Assembly: GCA_038087875.1 (NCBI GenBank)
Contig: CM075988.1
Coordinates: 21,888,001 to 21,952,000 of the forward strand
Origin: Malacoraja senta
Lineage: Eukaryota
DNA length: 64,000 bases
Reading direction: 5' to 3'
Shown: positions 1 through 64,000 of the stretch, piece after piece
Layout: the number at the start of each line of letters is the position of its first letter
How positions within the stretch are numbered: the first letter of the stretch is position 1
Position numbers and translations under genes: made by a program
Notes under the pieces: model-generated
The model's input: the letters and a program-made list of their open reading frames with translations, nothing else
Told to the model about the DNA's origin: nothing
Databases searched by the model: none

Positions 1-2034
1 TCAGTGGGCGAGGCAGCATCTTTGGAGCGAAGGAATAGGTGACGTTTCGGGTCGTGATCCTTCTTCAGACTGATGTGGGGGTGGGGGGGGGGGGTGTGTG
101 GGAAGAAGAATGGAAGAGGTGGAGATTTAAACCAGCATCTGCAGTTCTTTTCTACACACTAAAAGAGGTTCTATTTGGGAATACGGAAATGGCAGTAAAA
201 TTGTACAAATACACTTTGACTGCATTTATGGAAGAAGGCACAGAACGCCTACAGGAGGAATACAGGTCTGCAGTTAATGAGGAGGTGAAAGGAATTAGTC
301 TCAGTAAAAACTGGTATTTGATGGAGGAAGCCAAGCCCAGGATAAATCACGCCCTTTACAAAGTATATTCCAGTGAACTCAATGCCATTAATTCTTCTAC
401 CTTCCTCGCCTGACTCCGTGTCATAAGATAGGTGTAATTAGCCTTGCGTTCCTCCTGCATGCCTTACCACACCCACATTTTTTCTGCCAACTGCAATGAC
501 TTGGGCTTTCTTCTATCTATGACTGCACCTCCCTTTCTCCAACCGTACATCCTCTGTCTCTCCCTTACCGCTGCCCAAGTGGTTACAACTCTCCACACCG
601 GTGGCGCAGCAGGTAGCCCTGCTGCCTCACAGAGCCAAAGACCCGGGTGTACAATCCTGACCACGGACGCTGTCCGTGTGGAGTTTGCACGCTCCCCCTG
701 TGACCGTGTGGGTTTCCTCCGGTTTGCCCGTTTGCAGGTTAATTTTGCTTCTGCAAATTGCCCCCAAAACATAGGGGATTACCGTTAATGCGAAAGAGGG
801 GTAACAAAGAACTCGTGTGAATAGATGATCGATCGGTGGTCAGCGTGGACTCGGGTTTCCACGCTGCATCTCCAAACGAAACTAAATTAAGCTAAATAAC
901 CTTAGCATGGACAGTTAAAGCACAATATGCTGGGGTAACTCAGCGGGAGCCCCAAGATGTCCCATTTACACTAGTCCCACCTGCCTGCATTCGACCCACA
1001 GCTGACCAATCCTTTCCTATCCATGTACGTGTCTAAATATCTTTTAAATGATGTCATAGTACCCGGCTCAAGTAACTCCTCCTGCAGCTCGAAGCACAAC
1101 CACATCCATGGTATCACATCCATTGCTTTGATTTTTAACAATGTTCTTTCCATGCAAGAATTAAACACCTCTGTGAATTGTGCCCTATTAACATAAGCAA
1201 TTACCAAACTTTGCTCTCACACAAGGATTATTCTCTGAAAAATGGGAATTTGAGCCGAGAACAAACGTTCAAATTAACCAATCTGCAAAGCATTAACAAG
1301 TCATCTGCAGCCACTGGGATTTGGAAAGTCAGAACGTGATTATTCCTGACATTAATGGAAATGTTTCTGCAAATACTTTGCTTCCCTCTTCATTCTTTGT
1401 GTTACATGGAACAGTACATTGTGCGCAGGAAGGAACTGCAGATGCTGGTTTAAACCGAAGATAGACACAAAAAGCCCGGAGTAACTCAGCGGATCTGGAG
1501 AAAAGGAACAGGTAAATTACAGAAACATTACAGAGGTAATGTTTCGTGTTGTGACTCTTCTTTAGACCAGTACAGCACAGGAAGAGGCCATTCAGCCCAT
1601 AATGTCCGTGCCGAACATGTTGTAAAGTTAAGCTCGTCACCTCTTGCCTGCACATGGTCCACATCCCTTCACTTCCTGTAAGGAATGGACGGCAGACAGT
1701 GTGATTTGGTTCCACCGAGTTCAAGGAGTGTTCAGGAGCCTGTTGCAAGAGTTGAAGAATATTAGATTACTCCTAGATGCAAGAGTCGTCACGTTTCCAC
1801 CACCATCTTGAGCACCTTCATGTTCAGAGTGGTTAAACACTGTCTATTGAAGCCAGTCGTCGGGGGTTGGGGCTTTCCAATTGGGATCATTGAGGTCAAT
1901 GGAAGAATGTGCATGTGAACTGGCCCTCGTTGAAACCTCCAGGATGAGATCAAGAAAGGCATTAAGCGGTCTATCTCTGCGTGAATGTATAGTTCAAAAC
2001 ATATCGCTGCTACTCAAAGCACGGTTTATCTACG

Positions 2035-2350
2035 GCGGTCATGGTGGCGCAGCGGTAGAGTTGCGGCCTTACAGCGAATGCAGCGCCGGAGACCCGGGTT
2101 TGATCCCGACTGCAGGTGCTGTCTGTACGGAGTTTGTGCGTTCTCCCCGTGACCTGCGTGGGTTTTCTCCGAGATCTTCGGTTTCCTCCCACACTCCAAA
2201 GACGTACAAGTTTGTAGGTTAATTGGCTTGGTAAATGTAAAAATTGATCCAATGGGCTTAATATCCTAGTGTTAATATCCATGATTGCTGGTCGGCGCGG
2301 ACCCGGTGGGCCGCAGGGCCTGTTTCGGTGCTGTATCTCTAAACTAAAAA
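2035..2350 (+). mobile_element. tRNA-derived SINE (HE1/V-SINE-like), representative copy
   Basis: A-box tggcgcagcggtag and B-box-like ggtttgatcc, a conserved core and an (aaact)n tail. Other copies at about 595-895, 11800-12015(-), 12170-12370, 13700-14050(-), 15395-15685, 17555-17830, 20940-21245(-), 49095-49232(-), 51700-51935(-), 54720-55020(-), 58235-58535(-), 60645-60950(-). Confidence 0.8.
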
Positions 2351-3128
2351 TAATATTCTGCTTTTTGTGTATCCAGGGAGACTTACCTCAACACAGTAAC
2401 AAAGGAGGCATAGTTTGGATGAGTTTGACTCTAAGAAGCATCTTGACTGTCCCGGTGAACTAGTTTGTCCCAGCAACGTGTTTGAGCGTTCAGAAGTCTC
2501 CTAGCAATTACTGTGTACTCCCATTGTAAATGTGTCATTCTGCAGTTACCTGTCAACGTAAAGCTAAGTAGAAAATTATAGTTATCAAAACTTCTTGTCT
2601 ATTTTTATCGTTGACTTTATATTTTAAAACGTAGGCAAAAACTGGGCGGCACGGTGACGCAGCTGATTGAGATGCTTCCTCACTGCACCAGAGATCCGGG
2701 TTTAATAGTAAGATTAAACGAGAACTTACCAGTTTGAAGTTTGATCTGTATTTTATGAGGAGTTACGATGAGGGATTACGTGAAGAACCCGTCCAGCACG
2801 CATGCGCGACATACTTCAAAGCAGCGGTGTGGAATCACAGGAAACACAATCATTGAAATAAACATAGTAAAGAAAAGGAGAACTAAGATACCAGTTGATA
2901 TCTATAATTGAGGGTGGGAGCGGAGGGCACGTAATCCCTCATCGTAACTCCTCATAAAATACAGATCAAACTTCAAACTGGTAAGTTCTCGTTTAATCTT
3001 ACTATTTTACTTCGGAGTCACGTGAGTGACTACGTGAAGATTTTAAAGCTCTGTGATTTCAAACCGTGTAACAGTTCATACTTCACTCGCTGCCGAAGTC
3101 ATTCAAGGGAGGAAGTATGTTATCGTAA

Positions 3129-4193
3129 TCAACCATGAATCTGTTTGTAAACAATAATGGTATTTATTAAACAATAACAAAAGAAAAATGCTCCCCCAGG
3201 CTTAAATTCTATATTTGCAGATTCTAAAACTCTTTCTGCAAATAACACAGGTTCTGCTAGCGGCTTGTGGTAGAACGTTTGGAACGATTTCTCCATGGAC
3301 CACCCCGCTGTAGCCAGGATGTGGTCCAGTGGTACGTCCATCCTTTTAGCCGCCGATGTGGATGCTGCCCTGGTGGAGTGAGATGTATATACGTCAGTAT
3401 CTACTCCAGCAGCTCCCAGTACCTGCTTGAGCCATCTTGAGATGGTTTGGCTCCACACCCGACCATGAGGTTTCTTGTGGCTGACCCATAAGGCTTTTTC
3501 TCTCCCTCGGGAATCTCTTGTTGTGTTGATGCAAGTGAGTAAGTGAGTCATGACACACAACCGTGTGTCAGGTGGGTATGCCCGGAAATCCATAACTAGG
3601 CCTGAAGTTCCTGGCCTGCTCTGCTTTACCAGCTCCTGAATGGTGAATGAGACCTGGTCTGGTGTTATAACCATGTTGTCCAGTCGCAGTAAGTGGAGGG
3701 ACTGGACTCTTTGTGCTGAGACTAGTGCCATCAGCATGACCGTTTTCAGGGTTAGCTGTTCCAGGGTGAGAGACCTGGCTGGTGACCATCCCCTTAGGTA
3801 TGTCAGGACCACACTGACATCCCAGATTTGGGTGTACCCAGGTCTAGGGGGGTTGGAGTTGAATATACCCCTCATGAGTTTGATCACCAGCGGGTGAGAC
3901 CCTATGGCCTGTTGTCCTGGTGCCTGTTTTAAGTAGGCTGACAGAGCACTTCTGGCAGTATTGATGGCGCTGTAGCTCAGTCCTTCATTATGGTGAAGGC
4001 CAGCCAGGAACTCCAGTACATTGGTTATGGTTGCAGATGAGTATGTTGTCCCAGTATTCGAGCAATATCTTTCCCACTTCCTGATGCTCGATAGGTATTG
4101 TTTCCTGGTGGACATACGGTGGTACGCTGTCATCGTGTTGATGCTCCTGTCAGACAACCCCAGGCCCAGCAGTGGTCTTTTCATAATCTGCAA
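3129..4193 (-). CDS. DIRS tyrosine recombinase
   Basis: 354-aa open ORF with YR catalytic motifs: SAQR, HSTR (HxxR), AGW and TFY. Confidence 0.9.
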   Translation of the reverse strand: MQIMKRPLLGLGLSDRSINTMTAYHRMSTRKQYLSSIRKWERYCSNTGTTYSSATITNVLEFLAGLHHNEGLSYSAINTARSALSAYLKQAPGQQAIGSHPLVIKLMRGIFNSNPPRPGYTQIWDVSVVLTYLRGWSPARSLTLEQLTLKTVMLMALVSAQRVQSLHLLRLDNMVITPDQVSFTIQELVKQSRPGTSGLVMDFRAYPPDTRLCVMTHLLTCINTTRDSRGREKALWVSHKKPHGRVWSQTISRWLKQVLGAAGVDTDVYTSHSTRAASTSAAKRMDVPLDHILATAGWSMEKSFQTFYHKPLAEPVLFAERVLESANIEFKPGGAFFFCYCLINTIIVYKQIHG

Positions 4194-4670
4194 CCCAGTA
4201 GGTTAATTGTGTCATGGCATGGATGACTTATGCCTGATACCGGGTGAGTCAATAGGTCTGGGCTACTGGGAAAGGTCATAGGAGTTTTGATGACCATGTC
4301 GAGGACCACTGGGAACCATGGCTGTGTAGGCCAGTCGGGTACTATCAAAATACCTGAAGCAGTCCATCTGTATTTTGCGTAGTACCCTACTGATGAGGCA
4401 GAAGGGGGGAAAAGCATAAAATAAATAGTTTCCCCAGTTCAGCGCGAATGCATCTATCGCTGCTGCCTCAGGGTCTGGTTCCCAAGCGACATACATTGGT
4501 ACCTGGTGATTTAGTCTGGATGCAAAGAGATCGATATCTGGTGTGCCATATTGCTTTGTAATTTTAGCAAAAGCTTTAGGATTTAACATCCATTCGGTGT
4601 TATCATTGAATTTGCGTGACCTGGTGTCTGCCACTGTATTTAGCTTGGTAGGTAAATTGCTGATAGCCAA
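4181..4670 (-). pseudogene. DIRS N6-adenine methyltransferase-like (MT) domain, frameshifted
   Basis: DIDLFAS...IDAF...YAFPPF, then ILIVPDWPTQPWFP in a second frame. This is the Dam-like MT domain known from DIRS1 pol. Confidence 0.8.
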
Positions 4671-6107
4671 ATATGTCTATCGACACACCATTGCCAGATT
4701 TTGTTGACCAAATTGTCACATGATATCGATTTTATTCCGCCCATATGGTTAATATAGGCCACCACCGTGGTATTATCAATCTGTAAACGAACATGTAAAT
4801 GGTGCATATTCGTAGAATATGCTTTTAAACCATAAAAGGCACCCAACATTTCCAAATAATATATGCCCAGTGTTTGTAGTAAAGATGATTCTAGGTTAGT
4901 CCATCTACCACCTGTGCTGGATATGGTATTAGTTGCTCCCCAGCCTTGAGCACTGGCATCTGTTTGTATAGTTAACGTTGGGTTATTGATGATGATAGGG
5001 CTGGAATTATGCCAAATGTACTCTATCCACCACTGTAACTGATATTGCTTCAATGGGTAATTTCATGGTTCGGTCAAAGTGACCTGCATGTCGTTTTAAC
5101 GCCTGTACTTTTGCCCTTTGTAGGTTTTGATAGTGCAGAGGTCCAAATTGTGTAGCTGGAAATGCTGCTACCATTTTGCCAATTACTCTTGCCACTTGTC
5201 GGATGGTCGGTCGATCGCTAACCATTAAATTGTTACACGTCTGTGCCAATTCTGCTGCTTTATCTTTTGGCAACGTTACAGACATGTGGACTGAGTTAAT
5301 TGTGAATCCCAGATAGTCCATAATTGTGGATGGCGTCAACTTAGATTTATCTGGATGTAAGACAAATCCCAGGGTTTCAAACAATTGTTTGGTAGCTAAT
5401 ACAGCTGATTTAGCCAACTCCATGGTTTTGCCTACTATTAGAATATCATCAAGATATGCCATGACAATATGTCTCTGTTTTCTTAATGTTGCCAAGGCTG
5501 ATTTTAATATCTTGGTAAATAGTCTTGGGGCTGATGTTAACCCATTAGGCAACGCTTTAAACTGCCATAGTTGCCCCATCCAGGTAAATTTCAGGTATCT
5601 GCGATGACCCTTATGAATGGGCACTGTATAGTAAGCATCTTTTAAATCAATGCTTGCCATAAAGTATCCTTTGGAAATCAGTTGTTTGGCAGTTACAAAT
5701 GTTTCCATTTTGAAATGTACATACTTAACAAAGGTATTTAGTGAGGTTAAGTCAATGATGATGCGACATCCACCATCTTTTTTGTTTTTGGTAAATATAT
5801 TTGAGACAAATTCCAAAGGTTCATGTTTGGATTTCTCAATGATACCCTTTGTAAGTAACCTCACCAGTTCTGCTTGACCCTCTAGTTTTTCTTTGACTGA
5901 GAGGGTAAAGACCCTTTGGGGTACATGCTGAACTGGTGGCATATTTTCTTGAATGAACTCTATTTTGTATCCACGAATACTGTTAAGTATATAACTATCA
6001 TTCGTGATAGACCTCCATGCTTCAATGAACAGGTGTAATCTCCCCCCTGTTAGTACAGTTCCCCCACTTTTTATATGCTGGTAGGAATCAGACCCACCTA
6101 CCTCCAT
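4640..6107 (-). pseudogene. DIRS reverse transcriptase and RNase H (frameshift near 5040)
   Basis: RT motifs IDLKDAY, LPNGLTSAP, YLDD and YLG. RNase H motifs TDAS..GWG, LEM and DNTT. Confidence 0.9.
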
Positions 6108-6129
6108 AGTTATGGGAGTGTTCCTTTCT

Positions 6130-7369
6130 TCGGTTTCTTCTCTGTCGTTGTACTGCTGGATGTACTGCTGGTTGGGGGTGGCGCATTTTCCATGGGGTCA
6201 GCTCTGGGCCCTGGCCTAAAAAAGGCTTTCGGGGATGGTATGCGGACCCCGAGCTTTCACCAGTCCCATGAATTTGACGTCAACTGGTGGACGCGGTGGG
6301 GTACTGCCGTCTGGGTTGTGTGGGTCTGCTCGTTCCGGGGCCTGCCCTCATGAGGCCGAATGCTTTGGACTCTTCCTCCAGGTCTTTCACTTGTTTTGAC
6401 AAGTCCTTTCCAAATAACAGGATCTGTGGCTCTGAGGCCGGTGTTTTGCACAGTCCTGCATATTTGGGATTGAGGGCAGGTCTTATTATCTCCTTGCGGA
6501 GGTTTATCTCATATTGAGTGTTGCACAGCAGAGCCAGAGTGTCTTGCTGGTTGGTGGTCATATCCACCCTATCCACGGAACGAGCATAGAATGTTATACC
6601 TGTCGTCAGGAGCTTGAGGATACGCTGTAATTTTCGCTCCTGGTTCCGGATACTCTGCCCAACATACCCCCAGATTTGGCTGTTAACGGCCGGTACGTTG
6701 AGTGAACTGCAGTTCTCCGGAGGCGAGTAGAGTTCTAGTGCCTCATTGACTACCGGTTCTTGTAGGGGTTTGAGGGACAGGTAGTCAATGCTGGCCGCCA
6801 GTTTTGGCTGCAACGGCCGCCCTGCTCGTGGTGTAGCCACGTAGCGATTCACCACACCCAGCAGCTCTTCCTGGTCCTGTACCCCAAGCGTACTCCCGAT
6901 ATCTTCGGCCAATGACCCCTGCTCCTGACCAGCCCAGCCCTGGTCGCCAACGCTGCCCTCGGCTGAAGGGGAAGCGATGGCCAGTGCATTGTAAGGCCCT
7001 GGTGTGGGAGTGCCTGAATTTTCGTTGGCGAGACTGCTCCAGCTCCCGAAGCAAGTCTCGCTGGAGCATTTGCTCCATGAGCCTTTCCATGCGGCTCAGG
7101 CGGCTACCTCTGCCGCTCTCAGGTGGAGAGTCCTCCTCATCGGAGTTATCAGATATCACCGGCCGGTCAGTTTTTTGTTTTGATTTACCTCCAGTCCGCT
7201 GCTGTTGGTCAGGCTGCGCTAGCGGTACTGGGCTCGGCTCGGTCTCAATGATTGTGGACCGCAGCATGTGCGGTCCAGGTGCCGCCTCTCACCCCCCACT
7301 GATGGGACACTCCTGTTCTGTTGGAGTCGAACGGGGGGCGGTCTTGTTCCCTTGCCGTGCTTTGCTCAT
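6130..7369 (-). pseudogene. DIRS gag-like ORF1, frameshifted
   Basis: Lies upstream of RT. Overlapping ORFs 6785-7267 and 6280-6912 contain PENC..L.VP.VN..IW and LLFG motifs. Probable ATG at 7369. Confidence 0.65.
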
Positions 7370-8202
7370 TTTTCCAGCTTCTTCAACCTGGAATTCACAA
7401 AGCAGAGCAAAGCTTCCTAAGTACGACCTCAGAGTATATACTTACCTGATGGTCCGCTTTTTTAAACTTGTAGCGGGAGCGCATGTACTCCCGTTCGTCG
7501 CTGTTGCACTGCGTGAACGCTAATGTCGCGCATGCGTGCTGGACGGGTTCTTCACGTAGTCACTCACGTGACTCCGAAGTAAAATTGTGACCTTGAATAC
7601 TGGCTGTGTGGAGTTTGCACGTACTCCCTATGACCGCATGGATTTCTTCCGGGTGCTCCGAATTTCTTCCCGCATCCCAAAGGCGTGCTGGTTTGTAAAG
7701 TCATAGTCGTACAGCGTGGAAACAGGCCCTTCGGCCCAACTTGCCCACACCGACCAACATGTCCCATCTACACTAGTCCCACCTACCTGCGTTTGGCTCA
7801 TATCCCTAGAAACCTGTCCTATCCATGTACCCGTTCAAATGTTTCTTAAACTTTGCGATAGTACCTGCCTCAACTACCTCCTCTGGCAGCTCATTCCATA
7901 CGCCCACCACCCTCTGTGTGAAACGTTACCCCTCATGTTCCTATTAAATCTTTCCCCCCTCACCTTAAATGTATGTCATCTGGCTCTTGATTCCCCTAAT
8001 CTGAGTAAGAGTCTCTGTGGGTCTCTACCTGATCCATTACAGGTTAATTGGCCTCTGAAAATTGCCCCTAATGTGCCTGGAGTTGATGGGAAGTTGGGAT
8101 AACATAGAACCAGCGTGAACGAGCGATCGATGGTCAGCATGGAATCAGTGGGCTGAAGGGCCTGTTTCTATGTTGTATCTCTATGTTGGAGATTCTACTG
8201 TA

Positions 8203-8390
8203 AAAGCCCTGTCCCACGGTACGAATTCATTCCAAGAGCTCTCCCGAGTTTGCCCTGATACGAACTCGGAGATTTACGGTAATGGCCACTCGTCGGTACT
8301 CGGGGCTCTCGTGGACATTTTTCAACATGTTGAAAAATCTTCACGAGTCTTCCCGTGCTTACCTGCCGTTAGCGAGTCTTCCCGAGTACC
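8203..8390 (+). mobile_element. Fragment of a Harbinger-like non-autonomous DNA transposon (one terminus)
   Basis: Begins aaagccctgtcccac, resembling the gggcctgtcccac terminus at 33925. Internal similarity to 34500-34560. Confidence 0.45.
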
Positions 8391-8484
8391 AACGAACACA
8401 GTCAATGGCAAGAATTGGTGCACAGAAAGAGGCAAAGAAATAGAGCAAATAGAGTAAATACCTTGGCTGAAGCTCGCGCCCGGG

Positions 8485-9524
8485 CTATGGCGGCCCACTA
8501 GGTTCGGGATGCCCTCCGTCATCTCCACGGACCGAGGGGCCCAGTTCACCTCTTCCTTGTGGTCGGCCCTGGCACAGCTCTACGGCGCCCGGCTGCACCA
8601 GATGACCGCCTACCACCCGGAGGCTAACGGGCTGAGTCGAGAGGTTCCATCGGCACCTTAAGTCGGCGCTGAAGGCCCGGCTTACGGGTCCGGACTGGGT
8701 GGACCAGCTGCCTTGGGTCCTCCTGGGTATCGGTACTGCGCCTAAGGAGGATTTGGCCGTTTCCTCGGCTGAGTTCGTGTATGGTTCGGCCTTGCGGGAC
8801 AGGAGGTTTCGGACCCGGCGTTGCTGGCCGGCCTTCGTGAACGAGTGCGCACGTTGGCTCCCGTCCCCACTTCCAGACATGGGTCGTCCGCGGTGCATGT
8901 GCCCACGGTGTTACAGAAGTGTGCCTGTGTTTTCCTCCGCAGGTTCGCTCACCACTCTGCAGCAGGTCTATGAGGGGCCTTTTCGGGTGCTGCGGGCCGG
9001 AGGCGCCACGTTCATTTTGGACATGGGTGGCCGGCAGGAGTTCGTCTCCGTCGGCCGTTTCAAGCCAGCCCACGTGGATGGTGACAGCCCGGTGGTCGTT
9101 GCTCCACCGCGACGTAGTGGTCGTCCGCCCGTTCTGAGCACACCTGTTCCCGGCTTTGTTCCGCCGGCCCCCATTGTGACGACCGTCCCCCTTTCACGGC
9201 CCTCGCGCCCTCCCGGCCCTGTTTTGCCGGCTCCTACCGTTACACGCATCCTGCTTTCGAGAACCACGCGTTCCGGACGGATCATCCGGGTCCCTGCTCG
9301 GTTCCGTACCTCGGGTTCTGGGGGGGGGGCATCTAGCGGCACCTGCTGGTCGGGTTCCTCGGGCATGTGAGGGGTTGCGTTTTGCGCGCTTTCTGGCGCT
9401 GCTCCTTCAGTCGCTCTAGACCACCGTTGTGACTGGATCTGTTTTGTTGGCTGTGTGAGACCCATCGACAGTTTAACCGTTTTACGAATAAAACGAATAA
9501 ATACATTTTAGTGCCTTCCCTCAC
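8485..9524 (+). mobile_element. Ty3/Gypsy LTR retrotransposon 3' remnant: integrase, PPT and 3' LTR
   Basis: Translates RFGMPSVISTDRGAQFTS..TAYHPEANG..ERFHRHLK..WVLLG..YEGPF. G-run PPT at about 9320-9329, then an LTR-like segment about 9332-9524 with AATAAA that ends in CA. Confidence 0.85.
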
Positions 9525-10079
9525 AGCGGAGAGTGCAGATTCTGCTGTGGGGGGATGTTCGTGTTGAATCTCTTATAGTGTGTTGTGTCATTTTTTTTCA
9601 ACCTCTTTTTATTATTTATATGGGTAATTTTCTTTGATTGAAATTGATTGAAAAGTGCTATATAAATAAATTTACTTTACTTTACTTTAAAACGTAATTC
9701 AAACATTCGACTCTCGTCTCCATCCGCCAAAATAGCATTTTTATGAAAGTGCCTTCCTTTTAGATTCTTTTCAAGATTTGAAGTTCCTTTAGCAAACTGT
9801 GTTTCCATATGGTAATTGACAAGTCAATCATGTTATCATTGCCTGAAATTCTCTGAACATAACACTGCAGTCTGTAAAGTATTTCACCACCCCACCCACC
9901 ATTATTCAACCAGTTCACTCAACTTGTTATGTATTTATACAATTCCTGGCATTGCAATAATAGCACAAAATAAATACAGTAAATCACAGAATGGTCACTT
10001 TGATTGTTATCATGGATAAGCCTTTCTCTCAGCACCATATTCCTGCTCTCTCACCACACCCCATTTAGCTGTCTCTCTG

Positions 10080-10520
10080 TTAAACCTGATCTCCCGGTTG
10101 CCGGACAGTTTAATTCTCCTTCCCATTCCTACACTGACCTTTCTGTCCTAGGTCTCCTCCATTGTCAGAGTGAGGCTAAACGCAAATTGGAGGAACAGCA
10201 TCTCATATTTAGTTTGGGCAGCTTACAGCCCAGTGGTATGAATAGTGATTTCTCTCACTTCAGGTAGCCCCGGCATCCCCACTCTCTCTATCCTTCCCCC
10301 ACCCAAGTCGCACTAGCTTCTCATTTTCACCCAACAAACAGCTAACAATGGTCTCTTTCCTTTATCGTCGTTACTTTTTTGCATATCTTTCACTCATTGT
10401 TCTTCATCTCTCCACATCACCACCTATATCTCCCATTTCCCTTATCCCTAACCAGTCTGAAGACGGGCCACGACCCGAAACATCGCCCATTCCTTCTCTC
10501 CAGAGATGCTGCCTGTCCCG
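10080..10520 (+). mobile_element. Penelope-like element 3' end: GIY-YIG endonuclease C-terminus and terminal repeat
   Basis: Reads PVAGQFNSPSHS..LGLLHCQSEAKRKLEEQHLIFSLGSLQPSGMN. Related copies at about 18130-18550 (-) and 57880-58070 (+). Confidence 0.75.
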
Positions 10521-10525
10521 CTAAG

Positions 10526-11399
10526 CAAAGATCCTATAGCGGAGCAAGATAGACCACTCCTGCTAAATGCAATGGGCTGACGTGTAGTACGCAACGGAAC
10601 GGAACGTGGGCCTTTTTTTCATCCATTTCCGTAACCGGACCCGACCCGACCCGACCCGACTCGCAGTGTAATCAACGTTGCGGGGGAACAGTTTGTGTTA
10701 ATAAATTAAAATTCTGAAAATGAGGAGAAGATTTTTACCAAATAACTTTTATTTTTACGAGGATGTTTCCGTAACCGGCTTCCGTCTCCGCACTAGTTAT
10801 CTTTGCTCCGCAATTGAATTGAATTGAATTGAATTAGACTTTATTAATCCCCTTATTCAGGGGAAATTCAGATGTCCTTGCAGCACACCAATAAAATACA
10901 ACATAGCATTAAAAAGAAGTTCAACACCAAAACATCCCCCCACAGTGGTTCCCACTGTGGGGGAAGGCACAAAGTCCAGTCCCCATCCCCTTGTCCACCC
11001 AGAGTCGGGCCCACTGAGGCCTCCACAGTCGCCGCCACGGCGCCCGATGTTCTCGCCGGGTGATGGTGCTCCGGCATCGGGAGAACCCCTAGCGGCGTGG
11101 GGTACCAGGAACGACCACCTTCCCACCGAAGACCGCGGCTTCCAAGCCAACAGACCGCGCCGGACGGAGCTCCACACACTGGCAATCTCAGCAAGAGATC
11201 CCAGGCTCCGGGATGTACCGTTCAGCGTCGCAGCTGGCCGCTCCACAGAACCGCTTGGGATCCACAGAACAATGGGATCTTTGGTGCGGAGACGGAGGCC
11301 GGTTACGGAAATGGGGTCGAAAATGACCCATGTATCTGCCCATGACCGTACTACGTCTTTTTCGTCGAGTGGACTATCTTGCTCGCTATAGGATCTTTG
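10526..11399. mobile_element. Non-autonomous hAT-like DNA transposon with a nested retroposon 3' end (about 10812-11270)
   Basis: TIRs caaagatcctatagcg and cgctataggatctttg. 8-bp TSD ccgctaag (10518-10525) and ccgctgag (11400-11407). The nested insert has an (aattg)n tail. Confidence 0.75.
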
Positions 11400-14069
11400 C
11401 CGCTGAGTTACTCCAGCTTTTTGTGTCTATCTCTGTTAAATATATTCAGTGACGAGAGGGCATAGCTTTAAGGTGAGAGGGGCCACGTTTAAAGGAGATG
11501 TGAGGGGCAATTTTTTTACACAGAAGTTGTTTAGGTGCCTTGAATACGCTACCAGGGAAAGTGGAGAAAGCAGATACAACAACAGGTAGGTTGCTAAATC
11601 TGCTGAATTTTATATTTAGTTTCGAGACACAGCGAGTCCACGGAGACCTGCAATCCCTGCACACTAACACAATCCTACACACAGATACATCGATACATAG
11701 ACAATAGGTGCAGGAGTAGACCATTCGGCCCTTCGAGCCAGCACCGCCATTCAATGTGATCACGGCTGATCATCCACAATCGGTACCCCGTACCTGCCTT
11801 CTACCCATATTCCATTACGGACAATTTACATTTATACCAAGACAATTAACCTACAAACCTGCAGTCTTTGTAGTGTGAGAGTGTGGGAAGATCTCAGAAA
11901 GCCCAGGCGGGTCACGGGGAGAACGTACAAACTTCGTACAGACAGCACTCGTGCTCAGCATCGACCCCGGGTCTCTAGCGCTGTAAGGCAGCAGCTCTAC
12001 CGCTGCGCCACCGTGCCCTTTCACCAGATTCCCTCTCACCTTTGGTATTGGAATGGACATTGGTTTATTATCGTCAGGTGTTCAATACGGAGTAACAAAA
12101 TGCATTTGCCTGCTATCTAGTCAAATCATACTACACATGAGTACAACCAAGACTGTGCACATTGGTGCAAGGGTGACGCAGTGGCGCTGCGGTAGAGCTG
12201 CTGCCTCACAGCACCAGAGACCCAGGTTCGATCCTGACTACAGATGCTGTCTGTGCGGAGTTTCCACATTCTCCACGTGACATAGAACGAGTGTATTAGC
12301 GATCGATGGTCAGCATGGACTGAGTGGGCCAAATGGCCTGTTTCCATGCTGCATCTCTAAACTAAAATAGACCAGGTAGGCAAAGAGAGCAGAATATAAT
12401 GGTAACAGCATTAGAGTGATAAAGATACAAAGAAAGTCCAGATTTTAAAAAGTGCAAGACCCACAATGATCAGGATTGCACCTCACTTCATGGGAGGCCC
12501 GTTCAGTAGTTTGATAACAGCGGGGAAGAAGCTCTTTTGAACTCTAGTGAATACAGACCTAAATGATTCGTCTCCGGGATCAGTCCGGTGAATATTCCCT
12601 CCACTCCTTACACTGAGCCCTTGGACAATTGTATATAAGACATCCAATCGCTGAAAGGTAAAGGGACAAAGTGTTGCGATTTGTGTCGTTTTTTTTTGCC
12701 AGAACGATGTCTGGATTAAAGAGTATTAGCTACAAGGAGAGGTTAGACAGACTTGCATTGTTTTTTCTGGAATGCAGAAGGTTGAGGGAGAATCCATCTC
12801 TCCAGAGATGCTGCCTGTCCCGTGTGAGTTACTCCAGCACTTTGTGTCTATCTTAAACCAGCATTTGCAGTTCTTTCCTATACAGAGTGTAGGCTAGGCT
12901 TGTTTCCCCTGGAGGTTGAGGGTGAACTGTTAGAGATAAATAGATATGTAAGGCATAGATAGTGGATGGTCAAGGTATAAAAAATTGTATGGGTCAGGTT
13001 TAACGTGAGAGGAAGGAGCTTTTTTTTTACACACAGGAGGTGTGTAAGGTTCAGGTGAAGGGGAAGAGATTTAATAGGAATCTGAGGGGTAACTTTTTCA
13101 CGCAAAGGGTGGTGGGTGTATGGAACGAGCTGCCAGAGGAGGTAGTTGAGGCAGGGGCTATCCCAATGTTTAAGAAACAGTTAGACTGGTTCTTGGATAG
13201 GACAGGTTTGGAGGGTTATGGACCAAATGCGGGCAGGTGGGACTAGTGTAGCTGGACATGATGGCCATTGTGGGCAAGTTGGGCAGAAGGGCCTGTTTCC
13301 ACACTGTATCACTCTATCTATGACTCCATAACAGGATGTAGCTAACATCTGGAACGTGCTGCCAGAGATGGTGGTGGAACAGATATAACCTGAGTTCAAA
13401 CCCGCTCATGGCTGATGGTGGAATTGGTTGTTAGTCGGTAATTTAGAACAACAAAATCGGCTTTGGAAAACTGAATGTTGCAACCACGTGGAAAGTATGA
13501 AAACTATGCTCCAACCTGCTTAGTCATTGTGGTGGTGTAACTAGTGTGGAGAATGTCATTTCCTCCACTGTCCTAACAGCTTTGTTTATTAATCCTCAGT
13601 ACAACATCCGCAAATGTGGCAAAAATATCAGGCAAAGATTCGACCAGGAGAAAGCTCAATTTGTCTTAGCTAAATGTGAATCGGTCGTCTAGTTGAGTTT
13701 AGTTTAGTTTAGAGATGCAGCGTAAAAACAGGCCCTTCAGCCCACTGAGTCCACACCAACCAGCGATCACCCCATATACATGTTCCATCCTATACACTAG
13801 GGACAATTTACAGAAGCCAATTAACCTATGAACCTGCACGTCTTTGGAGGGTGGAAGGAGGAAACTGGAGCAGCCAGAGAAAACCCACGTGGTCAAAGGT
13901 TTCAAAGGTCTGTTTATTGTCGTGTGTATCAATTAAGGAACAGTGAAATATAGGGAGAACTGTGTACAGACAGCACCCGTATTCAGGCATTAACCCAGGT
14001 CTCTGGTGCTACAAGGCAGCAACTCTACCGCTGCACCACCCTGCCGCCCCTGTGCCACTGTATTGACCG

Positions 14070-15035
14070 TTTAGATGAAGGGATTCAAAGCAACATGAGC
14101 AAATTTGCTGATGACACAAAGCTGGGTGGCAGTGTGAACTGTGAGGAGGATGCTATGAGAATGCAGGGTGGTTTGGACAGGTTGGGTGAGTGGGCAGATG
14201 CATGGCAGGTGCAGTTTAATGTGGATAAATGTGAGGTTATCCACTTTGGTAGCAAAAACAGGAAGGCGGATTACTATCTAAATGGTGTCAAGTTGGGGAA
14301 GGGGAAGGGGAAGTACAACGGGATCTGGGGGTCCTTGTTCATCAATGAAAGTAAGCATGCAGGTACAGCAGGCAGTGAATGAAGCGAATGGCATGTTGGC
14401 GTTTATAACAAGAGGAGTTGAGTATAGGAGCAAAGAGGTCCTTCTGCAGTTGTACAGAGCCCTAGTGAGACTACACCTGGAGTATTGTGTGCAGTTTTGG
14501 TCCCCTAATTTGAGGAAGGACATTCTTGCTATTGAGGGAGTGGAGCGTAGGTTGACAAGGTTAATTCCCGGGATGGCGGGACTGTCATATGCTGAGAGAA
14601 TGAAGTGGCTGGGCTTGTATACTCTGGAATTTAGAAAGATAAGAGGGGATCTTATTGAAACATATAAGATTATTAAGGGTTTGGACACACTAGAGGCAGG
14701 AAACATGTTCCCGATGTTGGGGGAGCCCAAAACCAGGGGCCACAGTTTAAGAATAAGGAGTAAGCCATTTAGAACGGAGACGAGGAAACACTTTTTTCTC
14801 ACAGAATGTTGTGAATCTGTGGAATTCTCTGCCTCAGAGGGCGGTGGAGGCCGGTTCTCTGGATACTTTCATGAGAGAGCTAGCTAGGGCTCTTAAAGAT
14901 AGTGGGGTCAGGAGATATGGGGAGAAGGCAGGAACGGGGTACTGATTGAGGATGATCAGCCATGACCACATTGAATGGCGGTGCTGGCTCGAAGGGCCGA
15001 ATGGCCTACTCCTGCACCTATTGTCTATTGTCAAA
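14070..15035 (+). mobile_element. CR1/HER1 LINE 3' fragment
   Basis: SKFADDTKLGG..RPHLEYCVQFWSP-type motifs, followed by the CR1 3' UTR and a (tctattg) tail. Confidence 0.9.
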
Positions 15036-16067
15036 GTAAAATAATCCTGTGAAAACAAAAAAATCAAAAATCAAAAAAAAAGGAGCAGTCTTAGACAATC
15101 CTCAGAGATCCGAAGATAGACACAAAAAGCTTGAGTAACCCAGCGGGTCAGACAGTATCTCTGGAGAACATGGATAGGTGACGTTTCGGGTCCAGACCTT
15201 CCATCGGACTGATTGTTCGGGAGTGGGGGGAAGACATGAAGTTAGACAGTGCAAGGTTGCGGGCAGTGAGAAACAAAGACTAGGTACAAGGTGCCATTTT
15301 ATGTTCCCTAAAGGACACAAGTAACGAACTTAAAGAACCAGAGCTTTCTTGAGATGAAACTAAGGTTAGTGACTGACATCATCATCACACTAACTGGGCG
15401 GCATGTTGGCGCAGTGGACGAGTTACTACCTGACAGTGCCAGAGACCCGGGTTCGATGCTGATTACGGGTGCTGTCTGTACGGAGTTTCTACGTTCTCCC
15501 CGTGACCCGCGTGGGTTTCCTCCCGCATTCCAAAGACATATAGGGTTTTTAGGTTAATTGGCTTGGTGTAAATGTAAAATTGTCCCTAATGTGTGTAGTG
15601 CAGTGGTATTGTGCGGGGATCGCTGATCGGTGCGGACTCGGTAGGCCGATGGACCTGTTTCCACGAGGTATCTCTAAAAAAACCTAAATAATGGTCCATA
15701 CCGAACCCACCTTAACCTTGAAGTAAAGCACTCACTGTGGCACAAGTGCCTGATGTACTTATTGCAATGAAATCCAAAGTTTGTCTTGACTTTCCTGGAA
15801 GCTGAATCCTCCCTTCATTAAATGGCAGCTTTAGCCTTTCCTGGGCCAGATCAACAGTGAACAATGCACTGGGTGTGAGTCTCACTTAGATGGCATTGCC
15901 CTGAGGGTTATAAACATAGAACATATTTTCATGTTGCTAACTGCCTTAGTTACCAGCTGAACATCCTTTTGAACATTTCTATTGCTCTACACTGGGTTAC
16001 TCATTCCTGACACTCTACTGCAAGTGGCATTTTTCCTTGACTGGTTCCGATCTCACCTGCCATATGA

Positions 16068-17465
16068 CTCAAGTCAAGTCAAGTCACATTTATTTATATA
16101 GCACATTTAAAAAACAACTCTCGTTGGCCAAAGTGCTTTACATTTGTTATAAGAATAGTGTAAACAAACAAACTACATACATATATACATATAGCCCTCG
16201 CTCAGAGGACGTCAAGAAAGGCTTGGGAGTATAGATACGTTTTTAGTCTAGACTTAAAGGAGTCGATGGAGGGGGCAGTTCTGATGGGAAGGGGGATGCT
16301 GTTCCACAGTCTAGGAGCTGCAACCGCAAAGGCGCGGTCGCCTCTGAGCTTATGCCTAGACTGCGGGATATTCAGCAACCCCAAGTCGGCCGATCTGAGG
16401 GACCTGGAGGTGGAGTGGTGGGTGAGAAGACTTTTAATGTAGGTGGGGGCAAGCCCATTGAGGGCTTTGTAGACATAGAGGAGGATCTTTAAATGTATAC
16501 GGAACCGCACAGGGAGCCAGTGGAGAGAGGCCAGGATCGGGGTGATGTGGTCCCTTTTTCGGGTGCCCGTCAGGAGTCTCGCTGCGGTGTTTTGGACCAG
16601 TTGCAGGCGGGACAGGGAAGATTGACTGATGCCAGTGTAAAGGGAGTTGCAGTAATCTAGGCGGGAGGAGATAAATGTGTGGATGATCTTTTCGAGGTCA
16701 TCAAAGTGGAGGAATTGTTTTATTTTAGCTATCGTCCGAAGCTGAAAGAAGCTAGCTTTTACCACGGCATTGACTTGTTTGTCAAATTTCAGTGCTGAGT
16801 CAAATATCGCGCCAAGGTTGTTGACGTGAGGTTTGAGTAGTGGGGTAAGGCTTCCAAGGCTGCCTGCTATCATTTTGATTGCGTCCGAGGGGCCGAGAAG
16901 GATGCCCTCAGACTTACTCACGTTTAGTTGGAGGAAGTTCTGGGCCATCCAACACTTTATATCCTCGAGGCAGTGGGTAAGGTTAAGCAGATTTGATTGT
17001 TTTTTGGGCTTCAGGGGGAGATAGAGTTGTGTATCGTCTGCGTAGCAATGGAAGGAAATGCCGTGCCTTTCAATGACTTGGCCTAAGGGGAGCATATACA
17101 GGGAGAAGAGAATGGGGCCAAGGATGGAACCTTGTGGAACCCCACAGCAGAGATTAGCTGGGGAGGAGAAAGAGTTGCCTATGTTAGTCGAGAAACTCCT
17201 ACCTTTGAGGTAGGAGATGAACCAGCTCAGGGCAGTGCCATCAATACCAACCCCATACCGGAGACGGTCAATTAGGATGGTGTGGTCGACAGTATCAAAT
17301 GCTGCGCTGAGGTCAAGAAGGAGCAGGATTGCACAGTCGCCGGAGTCAACGGTGAGCAGTAGGTCATTATGTACCTTCAACAAGGCAGACTCTGTGCTGT
17401 GGTGAGCCCTGAAACCTGATTGGAAAGTTTCCAAGATAGTGTTTTGGTGAAGGTAAGGCATAAGT
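16068..17465 (-). mobile_element. L2-clade LINE, 5'-truncated, with an open 419-aa RT fragment
   Basis: QSGFR..STESAL, LDLSAAFDTVDH, GVPQGSILGP, YADDTQLY and LHWLP motifs, with a (gactt)n tail. Shorter copy at about 30460-30915. Confidence 0.88.
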
Positions 17466-18654
17466 TGATTTAAAATTACCTTTTCAAGGGCTTTTTCAGA
17501 ATTTGGAATCTAAAACTGAATTTGGAATCTAAAACCTCAGTTTCCCCTGTCCCCTGCGGCTTGGAGGTGCAGCGGTAGAGTTGCTGCCTCACAGCACCGG
17601 AGTCCCAGGTTCGATCCTGACCACCTACGAACTCCGTAATAGTCTGTACGGAGTTTGTACGTTCTCCCCGTGACCGCGTGGGTTTTCTCCGGGTGCTCCG
17701 GTTTCCTCCCACACTCCAAAATTTACAGGTTTGTAGGTTAATTGGCTTCGGGAAAGATTGTAAATTGTCCTTAGTGTGTAGGATAGTGCTAGTGTCCGGG
17801 GTGATCGCTGGTCGGCGCGGAATCAGTGGACGGACGGTCTGAAGAAGGGCTCCAATCCAAAACGTTACCCATCGATGTTCTCCAGAGATGCTGCCTAAAC
17901 CGATGAGTTATTCCAGCACTTTGTGTCTTTTCTTTTGTAAACCAGCATCTGCAGTTCCATTTACTGAAATAGTTTGGTTTTAGGGTTCATGCCTGCTTTT
18001 CTGACCAGACTGAAACACGTGTGGGTTGGTAGGTTAGGTGGCCACTGAAAATGACTCCTGTTGGTAAAATTAGTTGAGAATGTGGAGGGAACGGGTTGGA
18101 AGGAAAATTAGTGGGTTGGAGGATTGTCACAAAAAGCTGGAGTGACTCAGCGGGACAGGCGGCATCTTTGGAGAGAAGGAATGGGTGACGTTTCGGGTCG
18201 AGACCCTTCCTCAGGCTGAGAGTCAGCGGAGGGGGAGATATAGTGTGAGGTGTAAGAATGATGCATCAAAGGGGGTGGAGATGAAGGAAAATGTAGAATA
18301 GATCGTTGTTAGCTAGGAGCAGGTAACAACAAAGCAGAGATAACAGAGGTCAGGGACAGTGTGACTGGTGGGAGAACTGGGGAAGGGAAAGGGATGGAGA
18401 GAGAGGGAAGGCAAGGGTTTCTTCAAGTTAGAGAAGTCAATATTCATACCACTGGGTTGTAAGCTGCCCAAAGGAAATATGAGATGCTGTTCCTCCAATT
18501 TGCGCTGGGCCTCACTCTGACAATGGAGGAGCCCCAGGTCAGTGTGTGAATGGGAAGTGTTTGGTATAGAAACAGCCCTTTCAGCCCAGCAAGTCCATGC
18601 CAACCTGGCCATTGCTATGTTCACATTAGTTCTGCGTTAGTTTACATTAGTTTT

Positions 18655-20895
18655 AATCTGCAATTTGAGAAGGAGAAGGTTAAAACGGATGTGGCAGTGA
18701 TGCAGCTGAACAAAGGGGACTATGAAGGCATGAGAGAGGAGCTGGCCAAGGTAGACTGGAAAGGGATCCTAGCAGGAATGACAGTGGAACAGCAATGGCA
18801 GGAATTTCTGGGCATAATCCGGAAGACACAGGATCATTTCATTCCGAAAAGGAAGAAAGATTCTAAGGGGAGTAGGAGGCAACCGTGGCTGACAAGAGAA
18901 GTTAGGGATAGAATAAAACTAAAAGAAAAGATGTATAACATAGCAAAGAGTAGCCAGAGGATTGGGAAACTTTCATAGTACAACAGAAGGAAACAAAACG
19001 GGCAATACGGGCTGAAAAGATGAAGTACGAAGGGAAGCAGGCCAGGAATATAAAGAAGGACAGTAAAAGCTTCTTTAGATATGTTAAGGGAAAAAGAGTA
19101 GCAAAGTCAAATGTGGGTCCCTTGAAGGCAGACATGGGTGAAATTATTATGGGGAACAAGGAAATGGCAGAAGAGTTGAACAGATACTTCGGAACTGTCT
19201 TCACTAAGGAAGACACAAACAATCTCCCAGAAGTACTGGAGGACAGAGGATCTAAGGGGGTCGAGGAACTGAAAGAAATTTTCATTAGGCGAGAAATAGT
19301 ATTGGGTAGGCTAACGGGACTGAAGGATGATAAATCCCCGGGGCCTGATGGACTGCATCCCAGGGTCCTCGGGGAGGTGGCTCTAGAAATAGTGGTGATC
19401 ATTTTTCCAATGTTCAATAGATTCAGGATCAGTTCCTGTGGATTGGAGGGAAGCTAATGTTATCCCACTTTTCAAGAAAGGAGCGAGAGAGAAAACAAGG
19501 AATTACAGACCAGTTAGCCTAACTTGGGAAAGATGCTGGGGTCAATTATTAAAGAGGTAATAATGGGGCATTTGGATAGCAATAAAAGGATTAGTCCAAG
19601 TCAACATGGATTTATGAAAGGGAAATCATGCTTGACTAATCTTCTGGAATTTTGTGAGTATGTGACAAGTAAAATGGATGAAGGGGAGCCAGTGGATGTA
19701 GTGAATCTAGACTTTCAGAAAGCCTTTGATAAGATCCCGCACGGGAGACTGGTGACTAAAATTAGAGCACATGGTATTGAGGGTAGGGTGTTGACGTGGA
19801 TAGAAAATTGGTTGGCAGACAGGAAGCAAAGAGTAGGAGTGAACGGGTCCTTTTCAGAATGGCAGGCAGTGGCGAGTGGAGTGCCGCAAGGCTCGGTGTT
19901 GGGGCCGCAACTGTTTACCATATATATTATTGATTTGGAAGAGGGAATTAGGAGCAACACTAGCAAGTTTGAGGATGACACAAAGCTGGGTGGCAGTGTG
20001 AACTGTGAAGAGGATGTTAGGAGGTTGTGGGGTGACCTGGACAGGTTGAGTGAGTGGGCAGATGCGTGGCAGATGCAGTATAATATAGATAAATGTGAGG
20101 TTATCCACTTTGGTGGCAAAACAAGGGGGCATATTATTATCTCAATGGGGTTAGGTTAGGTAAGGGGGAGGTGCAGCGAGACCTGGGTGTCCTTGTACAC
20201 CGGTCACTGAAAGTTGGCGTGCAGGTACAGCAGGCAGTGAAGAAAGCTAATGGAATGTTGGCCTTCATAACAAGAGGATTTCAGTATAGGAGTAGAGAGG
20301 TTCTTCTGCAGTTGTATAGGGCTCTGGTAAGACCACATCTGGAGTATTGCGTATAGTTTTGGTCTCCTAATTTGAGGAAGGACATCCTTGTGATTGAGGC
20401 AGTGCAGCTTAGGTTCACGAGATTGATCCCTGGGATGGCGCGACTGTCATATGAGGAAAGATTGAAAAGACTAGGCTTGTATTCACTGGAGTTTAGAAGG
20501 ATGAGGGGGGATCTTATAGAAACATATAAAATTATAAAAGGACTGGACAAGCTAGATGCAGGAAAAATGTTCCCAATGTTGGGCGAGTCCAGAACCAGGG
20601 GCCACAGTCTTAGAATAAAGGGGAGGCCATTTAAGATTGAGGTGAGAAAAAACCTTTTCACCCAGAGAGTTGTGAATTTGTGGAATTCCCTGCCACAGAG
20701 GGCAGTGGAGGCCAAATCACTGGATGGATTTAAGAGAGTTAGATTGAACTCTAGGGGCTAGTGGAATCAAGGGATATGGGGAGAAGACAGCCACGGGTTA
20801 TTGATAGGGGACGATCAGCCATGTTCGCAATGAATGGCTCGAAGGGCCGAATGGCCTCCTCCTGCACCTATTTTCTATGTTTCTATGTTTCTATG
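18655..20895 (+). mobile_element. CR1/HER1 LINE, 5'-truncated and frameshifted
   Basis: KSPGPDGLHPRVL, QHGF..GKSCLTNL, DFQKAFD and GVPQGSVLGP spread over several frames, with a (ttctatgt) tail. Confidence 0.9.
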
Positions 20896-22416
20896 TTATC
20901 CCACTTTCTCATCCATTCTCCACACACAAAGAGCAAGATACAGAGGGCAAATTAACCTACAAACCCACACGTCCTTGGGATGTGGGAGGAAACCGGATCA
21001 CTCGGGGAAAATCCGGATGGTCACAGGGTTATAGAAACCAAGTGCAGGAGTAACTCTGTGGATTGGGCAGCAACTCTGGGGAAAAAAAGGATAGGATGAC
21101 GTTTCGGGTCGGGACCCTTCTTCAGATGAGTTTTGAGGCTCTCAGGGGGAACGTGCAAACTTCACACAGACAGCACCCGAGGTCAGGATCGAACCTGGGT
21201 CCCTAACGTGGTGAGGCAGCGGCTCTACCCGCTGTGCCACTGTGCCAATCAGCCCAGTAACGTTGACCTTCATAAGTGATAGGAGAATAATTCGGCCGTT
21301 CGGCCCATTGAGTCTACGCCATTCAATCATGGCTGATCTACCTCTCCCTCCTAACCCTATTCCCTAACCTTCTCCCTATAACCCCTGACACCCGTACTAA
21401 TCAAGACCTCCTCTGCTGGGCACTCTTCCGAAATGGAATTAATTGCCTTCTTCTAAGAACGCTTTTTAATCAACGACGGATGGTGATATTGAATGCTTCA
21501 TCTGTTTACTCCCTGACCATTAGCAGAGTGGAAAGTCCTGAACATGAAGACTAGAGTTGTTGGGTTCAACCTTTCAGCAGCCGTTGACCTTGCTATTCAA
21601 ATACTGGAGACGTTTCTGTTCTGAACAGCGCATACTGTGGACACATGATACCCGCATGATCAACACCTGACGTGACAGGTCGTTTGGTTTCTGGAAACAG
21701 GACACCAGACAACAACCCATTGTTCCTCTTGCCTCCAGCTCCAAAGAGCTTACAGTGCATAACTGATGGGTTAAAATGGGAGGCCAAAGCCAGTGAGTTG
21801 ATGTTGGTGGTTGCTAATTATACCCATAACCAGACTAACTGCTCTGTCCAGTCTGACAGAGGAAAGAATGAGTTCCATAATCCCTTGAATCCTTGTGATG
21901 ACGAGTGATGGGGGGGGGGGGATAACAAACAGGAATGTTAAACATTCTCTTTTGTCAAGTCTGTTAAGCTCCACACCAGAAATTTCAGATTCTAGTTTCA
22001 GTCACAGAAGGTTTGATTCAAAGCAAAGTTTTGCATAAAAATATTTCTGAAACCAATTATAGAAAGGTTAAGGAAATTGACACAGGTGGGGCATAACATC
22101 ACAGGTACGAGTCTTCCATCAACATGTTACGTGACTATTCTGTGAAGACGTTCTCAGTGGTAGTTAATGCTGTGGGAGTCAGTAAATCTAGTTCTTTTGG
22201 GGAGATTTTCTATTCCGATAAACGCACATGCACATGAGTCCATTTACTGAATTAATGTTGGACCCTCATGCTAGTTTATTCCACCAGGACGTGATATCAA
22301 AATCACTTTGAACATAACTCTGTAGGAAAGAACTGCAGATGCCGGTTTAAATCGAAGCTAGACACAAAATGCTGGAGTAACTCAGTGGGACAGGCAGCAT
22401 CTCTGGAGAGAAGGAA

Positions 22417-22453
22417 TGGGTGACGTTTCGGGTCGAGACCCTTCTTCAGACTG
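22417..22453 (-). ncRNA. Minimal hammerhead-ribozyme-like motif in a Penelope-derived repeat (representative copy)
   Basis: The minus strand reads CAGU-CUGAAGA-A-GGGUC-UC-GACCC-GAAAC-GUC-ACCC, i.e. CUGANGA core, stem II, GAAA, then a GUC site. Confidence 0.55.
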
Positions 22454-22868
22454 AAGATGCTGCCTGTCCCACTGAGCATTTTATAACTACTTTGAACATA
22501 ATATGATTGAGCAGAATCCACTTGGATGGATGAAAGGGAGCTCACACTAATTCACTTTGGTGTACTTTGAGGATGCTCCTTTTATTGATTAGGGAGGCAG
22601 ACAGGTATTAGAAGATGTGGAGTGTCTGAACTTTCATCAGAGCGTTGGGTTGTGGGCCTGCAGCAGCCTGGGGTTTACCTGGGCTTCCAACATGTGGACC
22701 ATGGACTTCTGTCTCTTTGTAAACGGCACCAAAATATAGCAACAGTACATCTGCAGCTTCGTGCCAGAGAATTTGTGCTGACCATAGGTGACAATAAAGA
22801 AACAGAGAAAATAGGTACAGGAATAGGCTGTTCGGCCCTTCGAGCCAGCACCGCCATTCAATATGATC

Positions 22869-22990
22869 TTCTTCATCTTGCGTATGGCGTGCACAGTCTA
22901 AAGTCGTAGGACAACTTGTTCTATTTGATCTTATTTGATTGTGCACACCAGGTTGATAGCATTCGTCGAAACAGGTTGCAATCTCCCACC
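22869..22990 (-). mobile_element. Short retroposon (LINE 3' end or SINE) with a (GAA)n tail, nested in a CR1 tail
   Basis: 15-bp TSD ccattcaatatgatc (22854-22868 and 22991-23005). Second copy at about 28338-28474 with TSD atggggtga. Confidence 0.6.
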
Positions 22991-24319
22991 CCATTCAATA
23001 TGATCATGGCTGATCATCCAAAAATCAGTACCCCGTTCTTGCTTTCTCCCCATATCCCTTGATTCCGTTAGCCCTAAGAGCTATATCAAACTCTCTCTTG
23101 AATACATGGTTCAAGAACCATTGAACCATTGAGGTTTTCAGTGAGGTCTCACGTTGGAGAATGGTGAACATTGTGAGACGATGAGGAAATAAGGATAATA
23201 CAGGTAGTTCCGCCTTAAGGTGATAGACATGTTCAGAAGAAAGCAGGCATGATGGAAAATGTAAAACTATTGTGTAAATGCGAAAAGGGAAGTAGAGATG
23301 AGAGGGCTTCAGACTATCAATAAAAACAAAACATTTCCTGCACGATTTTCGAAACTAACATATTTTATTAACAGCTATGTTTATTTTTATTACACAAGCT
23401 TCAAAGCTATATTTACAGTGCCCTCCTTAATGTTTGGGACAAAGACCCATCATTTATTTATTTGCTTCTGTACACAATTTGCGATTTGTAAAATAAAAAA
23501 TCACATGTGGTTAAAGTGCACATTGTCAGATTTCAATAAAGGCCATTTTTAGACATTTTGGTTTCACCATGTAGAAATTACAGCAGTGTTTATACATAGT
23601 TCCCCCATTTCAGGGCACCATAATGTTTGGGACACAGCAATGTCATGTAAATGAAAGTAGGCATGTTTAGTATTTTGTTGCATATCCTTTGCATGCAATG
23701 ATTGCTTGAAGTCTGCGATTCATGGACATCACCAGTTGCTGGGTGTCTTCTCTAGTGATGCTCTGCCAGGCCTGTATTTCAGCCATCTTTAGCTTATGCT
23801 TGTTTTGGGGGCTAATCCCCTTCAATTTTCTCTTCAGCATATAAAAGGCATGCGCAATTGAGTTCAGATCGGGCGATTGACTTGGCCACTCAAGAATGTA
23901 CCATATTTTAGCTTTTAAAAACTCCTTTGTTGCTTTAGCAGTATGTTTGGGATCATTGTCTTGCTGTAGAATGAACCGACGGTCAATGAGTTTTGAGGCA
24001 TTTGTTTGAACTTGAGCAGATAGGATGTGTCTATACACTTCAGAATTTATTTTGCTACTACCATCAGCAGTTGTATGATCAATGAAGATAAGTGAGCCAG
24101 TACCTTCAGCAGCCACACATGCCCAGGCCATAACACCCCCACCAGCATGTTTCACAGATGAGGTGTTATGCTTTGGATCTTGGGCAGTTCCTTCTCTCCT
24201 CCATACTTTGCTCTTGCCATCACTCTGATATGTTAATCTTCATCTGTCCACAAGTACTTTTTCCAGAACTGTGGTTGCTCTTTTAAGTACTTCTTGGCAA
24301 ACTGTAACCTGGCCATCCT

Positions 24320-24803
24320 ATTTAGATAGATAGCCCTTTATTGTCATTCAGACCGAAGTCTGAACGAAATTGCAGCAGTCATACATAAAACAACAATAAA
24401 CACATATTAACATCCACCACAGTGAGTCCACCCAACATCTCCTCACTGTGATGGAGGCAAAAGTCTTAGGTCTGCAGTCTCTTCCCTCCTCTTCTCCCTC
24501 TGCGCTGAGGCGATACCCCCCGGGCGATGTTTCCCGCGGCTCAAACACCGGGGTGGTCGAAGCTGCCGCCCACCAGTCCTGCAGACGCAGCCGCTGTCCC
24601 GCGGCCGAACCCCGGACTCAGGCCACCACCGCCAGAACACCGTCCCAGCCACTCTCACGTGAGTACCGTGCCGTCTTCAGCCTCGGGCTGGGCCGCCCCG
24701 ACATGGGCGTCGCTTCTCCCTCGGGCCGGGCCGCCCCGACTTGGGCGTCGCTTCTCCCCCCGGCCGGGCCGCCCCGACTTGGGCGTCGCTTCTCCCTCGG
24801 GCT
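24320..24803 (-). mobile_element. GC-rich non-autonomous retroposon fragment with an internal approximately 35-bp tandem repeat, nested in Tc1
   Basis: (tatc)n tail on the minus strand, with the 3' end shared with 29065-29872. Three copies of gggccgccccgac(t/a)tgggcgtcgcttctccc at 24685-24800. Confidence 0.55.
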
Positions 24804-25564
24804 AACCAGTGATTTTTGCGGCTAACCAGTGATTTGCATGCAGTGTAGCCTCTGTATTTCTGTCCATGAAGTCTTCTGCGGACGGTGGTCATTGACAAAT
24901 CCACACCTGACTCCTGAAGAGTGTTTCTGATCTGCCAGACAGGTGTTTGGGGATTTTTCTGTATTATAGAGAGAATTCTTCTGTCATCAGCTGTGGAGGT
25001 CTTCCTTGGCCTGCCAGTCCCTTTGCTGTGGTTTATGTCTAGTTCTCGAGCAACCCGTAGACGGCAAGCAAGAGTACGAGATTTAGTTGTTGGACAAAGG
25101 TTGGGTGAGGTGGGTGGGGGGGGGGGGGGGGGGACCAGGGGCAGGTATATCTCCACTTTTTTTCTTTTTTTTCTCTCTATTATCTTTACCCACTCTTTGG
25201 CCACACTACTTTGGTGGTCTAGGGGTCCTGTCTTTTCACTTTTCACTTTTTCCTTCTCTTGTTCTTTTTCTCATCTTTTCTCTCATTTTCAGGTTAAAAG
25301 GTCAAAATTGAAGCTGTACAATAATTGTATAAGTTTACATGCCAAATGTTTTATTCTTGTACAATTGCTTCTAATAAAAATAATTTAAAAATATATATAT
25401 TTTTTTAATTTAAAAAAAAGACAGATTCGACAGATTAATTGGACAGTAAAGGAATTTAGACAACAGGCTTTGGAAGTTATAAATGGTTTGGACATAGAGT
25501 GTCCTTATCGGGAAGATCAAAGATTTCCGGAGCATGGATATTTTGTTTGTGAAGTTTTGGGTGA

Positions 25565-27930
25565 CTTTTTTTGTTTTGTTTTTTAATTTTTATTTATTAG
25601 AAGTACATTACATTACAACCAATTACATTAGTACTTATCACTTATTTCTTATTACAATTAATGTACTCCGTCATTTTTTACACTGATAAAAAGGAAAGGT
25701 TGAGATTTAGAAAAAAGAGAAAGTGAAGGAAAATAGTCAAGGTGTAAAAACGTGACAACAAGAAAGAACAGAGACCCTGTAGAAAAGAAATTAAAAAGAA
25801 AGGATTAAGAGATAGACCCTAAAGAAGAAGAAAAAAGTGAAAGAGGAAAAAAGAGAAAAGCAAATACTTTATTATAAGCATCACGCAAATGGGATATACC
25901 AACTCTCCAGCTTTCATCCCCCTTTACCTGACCTCAGTTTTTTTTTAAGTACTTTTGCACCCTATACTTGTAGTAATTCTATAAATGCAGACCACGTCAG
26001 GTGGAAGTGATCTGGTTTACCTGCCAGGAGGAGTCTTATCTCTTCTAGGTGTAATGTTTCAAACATATTTGAAATCCACATGTTTATAGTTGGTATTGGA
26101 GCGTTTTTCCAGAATTTTAGTATTAACTTTTTTCCAGTTATTAACCCGTAATCTATTAATTTCTTTTGAAACACATTTAGTTCAGGACTATCTTCTATTG
26201 TTCCGAAGATAATCCATTCTGCTTTTGGTATCAATTTTATTTTAAATAATTTTGTAAAGATTTCAAAAATTTCAATCCAACATTTTTGAATTTTTGTACA
26301 AAAAACAAATGTGCGCTATAGTAGCTTCTTGAGATTGACATTTATCACAAATGGATGATACATTTTGGAAAATTTTATTAATTTTAGTTTTTGAATAATA
26401 TAATCTATGTAAAATTTTAAATTGTATTAAAGTGTGTCTTACATTAATCGAACATTTATGCACATATAATAGATGTTCATTCCACCTTTCCTTTGAGATT
26501 TTAATAGCTAATTCTTGTTCCCAGTCTCTTCTAATACCTTCCGTAGATGGTATTTCTACATTTAAGATAATATTATACAAATATGATATTAAGTTTGCTG
26601 ATTCAGCTTTTATCTGCATTGCTTCATCCAATACATCTGCTGGGATATTATAATGATCTTTTGTATATTTTTTCAAATAGTCACATATTTAAAAATATTA
26701 AAAATATTGATTATTTCCCAGTTTATATTTTATTTGTAATTGTTGGAATGATAGTAATTTTCCAGTTTCATACAAGTCACCGAACGTTTTAATTCCTAGT
26801 CTATCCCGTTGTATAAAAGATTTGTCTGTAATAGAGGGATTAAACGAAGGGTTATTAACTATTGGAGATAAAAGCGATAGATTTCTTAATTTTAAATTTT
26901 GTTTTATTTGCTTCCAAGTTCTGATTGTACTATGTATAATTGGATTTTTGTTATAATTTATGTTATTCAGTTTCATTGGTGAGAGGAGGATCGCTCCAAT
27001 GTTACCAGAGGAGCAGTCCTCTCGCTCCATTACAATCTAGTCCACTTGCTGGGCAGAGTTGTCCATCAGTTGGATCATATTTTTAATATTTACTGACCAA
27101 TAATAATACATGAAGTTAGGGAGTGCTAAGCCCCCTAATACTTTAGCTTTGTTCAAGTGTGTTCTTTGTATTCTATGGGATTTATAGTCCCATATAAAAT
27201 TAGTAATGTCTGAGTCCAGTTTTTTTTTAAACTTCTTTGGTAGGTGTATAGGAATCGATTGAAATAGATATAAAATTTGTGGTAAGAAGATCATTTTTAT
27301 TGCATTTATTCGGCCCATTAAAGACATCGGAAGCGTTTTCCAAAATTTAATTAATGTATTTAATTTATTAAGTAGAGGATCATAATTTGCTTTGAACATG
27401 CCTTGATATGTTCTGGTAATTTCGATTCCCAAGTATTTAAATTTTTCTGTAGCTATTTTAAAAGGGAATTTTAAAAGATGTGTTGAGTCTTTCGGTTTTA
27501 TTGACACAATTTCACTTTTATTCCAATTTATTCTGTATCCAGAAAAGGATCCAAAGTCCTCAATTAGATTTAATATGTTTGGTATAGTAATTTGAGGTTT
27601 TGTAATGTACAATAATATATCATCCGCGTATAAAGATATTTTATTATTTGAGTATTTAGTATTATAACCATGGATATCTGGATGTGTTCTACTTTTTTCT
27701 GCTAGTGGTTCAATTATGAGAGCAAACAACTGTGGTGATAATGAGCATCCTTGTCTGTTTCCTCTTGATAGTTGAAATTTCGAGGATAATATGTTATTAG
27801 TTAGTATTCTAGCTGTAAGTTTATTATATAATAATTGAAGCCATAAAATATAATTCTCTCCCAGTTGGAATTTTTGTAATACTTTATCCATATAATTCCA
27901 TTCTACTTGGTCAAATGCTTTTTCAGCCAT
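25565..27930 (-). mobile_element. L1-clade LINE 3' fragment (RT, Cys-rich C-terminus, A-tail), decayed
   Basis: AEKAFD, RGNRQGCSLSP, LYADD, GYRINWNKSE, GGLALPN and CDKC..H motifs. T-rich tail at about 25566-25595. Confidence 0.85.
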
Positions 27931-28564
27931 GTACATTTAAACAATTGCGATTGGCCTTATCTTTTGCAAGGATGGAAAACTGCGGGATTTGCCCGCAGGA
28001 GTGTTTGCTGATGCAAACGATGCGCAGCATAGTTTTAACAACATAACTACTGCGATGTTGGATCAGCTCATTCGTATGAATGAGGTGTACAACCGTAGAA
28101 TTATTGAAGCTGTGTTTTGCTTGCGTTGGCAGTAGAATCTGTCGACCTTGTGAGTTTCAGATTTATGGAAAAATGTTATAAGGTTTTCTAATTTGAATTT
28201 CATATTAATGTTAATTAGATGTGGATAAAGTTGGGTTTGTTTAGTTTAGAAGATTTTATTAAAATCTTGCGTGAAATCTTTCACATAAGGTTATTGTTTT
28301 GTGTGGTATTATTCCATAAATATATTATGGGGTGAACTTCTTCTTGCGTATGGCGTGCACAGCCTAAAGTTGTAGGACAACTTGTTCTATTCGATCTTAT
28401 TTGATTGTGCACGCCAGGTTGATTGCATTTGTCGAAACAGGGCAGATCACGTGAAGGTTGCAATCTTCCACCCCATGGGGTGATATAGAAGGGTTATAAG
28501 GTTTTCCCTTTACAGAGGTATGTGAGTTATACTTTGGGGGTATTTGTGTTTTTGATAAAGGTTT

Positions 28565-28680
28565 TTCTCAAAAAAATTAAAAAAAAATAAAAAAAAAAAA
28601 AAAAAAAAAAGTATACATTTTTTTTTAAATTTTTAAAATTTTTAATTTTTTTTTTTTTTTTTTTTTAATTAAAAAAAAAG
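28565..28680. repeat. Poly(A)/poly(T) quasi-palindromic run
   Basis: An A-run, then gtatac, then T-runs. Confidence 0.75.
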
Positions 28681-29064
28681 CTTTCAAGAGAGAGCTAGAT
28701 AGGGCTAAAAATAGCGGAATCAGGGGATATGGGGAGAAGGCAGGAACGGGGTACTGATTGGGGATGATCAGACATGATCACATCGAAGGGCCAAATGGCC
28801 TACTCCTGCACCTATTGTCTATTGTCTATTGTCTGTTAGTAAGCTCACCGGTGCTCTCTTTCTTCTTAACGATGTTATGTAAATGAAAGTAGGCATGTTT
28901 AGTATTTTGTTGCATCTCCTTTGCATGTAATGACTGCTTGAAGTCTGCGATTCATGGACATCACCAGTTGCTGGCGGTCTTCCCTGGTGATGCCCAATTG
29001 ATTTTGGTAAGCCTAAGGTTTGGCTGATGTCTCTAACAGTTTTATTCTTGTTTCTCAGTCTCAT

Positions 29065-29872
29065 TTGATTTGATTTGATTTTGATTCAATTTATTGTCAT
29101 TGCACTTTTCAGTGCAACAAAATGGTTTAGCCTGCAGTCATAACATAGAATAAATAACAAAAACACACACTCAACACAGTTTAACATCCACCACAGTGAG
29201 TCCACCAGGCACCTCCTCACTGTGATGGAAGGCAAAAAGTCCCAAAGTCCATGTCTCTTCCCTCCTTGCTCTCCCTCTGCGCTGAGGCGATCCAGGCCTC
29301 CGGATGATGGTATGTAAGTCCCACGGCTGAATCCGAACGGGCCGGTTCAAACTCCGCGGCCCAGGGCGGTCGAAGCTGCCGAAGCTGCCGCCCTCCAGTC
29401 CAGCGGACGCAGCTGTTGTTGCGGGAGCTACGGAAGAACAGGTCAACAACCTGTGACCTGCGAGCTACCGACGATGTCGTCCACTGGCCCTCGCTGAGCC
29501 TCCGAGGCTCTGAAGTTGGGTCGGAAGTCGGGTTGCAACGCCACCACAGCCCCGAAGTCGGCCAGCCCTGCGCTGGCAAATCCCGGCTGGCTCTGCCTCC
29601 CGAGCCCCGAGGTCGGTCCCAGATGGAGGCCGCCAGCTCCGCGATAGGCCTCAGCGCAGACGGAGACGGAGACGGAGACAGGGGATACGGCAAGAAAGGT
29701 CGCATCCCCCCGAAGGAAGAGCCAAAAAACATGTTTTCTCCCACCCTCCCACACATACACAACTAAAATAAACCAAAACAAACCGCAACAACGGGACAAA
29801 AGAAAACAAAAAAAGAAAAGACAAACGGACTGCAGGCGAGCCGCAGCTGCAAGGCAGCGCCGCCACTTCCGG
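29065..29872 (-). mobile_element. Apparently full-length approximately 800-bp GC-rich non-autonomous retroposon inserted in the Tc1 transposase
   Basis: The minus strand starts ccggaagtggcggcg and ends with AATAAA plus (aatca)n. It interrupts transposase codons EAI|MRLRN. Confidence 0.6.
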
Positions 29873-32800
29873 ATGGCTTCTTTGACTTTCATTGGCACAA
29901 CTTTGGTCCTCATGTTGATAAACAGCAATAAAAGTTTCCAAAGGTGATGGAAAGACTGGAGGAAAGACTAGGCGCGGAGAGCTCTCTTATACCTGCATTA
30001 AGGAGGCAATTAAACACACCTGAGCAATTACAAACACCTGTGAAGCCATGTGTCCCAAACATTATGGTGCCCTGAAATGGGGGGACTGTGTATAAACATA
30101 GCTGTAATTTCTACATTGTGAAACCAAAATGTATAAAAATACCCTTTAATAAAATCTGACAATGTGCACTTTAACTATGTGTGATTTTTTCTATTACAAA
30201 TCTCAAATTGTGGAGTACAGAGGCAAATAAATAAATGATGGGTCTTTGTCCCAAACATTATGGAGGGCGCTGTAGTTTAGTTTACTTTGGAGATACAGAA
30301 CGGAAACAGACGTTCAGCCCACCAGCGATCACGCCGTACACCAAAACTATCCTGCACATTAGGAACAAGTTATCATTTTTACCAAAGCCAATTAACCTAC
30401 AAACCTGCACGTCTTTGGAGCATGGGAGTAAACTAAAGCACCCGGAGAAAACCCACGCAGGTCAAGTCAAGTCACTTTTATTTCTATAGCACATTTAAAA
30501 AACAACTCTCGTTGACCAAAGTGGTGGAGGTACTAACATTGGTGGAGGTACTAATGTTATACAACAGTGGTTCATCGATTAAGTACATACATAAATACAT
30601 ACATATAGCCCTCCCTCAGAGGACGTCAAGAAAGGCTTGAGATTAAAGATGAGTTTTAAATCTCGACTTAAAAGAGTCGATGGAGGGGGCAGTTCTGATG
30701 GGAAGAGGGATGCTGTTCCACAGTCTAGGAGCTGCAACCGCAAAGGCGCGGTCACCCCTGAGCTTATGCTTAGACCGCGCGATGTTCAGTAACCCCAAGT
30801 CGACCGATCTGAGGGACCTGGAGGTGGTGTGGTGGGTAAGCAGACTCTTGATGTAGGTGGGGGCAAGCCCGTTAAGGGCTTTGTAGACATAAAGAAGGAT
30901 CCTGAAATTTATTCGGTACAAGGTCACGGGGAGAATGTACAAACTCCAAACAGACAGGATCAAACCCGGGTCTATGGGGCTGTGAGGCAACGACTCTACC
31001 GCTGCGCCACCGTGCCGCCTCATGACATGAAACTCGGTGGGAACATGAGCCAGAACGGGGTGTTACGTGCCTTCAAGGTGACATCGACAGTCAGAGTGAC
31101 TATGCAATAACACTGACAGACGTAGATGGGTGGAAAATGTGTGGATTACTATGTTCAGTGGAAATAACAAATGCCTTGAATACTTTTTAAAGTAAAAGAC
31201 ATTGAGCAATGCTGACATTCAAAGGAGGTCCTTGTATACTGTACATTGCTGCAAGCTAACATGCACCTTTGAACAATGGAGGGTGGGCAGTGAAATACTT
31301 TACTAATCGCCGCATTATGCTCAGAGATTCAGTGATAACATAATCACTTTGCTTTGCATCATCAGAATCATTTGCTACTGTCGAAGAAGGGTCCCGACCC
31401 GAAATGCCGTCTCTCCATACACTCCACAGATGCTGCCTGACCTGTAGAGTTCCTCCAGGACTTTGGGTCATGCTGGGAACTCTTGTCCATTTTAATCAAT
31501 GCAACTCAATTTTGATATGTGTAGGAAGGAACTGCAGATGCTGGTTTAAACCGAAGATAGACACACGAAGCTGGAGTAACTCAGCGGGACAGGCAGCATC
31601 TCTGGAGAGAAGGAATGCGTGACGTTTCAGGTCGAGACTGAATCCGAAGAAGGGTCTCGACCCATTCCTTCTCTCCAGAGATGCTGCCTGTCGCGCTGAG
31701 TTACTCCAGCTTTTTGTGTTCAATCTCCAATTTTTATATTGTCATCTACAATCAGTTTATCGAATATATGCAGTTTCTCCAATTTCTCTCCTGCATCTGC
31801 TCCCAAACATCACTTATCCTTTCCCTCCATAGATGCTGCCTGACCTGTTGAGTTCCTCCAGCACTTTGCGTGTTGCTCAAGATTCCTGCATCTGCAGTTC
31901 CTTGTGAATCCATTTGGATCCTTCCCCACCCTATTATATGATATTATATTCCTTTTATTCTAGTCGTCCCTCCTCCACCTTCGCTGCCACTGAAAACAAA
32001 CTTGTTTAATCCAATTGTTTATCGTTTATTTTAATGACCTAAAGAAGGGAACAAAATGTAAGGTTTCCAAGTTTGCTAACGATACCAAAGTAAATGGAAA
32101 CACTGGTTGTGATGAGGACATTGAGATTCTGCAAGAGATTACGTGACTGAATGAAAACCAGGCAGATGGAGTTTAATGTGGGGAAATATCAGGTCCCGCA
32201 CTTCAATTAGAGGAATGAAAGGGTGGATGGTTATCGAAATGCAGGGAGCCTGCAAATGAGAAGTTCAGAGGCGTCTAGGTGTTCTAGTCTACGAGTCCCA
32301 AAAGGAATTAGCAGGCAGGTCACACAAGTGCAAAAAGCAAAGTCCTGGAGGAGCCTAATGGGTTGGGCAGCATCAGTGGAGGGAAATGGATGGACGATGG
32401 TTCAGTTCGTAAGTTCATACGTTCTAGGAGCAGAATTAGGCCATTCGGCCCATCAAGTCCACTCCGCCATTCAATCGTGGCAGATGTATCCTTCCCTCTC
32501 AACCCCATTCTCCTGCTTTCTCCCCGTTACCCCTGACACCCGTACTAATCAAGGATCAGTTGGGGCCCTTCTTCAGCCTGGCGGTGAAGATGTGCTGAGG
32601 AAGGACACGTAGCTGTGAGTGTGGGTGAGACCCCGGTCAAGTGGTGGGAGAGCCAAGGGAGTACTAGAGGGGGAACAGTGAGAGAGGGTCCTGAAGAACA
32701 CTTGTCGGAGAGAGGAGGAGAACCACTTCAAAGAGAGGATCATTTGAAGAGATTTCACAGTGGAGCAGTAAAAGGGTCTCAAGGAACTGCAGATGTTGGA

Positions 32801-33421
32801 ATCTTGAGCAAAATACAAACTGCTGGAAGAACTCAGCAGGTCAGGTAGCATCTGAGGGGCAGTGTGTGGAGAAAGGAACTGCAGATGCTGGTTTATACCG
32901 AAGATAGACACAAAGTGCTGGAGTAATTCAGTGGGTCAGGCAGCATCTCTGAAGAAAGCTCCCTAACCAAAACGCTGTCTTCCTCCAGCAATTCGTTTTT
33001 TACTCTAAATTCTGACACAACTAGGCTTTAGAATTGTACAATGAAAATATAATTTGATTTGGTGAGAATGTTTGGAAATAATTAAAACATGCCATTAGCT
33101 TTCTTCACTGCCTGCTGTACCTGCATGCTTACTTTCAGTGACCGATGTACAAGGATACCCAGGTCTCGTTGTACCTCCCCTTCTCCTAATCTGACATCGT
33201 TCAGATAATAATCGGCCTTCCTGTTCTTGCCACCAAGGTGGATAACCTCACATTTATCCACAATATACTGCACCTGCCATGCATCTGCCCACTCATTCCC
33301 TATTGATAGTTTCCAGTTGACCTTTTGTCAGAATTGGGAACATTTTAGAAAGCACCTCAGTTTTAAGTAGCTGAGAAAGAGGAAATGTGGGCCGAGCAAA
33401 GGGAATGACTGTGGTAGGGTG

Positions 33422-34835
33422 GAAAGCCAATGGCATGTTGGCCTTCATTGCGAGAGGATTTGAGTTTAGGAGCAAGGAGGTCCTACTGCAGTTGTACAAG
33501 GCCCTGGTGAGACCGCACCTGGAGTATTGTGTGCAATTTTGGTCTCCTGATTTGAGGAAGGACATTATTGCTATTGAGGGAGTGCAGCGTAGGCTCACCA
33601 GGTTAATTCCCGGGATGGCGGGACTGACATATGATGAAAGAATGGTTCGTATTCTCTGGAATTTAGAAGGATGAGAGGATATCTTATAGAAACATAAAAT
33701 TCTTAGAGGATTGGACAGGGTAGATGCAGGAAAAATGTTCCCGATGTTGGGGGCGTCCAGAACCAGGGTCACTGTTTAAGAATAAGGGGTAGGCCATTTA
33801 GGACTGAGATGAGGAAAAACTTTTTCACCCAGAGAGTTGTGAATCTGTGGAATTCTCTGCCGCAGAAGGCAGTGGAGGCCAATTCACTGGACGTTTTCAA
33901 GAGAGAGTTAGATTTAGCTCTAATGGGCCTGTCCCACTTGGGTGATTTTTCAGGTGACTGCCGGTGACTGTGAAGTCGCCGGCAGTCGCCTGAAAAACTG
34001 GCTACTGGAACGGCGACTGTCAGAGTGGAACACACACACACATCGCTTCCTTCACCAGCCCGTTATGCAGGCGGGGGACAGGGCAAACGGGGGGAGCGCT
34101 GTGTAAAAATTTCACACGGTGCGAAGCCAAGGTGAAACAGACACACACCACGAAGAACAGGAAGGTTGGCGCTGTAAAAAGATGGCCTAAAGCACAGTGT
34201 AGGGTAAGTCCTTTAAAGGAGGGGGGAGGGGGGAGAGGGGGGAGAAGAAGTGGAGACAACTTTTAAGAAACCAGAGATACACAGATGTGAAGCTCGGCAG
34301 ACAGTTAACATTACCGGTCGGTTATCCTTGGTTCTGAAAACTACTGCTTACCTTTTTTTCCCGAATGAGCCAATGAAATGCACCGGTCAGCACTGGCTAC
34401 AACCTACGAGAACCTCCTTCGACCTTCTGGCAACCCACTAGGACCTCCTGCGACCCACCTACGGCACGGGAATTCTCACTACTCTCCATGGCGGCTTCTT
34501 TCTAGTCGCCGCTAATTTTTCAACATGATGAAAAATTCACGGCAACCATAATGAGGCGGCAACCAGTTCGCAGAATGCGGGAACTCCTCACGACCATGAA
34601 GGCGACTTCCCGGCAACCACCCGCGAACATGTGGTGACTGCATAGTCTCCTGCAGTCGCCTAAAAAGTCGCCTAAGTGGGACAGGCCCATTGGGGCAAAG
34701 GGAATCAAGGGATATGGGGAAAAAGCTGGAACAAGGTACTGATTGTGGATGATCAGCCATGGCCATGTTGAATGGCGGTGCTGGCTCGAAGGGCCGAATG
34801 GCCTACTCCTCCACCTATTTTCTATGTTTCTATGA
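33422..34835 (+). mobile_element. CR1 3' fragment interrupted by a Harbinger-like MITE
   Basis: ANGMLAFI..RPHLEYCVQFW motifs. The CR1 3' UTR resumes at 34691 after the MITE. Confidence 0.85.
33924..34689. mobile_element. PIF/Harbinger-like non-autonomous DNA transposon (MITE)
   Basis: TIRs tgggcctgtcccactt and aagtgggacaggccca with TWA-like flanks (taa/ttg; tta in the duplicated copy at 43968-43970). Confidence 0.7.
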
Positions 34836-35349
34836 ACTCGATGGGTCAGGCTGTATTTGTGGAGGGAAATTTACAGAAAATAGCTTGTTCAAAATACTCA
34901 CCACCCTCTGTGTGAAAGAGTTGCCCCTCAGGTTCCTATTAAATCTTTCCCCCTCACCTAAAACCTATGCCCTTGAGTTCTTGATTCCCAGCCTTTGGAA
35001 AAGTCTGTGCATTCATCGTACCAATGCCATTCGTGATTTTACACCTCTTTAAGATCACAAGAAATTACAGATGCTGGGTCCTGAGCAAAGAACAAAATGC
35101 TGGAGGAACTCAGCGGGTCAGGCAGAATCAATGGAGGATAATGGACAGACTGGACTTCAAATGGAAGAAGAGTCCTCAAATGAGATCTGTAAATTTCCCT
35201 CCACAGTTACTGTCTGACCAGTTGAGTTCCTCCAACATTTTGTTTTTTTGCTCTGTAAAATCACCTCTCAGTGTCCCACCCTCCAAGGAATAAAGTCCCA
35301 GCCTGCCCAACCTCCCCATATTCAGGGACAGTTTCTTCCCAGCTGTTCT

Positions 35350-35680
35350 TGGTTCTTGGTTTCTTGGTCCTCCAAAATTTTCCAAATTGGAATTTAAACT
35401 GGAGGTGGTGGAGGGAGGACTTAAGCCAGAAGGGTTTTTTGGGATGAAAGAGCTACCTTAAATTTAGTTGCATCTGGTTGGGTAACTATGGTAGGGTGGA
35501 GATTATTCCATGCTTTAATTGTGCAGGGGAAGAATGAATTGCTGTACACATCTGTCTTGGTAGCTGGAATCTCAAAATGGATCGAATGCACTCGTCTGCT
35601 CCTAATTGGTTTGGGTTTGGTGTAGGTCTTGTAATCTATGTCGAGCTGACCATTTAACATTTTGTAAAAACAGGTCAAAA
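35350..35680 (-). mobile_element. 3' fragment of another LINE (L2/Crack/Daphne-like C-terminus), present only in unit A
   Basis: FYKMLNG..NSFFPCTIKAWNNL with an (aaccaag)n tail and TSD ctgtt. The empty site is visible in unit B at about 44612-44628. Confidence 0.7.
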
Positions 35681-36275
35681 CTGTTATCAGGCAGCTGAAC
35701 CAACTAGCAAACAGTCCTGAGCTACTATCTACCTTGGACTATCTGAAGAAGGGTCTCGACCCGAAACGTCACCTATTCCTTCTCTCCATAGAAGCTGCCT
35801 CACCCGCTAAGTTCCTCCAGCATCTTTGTCTACCTTGGATCATCTTTGATCGGACTTTACTGGCTTTACCTTGTGCTAAACGTTATTCCCTTATCGTGTA
35901 TCCACACACTGTAAATGGCTCGATTGTAATCATGTATTGTCTTTCCGCTGTCTGGTTATTACTGTACCTTAGTACGCATGACAATAAACTGAACTGAACT
36001 ATGGCTCAGACCCTTGAGTCCTAACAATATCCTCGTAAATCTCTGCATTCTTTCAGGCATTTTTTCAATAAAAGTTTCTTGGTCATGAGGAGCAGCCTGG
36101 AAAGATCGGAACCGTCCCCAGTCTATGTCGGACCGACTATCAAATGGAACTTTACTGCAAGTTTCAAGGGGGTTTGTTCAATTTTCATTCCGCCAGGAAC
36201 CACCAGAGTTTGCCACTAGGTTTCTCAATCAGTAATGAGAGCAGAGATCTGTTGCCTCTCCTCCCTCAGGATTTA

Positions 36276-39200
36276 CATAGATACATAGAAAATAGGTGCA
36301 GGAGTAGCCCATTCGGCTCTTCGAGCCTGAAACCGCCATTCAATATGATCATGGCTGATCATCCAACTCAGTATCCCGTACCTGCCTTCTCTCCATACCC
36401 CCTGATCCCTTTAGCCACAAGGGCCACATCTAACTCCCTCTTAAATATAGCCAATGAACTGGCCTCAACTACCCTCTGTGGCAGAGAGTTCCAGAGATTC
36501 ACCACTCTCTGTGTGAAAAAGTTTTTCCTCATCTCGGTCTTAAAGGATTTCCCCCTTATCCTTAAGCTGTGACCCCTTGTCCTGGACTTCCCCAACATTG
36601 GGAACAATCTTCCTGCATCTAGCCTGTCCAACCCCATAAGAATTTTGTGCGTTTCTATAAGATCCCCTCTCAATCTCCTAAATTCTAGCGAGTATAAGCC
36701 AAGTCTATCCAGTCTTTCTTCATATGAAAGTCCTGACATCCCAGGAATCAGTCTGGTGAACCTTATCTGCACTCCCTCTATGGCTATAATGTCCTTCCTC
36801 AGATTTGGAGACCAAAACTGTACGCAATACTCCAGGTGTGGTCTCACCAAGACCCTGTACAACTGCAGTAGAACCTCCCTGCTCCTATACTCAAATCCTT
36901 TTGCTATGAAAGCTAACATACCATTCGCTTTCTTCACTGCCTGCTGCACCTGCATGCCTACTTTCAATGACTGGTGTACCATGACACCCAGGTCTCGCTG
37001 CATCTCCCCTTTTCCTAATCGACCACCATTTAGATAATAGTCTGCTTTCCTGTTTTTGCCACCAAAGTGGATAACCTCACATTTATCCACATTATACTGC
37101 ATCTGCCAAACATTTGCCCACTCACCCAGCCTATCCAAGTCACCTTGCAGTCTCCTAGCATCCTCCTCACAGCTAACACTGCCCCCCAGCTTAGTGTCAT
37201 CCGCAAACTTGGAGATGTTGCCTTCAATTCCCTCATCCAGCTCATTAATATAAATTGTAAATAGCTGGGGTCCAAGCACTGAGCCTTGCGGTACCCCATT
37301 AGTCACTGCCTGCCATTGTGAAACGGACCCGTTTACTCCTACTCTTTGCTTCCTGTTTGCCAGCCAGTTCTCTATCCACATCAATACTGAACCCCCAATG
37401 CCGTGTGCTTTAAGTTTGTATACTAATCTCTTATGTGGGACCTTGTCGAAAGCCTTCTGAAAGTCCAGATACAACACATCCACTGGTTCTCCCTATCCAC
37501 TCTACTAGTTACATCCTCGAAAAATTCTATAAGATTCGTCAGACATGATTTACCTTTCGTAAATCCATGCTGACTTTGTCCAATGATTTCACCACTTTTC
37601 AAATGTGCTGCTATCCCATCTTTAATAACTGACTCTAGCAGTTTCCCCACTACCGATGTTAGACTAACTGGTCTGTAATTCCCTGTTTTCTCTCTCCCTC
37701 CCTTCTTAAAAAGTGGGGTTACGTTTGCTACCCTCCAATCTTCAGGAACTACTCCAGAATCTAACGAGTTTTGAAAAATTATCACTAATGCATCCACTAT
37801 TTCTGGAGCTACTTCCTTAAGTACTCTGGGATGCAGCCTATCTGGCCCTGGTGATTTATCGGCCTTTAATCCATTCAATTTACCCAACACCACTTCCCGA
37901 CTAACCTGGATTTCACTCAGTTCCTCCATCTCCTTTGACCCGCGGCCCCCTGCTATTTCCGGCAGATTATTTATGTCTTCCTTAGTGAAGACGGAACCAA
38001 AGTAGTTATTCAATTGGTCCGCCATATCCTTGTTCCCCATGATCAATTCACCTGTTTCTGACTGCAAGGGACCTACATTTGTTTTAACTAATCTCTTTCT
38101 CTTCACATATCTATAAAAACTTTTGCAGTCAGTTTTTATGTTCCCTGCCAGTTTCCTTTCATAATCTATTTTCCCTTTCCTAATTAAGCCCTTTGTCCTC
38201 CTCTGCTGGTCTCTGAATTTCTCCCAGTCCTCTGGTATGCTGCTTTTTCTGGCTAATTTGTACGCATCATCTTTTGCTTTGATACTATCCCTGATTTCCC
38301 TTGTTATCCACGGATGCACTACCTTCCCTGATTTATTCTTTTGCCAAACTGGGATGAACAATTTTTGTAGTTCATCCATGCAGTCTTTAAATGCCTTCCA
38401 TTGCATATCCACCGTCAACCCTTTTAGAACTAATTGCCAGTCAATCTTGGCCAATTCACGTCTCATACCCTCAAAGTTACCTTTCTTTAAGTTCAGAACC
38501 GTTGTTTCTGAATTAACAATGTCACTCTCCATCCTCATGAAGAACTCAACCATATTATGGTCACTCTTGCCCAAGGGGGAACGCACAACATGACTGCTAA
38601 CTAACCCTTCCTCATTACTCAATACCCAGTCTAGAATAGCCTGCTCTCTCGTTGGCTCCTCTACATGTTGGTTTAGATAACTATCCCGCATACATTCCAA
38701 GAAATCCTCTTCCTCAGCACCCCTGCCAATTTGATTCACCCAATCTACATGTAGATTGAAGTCACCCATTATAACTGTTTTGCCTTTGTTGCACGCATTT
38801 CTAATTTCCTGTTTGATGCCATCCCCAACTTCACTACTACTGCTAGGTGGCCTGTACACAACACCCACCAGTGTTTTCTGCCCCTTAGTGTTTCGCAGCT
38901 CTACCCATACCGATTCCACATCCTCCAAGCTAATGTCCTTCCTTTCCACTGCATTAATCTCCTCTCTAACCAGCAACGCTACCCCACCTCCTTTTCCTTT
39001 CTCTCTATCCCTCCTGAATATTGAATATCCCTGGATGTTCAGCTCCCAGCCTTGGTCACCCTGGAGCCATGTCTCCGTGATCCCAACTATATCATAATCA
39101 TTAATAGCTATCTGCACGTTCAACTCATCCACCTTATTACGAATGCTCCTTGCATTGAGACAAAGCCTTCAGGCTTGTTTTTACAACGCTCTTACCCCTT

Positions 39201-39562
39201 ATACAATTATGTTGAAAAGTGGCCCTTTTTGATTTTTGCCCTGGATTTGTCTGCCTGCCACTTTTACTTTTCACCTTGCTACCTATTGCTTCCGCCCGCA
39301 TTTCACACCCCTCTGTTTCTCTGCTCACCCATTTAAGAACCCCACCACCTCTTATTCTCTGTTTATTATTGTTTTCTTCTTTCCCCCCTACATGTTGGGT
39401 CTGAGTGCTTTCCTTCTCTGCGTCCTGCCTCGCACACTGTCTAATAGCTTTCTCAATTTGAGTCCCTTCCCCCAACCATTCTAGTTTAAAGTCTCCCCAG
39501 TAGCCTTTGCAGATCTCCCCGCCAGGATATCGGTCCCCTGGAGAGGAGACCGATATCCTGGC
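36276..39562 (-). mobile_element. Young CR1/HER1 LINE: end of ORF1 and nearly complete ORF2 (APE endonuclease and RT), with a frameshift near 37490
   Basis: ITETW, VYRPP, MGDFN and SDH (APE) in the 569-aa ORF; the RT is in the 371-aa ORF. ORF1 C-terminus GTDILAGR..LN* at 39480-39540. (tatgtatc) tail and TSD attt. Empty site in unit B at about 45205-45225. Confidence 0.93.
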
Positions 39563-40261
39563 AATTTGTTGCAGACTGCACCAACAAAATTTTCCACGTT
39601 TTGAGAACAGTTTTCACATTCCCGCACCTGAGGAACGGGGGACAGGATTTAGATTTCTGAATTGTTATTACTCTATTATTGTTATTATTGCACTATTATT
39701 AGTGTTTGTTTTTTATGTGTACGCATGTGTGCACGTGTGTGTATAAATATATATGAACTGTATATATGTGTATATGTGAGTATATACACCCACATTGAAC
39801 TTTTTTCTCTCAATGATATTGTTTACAGTGTACTATGTTTACATATTCTGTTGCTGCTGCAAGTAAGAGTTTCATTGTTCTATCTGGGACATATGACAAT
39901 AAAACACTCTTGACTCTCACATTTCCAATGACTCCAAGTGTTTAAGAAAGAACTGCAGATGCTGGAAAATCGAAGGTAGACAAAAATGCTGGAGAAACTC
40001 AGCGGGTGCAGCAGCATCTATGGAGAGAAGGAAATATGCAACGTTTTGGGCCGAACACCTTCTTCAGACTACCGAAGGGTTTCGGCCCGAAACGTTGCCT
40101 ATTTCCTTCGCTCCATAGATGCTGCTGCACCCGCTGGGTTTCTCCAGCACTTCTGTTGTGCTGCAGCAAGTAAGACTTTCATTGTCCTATCTGGGACACA
40201 TGACAATAAAACACTCTTGACTCTCACATTTCCAATGAGTCCAAACTGGAAAATCCACTGA

Positions 40262-40469
40262 CTTTTACTGACGTCAGCTCATGGTTACCTGGGTCTCAAG
40301 GGGATTGACCAGAAAACAGGGGGTTGGGAAAAAAGCAGCAGAAACAAACAGGTGTCATATTCAAATGTCCACAAATTATTCTTGGGAGTGGTACCTGGAA
40401 TCCCTTTAAATTGCTCAGGACTCTCAGAACTAAAGCTACTTGCTACCTGAGAGCTCCCAGTGCAGAGAA
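40262..40469 (+). promoter_or_regulatory. Putative core promoter/5' UTR of exon 1A
   Basis: Paralogue of the 1B promoter. TTTAAA at 40405-40410, perfect CRE TGACGTCA at 40269-40276, and an approximately 20-nt deletion in the leader relative to 1B. Confidence 0.35.
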
Positions 40470-40629
40470 ATGGCTTCAATTCTACCTGCACTCCTCCTGG
40501 GCTTATTTCTTCAATATGCCCCAACCTATTCCCAGATGCAGCCCTGCGAGATAGCTAATGCAACGATGGGAGGTGACTTCAATTTGACCATCTATCCAAT
40601 GTACTACAAGACATACACACATTACAATG
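40470..40629 (+). CDS. plet1: Duplicated alternative coding exon 1 (distal copy 1A) of the PLET1-like gene
   Basis: Reads MASILPALLLGLFLQYAPTYSQMQPCEIANATMGGDFNLTIYPMYYKTYTHYN. Same 160-nt length as 1B, no stop or indel, intact G|GTAAGT donor, 13 nt differences from 1B. Confidence 0.65.
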
Positions 40630-41954
40630 GTAAGTCAATGTTTAATCTCTTTGCTTTAAAATGATTTTAGTCAGCAGGGTTTCCATTTAAGATCGTGAAA
40701 TGTTGTTGGGAGTGTTTTGGATTCTCCCCATATCCCCTGACTCCGCTATTTTTAAGAGCCCTGTTTTTAAGAGCCCAGACACAAAATGCTGGAGTAACTC
40801 AGCGGGCCAGGCAGCACCTCTGCAGAGAAGGAATGGGAGACTGAAGAAGGGTCTCGACCCGAAACGTCACCCATTCCAGTGCGGCCACGATGTGACCAGG
40901 GACTGGTGAGGTTCCAGTTTCAATCGGTCACTCATCAGAGGTCAGCTTCAGAGTGCGATAACCATGGGCGGAGTAGGGAACTGGTCTAACAATGGAGAGA
41001 TCGACAGTATGGTCCAACAGAGTCAACAATTGTAAACGGTGTGAAGTCATGCAGGAGTAAGCTGTAGGTTATGCAAAAACACAAAGTACTTTAGCACAGG
41101 GGACGAGTCCAAAACACAATGCTTTCAGAGTGTGGACTTTGCTATGTAAAGGAATGATTCCAGTTTCAATATTTATTTCGCTATTTTAGTATTACAATAG
41201 ACAATAGATAATAGGTGCAGGAGTAGGCCATTCGGCCCTTCGAGCCAGCTGATCCTTCATGGCTGATCATCCCCAATCAGTACCCCGTTCCTGCCTTCTC
41301 CCCATATCCCCTGACTCCGCTATTTTTAAGAGCCCTATCTAGCTCTCTCTTGAAAGCATCCAGAGAACCTGCCTCCACTGCCTTCTGAGGCAGAGAATTA
41401 CTTCCGGATTTTCTTCGTCAGCTAGTTTCCACCCACAGCTAATCCCCCGATTTATGACAGAGATTGGTCGCGGGAACATGTTTTGTTCAGCGCTAATTCA
41501 TGAGACAAATATCCATCACCAAGTCATTGCGGTATTAAAAGGTAGTAAGCAAGTTAGTAAGCAATCCCCACACACCACCACTATCGTACACACTTGGGAC
41601 AATTTACAATACATGCTTACAATCGATTCATTTACAGTGCAGAAATTTAAATGTGTGCAGCGAATGTAACATGTGATGCTAGATATGCTTCTGTGGATAG
41701 CATGCAAATAGTCGCCTGGGTTGGAAGTCCAGTAATCTGAGTCCATGTGAAAACAATGACTTTGAATAAAGAAGGTTCTGGCAAAGGATTCGATCCAAAT
41801 TGAAAGGCAGAACTACTAAAGCTCTGAATTATTACCTGAGCTAGGTACAAATTTCTATACAGTAAATAAGATCCGAGAGTTAATTGTGCGGTATGATGAT
41901 CGGTGAGGAAGGGAAAGGTTTCATTTTGTGAGCTGCACAGGATTAGGAGGCAGA

Positions 41955-42375
41955 TACATAGATACATAGAAAATAGGTGCAGGAGTAGGCCATTCGGCCC
42001 TTCGAGCCTGCACCGCCATTCAATATGATCATGGCTGATCATCCAACTCAGTATCCCGTACCTGCCTTCTCTCCATACCCCCTGATCCCCTTAGCCACAA
42101 GGGCCGCATCTAACTCCCTCTTAAATATAGCCAATGAACTGGCCTCAACTACCCTCTGTGGCAGAGAGTTCCAGAGATTCACCACTCTCTGTGTGAAAAA
42201 GTTTTTCCTCATCTCGGTCTTAAAGGATTTCCCCCTTATCCTTAAGCTGTGACCCCTTGTCCTGGACTTCCCCAACATCGGGAACAATCTTCCTGCATCT
42301 AGCCTGTCCAACCCCATAAGAATTTTGTACGTTTCTATGAGATCCCCTCTCAATCTCGTAAATTCTAGCAAGTAT
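41955..42375 (-). mobile_element. CR1 3' fragment of the same young subfamily as 36276-39562
   Basis: Near-identical to 36276-36695. Confidence 0.88.
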
Positions 42376-45300
42376 TTAGCCATGATTGAATGACAGAGTA
42401 GACTCGATGGGCCGAATGGCCTACTCCTGTAACTTGTGAACCTGTGGGTGATGGTAACCAAAGTCCACCAGGAAAGGACAGAACACGCAAACACAGAGAT
42501 GAACAATTTTGCCCCAAAATATCAAGAGAGTTAAGAGTGTTTTACTGTCAAATATCCCAGATAGAACAAAAGAATATGTAAACATAGTACACTGTAAACA
42601 ATATAATAAACAAGAAAAAAAAGTTCAGTGTGTGTATGTATCAACATAAATATATTTACATATATACAACTTCATCTGCCCATTTCCCTCCACAGATTTT
42701 CGTTTAGCTTAGTTTAGGCTAACGTAATCAAGGGGATATGGGGAGAAGGCAGGAACGGGGTACTGATTGTGGATGATCAGCCATGATCACATTGAATGGC
42801 GGTGCTGGCTTGAAGGGCCGAATGGCCTACTCCTGCACCTATTGGACCAAGGCTGGAGGTGAAAACTGAGACAAATGAGTGACCAAGTGTTGGCTAGAGT
42901 AACCTTTGTGAAACGAAGATAATGCCAAAGCATTCTATACTCAGAAACATGGGTGTAAATAGACGTGGCTTGTAAAGTCTACGTGTGCATGTGAAAAGCC
43001 AGGATAATCAGTAGAAAGAATTGAATTAAATGAGAGGTTTCACACTGAAGGGTTTGCCACGCTGCTTGGGTGGCATTTGGATTCGAGAGAACCAACCCAT
43101 CACCAACTAGAGAGCGGTCCGGACCCATCAAGTACCTCATTGGAGACCCTCAAATTATCTTTCACTGGACTTTATCTTGCACTAAGTGTCATTCCCTTGA
43201 TCCTGCATCTGTACACTGTGGACAGCTTGATTGTAATTCGTGTACAGTCTTTCCGCTGACTGGATAGCACGCAATTAAAACGTTTTTCACTGTACCTCGG
43301 TACAGGTGACAATAATAAACAAAACTAAAATCTGAAGAAGGGTCTCGACCCGAAACGTCATCCAATCCTTCTCGCCAGAGATGCTGCCTGACCCGCTGAG
43401 TTACTCCAGCATTGTCCTAGCGCCGGGGAGTTCTTGCGGAGACGGGGTGTCCGTGACCTGCAGTGAAGCCACGATAGCGAGTTCCTCTCTCCCCATCTCT
43501 TCCCATCCCTCTTCCCATCCCTCTTCCCACTCCTCTCCCTCTATCTCCTCCCCCACACTCCCTCCTCACTTCCCCCATTCCCGGTCGGTTATCCTTGGTT
43601 CTGAAAACTATTGCTTACTTTTTCTTTACCCAATGAGCCATTGTAAATCACAGGTCAGCACCGGCTACAACCTACGAGAACCTTTGATCTCCTGGCAACT
43701 CACTAGGACCTCCTGGCGACCCACCTACGGCACGAGAATTCTCGCTACTCTCCATGGCGGCTTCATTCTAGTCGTCGCTAATTTTTCAACACATTGAAAA
43801 ATTCACGGCGACCATAATGAGTCCGGGACTAGTTCCCAGAATGCAGGAACCCCTCACGACCATGAAGGCGACTTCCCGGCAACCACCGGCGAACATGTGG
43901 TGACTGCATAGTCTCCTGCAGTCGCCTAAAAAGTCACCTAAAAAGTCGCCTAAGTGGGACAGGCCCATTAGGGCAAAGGGAATCAAGGGATATGGGGAAA
44001 AAGCTGGAACGAGGTACTGATTGTGGATGATCAGCCATGATCATGTTGAATGGTGGTTCTGGCTCGAAGGGCCGAATGGCCTACTCCTCCACCTATATTC
44101 TATGTTTCTATGAACTCGATGGGTCAGGCAGTGTTTGTGGAGGGAAAGTTACAGAAAATAGCTTGTTCAAAATACTCACCACCCTCTGTGTGAAAGAGTT
44201 GCCCCTCAGGTTCCTATTAAATCTTTCCCCCTCACCTAAAACCTATGCCCTTGAGTTCTTGATTCCCAGCCTTTGGAAAAGTCTGTGCATTCATCGTACC
44301 AATGCCATTCGTGATTTTACACCTCTTTAAGATCACAAGAAATTACAGATGCTGGGTCCTGAGCAAAGAACAAAATGCTGGAGGAACTCAGCGGGTCAGG
44401 CAGAATCAATGGAGGATAATGGACAGACTGGACTTCAAACGGAAGAGTCCTCAAATGAGATCTGTAAATTTCTCTCCACAAATACTGTCTGACCAGTTGA
44501 GTTCCTCCAACATTTTGTTTTTTTGCTCTGTAAAATCACCTCTCAGTGTCCCACCCTCCAAGGAATAAAGTCCCAGCCTGCCCAACCTCCCCATATTCAG
44601 GGACAGTTTCTTCCCAGCTGTTATCAGGCAGCTGAACCAACTAGCAAACAGTCCTGAGCTACTATCTACCTCATTGGTGACCCTTGGACTATCTGAAGAA
44701 GGGTCTCGACCCGAAACGTCGCCAATTCCTTCTCTCCATAGATGCTGCCTCACCCGCTAAGTTCCTCCAGCATCTTTGTCTACCTTGGATCATCTTTGAT
44801 CGGACTTCACTGGCTTTACCTTGCGCTAAACGTTATTCCCTTATCGTGTATCCACACACTGTAAATGGCTCGATTGTAATCATGTATTGTCTTTCCGCTG
44901 TCTCGTTACTACTGTACCTTGGTACGCATGACAATAAACTGAACTATAGCTCAGCTCCTTGTCCAGGCAATATCCTCGTAAATCTCTGCATTCTTTCAGG
45001 CATTTTTTCAATAAAAGTTTCTTGGTCATGGGGAGCAGCCTGGAAAGATCGGAGCCGTCCCCAGTCTATGTCGGACCGACTATCAAATGGAACTTTACTG
45101 CAAGTTTCAAGGGAGTTTGTTCAATTTTCATTCCGCCAGGAACCACCAGAGTTTGCCACTAGGTTTCTCAATCAGTAATGAGAGCAGAGATCTGTTGCCT
45201 CTCCTCCCTCAGGATTTGTTGCAGACTGTACCAACAACATTTTCCACGTTTTGAGAACACATTCCAGCACCTGAGAAACGGGGGACAGGATTTAGATTTC

Positions 45301-45599
45301 TGAATTATTATTACTCTATTATTGTTATTATTGCACTATTATAGTGTGTTTATCATATGTGTGCATGTGTGCACGCGTGTGTATAAATATATATGGACTG
45401 TATATATGTGTATATGTGAGTATATACACCCACACTGATCTTTTTAATCTCCTTAATTATATTGTTTACAGTGTGCTATGTTTACATATTCTGTTGTGCT
45501 GCAGCAAGTAAGACTTTCATTGTCCTATCTGGGACATATGACATTAAAACACTCTTGACTCTCACATTTCCAATGAGTCCAAACTGGACAATCCACTGA

Positions 45600-45828
45600 C
45601 TTTTACTGACTTCAGCTCATGGTCACCTGGGTGAAAGGGGAATTGACCAGGAAACAAAGGGGGAGGGGGAAAAGCAGCAGAAACAAGCAGGTGTCATATT
45701 CAAATGTCCACAAATTATTCTTGGGGGTGGTACCTGCAATCCCTTTAAATTGCACAGGACTCTCAGAACTAAAGCTACTAGCAATAGGTCGTGTTTTCTT
45801 GCTACCTGAGAGCTCCCAGCGCAGAGAA
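45600..45828 (+). promoter_or_regulatory. Putative core promoter/5' UTR of exon 1B
   Basis: TATA-like TTTAAA at 45744-45749, 85 nt before the ATG, with CAGGTG/CACCTG E-boxes in non-repeat sequence. Confidence 0.4.
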
Positions 45829-45988
45829 ATGGCTTCAGTTCTACCTGCGCTCCTCCTGGTCTTATTTCTTCAATATGCACCAACCTATTCCCAGTGGCAT
45901 CCCTGCGAGATAGCTAATGCAACGATGGGAGGTGACTTCAATTTGACCATCAATCCAATGTATTACAAGACAAACACAAACTACACTG
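45829..45988 (+). CDS. plet1: PLET1-like GPI-anchored glycoprotein, coding exon 1 (proximal copy 1B: signal peptide and first Cys)
   Basis: ATG at 45829 reads MASVLPALLLVLFLQYAPTYSQWHPCEIANATMGGDFNLTINPMYYKTNTNYT, with a hydrophobic signal peptide. It ends G|GTAAGT (phase 1), compatible with exon 2. The PLET1 label comes from overall architecture and motif memory, not a search. Confidence 0.8.
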
Positions 45989-48900
45989 GTAAGTCGATGT
46001 TTAATCTCATCACGGGCGCAACCTGGGGTGGATGTTAATTTGTGTTAATTTGTGTTTATTGTGTGTTTTGTTATTTATTATATGTATGCAGGCAACGAAA
46101 TTCCGTTCAGACCGAAAGGTCTGAATGACAATAAAGGAATCTAAGTCTAAGTAAACCTGTTCTTTATACAGCCTTTCGCTTTAAGTTTACAGAATTGCTT
46201 TAAAATTATTTTAGTCAGCAGAGTTTCCATTTAAGATCGTGAAATGTTGTTGGGAGTGTTTTGGGGTTTGGTTGCAAACCCACGTTGTTTTTGCATGAAG
46301 CTTTATTGATGTTTGGAAACTGAGGCGCAACAGGTTTGTACATTTGTGGATGGATATATGGAGATCCCTCTCGGTTCTCTCTCCCCTGACTCTCACTCTG
46401 AAGAAGGGTCACCTCTTCCTTTTCTCCAGAGTTGCTGCCTGGCCCGCTGGGTTACTCCAGCTCTTAGTGTCTACCTTCTTGAGGTGGATACATCTCTGCG
46501 ATTGTTACGTTAAACAGGGAATCTTGCCGATATTTCAAAAGTTGTGAGAATCGGATTTCAAACGATGCTTGGTCCCTGACTTCTTAGCCAGATACCAAGG
46601 GCGTACCTATCCTGGAGTATAATTACACCAGCTAATTGGCCCACCCTTGCTTTGTACAGAGAGAGAACACACGAGGCTGTGGATATTTCATAGATATTCA
46701 AATGTGCTGCAGTTTTGGTCACCTTTCCCTTTGTTCCTTCGGATCTGTGCATTTAACAGCACAGGAGTTGGGAGCAGTTCAGTCTCCAGTAGAGGGAGGG
46801 GGCTTTGCTGATAAACATATTTGTACATGAAAGGCCACAAAGTGCTGGAGTAACTCAGCCGGTCAGGCAGCATCTCTGGAGAAAATGCTTAGGCGACAGA
46901 GCCCTTCTTCAGACCCGAAACATCGCCTATCCTTGTTCTCCAGAGATGCTGCCTGACCTGCTGAGTTACTCCAGCACTTTGTATCTTTTTTATTTTTGCA
47001 AACCTGGCAGTTCCTTGAATTCTTCCAGAGGTAGAAATGTCGCAAACTAACGACCAGTGTTTTGGCAATGATTTTGTGATAAATGTAGAAGCAAGAAAAG
47101 TCTAAAGGGCTGTGGGTTTTGTGTGACATTCCCACATCTCAGGGACCTGGTTCGATCCTGACCAGGCAGGGTGTGTCCATGTGGAATTTGAATAATTCCC
47201 CTGTGACTGCTCAGGTTTCACCCAGGTGGTTTATTCCCACGTCCCGGTGGCCTTGCAGGTTAATTGTCCACTGTGAAACACCCCTTAATGGCGGAAAGAT
47301 TCGAAGGGAAGGAGGATAAACAAGTGGCAGAGATGCAGAAAGGAAAGGAGGCGGGGTCTCGGACTGATAGTATTGCTCTTCCGTGATCGATATGAACCAG
47401 ATGGGCCGAATGGCCTCGTTCCACGTCATTATAAACAGATGATAAAAGTGAATCCATTCAATCCTGTGCCCAGCGAACAGTGACCACGTCACATTCAGAC
47501 AGAGAGCGCAGCAAACTATCTCAGCAATGTTTTAGCTCCTTCCCCAAACTCCAAACCGACTTCTAGGAAAGGAGTGAGAGAACAATTTTGGTCACCTCCT
47601 TTTCTTCCTTCTGATCTGTGCATTTAACAGCACATGAATTGGAAGCAGTTCAGTCCCTAGTTGAGGGAGGGGGCTTTGCTGATAAAGATATCTGTACATG
47701 AAAGGACACAGAGTGCTGGAGTAACTCAGCGGGTCAGGCAGCATCTCTGGAAAATATGGATAAGTGACATTCTTCAGACCCGAAAACGTCACCTATCCAT
47801 GTTCTCCAGAGATGCTGCCTGACGTGCTGAGTTACTCCAGCACTTTGTGTCTTTCTTTTGCAAACTAGCACCTGGCAGTTCCTTGTGTGTACATAAATGG
47901 GAGCTCCCTAGATCGGACAGATTGGACTTTGCCGGCTTTATCTTACACTAAACGTTATTCCCTTATCATGTACTGATAAGGGAGTAATGTACACTCTGTA
48001 AATGGCTCGATTGTAATCATGTATTGTCTTTCTATACAGTAAATAAGATCCGAGAGTTAATTGTGGGGTATGATGATCGGTGAGGAAGGGAAAGGTTTCA
48101 TTTTGTGAGCTGTACCGGAGAAGGTGGAGCTGTTCTCATGGGATGTCTAGACTTGAATCAGGCTGGGATGAGTGGCCAGGTGAAGCAACTGAACAGGACT
48201 ACAAAGATATACGTCAAAAGGCATATAGTTGTAGCTTCTAATGGGGGGGGGGGGGGGATTAGAAAGGTTAAAAGTAAGGACACGTTAAGAAGAGTAGTGA
48301 AATGAGCAGTTTGTTTTGTGCTTACAGAAATAGATAGAGTGGATGTGGAAAGGATGTTTCCACTGGTGGGAGAGTCTAGGACCAGAGGTCACAGACTCAG
48401 AATTAAAGGGCGCTCTTTTAGAAAGAAAGTGAGGAGGAACTTCTTTAGTCAGACGGTAGTTAGTCTGTGGAACTCATTGCCACAGAGGGCTGTGGAGGCC
48501 AAGTCAGTGGATATTTTTAAGGCAGAGGTAGACAAATTCTTGATTAGAACGGATGTCAAGGGTTATGGGGAGAAGGCAGGAAAACAGGATTAGGAGGCTA
48601 AAGATCAGCCATGATTGAATGGTGGAGCAGACTCGATGGGCCGAATGGCCTAATTCTACTCCTGTAACTTGTGAACCTGTGGGTGATGGTAACCAAAGTC
48701 CACCAGGAAAGGACAGAACACGCAAACACAGAGATGAACAATTTTGCCCCAAAATATCAAGAGAGTTAAGTGTTTTATTGTCAAATATCCCAGATAGAAC
48801 AAAAGAATATGTAAACATAGTACACTGTAAACAATATAATAAACAAGAAAAACAAGTTCAGTGTGTGTATGTATCAACATAAATATATGTACATATATAC

Positions 48901-51422
48901 AACTTCATCTGCCCATTTCCCTCCACAGATTTTCTTTTAGTATAGTTTAGGCTAACGGAATCAAGGGATATGGGGAGAAGGCAGGAACGGGGTACTGATT
49001 GGGGATGATCAGCCATGATCACATTGAATGGCAGCGCTGGCTCGAAGGGCCGAATGGCCTACTCCTGCGCCTATTGTCTATGTATCTATGTACCTCTGAG
49101 AAAACCCACGTGGGTCACGTGAAGAACGCACAAACTCCATACAGACAGTACCCATAGTCGGGATCGAACCCGGGTCTCTGGCGCTGCAAGCGCTGTTGGG
49201 CAGCAACTCTACCGCTGCGCCACCGTGCCACCCAAAGCATTTGCAAAGCATTTGTAGCAAGATGAGAGAATTAATGGCAAAGAAAATAAATGACGATAGT
49301 GATTCTTCTTATCGAGTCCACACACAAGATTTGAAGTTGTTCAACCAGAGCTGAACACACTTCTCGGCATCTGCATACAATGGTGTCTGTCTTGTCGCTT
49401 CTTGTGCGTGGTGGGGGAAAGATTGGTGGAAACAGGGCCACGACGTGAACGCTCTTTCCTTGACTGCCACTACATTATTACATCTTATTTGTCTTCCATG
49501 ACTCAGATTTACCCAGAGAAGTCTCCCCATGCTCACCTCTGTTTTTGGCAAAGTTTTCCTTTGATTATTTTTCTTTTCAAGGTTCCTTTAAACTTTTATG
49601 AATATTGGGGAACTACCTTTAAACATATGACAGGAGACAAGAAATGGCTGATGTTTAAAGAATTCATATATCAGTTTAGAGCAAATATAGATCCAGATAG
49701 GGTGCAAAAATGGTCCAGCCATTGTCAACGAGAGTTCATTGCTGGATGTTGAGGTAAATAGGGGACACGGGGTTAGTGCAGGGAAGGGAAATGCACAAAG
49801 TGCTGGAGTAAGTAAACGGGGCTGGCAGCATCCATGGAGGGAATGGCCAGCCAATATTTCATAGATCATCCAAAATTAGTTTCCCCCGTTCCTGCTCTCT
49901 CCCCTTATCCCTCGATTCTGTTAGCCCTAAGAGCTAAATCTAACTCTCTCTTAAATACATCAAAAGGTCAGGTCGGGATCCTTCTTTAAGTCTGATTGGA
50001 GGTGGGAGAAGGCTTGGAAAAGAGAGGTGAGGGTGGGACAAAGCCTGCCAAACGATAGGGGAATGCAGGTGTGTGTGTGTGGGGGGGGGGGGGAGTGGGG
50101 GTCGATTAGCAGGTGGGTGGAATTCATGACCAAGGCTGGAGGTGAAAACTGAGACAAAAGAGTGATCAAGTGTTGGCTGTGTTGTGGATTACATGGGCAA
50201 TAAAGACCTCCATCACTATAGTAACCTTTGTGAACCGAAGATAATGCCAAAGCACTCTATACTCAGAAACATGGGTGTAAATAGACATGGCTTGTAAAGT
50301 CTAAGTGTGCATGTGAAAAAACAGGTTAATCAGTAGAAAGAATTAAATTCAATGAGAGGTTTCACACTGAAGGGTTTGCCACACTGCTTGGGTGGCATTT
50401 GGATTCGAGAGAACCAACCCATCACCAACTAGAGAGCGGTCCCGACCCATCATTTACCTCTTTGGAGACCCTCAAATTATCTTTCGCTGGACTTTATCTT
50501 GCACTAAGTGTCATTCCCTTGACCCTGCATCTGTACACTGTGGACAGCTTGATTGTAATCGTGTACAGTCTTTCCGCTGACTGGATAGCACGCAATTAAA
50601 ACGTTTTTCACTGTGCCTCGGTACAGGTGACAATAATAAACAAAACTAAAATCTGAAGAAGGGTCTCGACCCGAAACGTCATCCAATCCTTCTCGCCAGA
50701 GATGCTGCCTGACCCGCTGAGTTACTCCAGCATTGTCCTAGCGCCGGGGAGTTCTTGCAGAGACGGGGTGTCCGTGACCTGCAGTGAAGTCACGATAGCG
50801 AGTTCCTCTCTCCCCATCTCTCTTCCCATCGCCTCTCCCTCTATCCCCCCCCCTCCTCCCCCACTCGCTCCTCACCTCCCCCATTTCCCCCTCTCTCTCC
50901 CTCCCTACCCCCTCCTCTCCTTCAATCCCCCCACTTCTCCAGAGATGTTGCCTGACCCGCTGAGTTACTGCAGCATTTTGTGGGTATCCCACCCCGTTGA
51001 TGGCTGGTGCTCGGCTTCCGACAGCCACTGGATAAGGCGAGAGGTGTCGGGGAACGGGTTCCTCGGGAGTTGGAGCAGAGTTGAGCTGGAGTTAGCGCTG
51101 GCTGAAAGCCTGGGGCACAGCCGGACAGGATGGGACACTCGGGAGGGGATGGTAGTGAGATCACCCGTTCGCACTTGTTCTACATTATCTAACTCCAGTA
51201 GCAATTCAACGGCGCTTGCAGCGCCGGAGACCCGGGTTCGATCCTAGCTACGGATGAAACGCAGGTCCGTATTACACGGGCACGAGAATGTTTATCGCGA
51301 ATGACCTATGACCTGGGCATGCGCAGTCGGAATACCGAACTCGCTTATTGACATTCATGTGCTTCTACTCCATAGCCTTGCACCCATGTGGGAAATATTA
51401 ACTTTTCTTTTCACTTTCCCAG

Positions 51423-51603
51423 TCACGGTTTCTGGATTTGGCGAGAACGCAACGATTGTACTGTCCACTTACTTCAACGGTACGGCCGTGGGGATGTGGA
51501 TAAACAATGCAACAGATTGTAATGGATTCAAGGGGATAAGGAGCACATATGCAATGGAACAATGGGTTTCACCTTTCATCATCAGCGATTATGTTATGAT
51601 CAG
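51423..51603 (+). CDS. plet1: PLET1-like coding exon 2
   Basis: Acceptor ttttcttttcactttcccAG and donor AG|GTATTG. 181 nt, phase 1 to phase 2. Reads (V)TVSGFGENATIVLSTYFNGTAVGMWINNATDCNGFKGIRSTYAMEQWVSPFIISDYVMI(R), with VGxW, C and WxSP motifs reminiscent of PLET1/reeler-like domains. Confidence 0.8.
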
Positions 51604-54051
51604 GTATTGTCTAATCTTCCCATGTAACGCACTGCCAGGGGCGGTGGTAGAGTCAAATATAATAGAGGCATTTAGTTTAGCTTAATTTTAGAGATACCGC
51701 ACACACTAACGCTACCCTAGGCACACTAGGGACAATATACACTTATACCAAGCCAATTAACCTACAGACCTGTACGTCTTTGGAATGTGGGAGGAAACCG
51801 GCGCTCGGAGAAAACCCACATGGTCACGGGGAGTGTGGACAAACTCTGTACAGACAGCACCCATAGTCGGGATCGAACCCAGGTCTTTGGCGCTGTATGG
51901 CAGCAACTCTACCGTTGCGCCACCGTGCTGCCCCATTTAAGAGGCTTTTGAATAGGCACATGGATACGCAGGGACGTTCAGTTTAGTTTATTGTCACGTG
52001 TACCAAGGTACAGTGAAAAGATTTGTCCTGTCAGCGGAAAGACAATACATGATTACAATCGAGCCATTTGCTGTGTATAAGATAAGGGAATAATGTTTAG
52101 TGCAAGGTAACGCCAGTAAAGTCTGATCAAAGATAGTCCGAGGGTCCCAATGAGGTAGATGGTATTTCAGGACTGCTCTCTAGTTGTGGCAGAATAATTC
52201 AGTTGCCTGATAACAGCTGGGAAGAAACTGTCCCTGTATCTGGAAGTGTGCATTTTCACACCTCTATACCTTTTGCCCGATGGGAGAGGGGAGAAGAGGG
52301 AGTGGCCAGGGTGCGACTTGTCATTGATTATGCTGCTGACCTTGCCGAGGCAGAGTGAGGTATAAATGGAGTCAATGGAAGGGATATGGATCACATGCAG
52401 GCAGTGGAGATAAGCTTCACTTGGCATCATGTTCAGTATGGACATTGAGGGCCGAAGGGCCTGTTCATGTGCTGTACTGTTCTATGCATTGCGTTCTATA
52501 TTCATATAAGTAGTTTCCCCTTGACATGCATTGAATCATTGAATGTCCCTGATCAGTAACTAGCCTTTGCTAGTAACTAGCCATGTACTCATAAATATGA
52601 AATATGTTGAGCAAGTTGGGATATTCAGCCCACAGCAACTGTAAGGTTTGTACAACCTTTTCTGCAATCTACCTCCAATGATAAGCATGAAGCCTCATCA
52701 ATGTATCTGCAAAAGTGTAGAAGAAGTTAGACATTGAATACGAGAACAAACTACCAGACAGAATGGAGTCATAGCGTCAAGAGTCATACAGCGCGGAATC
52801 AGACTCTTCGGCCCAACCTGCCGCGCCGACCAACATGTCCCATCTACACTAGTCCCACCTGCCTGCGTTTGGCCCTTATCCCTCTAAACCTGCCATACCC
52901 ATGTAGTTGTCCAAACGCTTCTTAAATGTTGCGACAGTCCCGGCCTCAACTATGTTATTAACTTAATCTGAACATTGACAATAAATTCTATTAATAATAA
53001 TTATTCCTATGAAGCATTGGTTAAATTAATTAACAGCTCTGGAAACAAATGGAAAATTAAAATAGGAGAAAAAGTGAAAAACTTGCCTTTAGTTTCTATA
53101 AATCCTTCCCTCCTCACCTTAAACCTATGTCCTCTGGTTCTTCATTTCCCTACCCATGGAATAAGACTCTGTATTCACTCTATCTATTCCCTTAATTAAA
53201 TCGGTGCAGAACCTGTGTTCCTGGGAATAATGGTCCATATCCTTCTAAAGCTTTGTTATCCATGTACCTGTCTAAATGTCTTCAAATGTTGTTATAGACC
53301 TGCCTTAACGACTTCGTCTGACAGCTCGTTCCATATACCCACCACCCTCTGTGAAAAAGTTGCCCCTCAGGTTCCTAATCTTTTCCCTCTCAGTTTAAAC
53401 CTATGTCCTCTGGATCTTGATACCCCTACTCTGGCACTTACTCAATCCACTTCCCCCATGATCTTATACACCCTGATAATGTAGCCCCTCAGCCTCCTGC
53501 GCTGGAAAGGAATAAAGTCCAGCCTGCCCAAACTCTCCCATGGGCAGAGGCCCTCAAGTCCTGGCAACATCCTCACAAATCTTCTCTTGCACTCTCTCCA
53601 ACTTCATAAGTTCATAAGTGATAGGAGCAGAATTAGGCCATTTGGCCCATCAAGTCTAATCCACCATTGAATCATGGCTGATCTATTTTCCCCTCTCAAC
53701 CCCATATTCCTGCCTTCTCCCCATAACCCCTGACACCCGTACTAATCAAGAATCTATCAATCTCTGCCATAAAAATATCCATTGACTTGGCCTCTACAGA
53801 CATCAGTGGCAATGAATTCCACAGATTCACCACCCTCTGACTGAAGAAATTCCTCCTCATCTCCTTTCTAAAAGCATGTCCTATTATTCTGAGGCCATTT
53901 CCTCCAGTCCTAGACTCTCGCACTAGTGGAAACATCCTCTTCACATCTATACTATCCAGCTTAAGGGCATCTTTTCTGTAGCAGTGACACCTAAACTGAT
54001 GCAACTGTGAGAAAGGACTTTTAACATGAATGTGTTTCTATCTTTGTCCAG

Positions 54052-54107
54052 GGCTTTCGTTTACATGATGAATGGAACTTATACCAAGAAAATAGCCCTC
54101 ATGCAAA
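54052..54107 (+). CDS. plet1: PLET1-like coding exon 3
   Basis: Acceptor tttctatctttgtccAG and donor A|GTAGG. 56 nt, phase 2 to phase 1. Reads (R)AFVYMMNGTYTKKIALMQ(I) and bridges exons 2 and 4 in frame. Confidence 0.72.
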
Positions 54108-57100
54108 GTAGGATTTATTTTCATTTTCATTCAAGTAATTGAGCGTTATAGTGTGATAAAGAATGTTTTATTGTTATTTTAACCGCACTTGCTTATGTTT
54201 TTTTAAGGGATTATAAAATTATAGAAATCACCAGCTTTCTCCCTCTCTCCTGCCCTGGCAGAAAAACTCAGGCAGTAACTGCGTTTCCTTTCCTGTCCCA
54301 CGTCACACAGTTCAGAGGAACAATGTTTTCTCTTTCAACCTGATGAAGGGCCCTGACACCAACATTCACCTGTCCATTTCCTCCGCAGATGCTGCCTGAC
54401 CCACTGAGTTCCTCTGCCATGTTGTGTTTTGCTGAAGGTTCCTTTATATGGAGCACGTGATGATTGATTTATTGATTGATCGAAAGATACAGCATGGAAA
54501 CAGGCCCTTCGGCCCAACGAGTCCATGCGACCATCGATCACCCGTTCACACTAGCTCTGATGTTATCCCACTTCCGCGTCCGCTCCCTGCACACTAAGGG
54601 CAATTTAAAGGGGCCAATCAACCTACAAAACCTGACGTCTTTGGGATGTGAGGAGGAGATTGGAGCACCCAAAGGAAACCCATGTGGTCACAAGGAGAAC
54701 GTGCAAACTCCAAACACGTTGAGGGATACAGCGCGGAAACAGGCCCCACCAAGTCCGCGCCGACCAGCGATCACCCCGTACACTCGCACTATCCTACACA
54801 CTAGGGGCAATTTACACATTTTTTAACCAAATCCAATTAACCAACAAACCTGTATAATGTCTCTGGAGTGTGGGAGGAAACCGGAGCCCCCAAGGAAAAC
54901 CCATGTGGTCACAGGGAGAGCGTACAAACGCCGTACAGACAGCACCCATAGTCAGGATCGAACCCGGGTCTCCGGCGCTGTGAGGCAGCAAGTCTACCAG
55001 CTGCGCCACAGTGCCGCCCGCGATAGAAATCGAGATACCGAAAGCATGTCAGTGCTATTGCTGACAATAATAATTGGAACCGGGTCTATTATTCCCCAAC
55101 AAAGGCATTGAGGATCAATGTAACAAAGTGAGATCATCGTTTCACCTGGAAGGGATGATGGTTCATGGATTTCTGGTTCAACAAGCAGCACAAATGTTCG
55201 TTCACAAACTGAATTAAAACCTAACGAAAAGAAAATGAACAGGTTATACACACTTTCGTCGATGGGGAATTGAGAGACACTAATGTTGGACTCAGTATTG
55301 TGTTTATATTGTTTGTGCTCCGTAAAAACAAAAAGTTATGTTTCAAACGTATTCAAAGTAAAATGATTATGTAACAATGTGATGTCTTTCCACACAGTGA
55401 TGCCTCCGACCACCATTCCAGCTAACACAACAGGTAAGGTCACAGATAATGCAAGCAGCTTCAAGCCATGGCATGGATTTTCTTGTGTAAGAAGGAACTG
55501 CAGATGCTGGTTTACACCGAAGATAGATACAACTTAGCGGGGCAGGACAGAAGGAATGGGAGATGTTTCGGATCATGACACCTTCGTCAGTAGATTCTGC
55601 TCCTTGTTGCTCTCCAAGAATCGCTGTTATAAACAGTACAAAACGTTTTTGTTACCAAACTAGCAAACTACCACTTCCAAAAGGTTCACTTCTAAGCATA
55701 AGATATTCGTAAGTAAAATGCAAAATGCTGGAGTAACTCAGTGGGCCAGGCAGCATCTCTGGAAGGTATGGAAAGGTGACGTTTCAGGTCGGGACCCTTC
55801 ATCAGAATGATGGTAGTTGTGGAGGGGTACGGGGGGGGGAGAAAGCTGGAAGAGAGGTGGAGGTGGGACAAAGGCAAGCAAGTGATAGGTGGACACAAGT
55901 GGACAAAGACCAGAGATGAAATGGAGACACAGGTTGTGAGATTAGTAAGTAAGTAAGTTTTATTCATATAGCACGTTTAAATCAACTCGCGTTGAAACCA
56001 AAGTGCTTTACATAAAATAATTAAGTTTCCGTACATTCATAGAAAATTTTTTTTTTAAAGAAAAATGACACAACACATTATAGAATTCAACACAAACATC
56101 CCCCACAACGGAATCAAAATTAGGAGAGAAGAGGAGTGAAATGTGAGGCCGGAGAAAGGGATGTAGGTGGAAGGGAATGGAGGGGAAGGGGAAAGTGGGG
56201 TGGGATGGTGGGAGAGATGAGTGCACGCCTATCCATTCCCTCCACCCATATGGCTTGACCCGCTGAATTGCTCCAGCACTATGTGGCTATCTTCGGTGTA
56301 AACAGTTCCTTCCTACACATTGTAGTGTAGTACAAGTTCCCAAATATTCCTAAATATTCATTCAGTGATTATGGTCAATTTGATGAGGTTTTGTTATCCG
56401 ATTTTATACTTCATTTATTATAACTTCTTTAGCATTTCTGTACCATGGAGCCTGAATGATCACAAACTGGATATTCAGGCTCTTCAGCATGGAAGACAGC
56501 ACCCACCCCAGGCGACTGTCTGCCTGCTGGCCACAGAAGCACATCTACAATCACATATTACCATCACTCTTCTCTAGACTGTAAATGGCTCGATTGTGAT
56601 CATGTATGGTTTTTCCACTGACTGGAAGCAACGAAAGCTTTGCGCTGTTCCTCGGTACACGCGACAATAAACTAAACCGAACTATGCTGCCTGTCCCACT
56701 GAGTTTCTCCAGCACTTTGTTTCTTCAGAATCCTATTCCATTCCGAACTTAAAGCAGGCGCATATTCGACCAATAGTGTAATAAAATAAATTCCACTAAA
56801 TAGATTCACAAATGCCAGTGAATTCCTGCAATACATTATTACTGGAGTTTCTCAACTAATGAGTGGAATTTAGTAATAGCCAAGCCCTAATCAAATCAAG
56901 TTTCTAGTATAGAAGGGTCTCGACCCGAAACGTCACCCATTCCTTCTCTCCAGAGATGCTGCCTATCCTGCTGAGTTACTCCAGCATTTTGAGTCTACCT
57001 TCGATTTAAACCAGCATCTGCAGTTCTTTCCTACACAAATTTCCAATATTATGGCTCACGTGCTCCACAGCCCTCTGTGGCAATGAGTTCCACTGATTAA

Positions 57101-57564
57101 CTACCCTCTGACTAAAGAAGTTCCTCCACACCTCCTTATTAAAAGAGCGCACTTTAATTCTGAGTTTATGGCCTCTGGTCCTAGACTCTCCCACCAGTGG
57201 AAACATCCTTTCCACATCCACTCTATCTATGTCTTTCATTATTCTGTAAGTTTCAATGAGGTGCCCCCCCCCCCCCCCCCCGCAACCTTGTGGCATTGTG
57301 ACATCATCTTTGGAATCTGCTGGAAAAAGGCTGTCTGTGAGAAGCGGTGTTTGGCTTTTGAAAAAAACTTTAATCGTGAATAACTTGTGAAATATAGGTC
57401 AAAATGTTAAGTGAACGTGAGTATGGTGTGGACGGAAAAATGTGATTCAGAATATGTAAACATTTAAGTGCTACGGCGTAGCGTTTTGACGAAAATACAA
57501 AATAACACATACACGGACACAAACATACATACTGTATATACATACAAGATGAGACTTTAATAGG

Positions 57565-57601
<37 letters not shown>

Positions 57602-58664
57602 GCTCATTGTTACACTCCAAGAATTGCTGTTACAAACAGTAAGAAATGCTTGTCTTCAGTCTGAAGAAGGGTCTCGACCTAGCACGTCACCCATTCCTTC
57701 TCTCTAGAGATGCCGCCTGTCCCGCTGAGTTACTCCAGCTTTTTGTGTCCCTCTTCGGTGTAAACCAGCATCTGCAGTTCCTTCCTACACAGCTTACTAC
57801 CATCACCCCAGCTCCAAAAGCTCAGAGACTAACCATAAGACTAACTGCTGAACACTCCGTTCAGTCCGCCTAGGCCTACGCAATCTCTCGGTTGCCAAAC
57901 ACTATAGCCCACCACCCCCCCCTCCCATTCCCATACTGACTTTTCTGTCCCGGGCCTCCTCCACTGTCAGAGTGAGGCCCAGTGCAAATTGGAGGAACAG
58001 CATCTCATATTTCGCTTTGGTATGAATCTTGATTTCTCCAACTTCAAATAACCCTTGCCTTCTGCCTCTCTGTGCTTCCTTGTGTCTCCATGCATAGTTT
58101 CTTACTATGACATTGAAGGAGATCTTTCAGCCCATCAGGCCCATTCCAACTCCCAGCAGAACCATCCCATCCTTGCAGAATTCAAATCTGGCTGATAAAT
58201 CATTGGATGTAATCGCTTTATCAAATGGGGAACTTTAGTCTTTAGACATACAGTGCGGAAACAGGCCCCCTGAGTCCTCACTGACCAGCGCTCACCCACT
58301 ACACTAAGACTAGCCTGCACACTAGGGACAATTTTACAATTTTTTTACCAAAGCCAATTAACCTACAAACATGTACGTCTTTGGAGTGTGAGAGGAAACT
58401 GGAGCACCTAGAGAAGACCAGCACGGTCACAGGGAGGACGTGCAAACTCCGCACAGACAGCACCCAGAGTCAGGATCGAACCCGGGTCTCTGGGGCTGTG
58501 AGGCAGCAACTCTACCACTGCGCCACTGTGCCGCCTGCGACCCAAAGGACTCCGTTTGAATTTACCATCACGCTTGCATAAATTGCGGTCAATAGGACAA
58601 TGTTATATTTGAAATTTGAAACTAAAAAAACTCATCATGTAATGAATCGTTTTGTCTTTCACAG

Positions 58665-58813
58665 TTTATGCCAACATGAACACCACCATGTACATGAATA
58701 CGACAACCGGCACCATGAGAACAACTCAAAACTCTGCACCTGGCATTAGCTCCAAGCCACTGCAAGCCTTTGTCTGTATGCTCCTGCTCCTCGTCACTGT
58801 GCCAGGGTTATAA
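58665..58813 (+). CDS. plet1: PLET1-like terminal coding exon (Thr-rich stalk and GPI-anchor signal)
   Basis: Acceptor ttttgtctttcacAG. Reads (I)YANMNTTMYMNTTTGTMRTTQNSAPGISSKPLQAFVCMLLLLVTVPGL*: small-residue omega-like N-S-A, a spacer, then a hydrophobic C-terminus with no cytoplasmic tail. Confidence 0.8.
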
Positions 58814-60430
58814 ACGGAATAAAAAGCTGCCTCTCAACCAACCTATTCCAAAAACACTTTTCCAACAACCTCTGAGCTTTCCTCTCACAGTACAGCATCA
58901 AACATTCTGTAGGAATGAGTCTTATCAGAACTTGTATTTCCTCAATGATAGAAACTTCACGTTATCGTCCCACTCCCGCTGTCTCGGGTCCCAAACTGAA
59001 CTCAGCACAAATAAATTCAGGAGACAGCATTCCTATCCTTGTTGGTCTTTGCAACTCTATTCCCATTCAGAAACCCATTTAGAATACCAGATATATGTCA
59101 ACAATGCAGCCACCTCCGGTCTTTCCTTAATATTCACTCATTCAGTTAGTTTGATCGAATTTGCGTGTTCATGCAATTCGATTACCTCATCCATTATACT
59201 TTCTCTGTCGTTTCTATAGCAGGAGCCCTATGTTATCATAAACTGAATATTCAACCTCTTCAACATGGAGGCAAAATCAGATAGCCTTCTGCATTGCTGA
59301 TTATCTGTGGAAAATGTCGATCTTTTCCAGTTGCTGTACACGAGGTTGCATGACCAACAAACCATCCGCGGTAATCATAAATCCAAAAGAATCCTCATCA
59401 TCCTTATCCCTCCACTTTTAAAATAAAAAATCTCTATGGCTCATGTTACTTTAAAATATCTATTCCATTCTGAGAGGTAGAGCAAGTATCTACGGGAATA
59501 ATAGGTCAATAACCTAAACTTCACTAAATAAACTGCACTTAGGTGGGAATTAATAACAGCTAACTCTGAACTTTATTGTTTTTCTCATATAATTAAGTTG
59601 CAAAAACAAAATCAAAAGTAAATGTCACCTTTTGTTTCTTGGCAATAACATTTATATTGAATCGTTGATGTATTTTCTAAGGGAAACCTATCAACCAAAT
59701 GATCAATTGTCTTTTAGTTTATGAGAAAGTGTTGCTTCCCTTGATTTGGGGTGCAGCACAGTATCAATCTGACTTAAATCAGCAGATGATGTACTGTTAA
59801 TATTAATCTGTGTTCTAGTTAGCTTTATGCGTGATTTATCATCGTGTTGTAAACATAGAAGTGATATTATCATATGAATTCCTCAGTTTGCTAATTCATA
59901 ATGACAATATTAACACAGCTGAAGGAAAAAAATCAAGGATTTGATTCAGACTTTTGGAATAATCATTCGCTGAACCACTCTGTAATCATGTTAGTTGGTT
60001 TGCATCCAATCTAACCTCAGTGAAGTTATTCAGCGTAAAAATACCCTTCGCTTTGCCCCCTGTCTCGAAAGTGCACTGGTTCATACTCACAAACAGCATG
60101 GTTCATCCAAAATGGCAACTTTTATTGAATGCTATGGTTTCTTTGTTTTTCTTTTGTGTCATAATGAACTTTGTTGATGTTTGTTAATGCAGGACATTGC
60201 ACAATTCTAGACAATCTTAGCATGATACCAAAGGCAAAAATCTTTTGAGACAAAGACCATGTAATGAAGATTTGCAGAAACAGGTTTGCAGCCTGTAGAA
60301 TAAATAGGTTATATTGTCCTTTAAGATAAAGCCATGGTGGATATCTACTATAATGCATATATTACACAGTTTACCGATGCAATTAAGTGATTTATAAATA
60401 ATTGGTGAATTCACCTTAATAATAAAAAAT
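58814..60430 (+). other. Probable 3' UTR of the PLET1-like gene
   Basis: About 1.6 kb of AT-rich sequence with no recognisable TE, directly after the stop codon. AATAAA hexamers near 58818, 59422, 59528 and 60421. The true end is unknown. Confidence 0.5.
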
Positions 60431-61679
60431 TGAACTTTTGAAAGTCTACAACTTTGTCAATGATATAGCTTATTGCCGGCACTTGGCCTCTTAAGTGAGT
60501 CTGAATCGGGAATATTTTCCATTTTCAATACACAGTTTTAGCTTTGTTTGAAGAACGGTCCTGATCTGAAACATTACCTACTCATGTCCTCCAGAGATGC
60601 TGCCAGACCCCTTGAGTTACTCCAGCACTTTGTGTCTGCCTTTGTTTAGTTTAGTTTAGAGATACAGCATGGAAGCAGGTCCTTTGGCCCATCGAGTCAC
60701 CCATTCACACTAGTTTTGTATTATCCCACTTTCTCAACCACTCCCTGCACTCTAAGGGCAATTTTATAAAGGCCAATTATCCAACAAACCACCCGTTTTT
60801 AGGATGTGGGAGTAAACCAGAGCACCCGGAGGAAGCTCACCCTGTCACAGGGAGAATGTGCAAACTCCGCATAGACAGCACCCAAGGTGAGAATCGAACT
60901 TAGTTCTCTGATGCCGTGAGGCAACGGTTCTACCAGCTGCACCACTGTGCTGTCCTGTGCATTTGTTGAAGAGCAACTTTTCAAATTGCAGACAAATAAT
61001 CGGTGAAGCGACTGAAAATGAAGAGATAGAAATTTGGAAGTAGGAGAGGCAAAGAATTCCTGTTGTTAAATATCTACCTCTTGTGAAAGAAACTGAAGAA
61101 GGGTCTCGACCCGAAACATCACCCATTCCTTCTCTCCAGAGATGCTGCCTGTCCCGCTGAGTTACTCCAGCATTTTGTGTCTACCTTCGATTTAAACCAG
61201 CATCTGCAGCTCTTTCCTGCACGTGTAAAGGGAATAAACGCTTGTTGCAAGGTAAAGCCAGCAAAGTCCGATCAAAGACATACCGAGGGGTCCCCGATGA
61301 GGTAGATAATAGTTCATCATTGCTCTCTGATTGTGGTAGGATGATTCAGTTGCCTGATAAAACGATCACGAAACTGTACAAGGTCCCCGTTTCCCAAATT
61401 ACTTCTGGTCGAAGCAACATGGGATCACCTCCAGAGAGATGCTAAGCCACAAACTGTCTACCCTTTTGGGGAGATGCAAATTACAGGAACGAGTAGGAGA
61501 ATTCTCCCAAGAATAGTACTATCACAACATTTAGAAGACATTTGGACAGGTACATGGATAGGAAAGATTTAGAGGGATTGGACCCAGGTGTGGACCCATT
61601 GGGCCCCATTCTCCCAAGGCAATATTCCACCACTCACCCATAGCCCCAAACTGCGCAGGCGTGGCTGAGGGGTCCCCGT

Positions 61680-62020
61680 TGTCTTCCTCCCCTTCATCTC
61701 CACCCTCCATCTTCCTTCCCCTCTCCTACTCCCCTCCCTCACTCCCTCCCTCACCTCTCCTTTCCCCTACCCTCAGTCCCTCCCTCCATAACCCCTCTCC
61801 CCTCCCTATCCCCCTCCTCTCCCTCTATCTCCCTGCAGCCCCACTCCCCTCTCTCTCCTCACCTCCCCCACTGCCCTCCCCTCCCTCTATCCCCCACTCC
61901 CTACATCCCCCACTCTCTCTCCTCACCTCCCCCACTTTCCCCTCCCTCTCCCTTCCTACCCCCTCCTCTCCATCCCCCTGCTCCTCCACTCCTCACCTCC
62001 CCCCTATCCCATCCCCCGGC
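61680..62020. repeat. Low-complexity polypyrimidine (C/T-rich) tract
   Basis: About 340 nt almost devoid of G on the + strand. Confidence 0.85.
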
Positions 62021-62671
62021 AATGGAAATCGCAATGTTTCTTTTTAAATGAAGCCCCACCCCCCCCCTCCACAATGAAAAGCGCGATAAAAAAAAAAATA
62101 ATAATCAATGAAAATTGTGTTTTTTCTTTAAAATAACCTAAACACAATGTTAGCTGTTAATGAAAACAGAAGAATTTGATTTAAATGATTTTTAAAAAAT
62201 AGTGATTTCTCATGTAAATGAGATTCAGGATCACATTGTGATGTCATTGTGACGTTGAAAATGGCTGACGGGCAGGGCAAGTGGAAAAGTGGTTTGAAAA
62301 GTGTTTTTTGTAAAGTTTAAAACGTCCATAACTTGTAAAATATAACATCAATCCGAACAAAACTTGGTGCGTAAGGAGGGCCAAAATTGTAGCGCTGTTG
62401 TGTACCGTTTTGGCGGGGTTTGGGGATCGCATGCACACGCATGCATACAAACAAACAAACAAGATGAGAGTTTTAGTAATATAGAAAGATATAGATGGGT
62501 CAACGGGCAGCTGGGATTAGTGTAGAGGGGTCATCTTGATTGGCGTGGGCAAGTTGGACCGAATATCCTGTTTCCGTGCTTTATGACTATGACACCATGA
62601 CCATGACAAATAATTTGATTATTATCACGTTGTTATGTAAATTACCCTGCAAATCTCACATGCAGGGCCCC

Positions 62672-63248
62672 AGTGTGAGACCACACCTGGAGTATTGTGT
62701 GCAGTTTTGGTCTCCAAATTTGAGGAAGGGCATTCTTGCTATTGAGGGAGTGCAGCGTAGGTTCACGAGGTTAATTCCCGGGATGGCGGGACTGTCATAT
62801 GTTGATAGAATGGAGCGGCTGGGTTTGTATACTCTGTAATTTAGAAGGATAAGAGGGGATCTTATTGAAACATATGTGATTATTAATGGTTTGGACATGC
62901 TAGAGGCAGGAAACATATTCCCGATGTTGGGGGAGTCCAGAACCAGGGGCCACAGTTTAAGAATAAGGGGTAGGGTAGGCCATTTAGAACGGAGATGAGG
63001 AAACACTTTTTCACCCAGAGATTTGTGAATCTGTGAAAATCTCTGCCTCAGAAGGCAGTGGAGGCCAATTCTCTGGATGCTTTCAAGAGAGAGTTAGATA
63101 GAGTCTTAAAAATAGCAGAGTCAGGGGATATGGGGAGAAGGCAGGAACGGGGTACTGAATGCAGATGATCAGCCAATATCACAGTGAATGGCAGTGCTGG
63201 CTCAAAGGGCCGAATGGCCTACTCCTGCACATATTGTCTATTGTCTAA
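62672..63248 (+). mobile_element. CR1 3' fragment
   Basis: RPHLEYCVQFWSP motif, the 3' UTR and a (tctattg) tail. Older CR1 pieces also occur at about 48325-48670, 53620-53955(-) and 57055-57265(-). Confidence 0.88.
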
Positions 63249-64000
63249 GTTGGCCTAGTCATGTCAAATGTAATTTTTAAATTCTTTAAATAAGTCTAGA
63301 AATTTCCCTTTGCCATTTTTCTCACTTTATGATGAATAGTTATCTCCCTAACTCCTTTGAAAGGCTAAAAGATTGCAAGGTTTATTCTCGCCCATTAAAA
63401 ATGTGTTAGGCTTCAACATAATGTTACTCCATTTCAGAAACAGCCAGAATTACCAGTTGAATTTAGAGTCATAGAGTCATGCAGCACGGAAACTGGCCCT
63501 TCGGCCCGACACCTCCATGCCAACCAAGATGCCCCATCTAAGCTTAGTTTAGTTTATTGTCACGGGTACCGAGGTACAGTGAAAAGCTTTTGTTTTTGTT
63601 GCGTGCTAACCAGACAGTGGAAAGACAATACATTATTACAACCGAGCCATTCACAGTGTACAAGGGAATAACGTTTATTGCAAGATAAAGCCAGTAAAGT
63701 CCGATCAAAGGTAGTCCGAGGGTCATCAAAGAGATAAATTGTAGTTCAGGACTGCTCTCTGGTTGTGGTAGGATGGTTCAGTGGTCTGATAACAGCTGGG
63801 AAGAAACTGTCCCTGAATCTGGAGGTGTGCATTTTCACACTTCTGTACCTTTTGCCAATGGGAGAGGGGAGAAGAGGGAGTGGCCAGAGTGATAAACCCC
63901 ATTTTCCCAGGTCTGACTCATATCCATCTATACCTCTCCTATCTAGCACTCTGAGGAGTGCAGGTAGATGGTTCCTTGAAAGTGGCGTCACAGGTAGATG

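Follow-up and report, generated by a model that had tools for sequence, protein, structure and literature searches.

The 64-kb stretch of Malacoraja senta DNA analysed here (the window, taken at its full length) contains a skate gene of the PLET1 family in which the promoter and the first coding exon are present as two tandem copies, followed by one common set of later exons (Table 1). Alignment of the window to itself with blastn delimits a head-to-tail duplication of two units, A and B, each comprising about 2.2 kb of homologous upstream DNA (insertions ignored), a 160-nt exon with an ATG and most of intron 1. The matching blocks are collinear: 34309-35347, 35681-36274, 39564-39937, 40151-40649, 42378-42844 and 42845-43582 in unit A pair with 43576-44622, 44618-45217, 45214-45582, 45489-46008, 48607-49076 and 50128-50888 in unit B. 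A preliminary description of this DNA had placed the start of the duplicated unit near 40470; it actually lies about 6 kb further upstream, at 34309. The same description had the duplicated promoter, exon 1 and intron 1 stop about 530 bp before exon 2, which agrees with the 535 bp that we measure between the end of unit B (about 50888) and the start of exon 2. At the junction, 43580/43581, A runs directly into B across a short microhomology, ATTxCC, and direct reading of the three breakpoints revealed no transposon common to them. The LINE found only in unit A has frames matching Pfam Exo_endo_phos and RVT_1, and a fragment of its 3' end recurs with 97% identity in intron 1 of that unit (41955-42375). 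The window has no N letters, and an Rfam scan of 34000-59500 gave no match.

Table 1. Features of the duplicated PLET1-family locus, in window coordinates.
Feature	Position	Strand	Basis
Duplication unit A: upstream region, promoter A, exon 1A, most of intron 1; A-only insertions	34309..43580	+	self-blastn, block alignments
LINE, unit A only, endonuclease and reverse-transcriptase frames	36275..39563	-	self-blastn; Pfam
Candidate TATA-like element TTTAAAT, 59 bp 5' of exon 1A ATG	40405..40411	+	direct reading
Exon 1A, coding part: putative signal peptide and first ~31 mature-domain residues; donor phase-1 G|GTAAGT	40470..40629	+	
Head-to-tail junction, short ATTxCC microhomology	43574..43587	+	direct reading of three breakpoints
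Duplication unit B: upstream region, promoter B, exon 1B, most of intron 1	43581..50888	+	self-blastn, alignments, reading
Candidate TATA-like element TTTAAAT of promoter B, 79 bp 5' of exon 1B ATG	45744..45750	+	direct reading
B-only insertions in unit B	45780-45799, ~46009-46194, 49077-50127	+	self-blastn, alignment
Exon 1B, coding part: length, frame and donor as 1A; 8 residues different	45829..45988	+	
Shared exon 2, core of reeler-like domain	51423..51603	+	tblastn, splice check
Shared exon 3, last strand of the domain	54052..54107	+	orthologue comparison
Shared exon 4, 36-nt Thr/Pro-rich stalk cassette	55398..55433	+	
Shared exon 5: stalk, hydrophobic C-terminal tail (GPI-signal-like), stop codon	58665..58813	+	

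When the whole window was searched by tblastn with five orthologous proteins, exon 1 was found twice and each later exon once, and the earlier claim that no second set of downstream exons lies between the copies is thereby upheld. The number of common exons has been revised from the three first described to the four indicated by orthologues, all with canonical splice sites, and the gene therefore has five coding exons. A model in which exon 2 runs to 51623 and is spliced straight to 55398 was dropped, as orthologues place exon 3 between them. An AATAAA follows exon 5 at 58818. Both first exons can be read directly as retaining the ATG, the 160-nt length and the phase-1 donor that had been ascribed to them, and they face the single exon 2 acceptor at 51423, each having a strong donor and needing no acceptor upstream; with either one the frame is open for 193 codons and includes 10 N-x-S/T sequons. 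Identity to skate orthologues is 79-91% for exon 1 and 83-84% for exon 2, and exon 1A matches the Amblyraja radiata protein P0002 at 48 of 53 residues. Isoforms of Leucoraja variably include an 11-residue cassette that matches exon 4. At the N-terminus, a hydrophobic stretch (residues 5-15), modelled as a helix and followed by a conserved Cys26, forms a putative signal peptide, while the C-terminus encoded by exon 5 consists of small residues and then a hydrophobic tail (helix 184-198 in the orthologue model), which resembles a GPI-attachment signal.

Profile similarity places the gene in the PLET1 family. A profile of 6 elasmobranch sequences (A2), searched against 1.84 billion representatives, gave 66 matches at E<=0.001, of which 20 were looked up by name. 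Seven are PLET1 or PLET1-like, including the mammalian PLET1 of Sciurus carolinensis (E=9.2e-7, profile positions 10-197) and of Saccopteryx bilineata (E=2.3e-5); 11 are "uncharacterized", "hypothetical" or "secreted protein C-like", one of them with the UniRef name "Reelin domain-containing protein"; and 2 are unnamed. Because the elasmobranch profile reaches named mammalian PLET1, the provisional label "PLET1-like" holds. The skate protein is built like mammalian PLET1: behind an N-terminal hydrophobic leader comes one glycosylated domain some 110 residues long, then a stalk rich in Ser/Thr and, at the C-terminus, a hydrophobic tail. Identity to the mammalian proteins is low at 22-28% (alignment A3). 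The main isoform of mouse Plet1 is described as a predicted GPI-anchored, cell-surface protein (PMC4848516). The two annotated mouse isoforms that this source outlines, one GPI-anchored and the other short and presumably secreted, differ at the C-terminus, not in the first exon as in the skate gene (PMC4848516). Among the papers listed for Plet1 and sharks, none deals with cartilaginous-fish PLET1, judged by title or abstract.

The ectodomain fold is, on the model, a reeler beta-sandwich. Specifically, the AF2 model of the Amblyraja orthologue has a domain pLDDT of at least 95, and its best Foldseek match in the PDB is the F-spondin crystal structure 2zou_A (E=8.5e-6, TM 0.60 when scaled to target length); F-spondin reeler chains fill ranks 1-8 (E 8.5e-6 to 6.1e-5). 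Sequence identity in the structural alignments is, however, only 15-17%, and no Pfam family, Reeler included, matched P0001, P0002 or any of three exon translations from the window at E up to 10.

Related skates offer a comparison for the duplicated structure. All five named isoforms of Leucoraja erinacea begin with one 1A-type exon 1, as do Amblyraja radiata isoforms X14-X16 (X1-X13 being left aside), and the homologous-protein search, with the same coverage of Amblyraja, found no 1B-type N-terminus and no protein from Malacoraja senta. In Rhinoraja longicauda, the adjacent genes LOC144608634 and LOC144608635 belong to the same family and have nearly identical domains. There, however, the whole coding region has been doubled to give two genes, whereas the duplication in Malacoraja senta takes in no more than the promoter, the first exon and the greater part of intron 1, so that the two copies must share exons 2-5.

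The tandem duplication is real, covers about 7-9 kb and probably dates back tens of millions of years; it gave a PLET1-family gene a second promoter and first coding exon, along with most of intron 1. The product of the gene would consist of a signal peptide, an N-glycosylated domain of reeler type, a stalk resembling mucin and a GPI-signal-like tail. In the mechanism that we propose, transcription would begin at promoter A or promoter B, and the sole cap-proximal donor, at 40629 or 45988, would be spliced to the one acceptor at 51423. Lacking an acceptor, exon 1B would be removed with the intron from transcripts initiated at A. The pyrimidine-rich 20-nt B-only segment was considered as a cryptic acceptor that would make 1B an internal exon, and was rejected by eye, the reading running into a stop. 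The resulting 193-residue precursors would differ at two signal-peptide and six early mature-domain residues; of these six, residues 49, 51 and 53 are predicted to sit in the loop that leads into the second strand and at every other position of the strand itself. In favour of this reading, unit B retains the proximal 2.2 kb of upstream DNA that unit A has. Promoter activity, the splicing of 1B to exon 2 and any functional difference between the two forms are putative. We give a probability of roughly one half to this reading, namely that the locus holds two alternative first-exon modules, derived from a real duplication and with 1B presumably in use, upstream of one constant set of four exons.

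Such a gene would be a two-unit case of the known design of variable first exons plus constant exons (PMC1885805, PMC3325998). The locus has tandem homologous first exons with homologous upstream regions, in two units, and same-phase donors with one acceptor and one constant exon set. In UGT1A and the clustered protocadherins, first exons likewise arose in tandem by duplication; each has its own promoter region and donor, all face one acceptor of a common exon set, and it is the N-terminal, ligand-facing portion of the protein that the variable exon specifies. The skate gene differs in having two units only and in being known from genomic sequence alone. Moreover, its variable exon is 53 codons long, of which about 22 encode the predicted signal peptide, and just 8 residues are different. 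The nascent UGT1A- or protocadherin-like design put forward in the preliminary description is thus fair as an account of structure, and as an account of mechanism it stands as a proposal.

A less probable alternative is that one module (1B, or one of the two) is a silent and drifting by-product of partial gene duplication, the gene being fed by promoter A and exon 1A alone, or by just one module. Across 3648 aligned non-coding bases the units show 145 mismatches (4.0%), and 36 indel events separate them, which, with the copy-specific insertions, bears out the indels and transposon insertions already reported. Exons 1A and 1B differ at 13 of 160 bases (8.1%) and 8 of 53 residues (I4V, G11V, M23W, Q24H, Y42N, Y49N, H51N, N53T), with three codons purely synonymous, precisely as had been listed, and are therefore no better conserved than their flanks. 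By the Nei-Gojobori method there are 9.0 non-synonymous and 4.0 synonymous differences (divergence 0.076 and 0.123, against 0.041 in the flanks; P=0.065 for dN versus the non-coding rate), and the dN/dS of 0.62 is indistinguishable from 1, that is, from neutrality. At about 13 substitutions, neither an intact 53-codon frame nor the lack of an indel (P ~0.2 at the indel density of the aligned blocks) is surprising; with so short an exon and a duplication of no great age, a drifting copy could have stayed intact. The presence of 1A-type exons alone in the named isoforms of related skates is consistent with a silent copy, as is the state of promoter B. The perfect TGACGTCA motif of unit A (40269-40276) has a G-to-T change in unit B (45607-45614), the 20-nt B-only segment near the start site accounts for the longer spacing between the TATA-like element and the ATG, and 20 nt past the 1B donor begins an AATAAA-containing insertion of about 186 nt that unit A lacks.

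Drift would not, however, predict the character of the residues in 1B, its sparing of every invariant residue or its divergence above the neutral flanks. All family-invariant alignment columns are kept in exon 1B, and its 160 nt show no indel where about 1.6 would be expected. Five positions set 1B apart from 1A and from all three other skates; the residues that it carries there average a frequency of 0.31 in 47 family members outside the skates, compared with 0.056 for the 338 possible single-base non-synonymous changes (P=1.5e-4, 200000 draws, for positions chosen post hoc with the alignment already viewed). N49 is found in 37/47 and T53 in 24/47 of these members, and Y49 and H51, the residues of 1A and other skates, in 0/47. 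Nor would drift predict that a glycan site be replaced two residues away by two cooperating changes: the sequon N53-V-T is lost in 1B and N51-Y-T53 takes over, which would move the N-glycan site from N53 to N51. Residues 51-71 form a strand in the AF2 Amblyraja model, and as Y52 and V54 are invariant or nearly so, residues 51 and 53 are predicted to face the opposite way. On the family alignment, then, the residues of 1B are non-random in character, which suggests that the exon has not simply decayed. The excess of exon over flank divergence is nominally significant (Fisher P=0.014), and the 9 transversions in exon 1 exceed those in all 2515 non-coding 160-nt windows. Yet 8.2% of such windows have at least 13 mismatches (empirical P ~0.08), and the excess is therefore only suggestive.

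The family-typical residues of 1B may instead have been imported or preserved by gene conversion, as opposed to one-by-one fixation, which we regard as improbable. Either a short tract came from another PLET1-like copy, or the duplication is older than it appears, its flanks having been homogenised and the end of the exon spared, a history that would in turn point to selection for distinct exons. Clusters of differences occur at exon positions 66-71 (3 within 6 nt) and 144-157 (4 within 14 nt), and such clusters might go back to a single complex mutation, to two of them or to a conversion tract, instead of to selection. Synonymous and non-synonymous divergence both exceed the flank value, and the locus duplicates readily, as the pair of adjacent full genes in Rhinoraja longicauda attests. 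Exons 1A and 1B nevertheless have L14 and T48 in common, found in neither Amblyraja nor Leucoraja, and are therefore mutual closest relatives over most of their length. Moreover, no second skate paralogue appears in the 66 profile matches (20 looked up by name, 2 of these unnamed), and the intron right after the donor is 96% identical (77/80), so that any unconverted island would have to be very small.

Sequence-run contigs bear on whether the second unit is real. Runs X1, X2 and X3 consist of genomic contigs that extend over introns, and X7 has coverage in repeats only; the 7 listed runs with exon 2 are DNA or of a kind not given. Short contigs from X1 and X2 agree letter for letter with copy-specific stretches in each of the two units, and a 137-base contig under another organism label (run X3, record 20) covers 45744-45879 with 5 other letters and 1 gap. 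The joints listed over 40000-59500 all lie within repeats. Although no independent read or contig crosses 43580/43581 among the matches listed, an assembly artefact (uncollapsed haplotype or mis-join) is very improbable: the 4.0% substitutions, 36 indel events and copy-specific insertions, among them the 3.3-kb LINE confined to A and about 1 kb confined to B, are more than an uncollapsed haplotype would show, the window is gap-free, the microhomology junction is clean, X1 and X2 match both units, and the other-label contig carries the 20-nt B-only segment.

Beyond the architecture, and more tentatively, we hypothesize that 1B may be a selectively kept second first exon, which would provide the skate lineage with a second PLET1 ectodomain variant under its own promoter. 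Exon 1B might then restore on the second reeler strand the surface and glycans of the wider vertebrate family (N49, T53, sequon 51), with 1A encoding a skate-specific form (Y49, H51, N53) alongside it. The divergence of the exons above their flanks could in that case mark an island held different by selection, possibly against homogenising gene conversion, and the locus would show a cell-surface glycoprotein gene with variable first exons at a very early stage, when it has just two units.

To our knowledge, UGT1A, the clustered protocadherins and other large loci of this design are known only as mature, many-unit arrays. If exon 1B is silent, the skate locus is an ordinary partial gene duplication. 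If the proposed reading is true, it would be a clean two-unit case, with a datable duplication, defined breakpoints, a small coding difference on one surface patch and a shifted glycan, and would show the first step of such loci in a form traceable across skate species. More generally, it would offer a handle on which face of the PLET1 ectodomain matters.

The PLET1-like gene is the only host gene that we saw in the 64 kb. Its two copies of the first coding exon, 1A and 1B, lie where the preliminary description had placed them, each being 160 nt long, opening with ATG and ending in G/gtaagt, and they differ at 13 bases, accounting for the eight residue changes already listed (I4V, G11V, M23W, Q24H, Y42N, Y49N, H51N, and N53T) and three purely synonymous codons. 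Three shared exons had been proposed downstream, whereas orthologues show four. All splice sites of the model are canonical, an AATAAA lies at 58818, and with either first exon the open frame has 193 codons and 10 N-x-S/T sequons.

Features of the PLET1-like locus and repeats in the window
Feature	Position	Strand	Context or basis
Retroelement	3129-7095	-	reverse-transcriptase frame 5007-6197; tyrosine-recombinase-like frame 3129-4202
Other reverse-transcriptase frames	16202-17509 and 27037-27936
DDE_3 transposase remnant, Tc1/mariner-like	23667-24239	-
Unit A	34309-43580		self-blastn
LINE, 3.3-kb	36275-39563	-	unit A only; endonuclease and reverse-transcriptase frames (581 and 374 codons)
TGACGTCA, perfect palindrome, CRE-like	40269-40276		promoter A, about 200 bp before ATG
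Exon 1A	40470-40629		unit A
LINE 3' fragment, 420-bp	41955-42375		intron 1 of unit A; 97% identical to LINE 3' end
Unit B	43581 to about 50888		self-blastn
TGACTTCA in place of TGACGTCA	45607-45614		promoter B
Exon 1B	45829-45988		unit B
tRNA-like stretch with GGTTCGATCC box	about 51190-51260		about 170 bp before exon 2
Exon 2	51423-51603		shared; orthologue comparison
Exon 3	54052-54107		shared; orthologue comparison
Exon 4	55398-55433		shared; orthologue comparison
Exon 5	58665-58813		shared; orthologue comparison

Searches with the exon 2 translation identified Leucoraja erinacea LOC129712313 and Amblyraja radiata LOC116991281 (85-87% identity), both named 'uncharacterized protein', and wider searches added two adjacent Rhinoraja longicauda genes as well as proteins from sharks, of which two bear the name 'placenta-expressed transcript 1 protein-like'. 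A six-sequence elasmobranch profile found 66 matches (E<=0.001) among 1.84 billion representatives, including PLET1 of two mammals at nearly full length (E=9.2e-7 and 2.3e-5). Since 7 of the 20 matches whose names were checked are PLET1 or PLET1-like and none indicates another family, the proposed PLET1-like identity holds. No Pfam model matches the protein. For the Amblyraja orthologue, an AlphaFold2 model based on 50 family members reaches pLDDT >= 95 across residues 30-130; its fold is a beta sandwich, and the eight top-ranked PDB matches are without exception F-spondin reeler domains (E from 8.5e-6). The protein begins with a leader, continues with a reeler-like domain containing two conserved cysteines and a stalk rich in Thr and Pro, and ends in a hydrophobic tail. 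The main isoform of mouse Plet1 is described, in passages of PMC4848516, as predicted to be GPI-anchored and on the cell surface; the literature searched yielded no study of cartilaginous-fish PLET1. Named isoforms of the Leucoraja and Amblyraja orthologues vary in an 11-residue Thr/Pro stalk cassette and in versions of the last stalk/tail segment, which suggests duplicated 3' exons in those species; each of these exons is single copy in the window. The two Rhinoraja genes (P0010 and P0011) are full-length and nearly identical, and in the model of one, a non-signal segment of about 50 residues takes the place of the leader at the N-terminus. Internal duplication also happens in the family, as in a 309-residue Discoglossus pictus member (P0029) with two tandem reeler-like domains.

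Self-blastn of the window revealed a head-to-tail duplication larger than the exons it contains, its two units each holding upstream region, putative promoter, first exon, and most of intron 1, and aligning in six long collinear blocks (88-95% BLAST identity, gaps counted). Direct reading of the three breakpoints showed the end of unit A directly abutting unit B's start. Microhomology is limited to a short ATTxCC, and no transposon is shared, which points to slippage or end-joining rather than recombination between repeats. Unit B stops 535 bp short of exon 2, in line with the preliminary description, and tblastn of five orthologous proteins against the 64 kb placed two copies of exon 1 and a single copy of every later exon. 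Non-coding differences amount to 145 of 3648 aligned positions (4.0%) plus 36 indel events; a 333-bp segment is restricted to unit A, and unit B alone carries a 20-nt leader segment, some 186 nt directly following the donor, and roughly 1 kb of sequence at 49077-50127. Vertebrate-like substitution rates are about 1e-9 per site per year, and the non-coding distance of 0.041 would then date the duplication to roughly 20 million years ago, or earlier if elasmobranch rates are slower. The confinement of the LINE to unit A, together with its near-identical 3' fragment, indicates that this family was active after the duplication. The retroelement at 3129-7095, whose Pfam Phage_integrase matches fall under the curated cut-off, presumably resembles a DIRS/Ngaro-type element. 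The tRNA-like stretch is probably a tRNA-derived SINE; Rfam gave no match at gathering score in 34000-59500.

We hypothesize, with a probability of about 0.5, that both first-exon modules are used. Each would be able to start a transcript, with the cap-proximal donor joining the sole acceptor at 51423; in A-initiated transcripts exon 1B would be removed with the 10.8-kb intron, because it has no acceptor. The predicted products differ at two leader residues and at six residues within the initial strands of the reeler domain. The same logic is described, in the portions consulted, for the multiple variable first exons of UGT1 (PMC3325998) and of several human clusters (PMC1885805).

Whether exon 1B is alive was judged from its sequence. 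It carries no indels (1.6 expected) and retains all family-invariant residues, and its distinguishing residues are those of the wider family: among 47 non-skate members, N49 occurs in 37, T53 in 24, and N51 in 7, while the skate/1A states Y49 and H51 occur in none. The five 1B-side changes, at positions picked after viewing the alignment, have a mean family frequency of 0.31 versus 0.056 for all 338 possible single-base non-synonymous changes of exon 1A (P=1.5e-4; 200000 draws); unpolarised, the 1B state is commoner in the family at five of the eight positions, tied at two, and rarer at one. Moreover, the sequon N53-V-T is replaced in 1B by N51-Y-T53, requiring H51N and N53T together. In the orthologue model residues 51-71 form a strand with an invariant Y52 and a nearly invariant V54, and residues 51 and 53 are therefore predicted to face the other way, on its opposite, glycan-bearing face. 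Such a pattern would be predicted by selection on a translated exon and not by random decay, which speaks against one module being a silent relic.

A relic is nevertheless the leading alternative, if a somewhat unlikely one. At least five of the eight residue changes fall on the 1B side, and exon 1A is closer to other skates (48/53 residues identical to Amblyraja, versus 43/52 for 1B), with a 1A-type first exon in all five named Leucoraja isoforms and the three Amblyraja isoforms seen. Promoter B has the extra 20 nt and a broken TGACGTCA motif, and an insertion containing AATAAA begins 20 nt after the exon 1B donor. The dN/dS between the exons is 0.62 (9.0 and 4.0 differences), indistinguishable from 1. 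Their divergence exceeds that of the flanks (8.1% versus 4.0%; Fisher P=0.014), an excess weakened because non-coding divergence is heterogeneous, 8.2% of non-coding 160-nt windows having 13 mismatches or more; their 9 transversions lie above all 2515 non-coding windows. Conversion or a complex mutation behind the 1A/1B differences appears improbable: the exon 1B pattern would likewise be expected if a tract had been converted from another copy, but no second skate paralogue was found among the profile matches that could be named. An assembly artefact is very hard to credit, and the duplication is almost certainly real, given the divergence and indels between units, copy-specific insertions in both, an N count of 0 in the window, and short genomic contigs (two runs, same organism label) that are identical to copy-specific stretches. 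From a differently labelled organism comes a contig of 137 bases (X3 record 20) that spans 45744-45879, including the B-only 20 nt, at 5 mismatches and one gap, which suggests that copy B is present in a second organism; the B-only 20 nt could alternatively reflect a deletion in copy A.

Tandem duplication of a promoter plus first exon is an already known route to alternative first exons. What makes the Malacoraja senta locus attractive is that it presents a clean stage of two units in a gene for a cell-surface glycoprotein; in another skate, Rhinoraja longicauda, the locus has also undergone whole-gene duplication.
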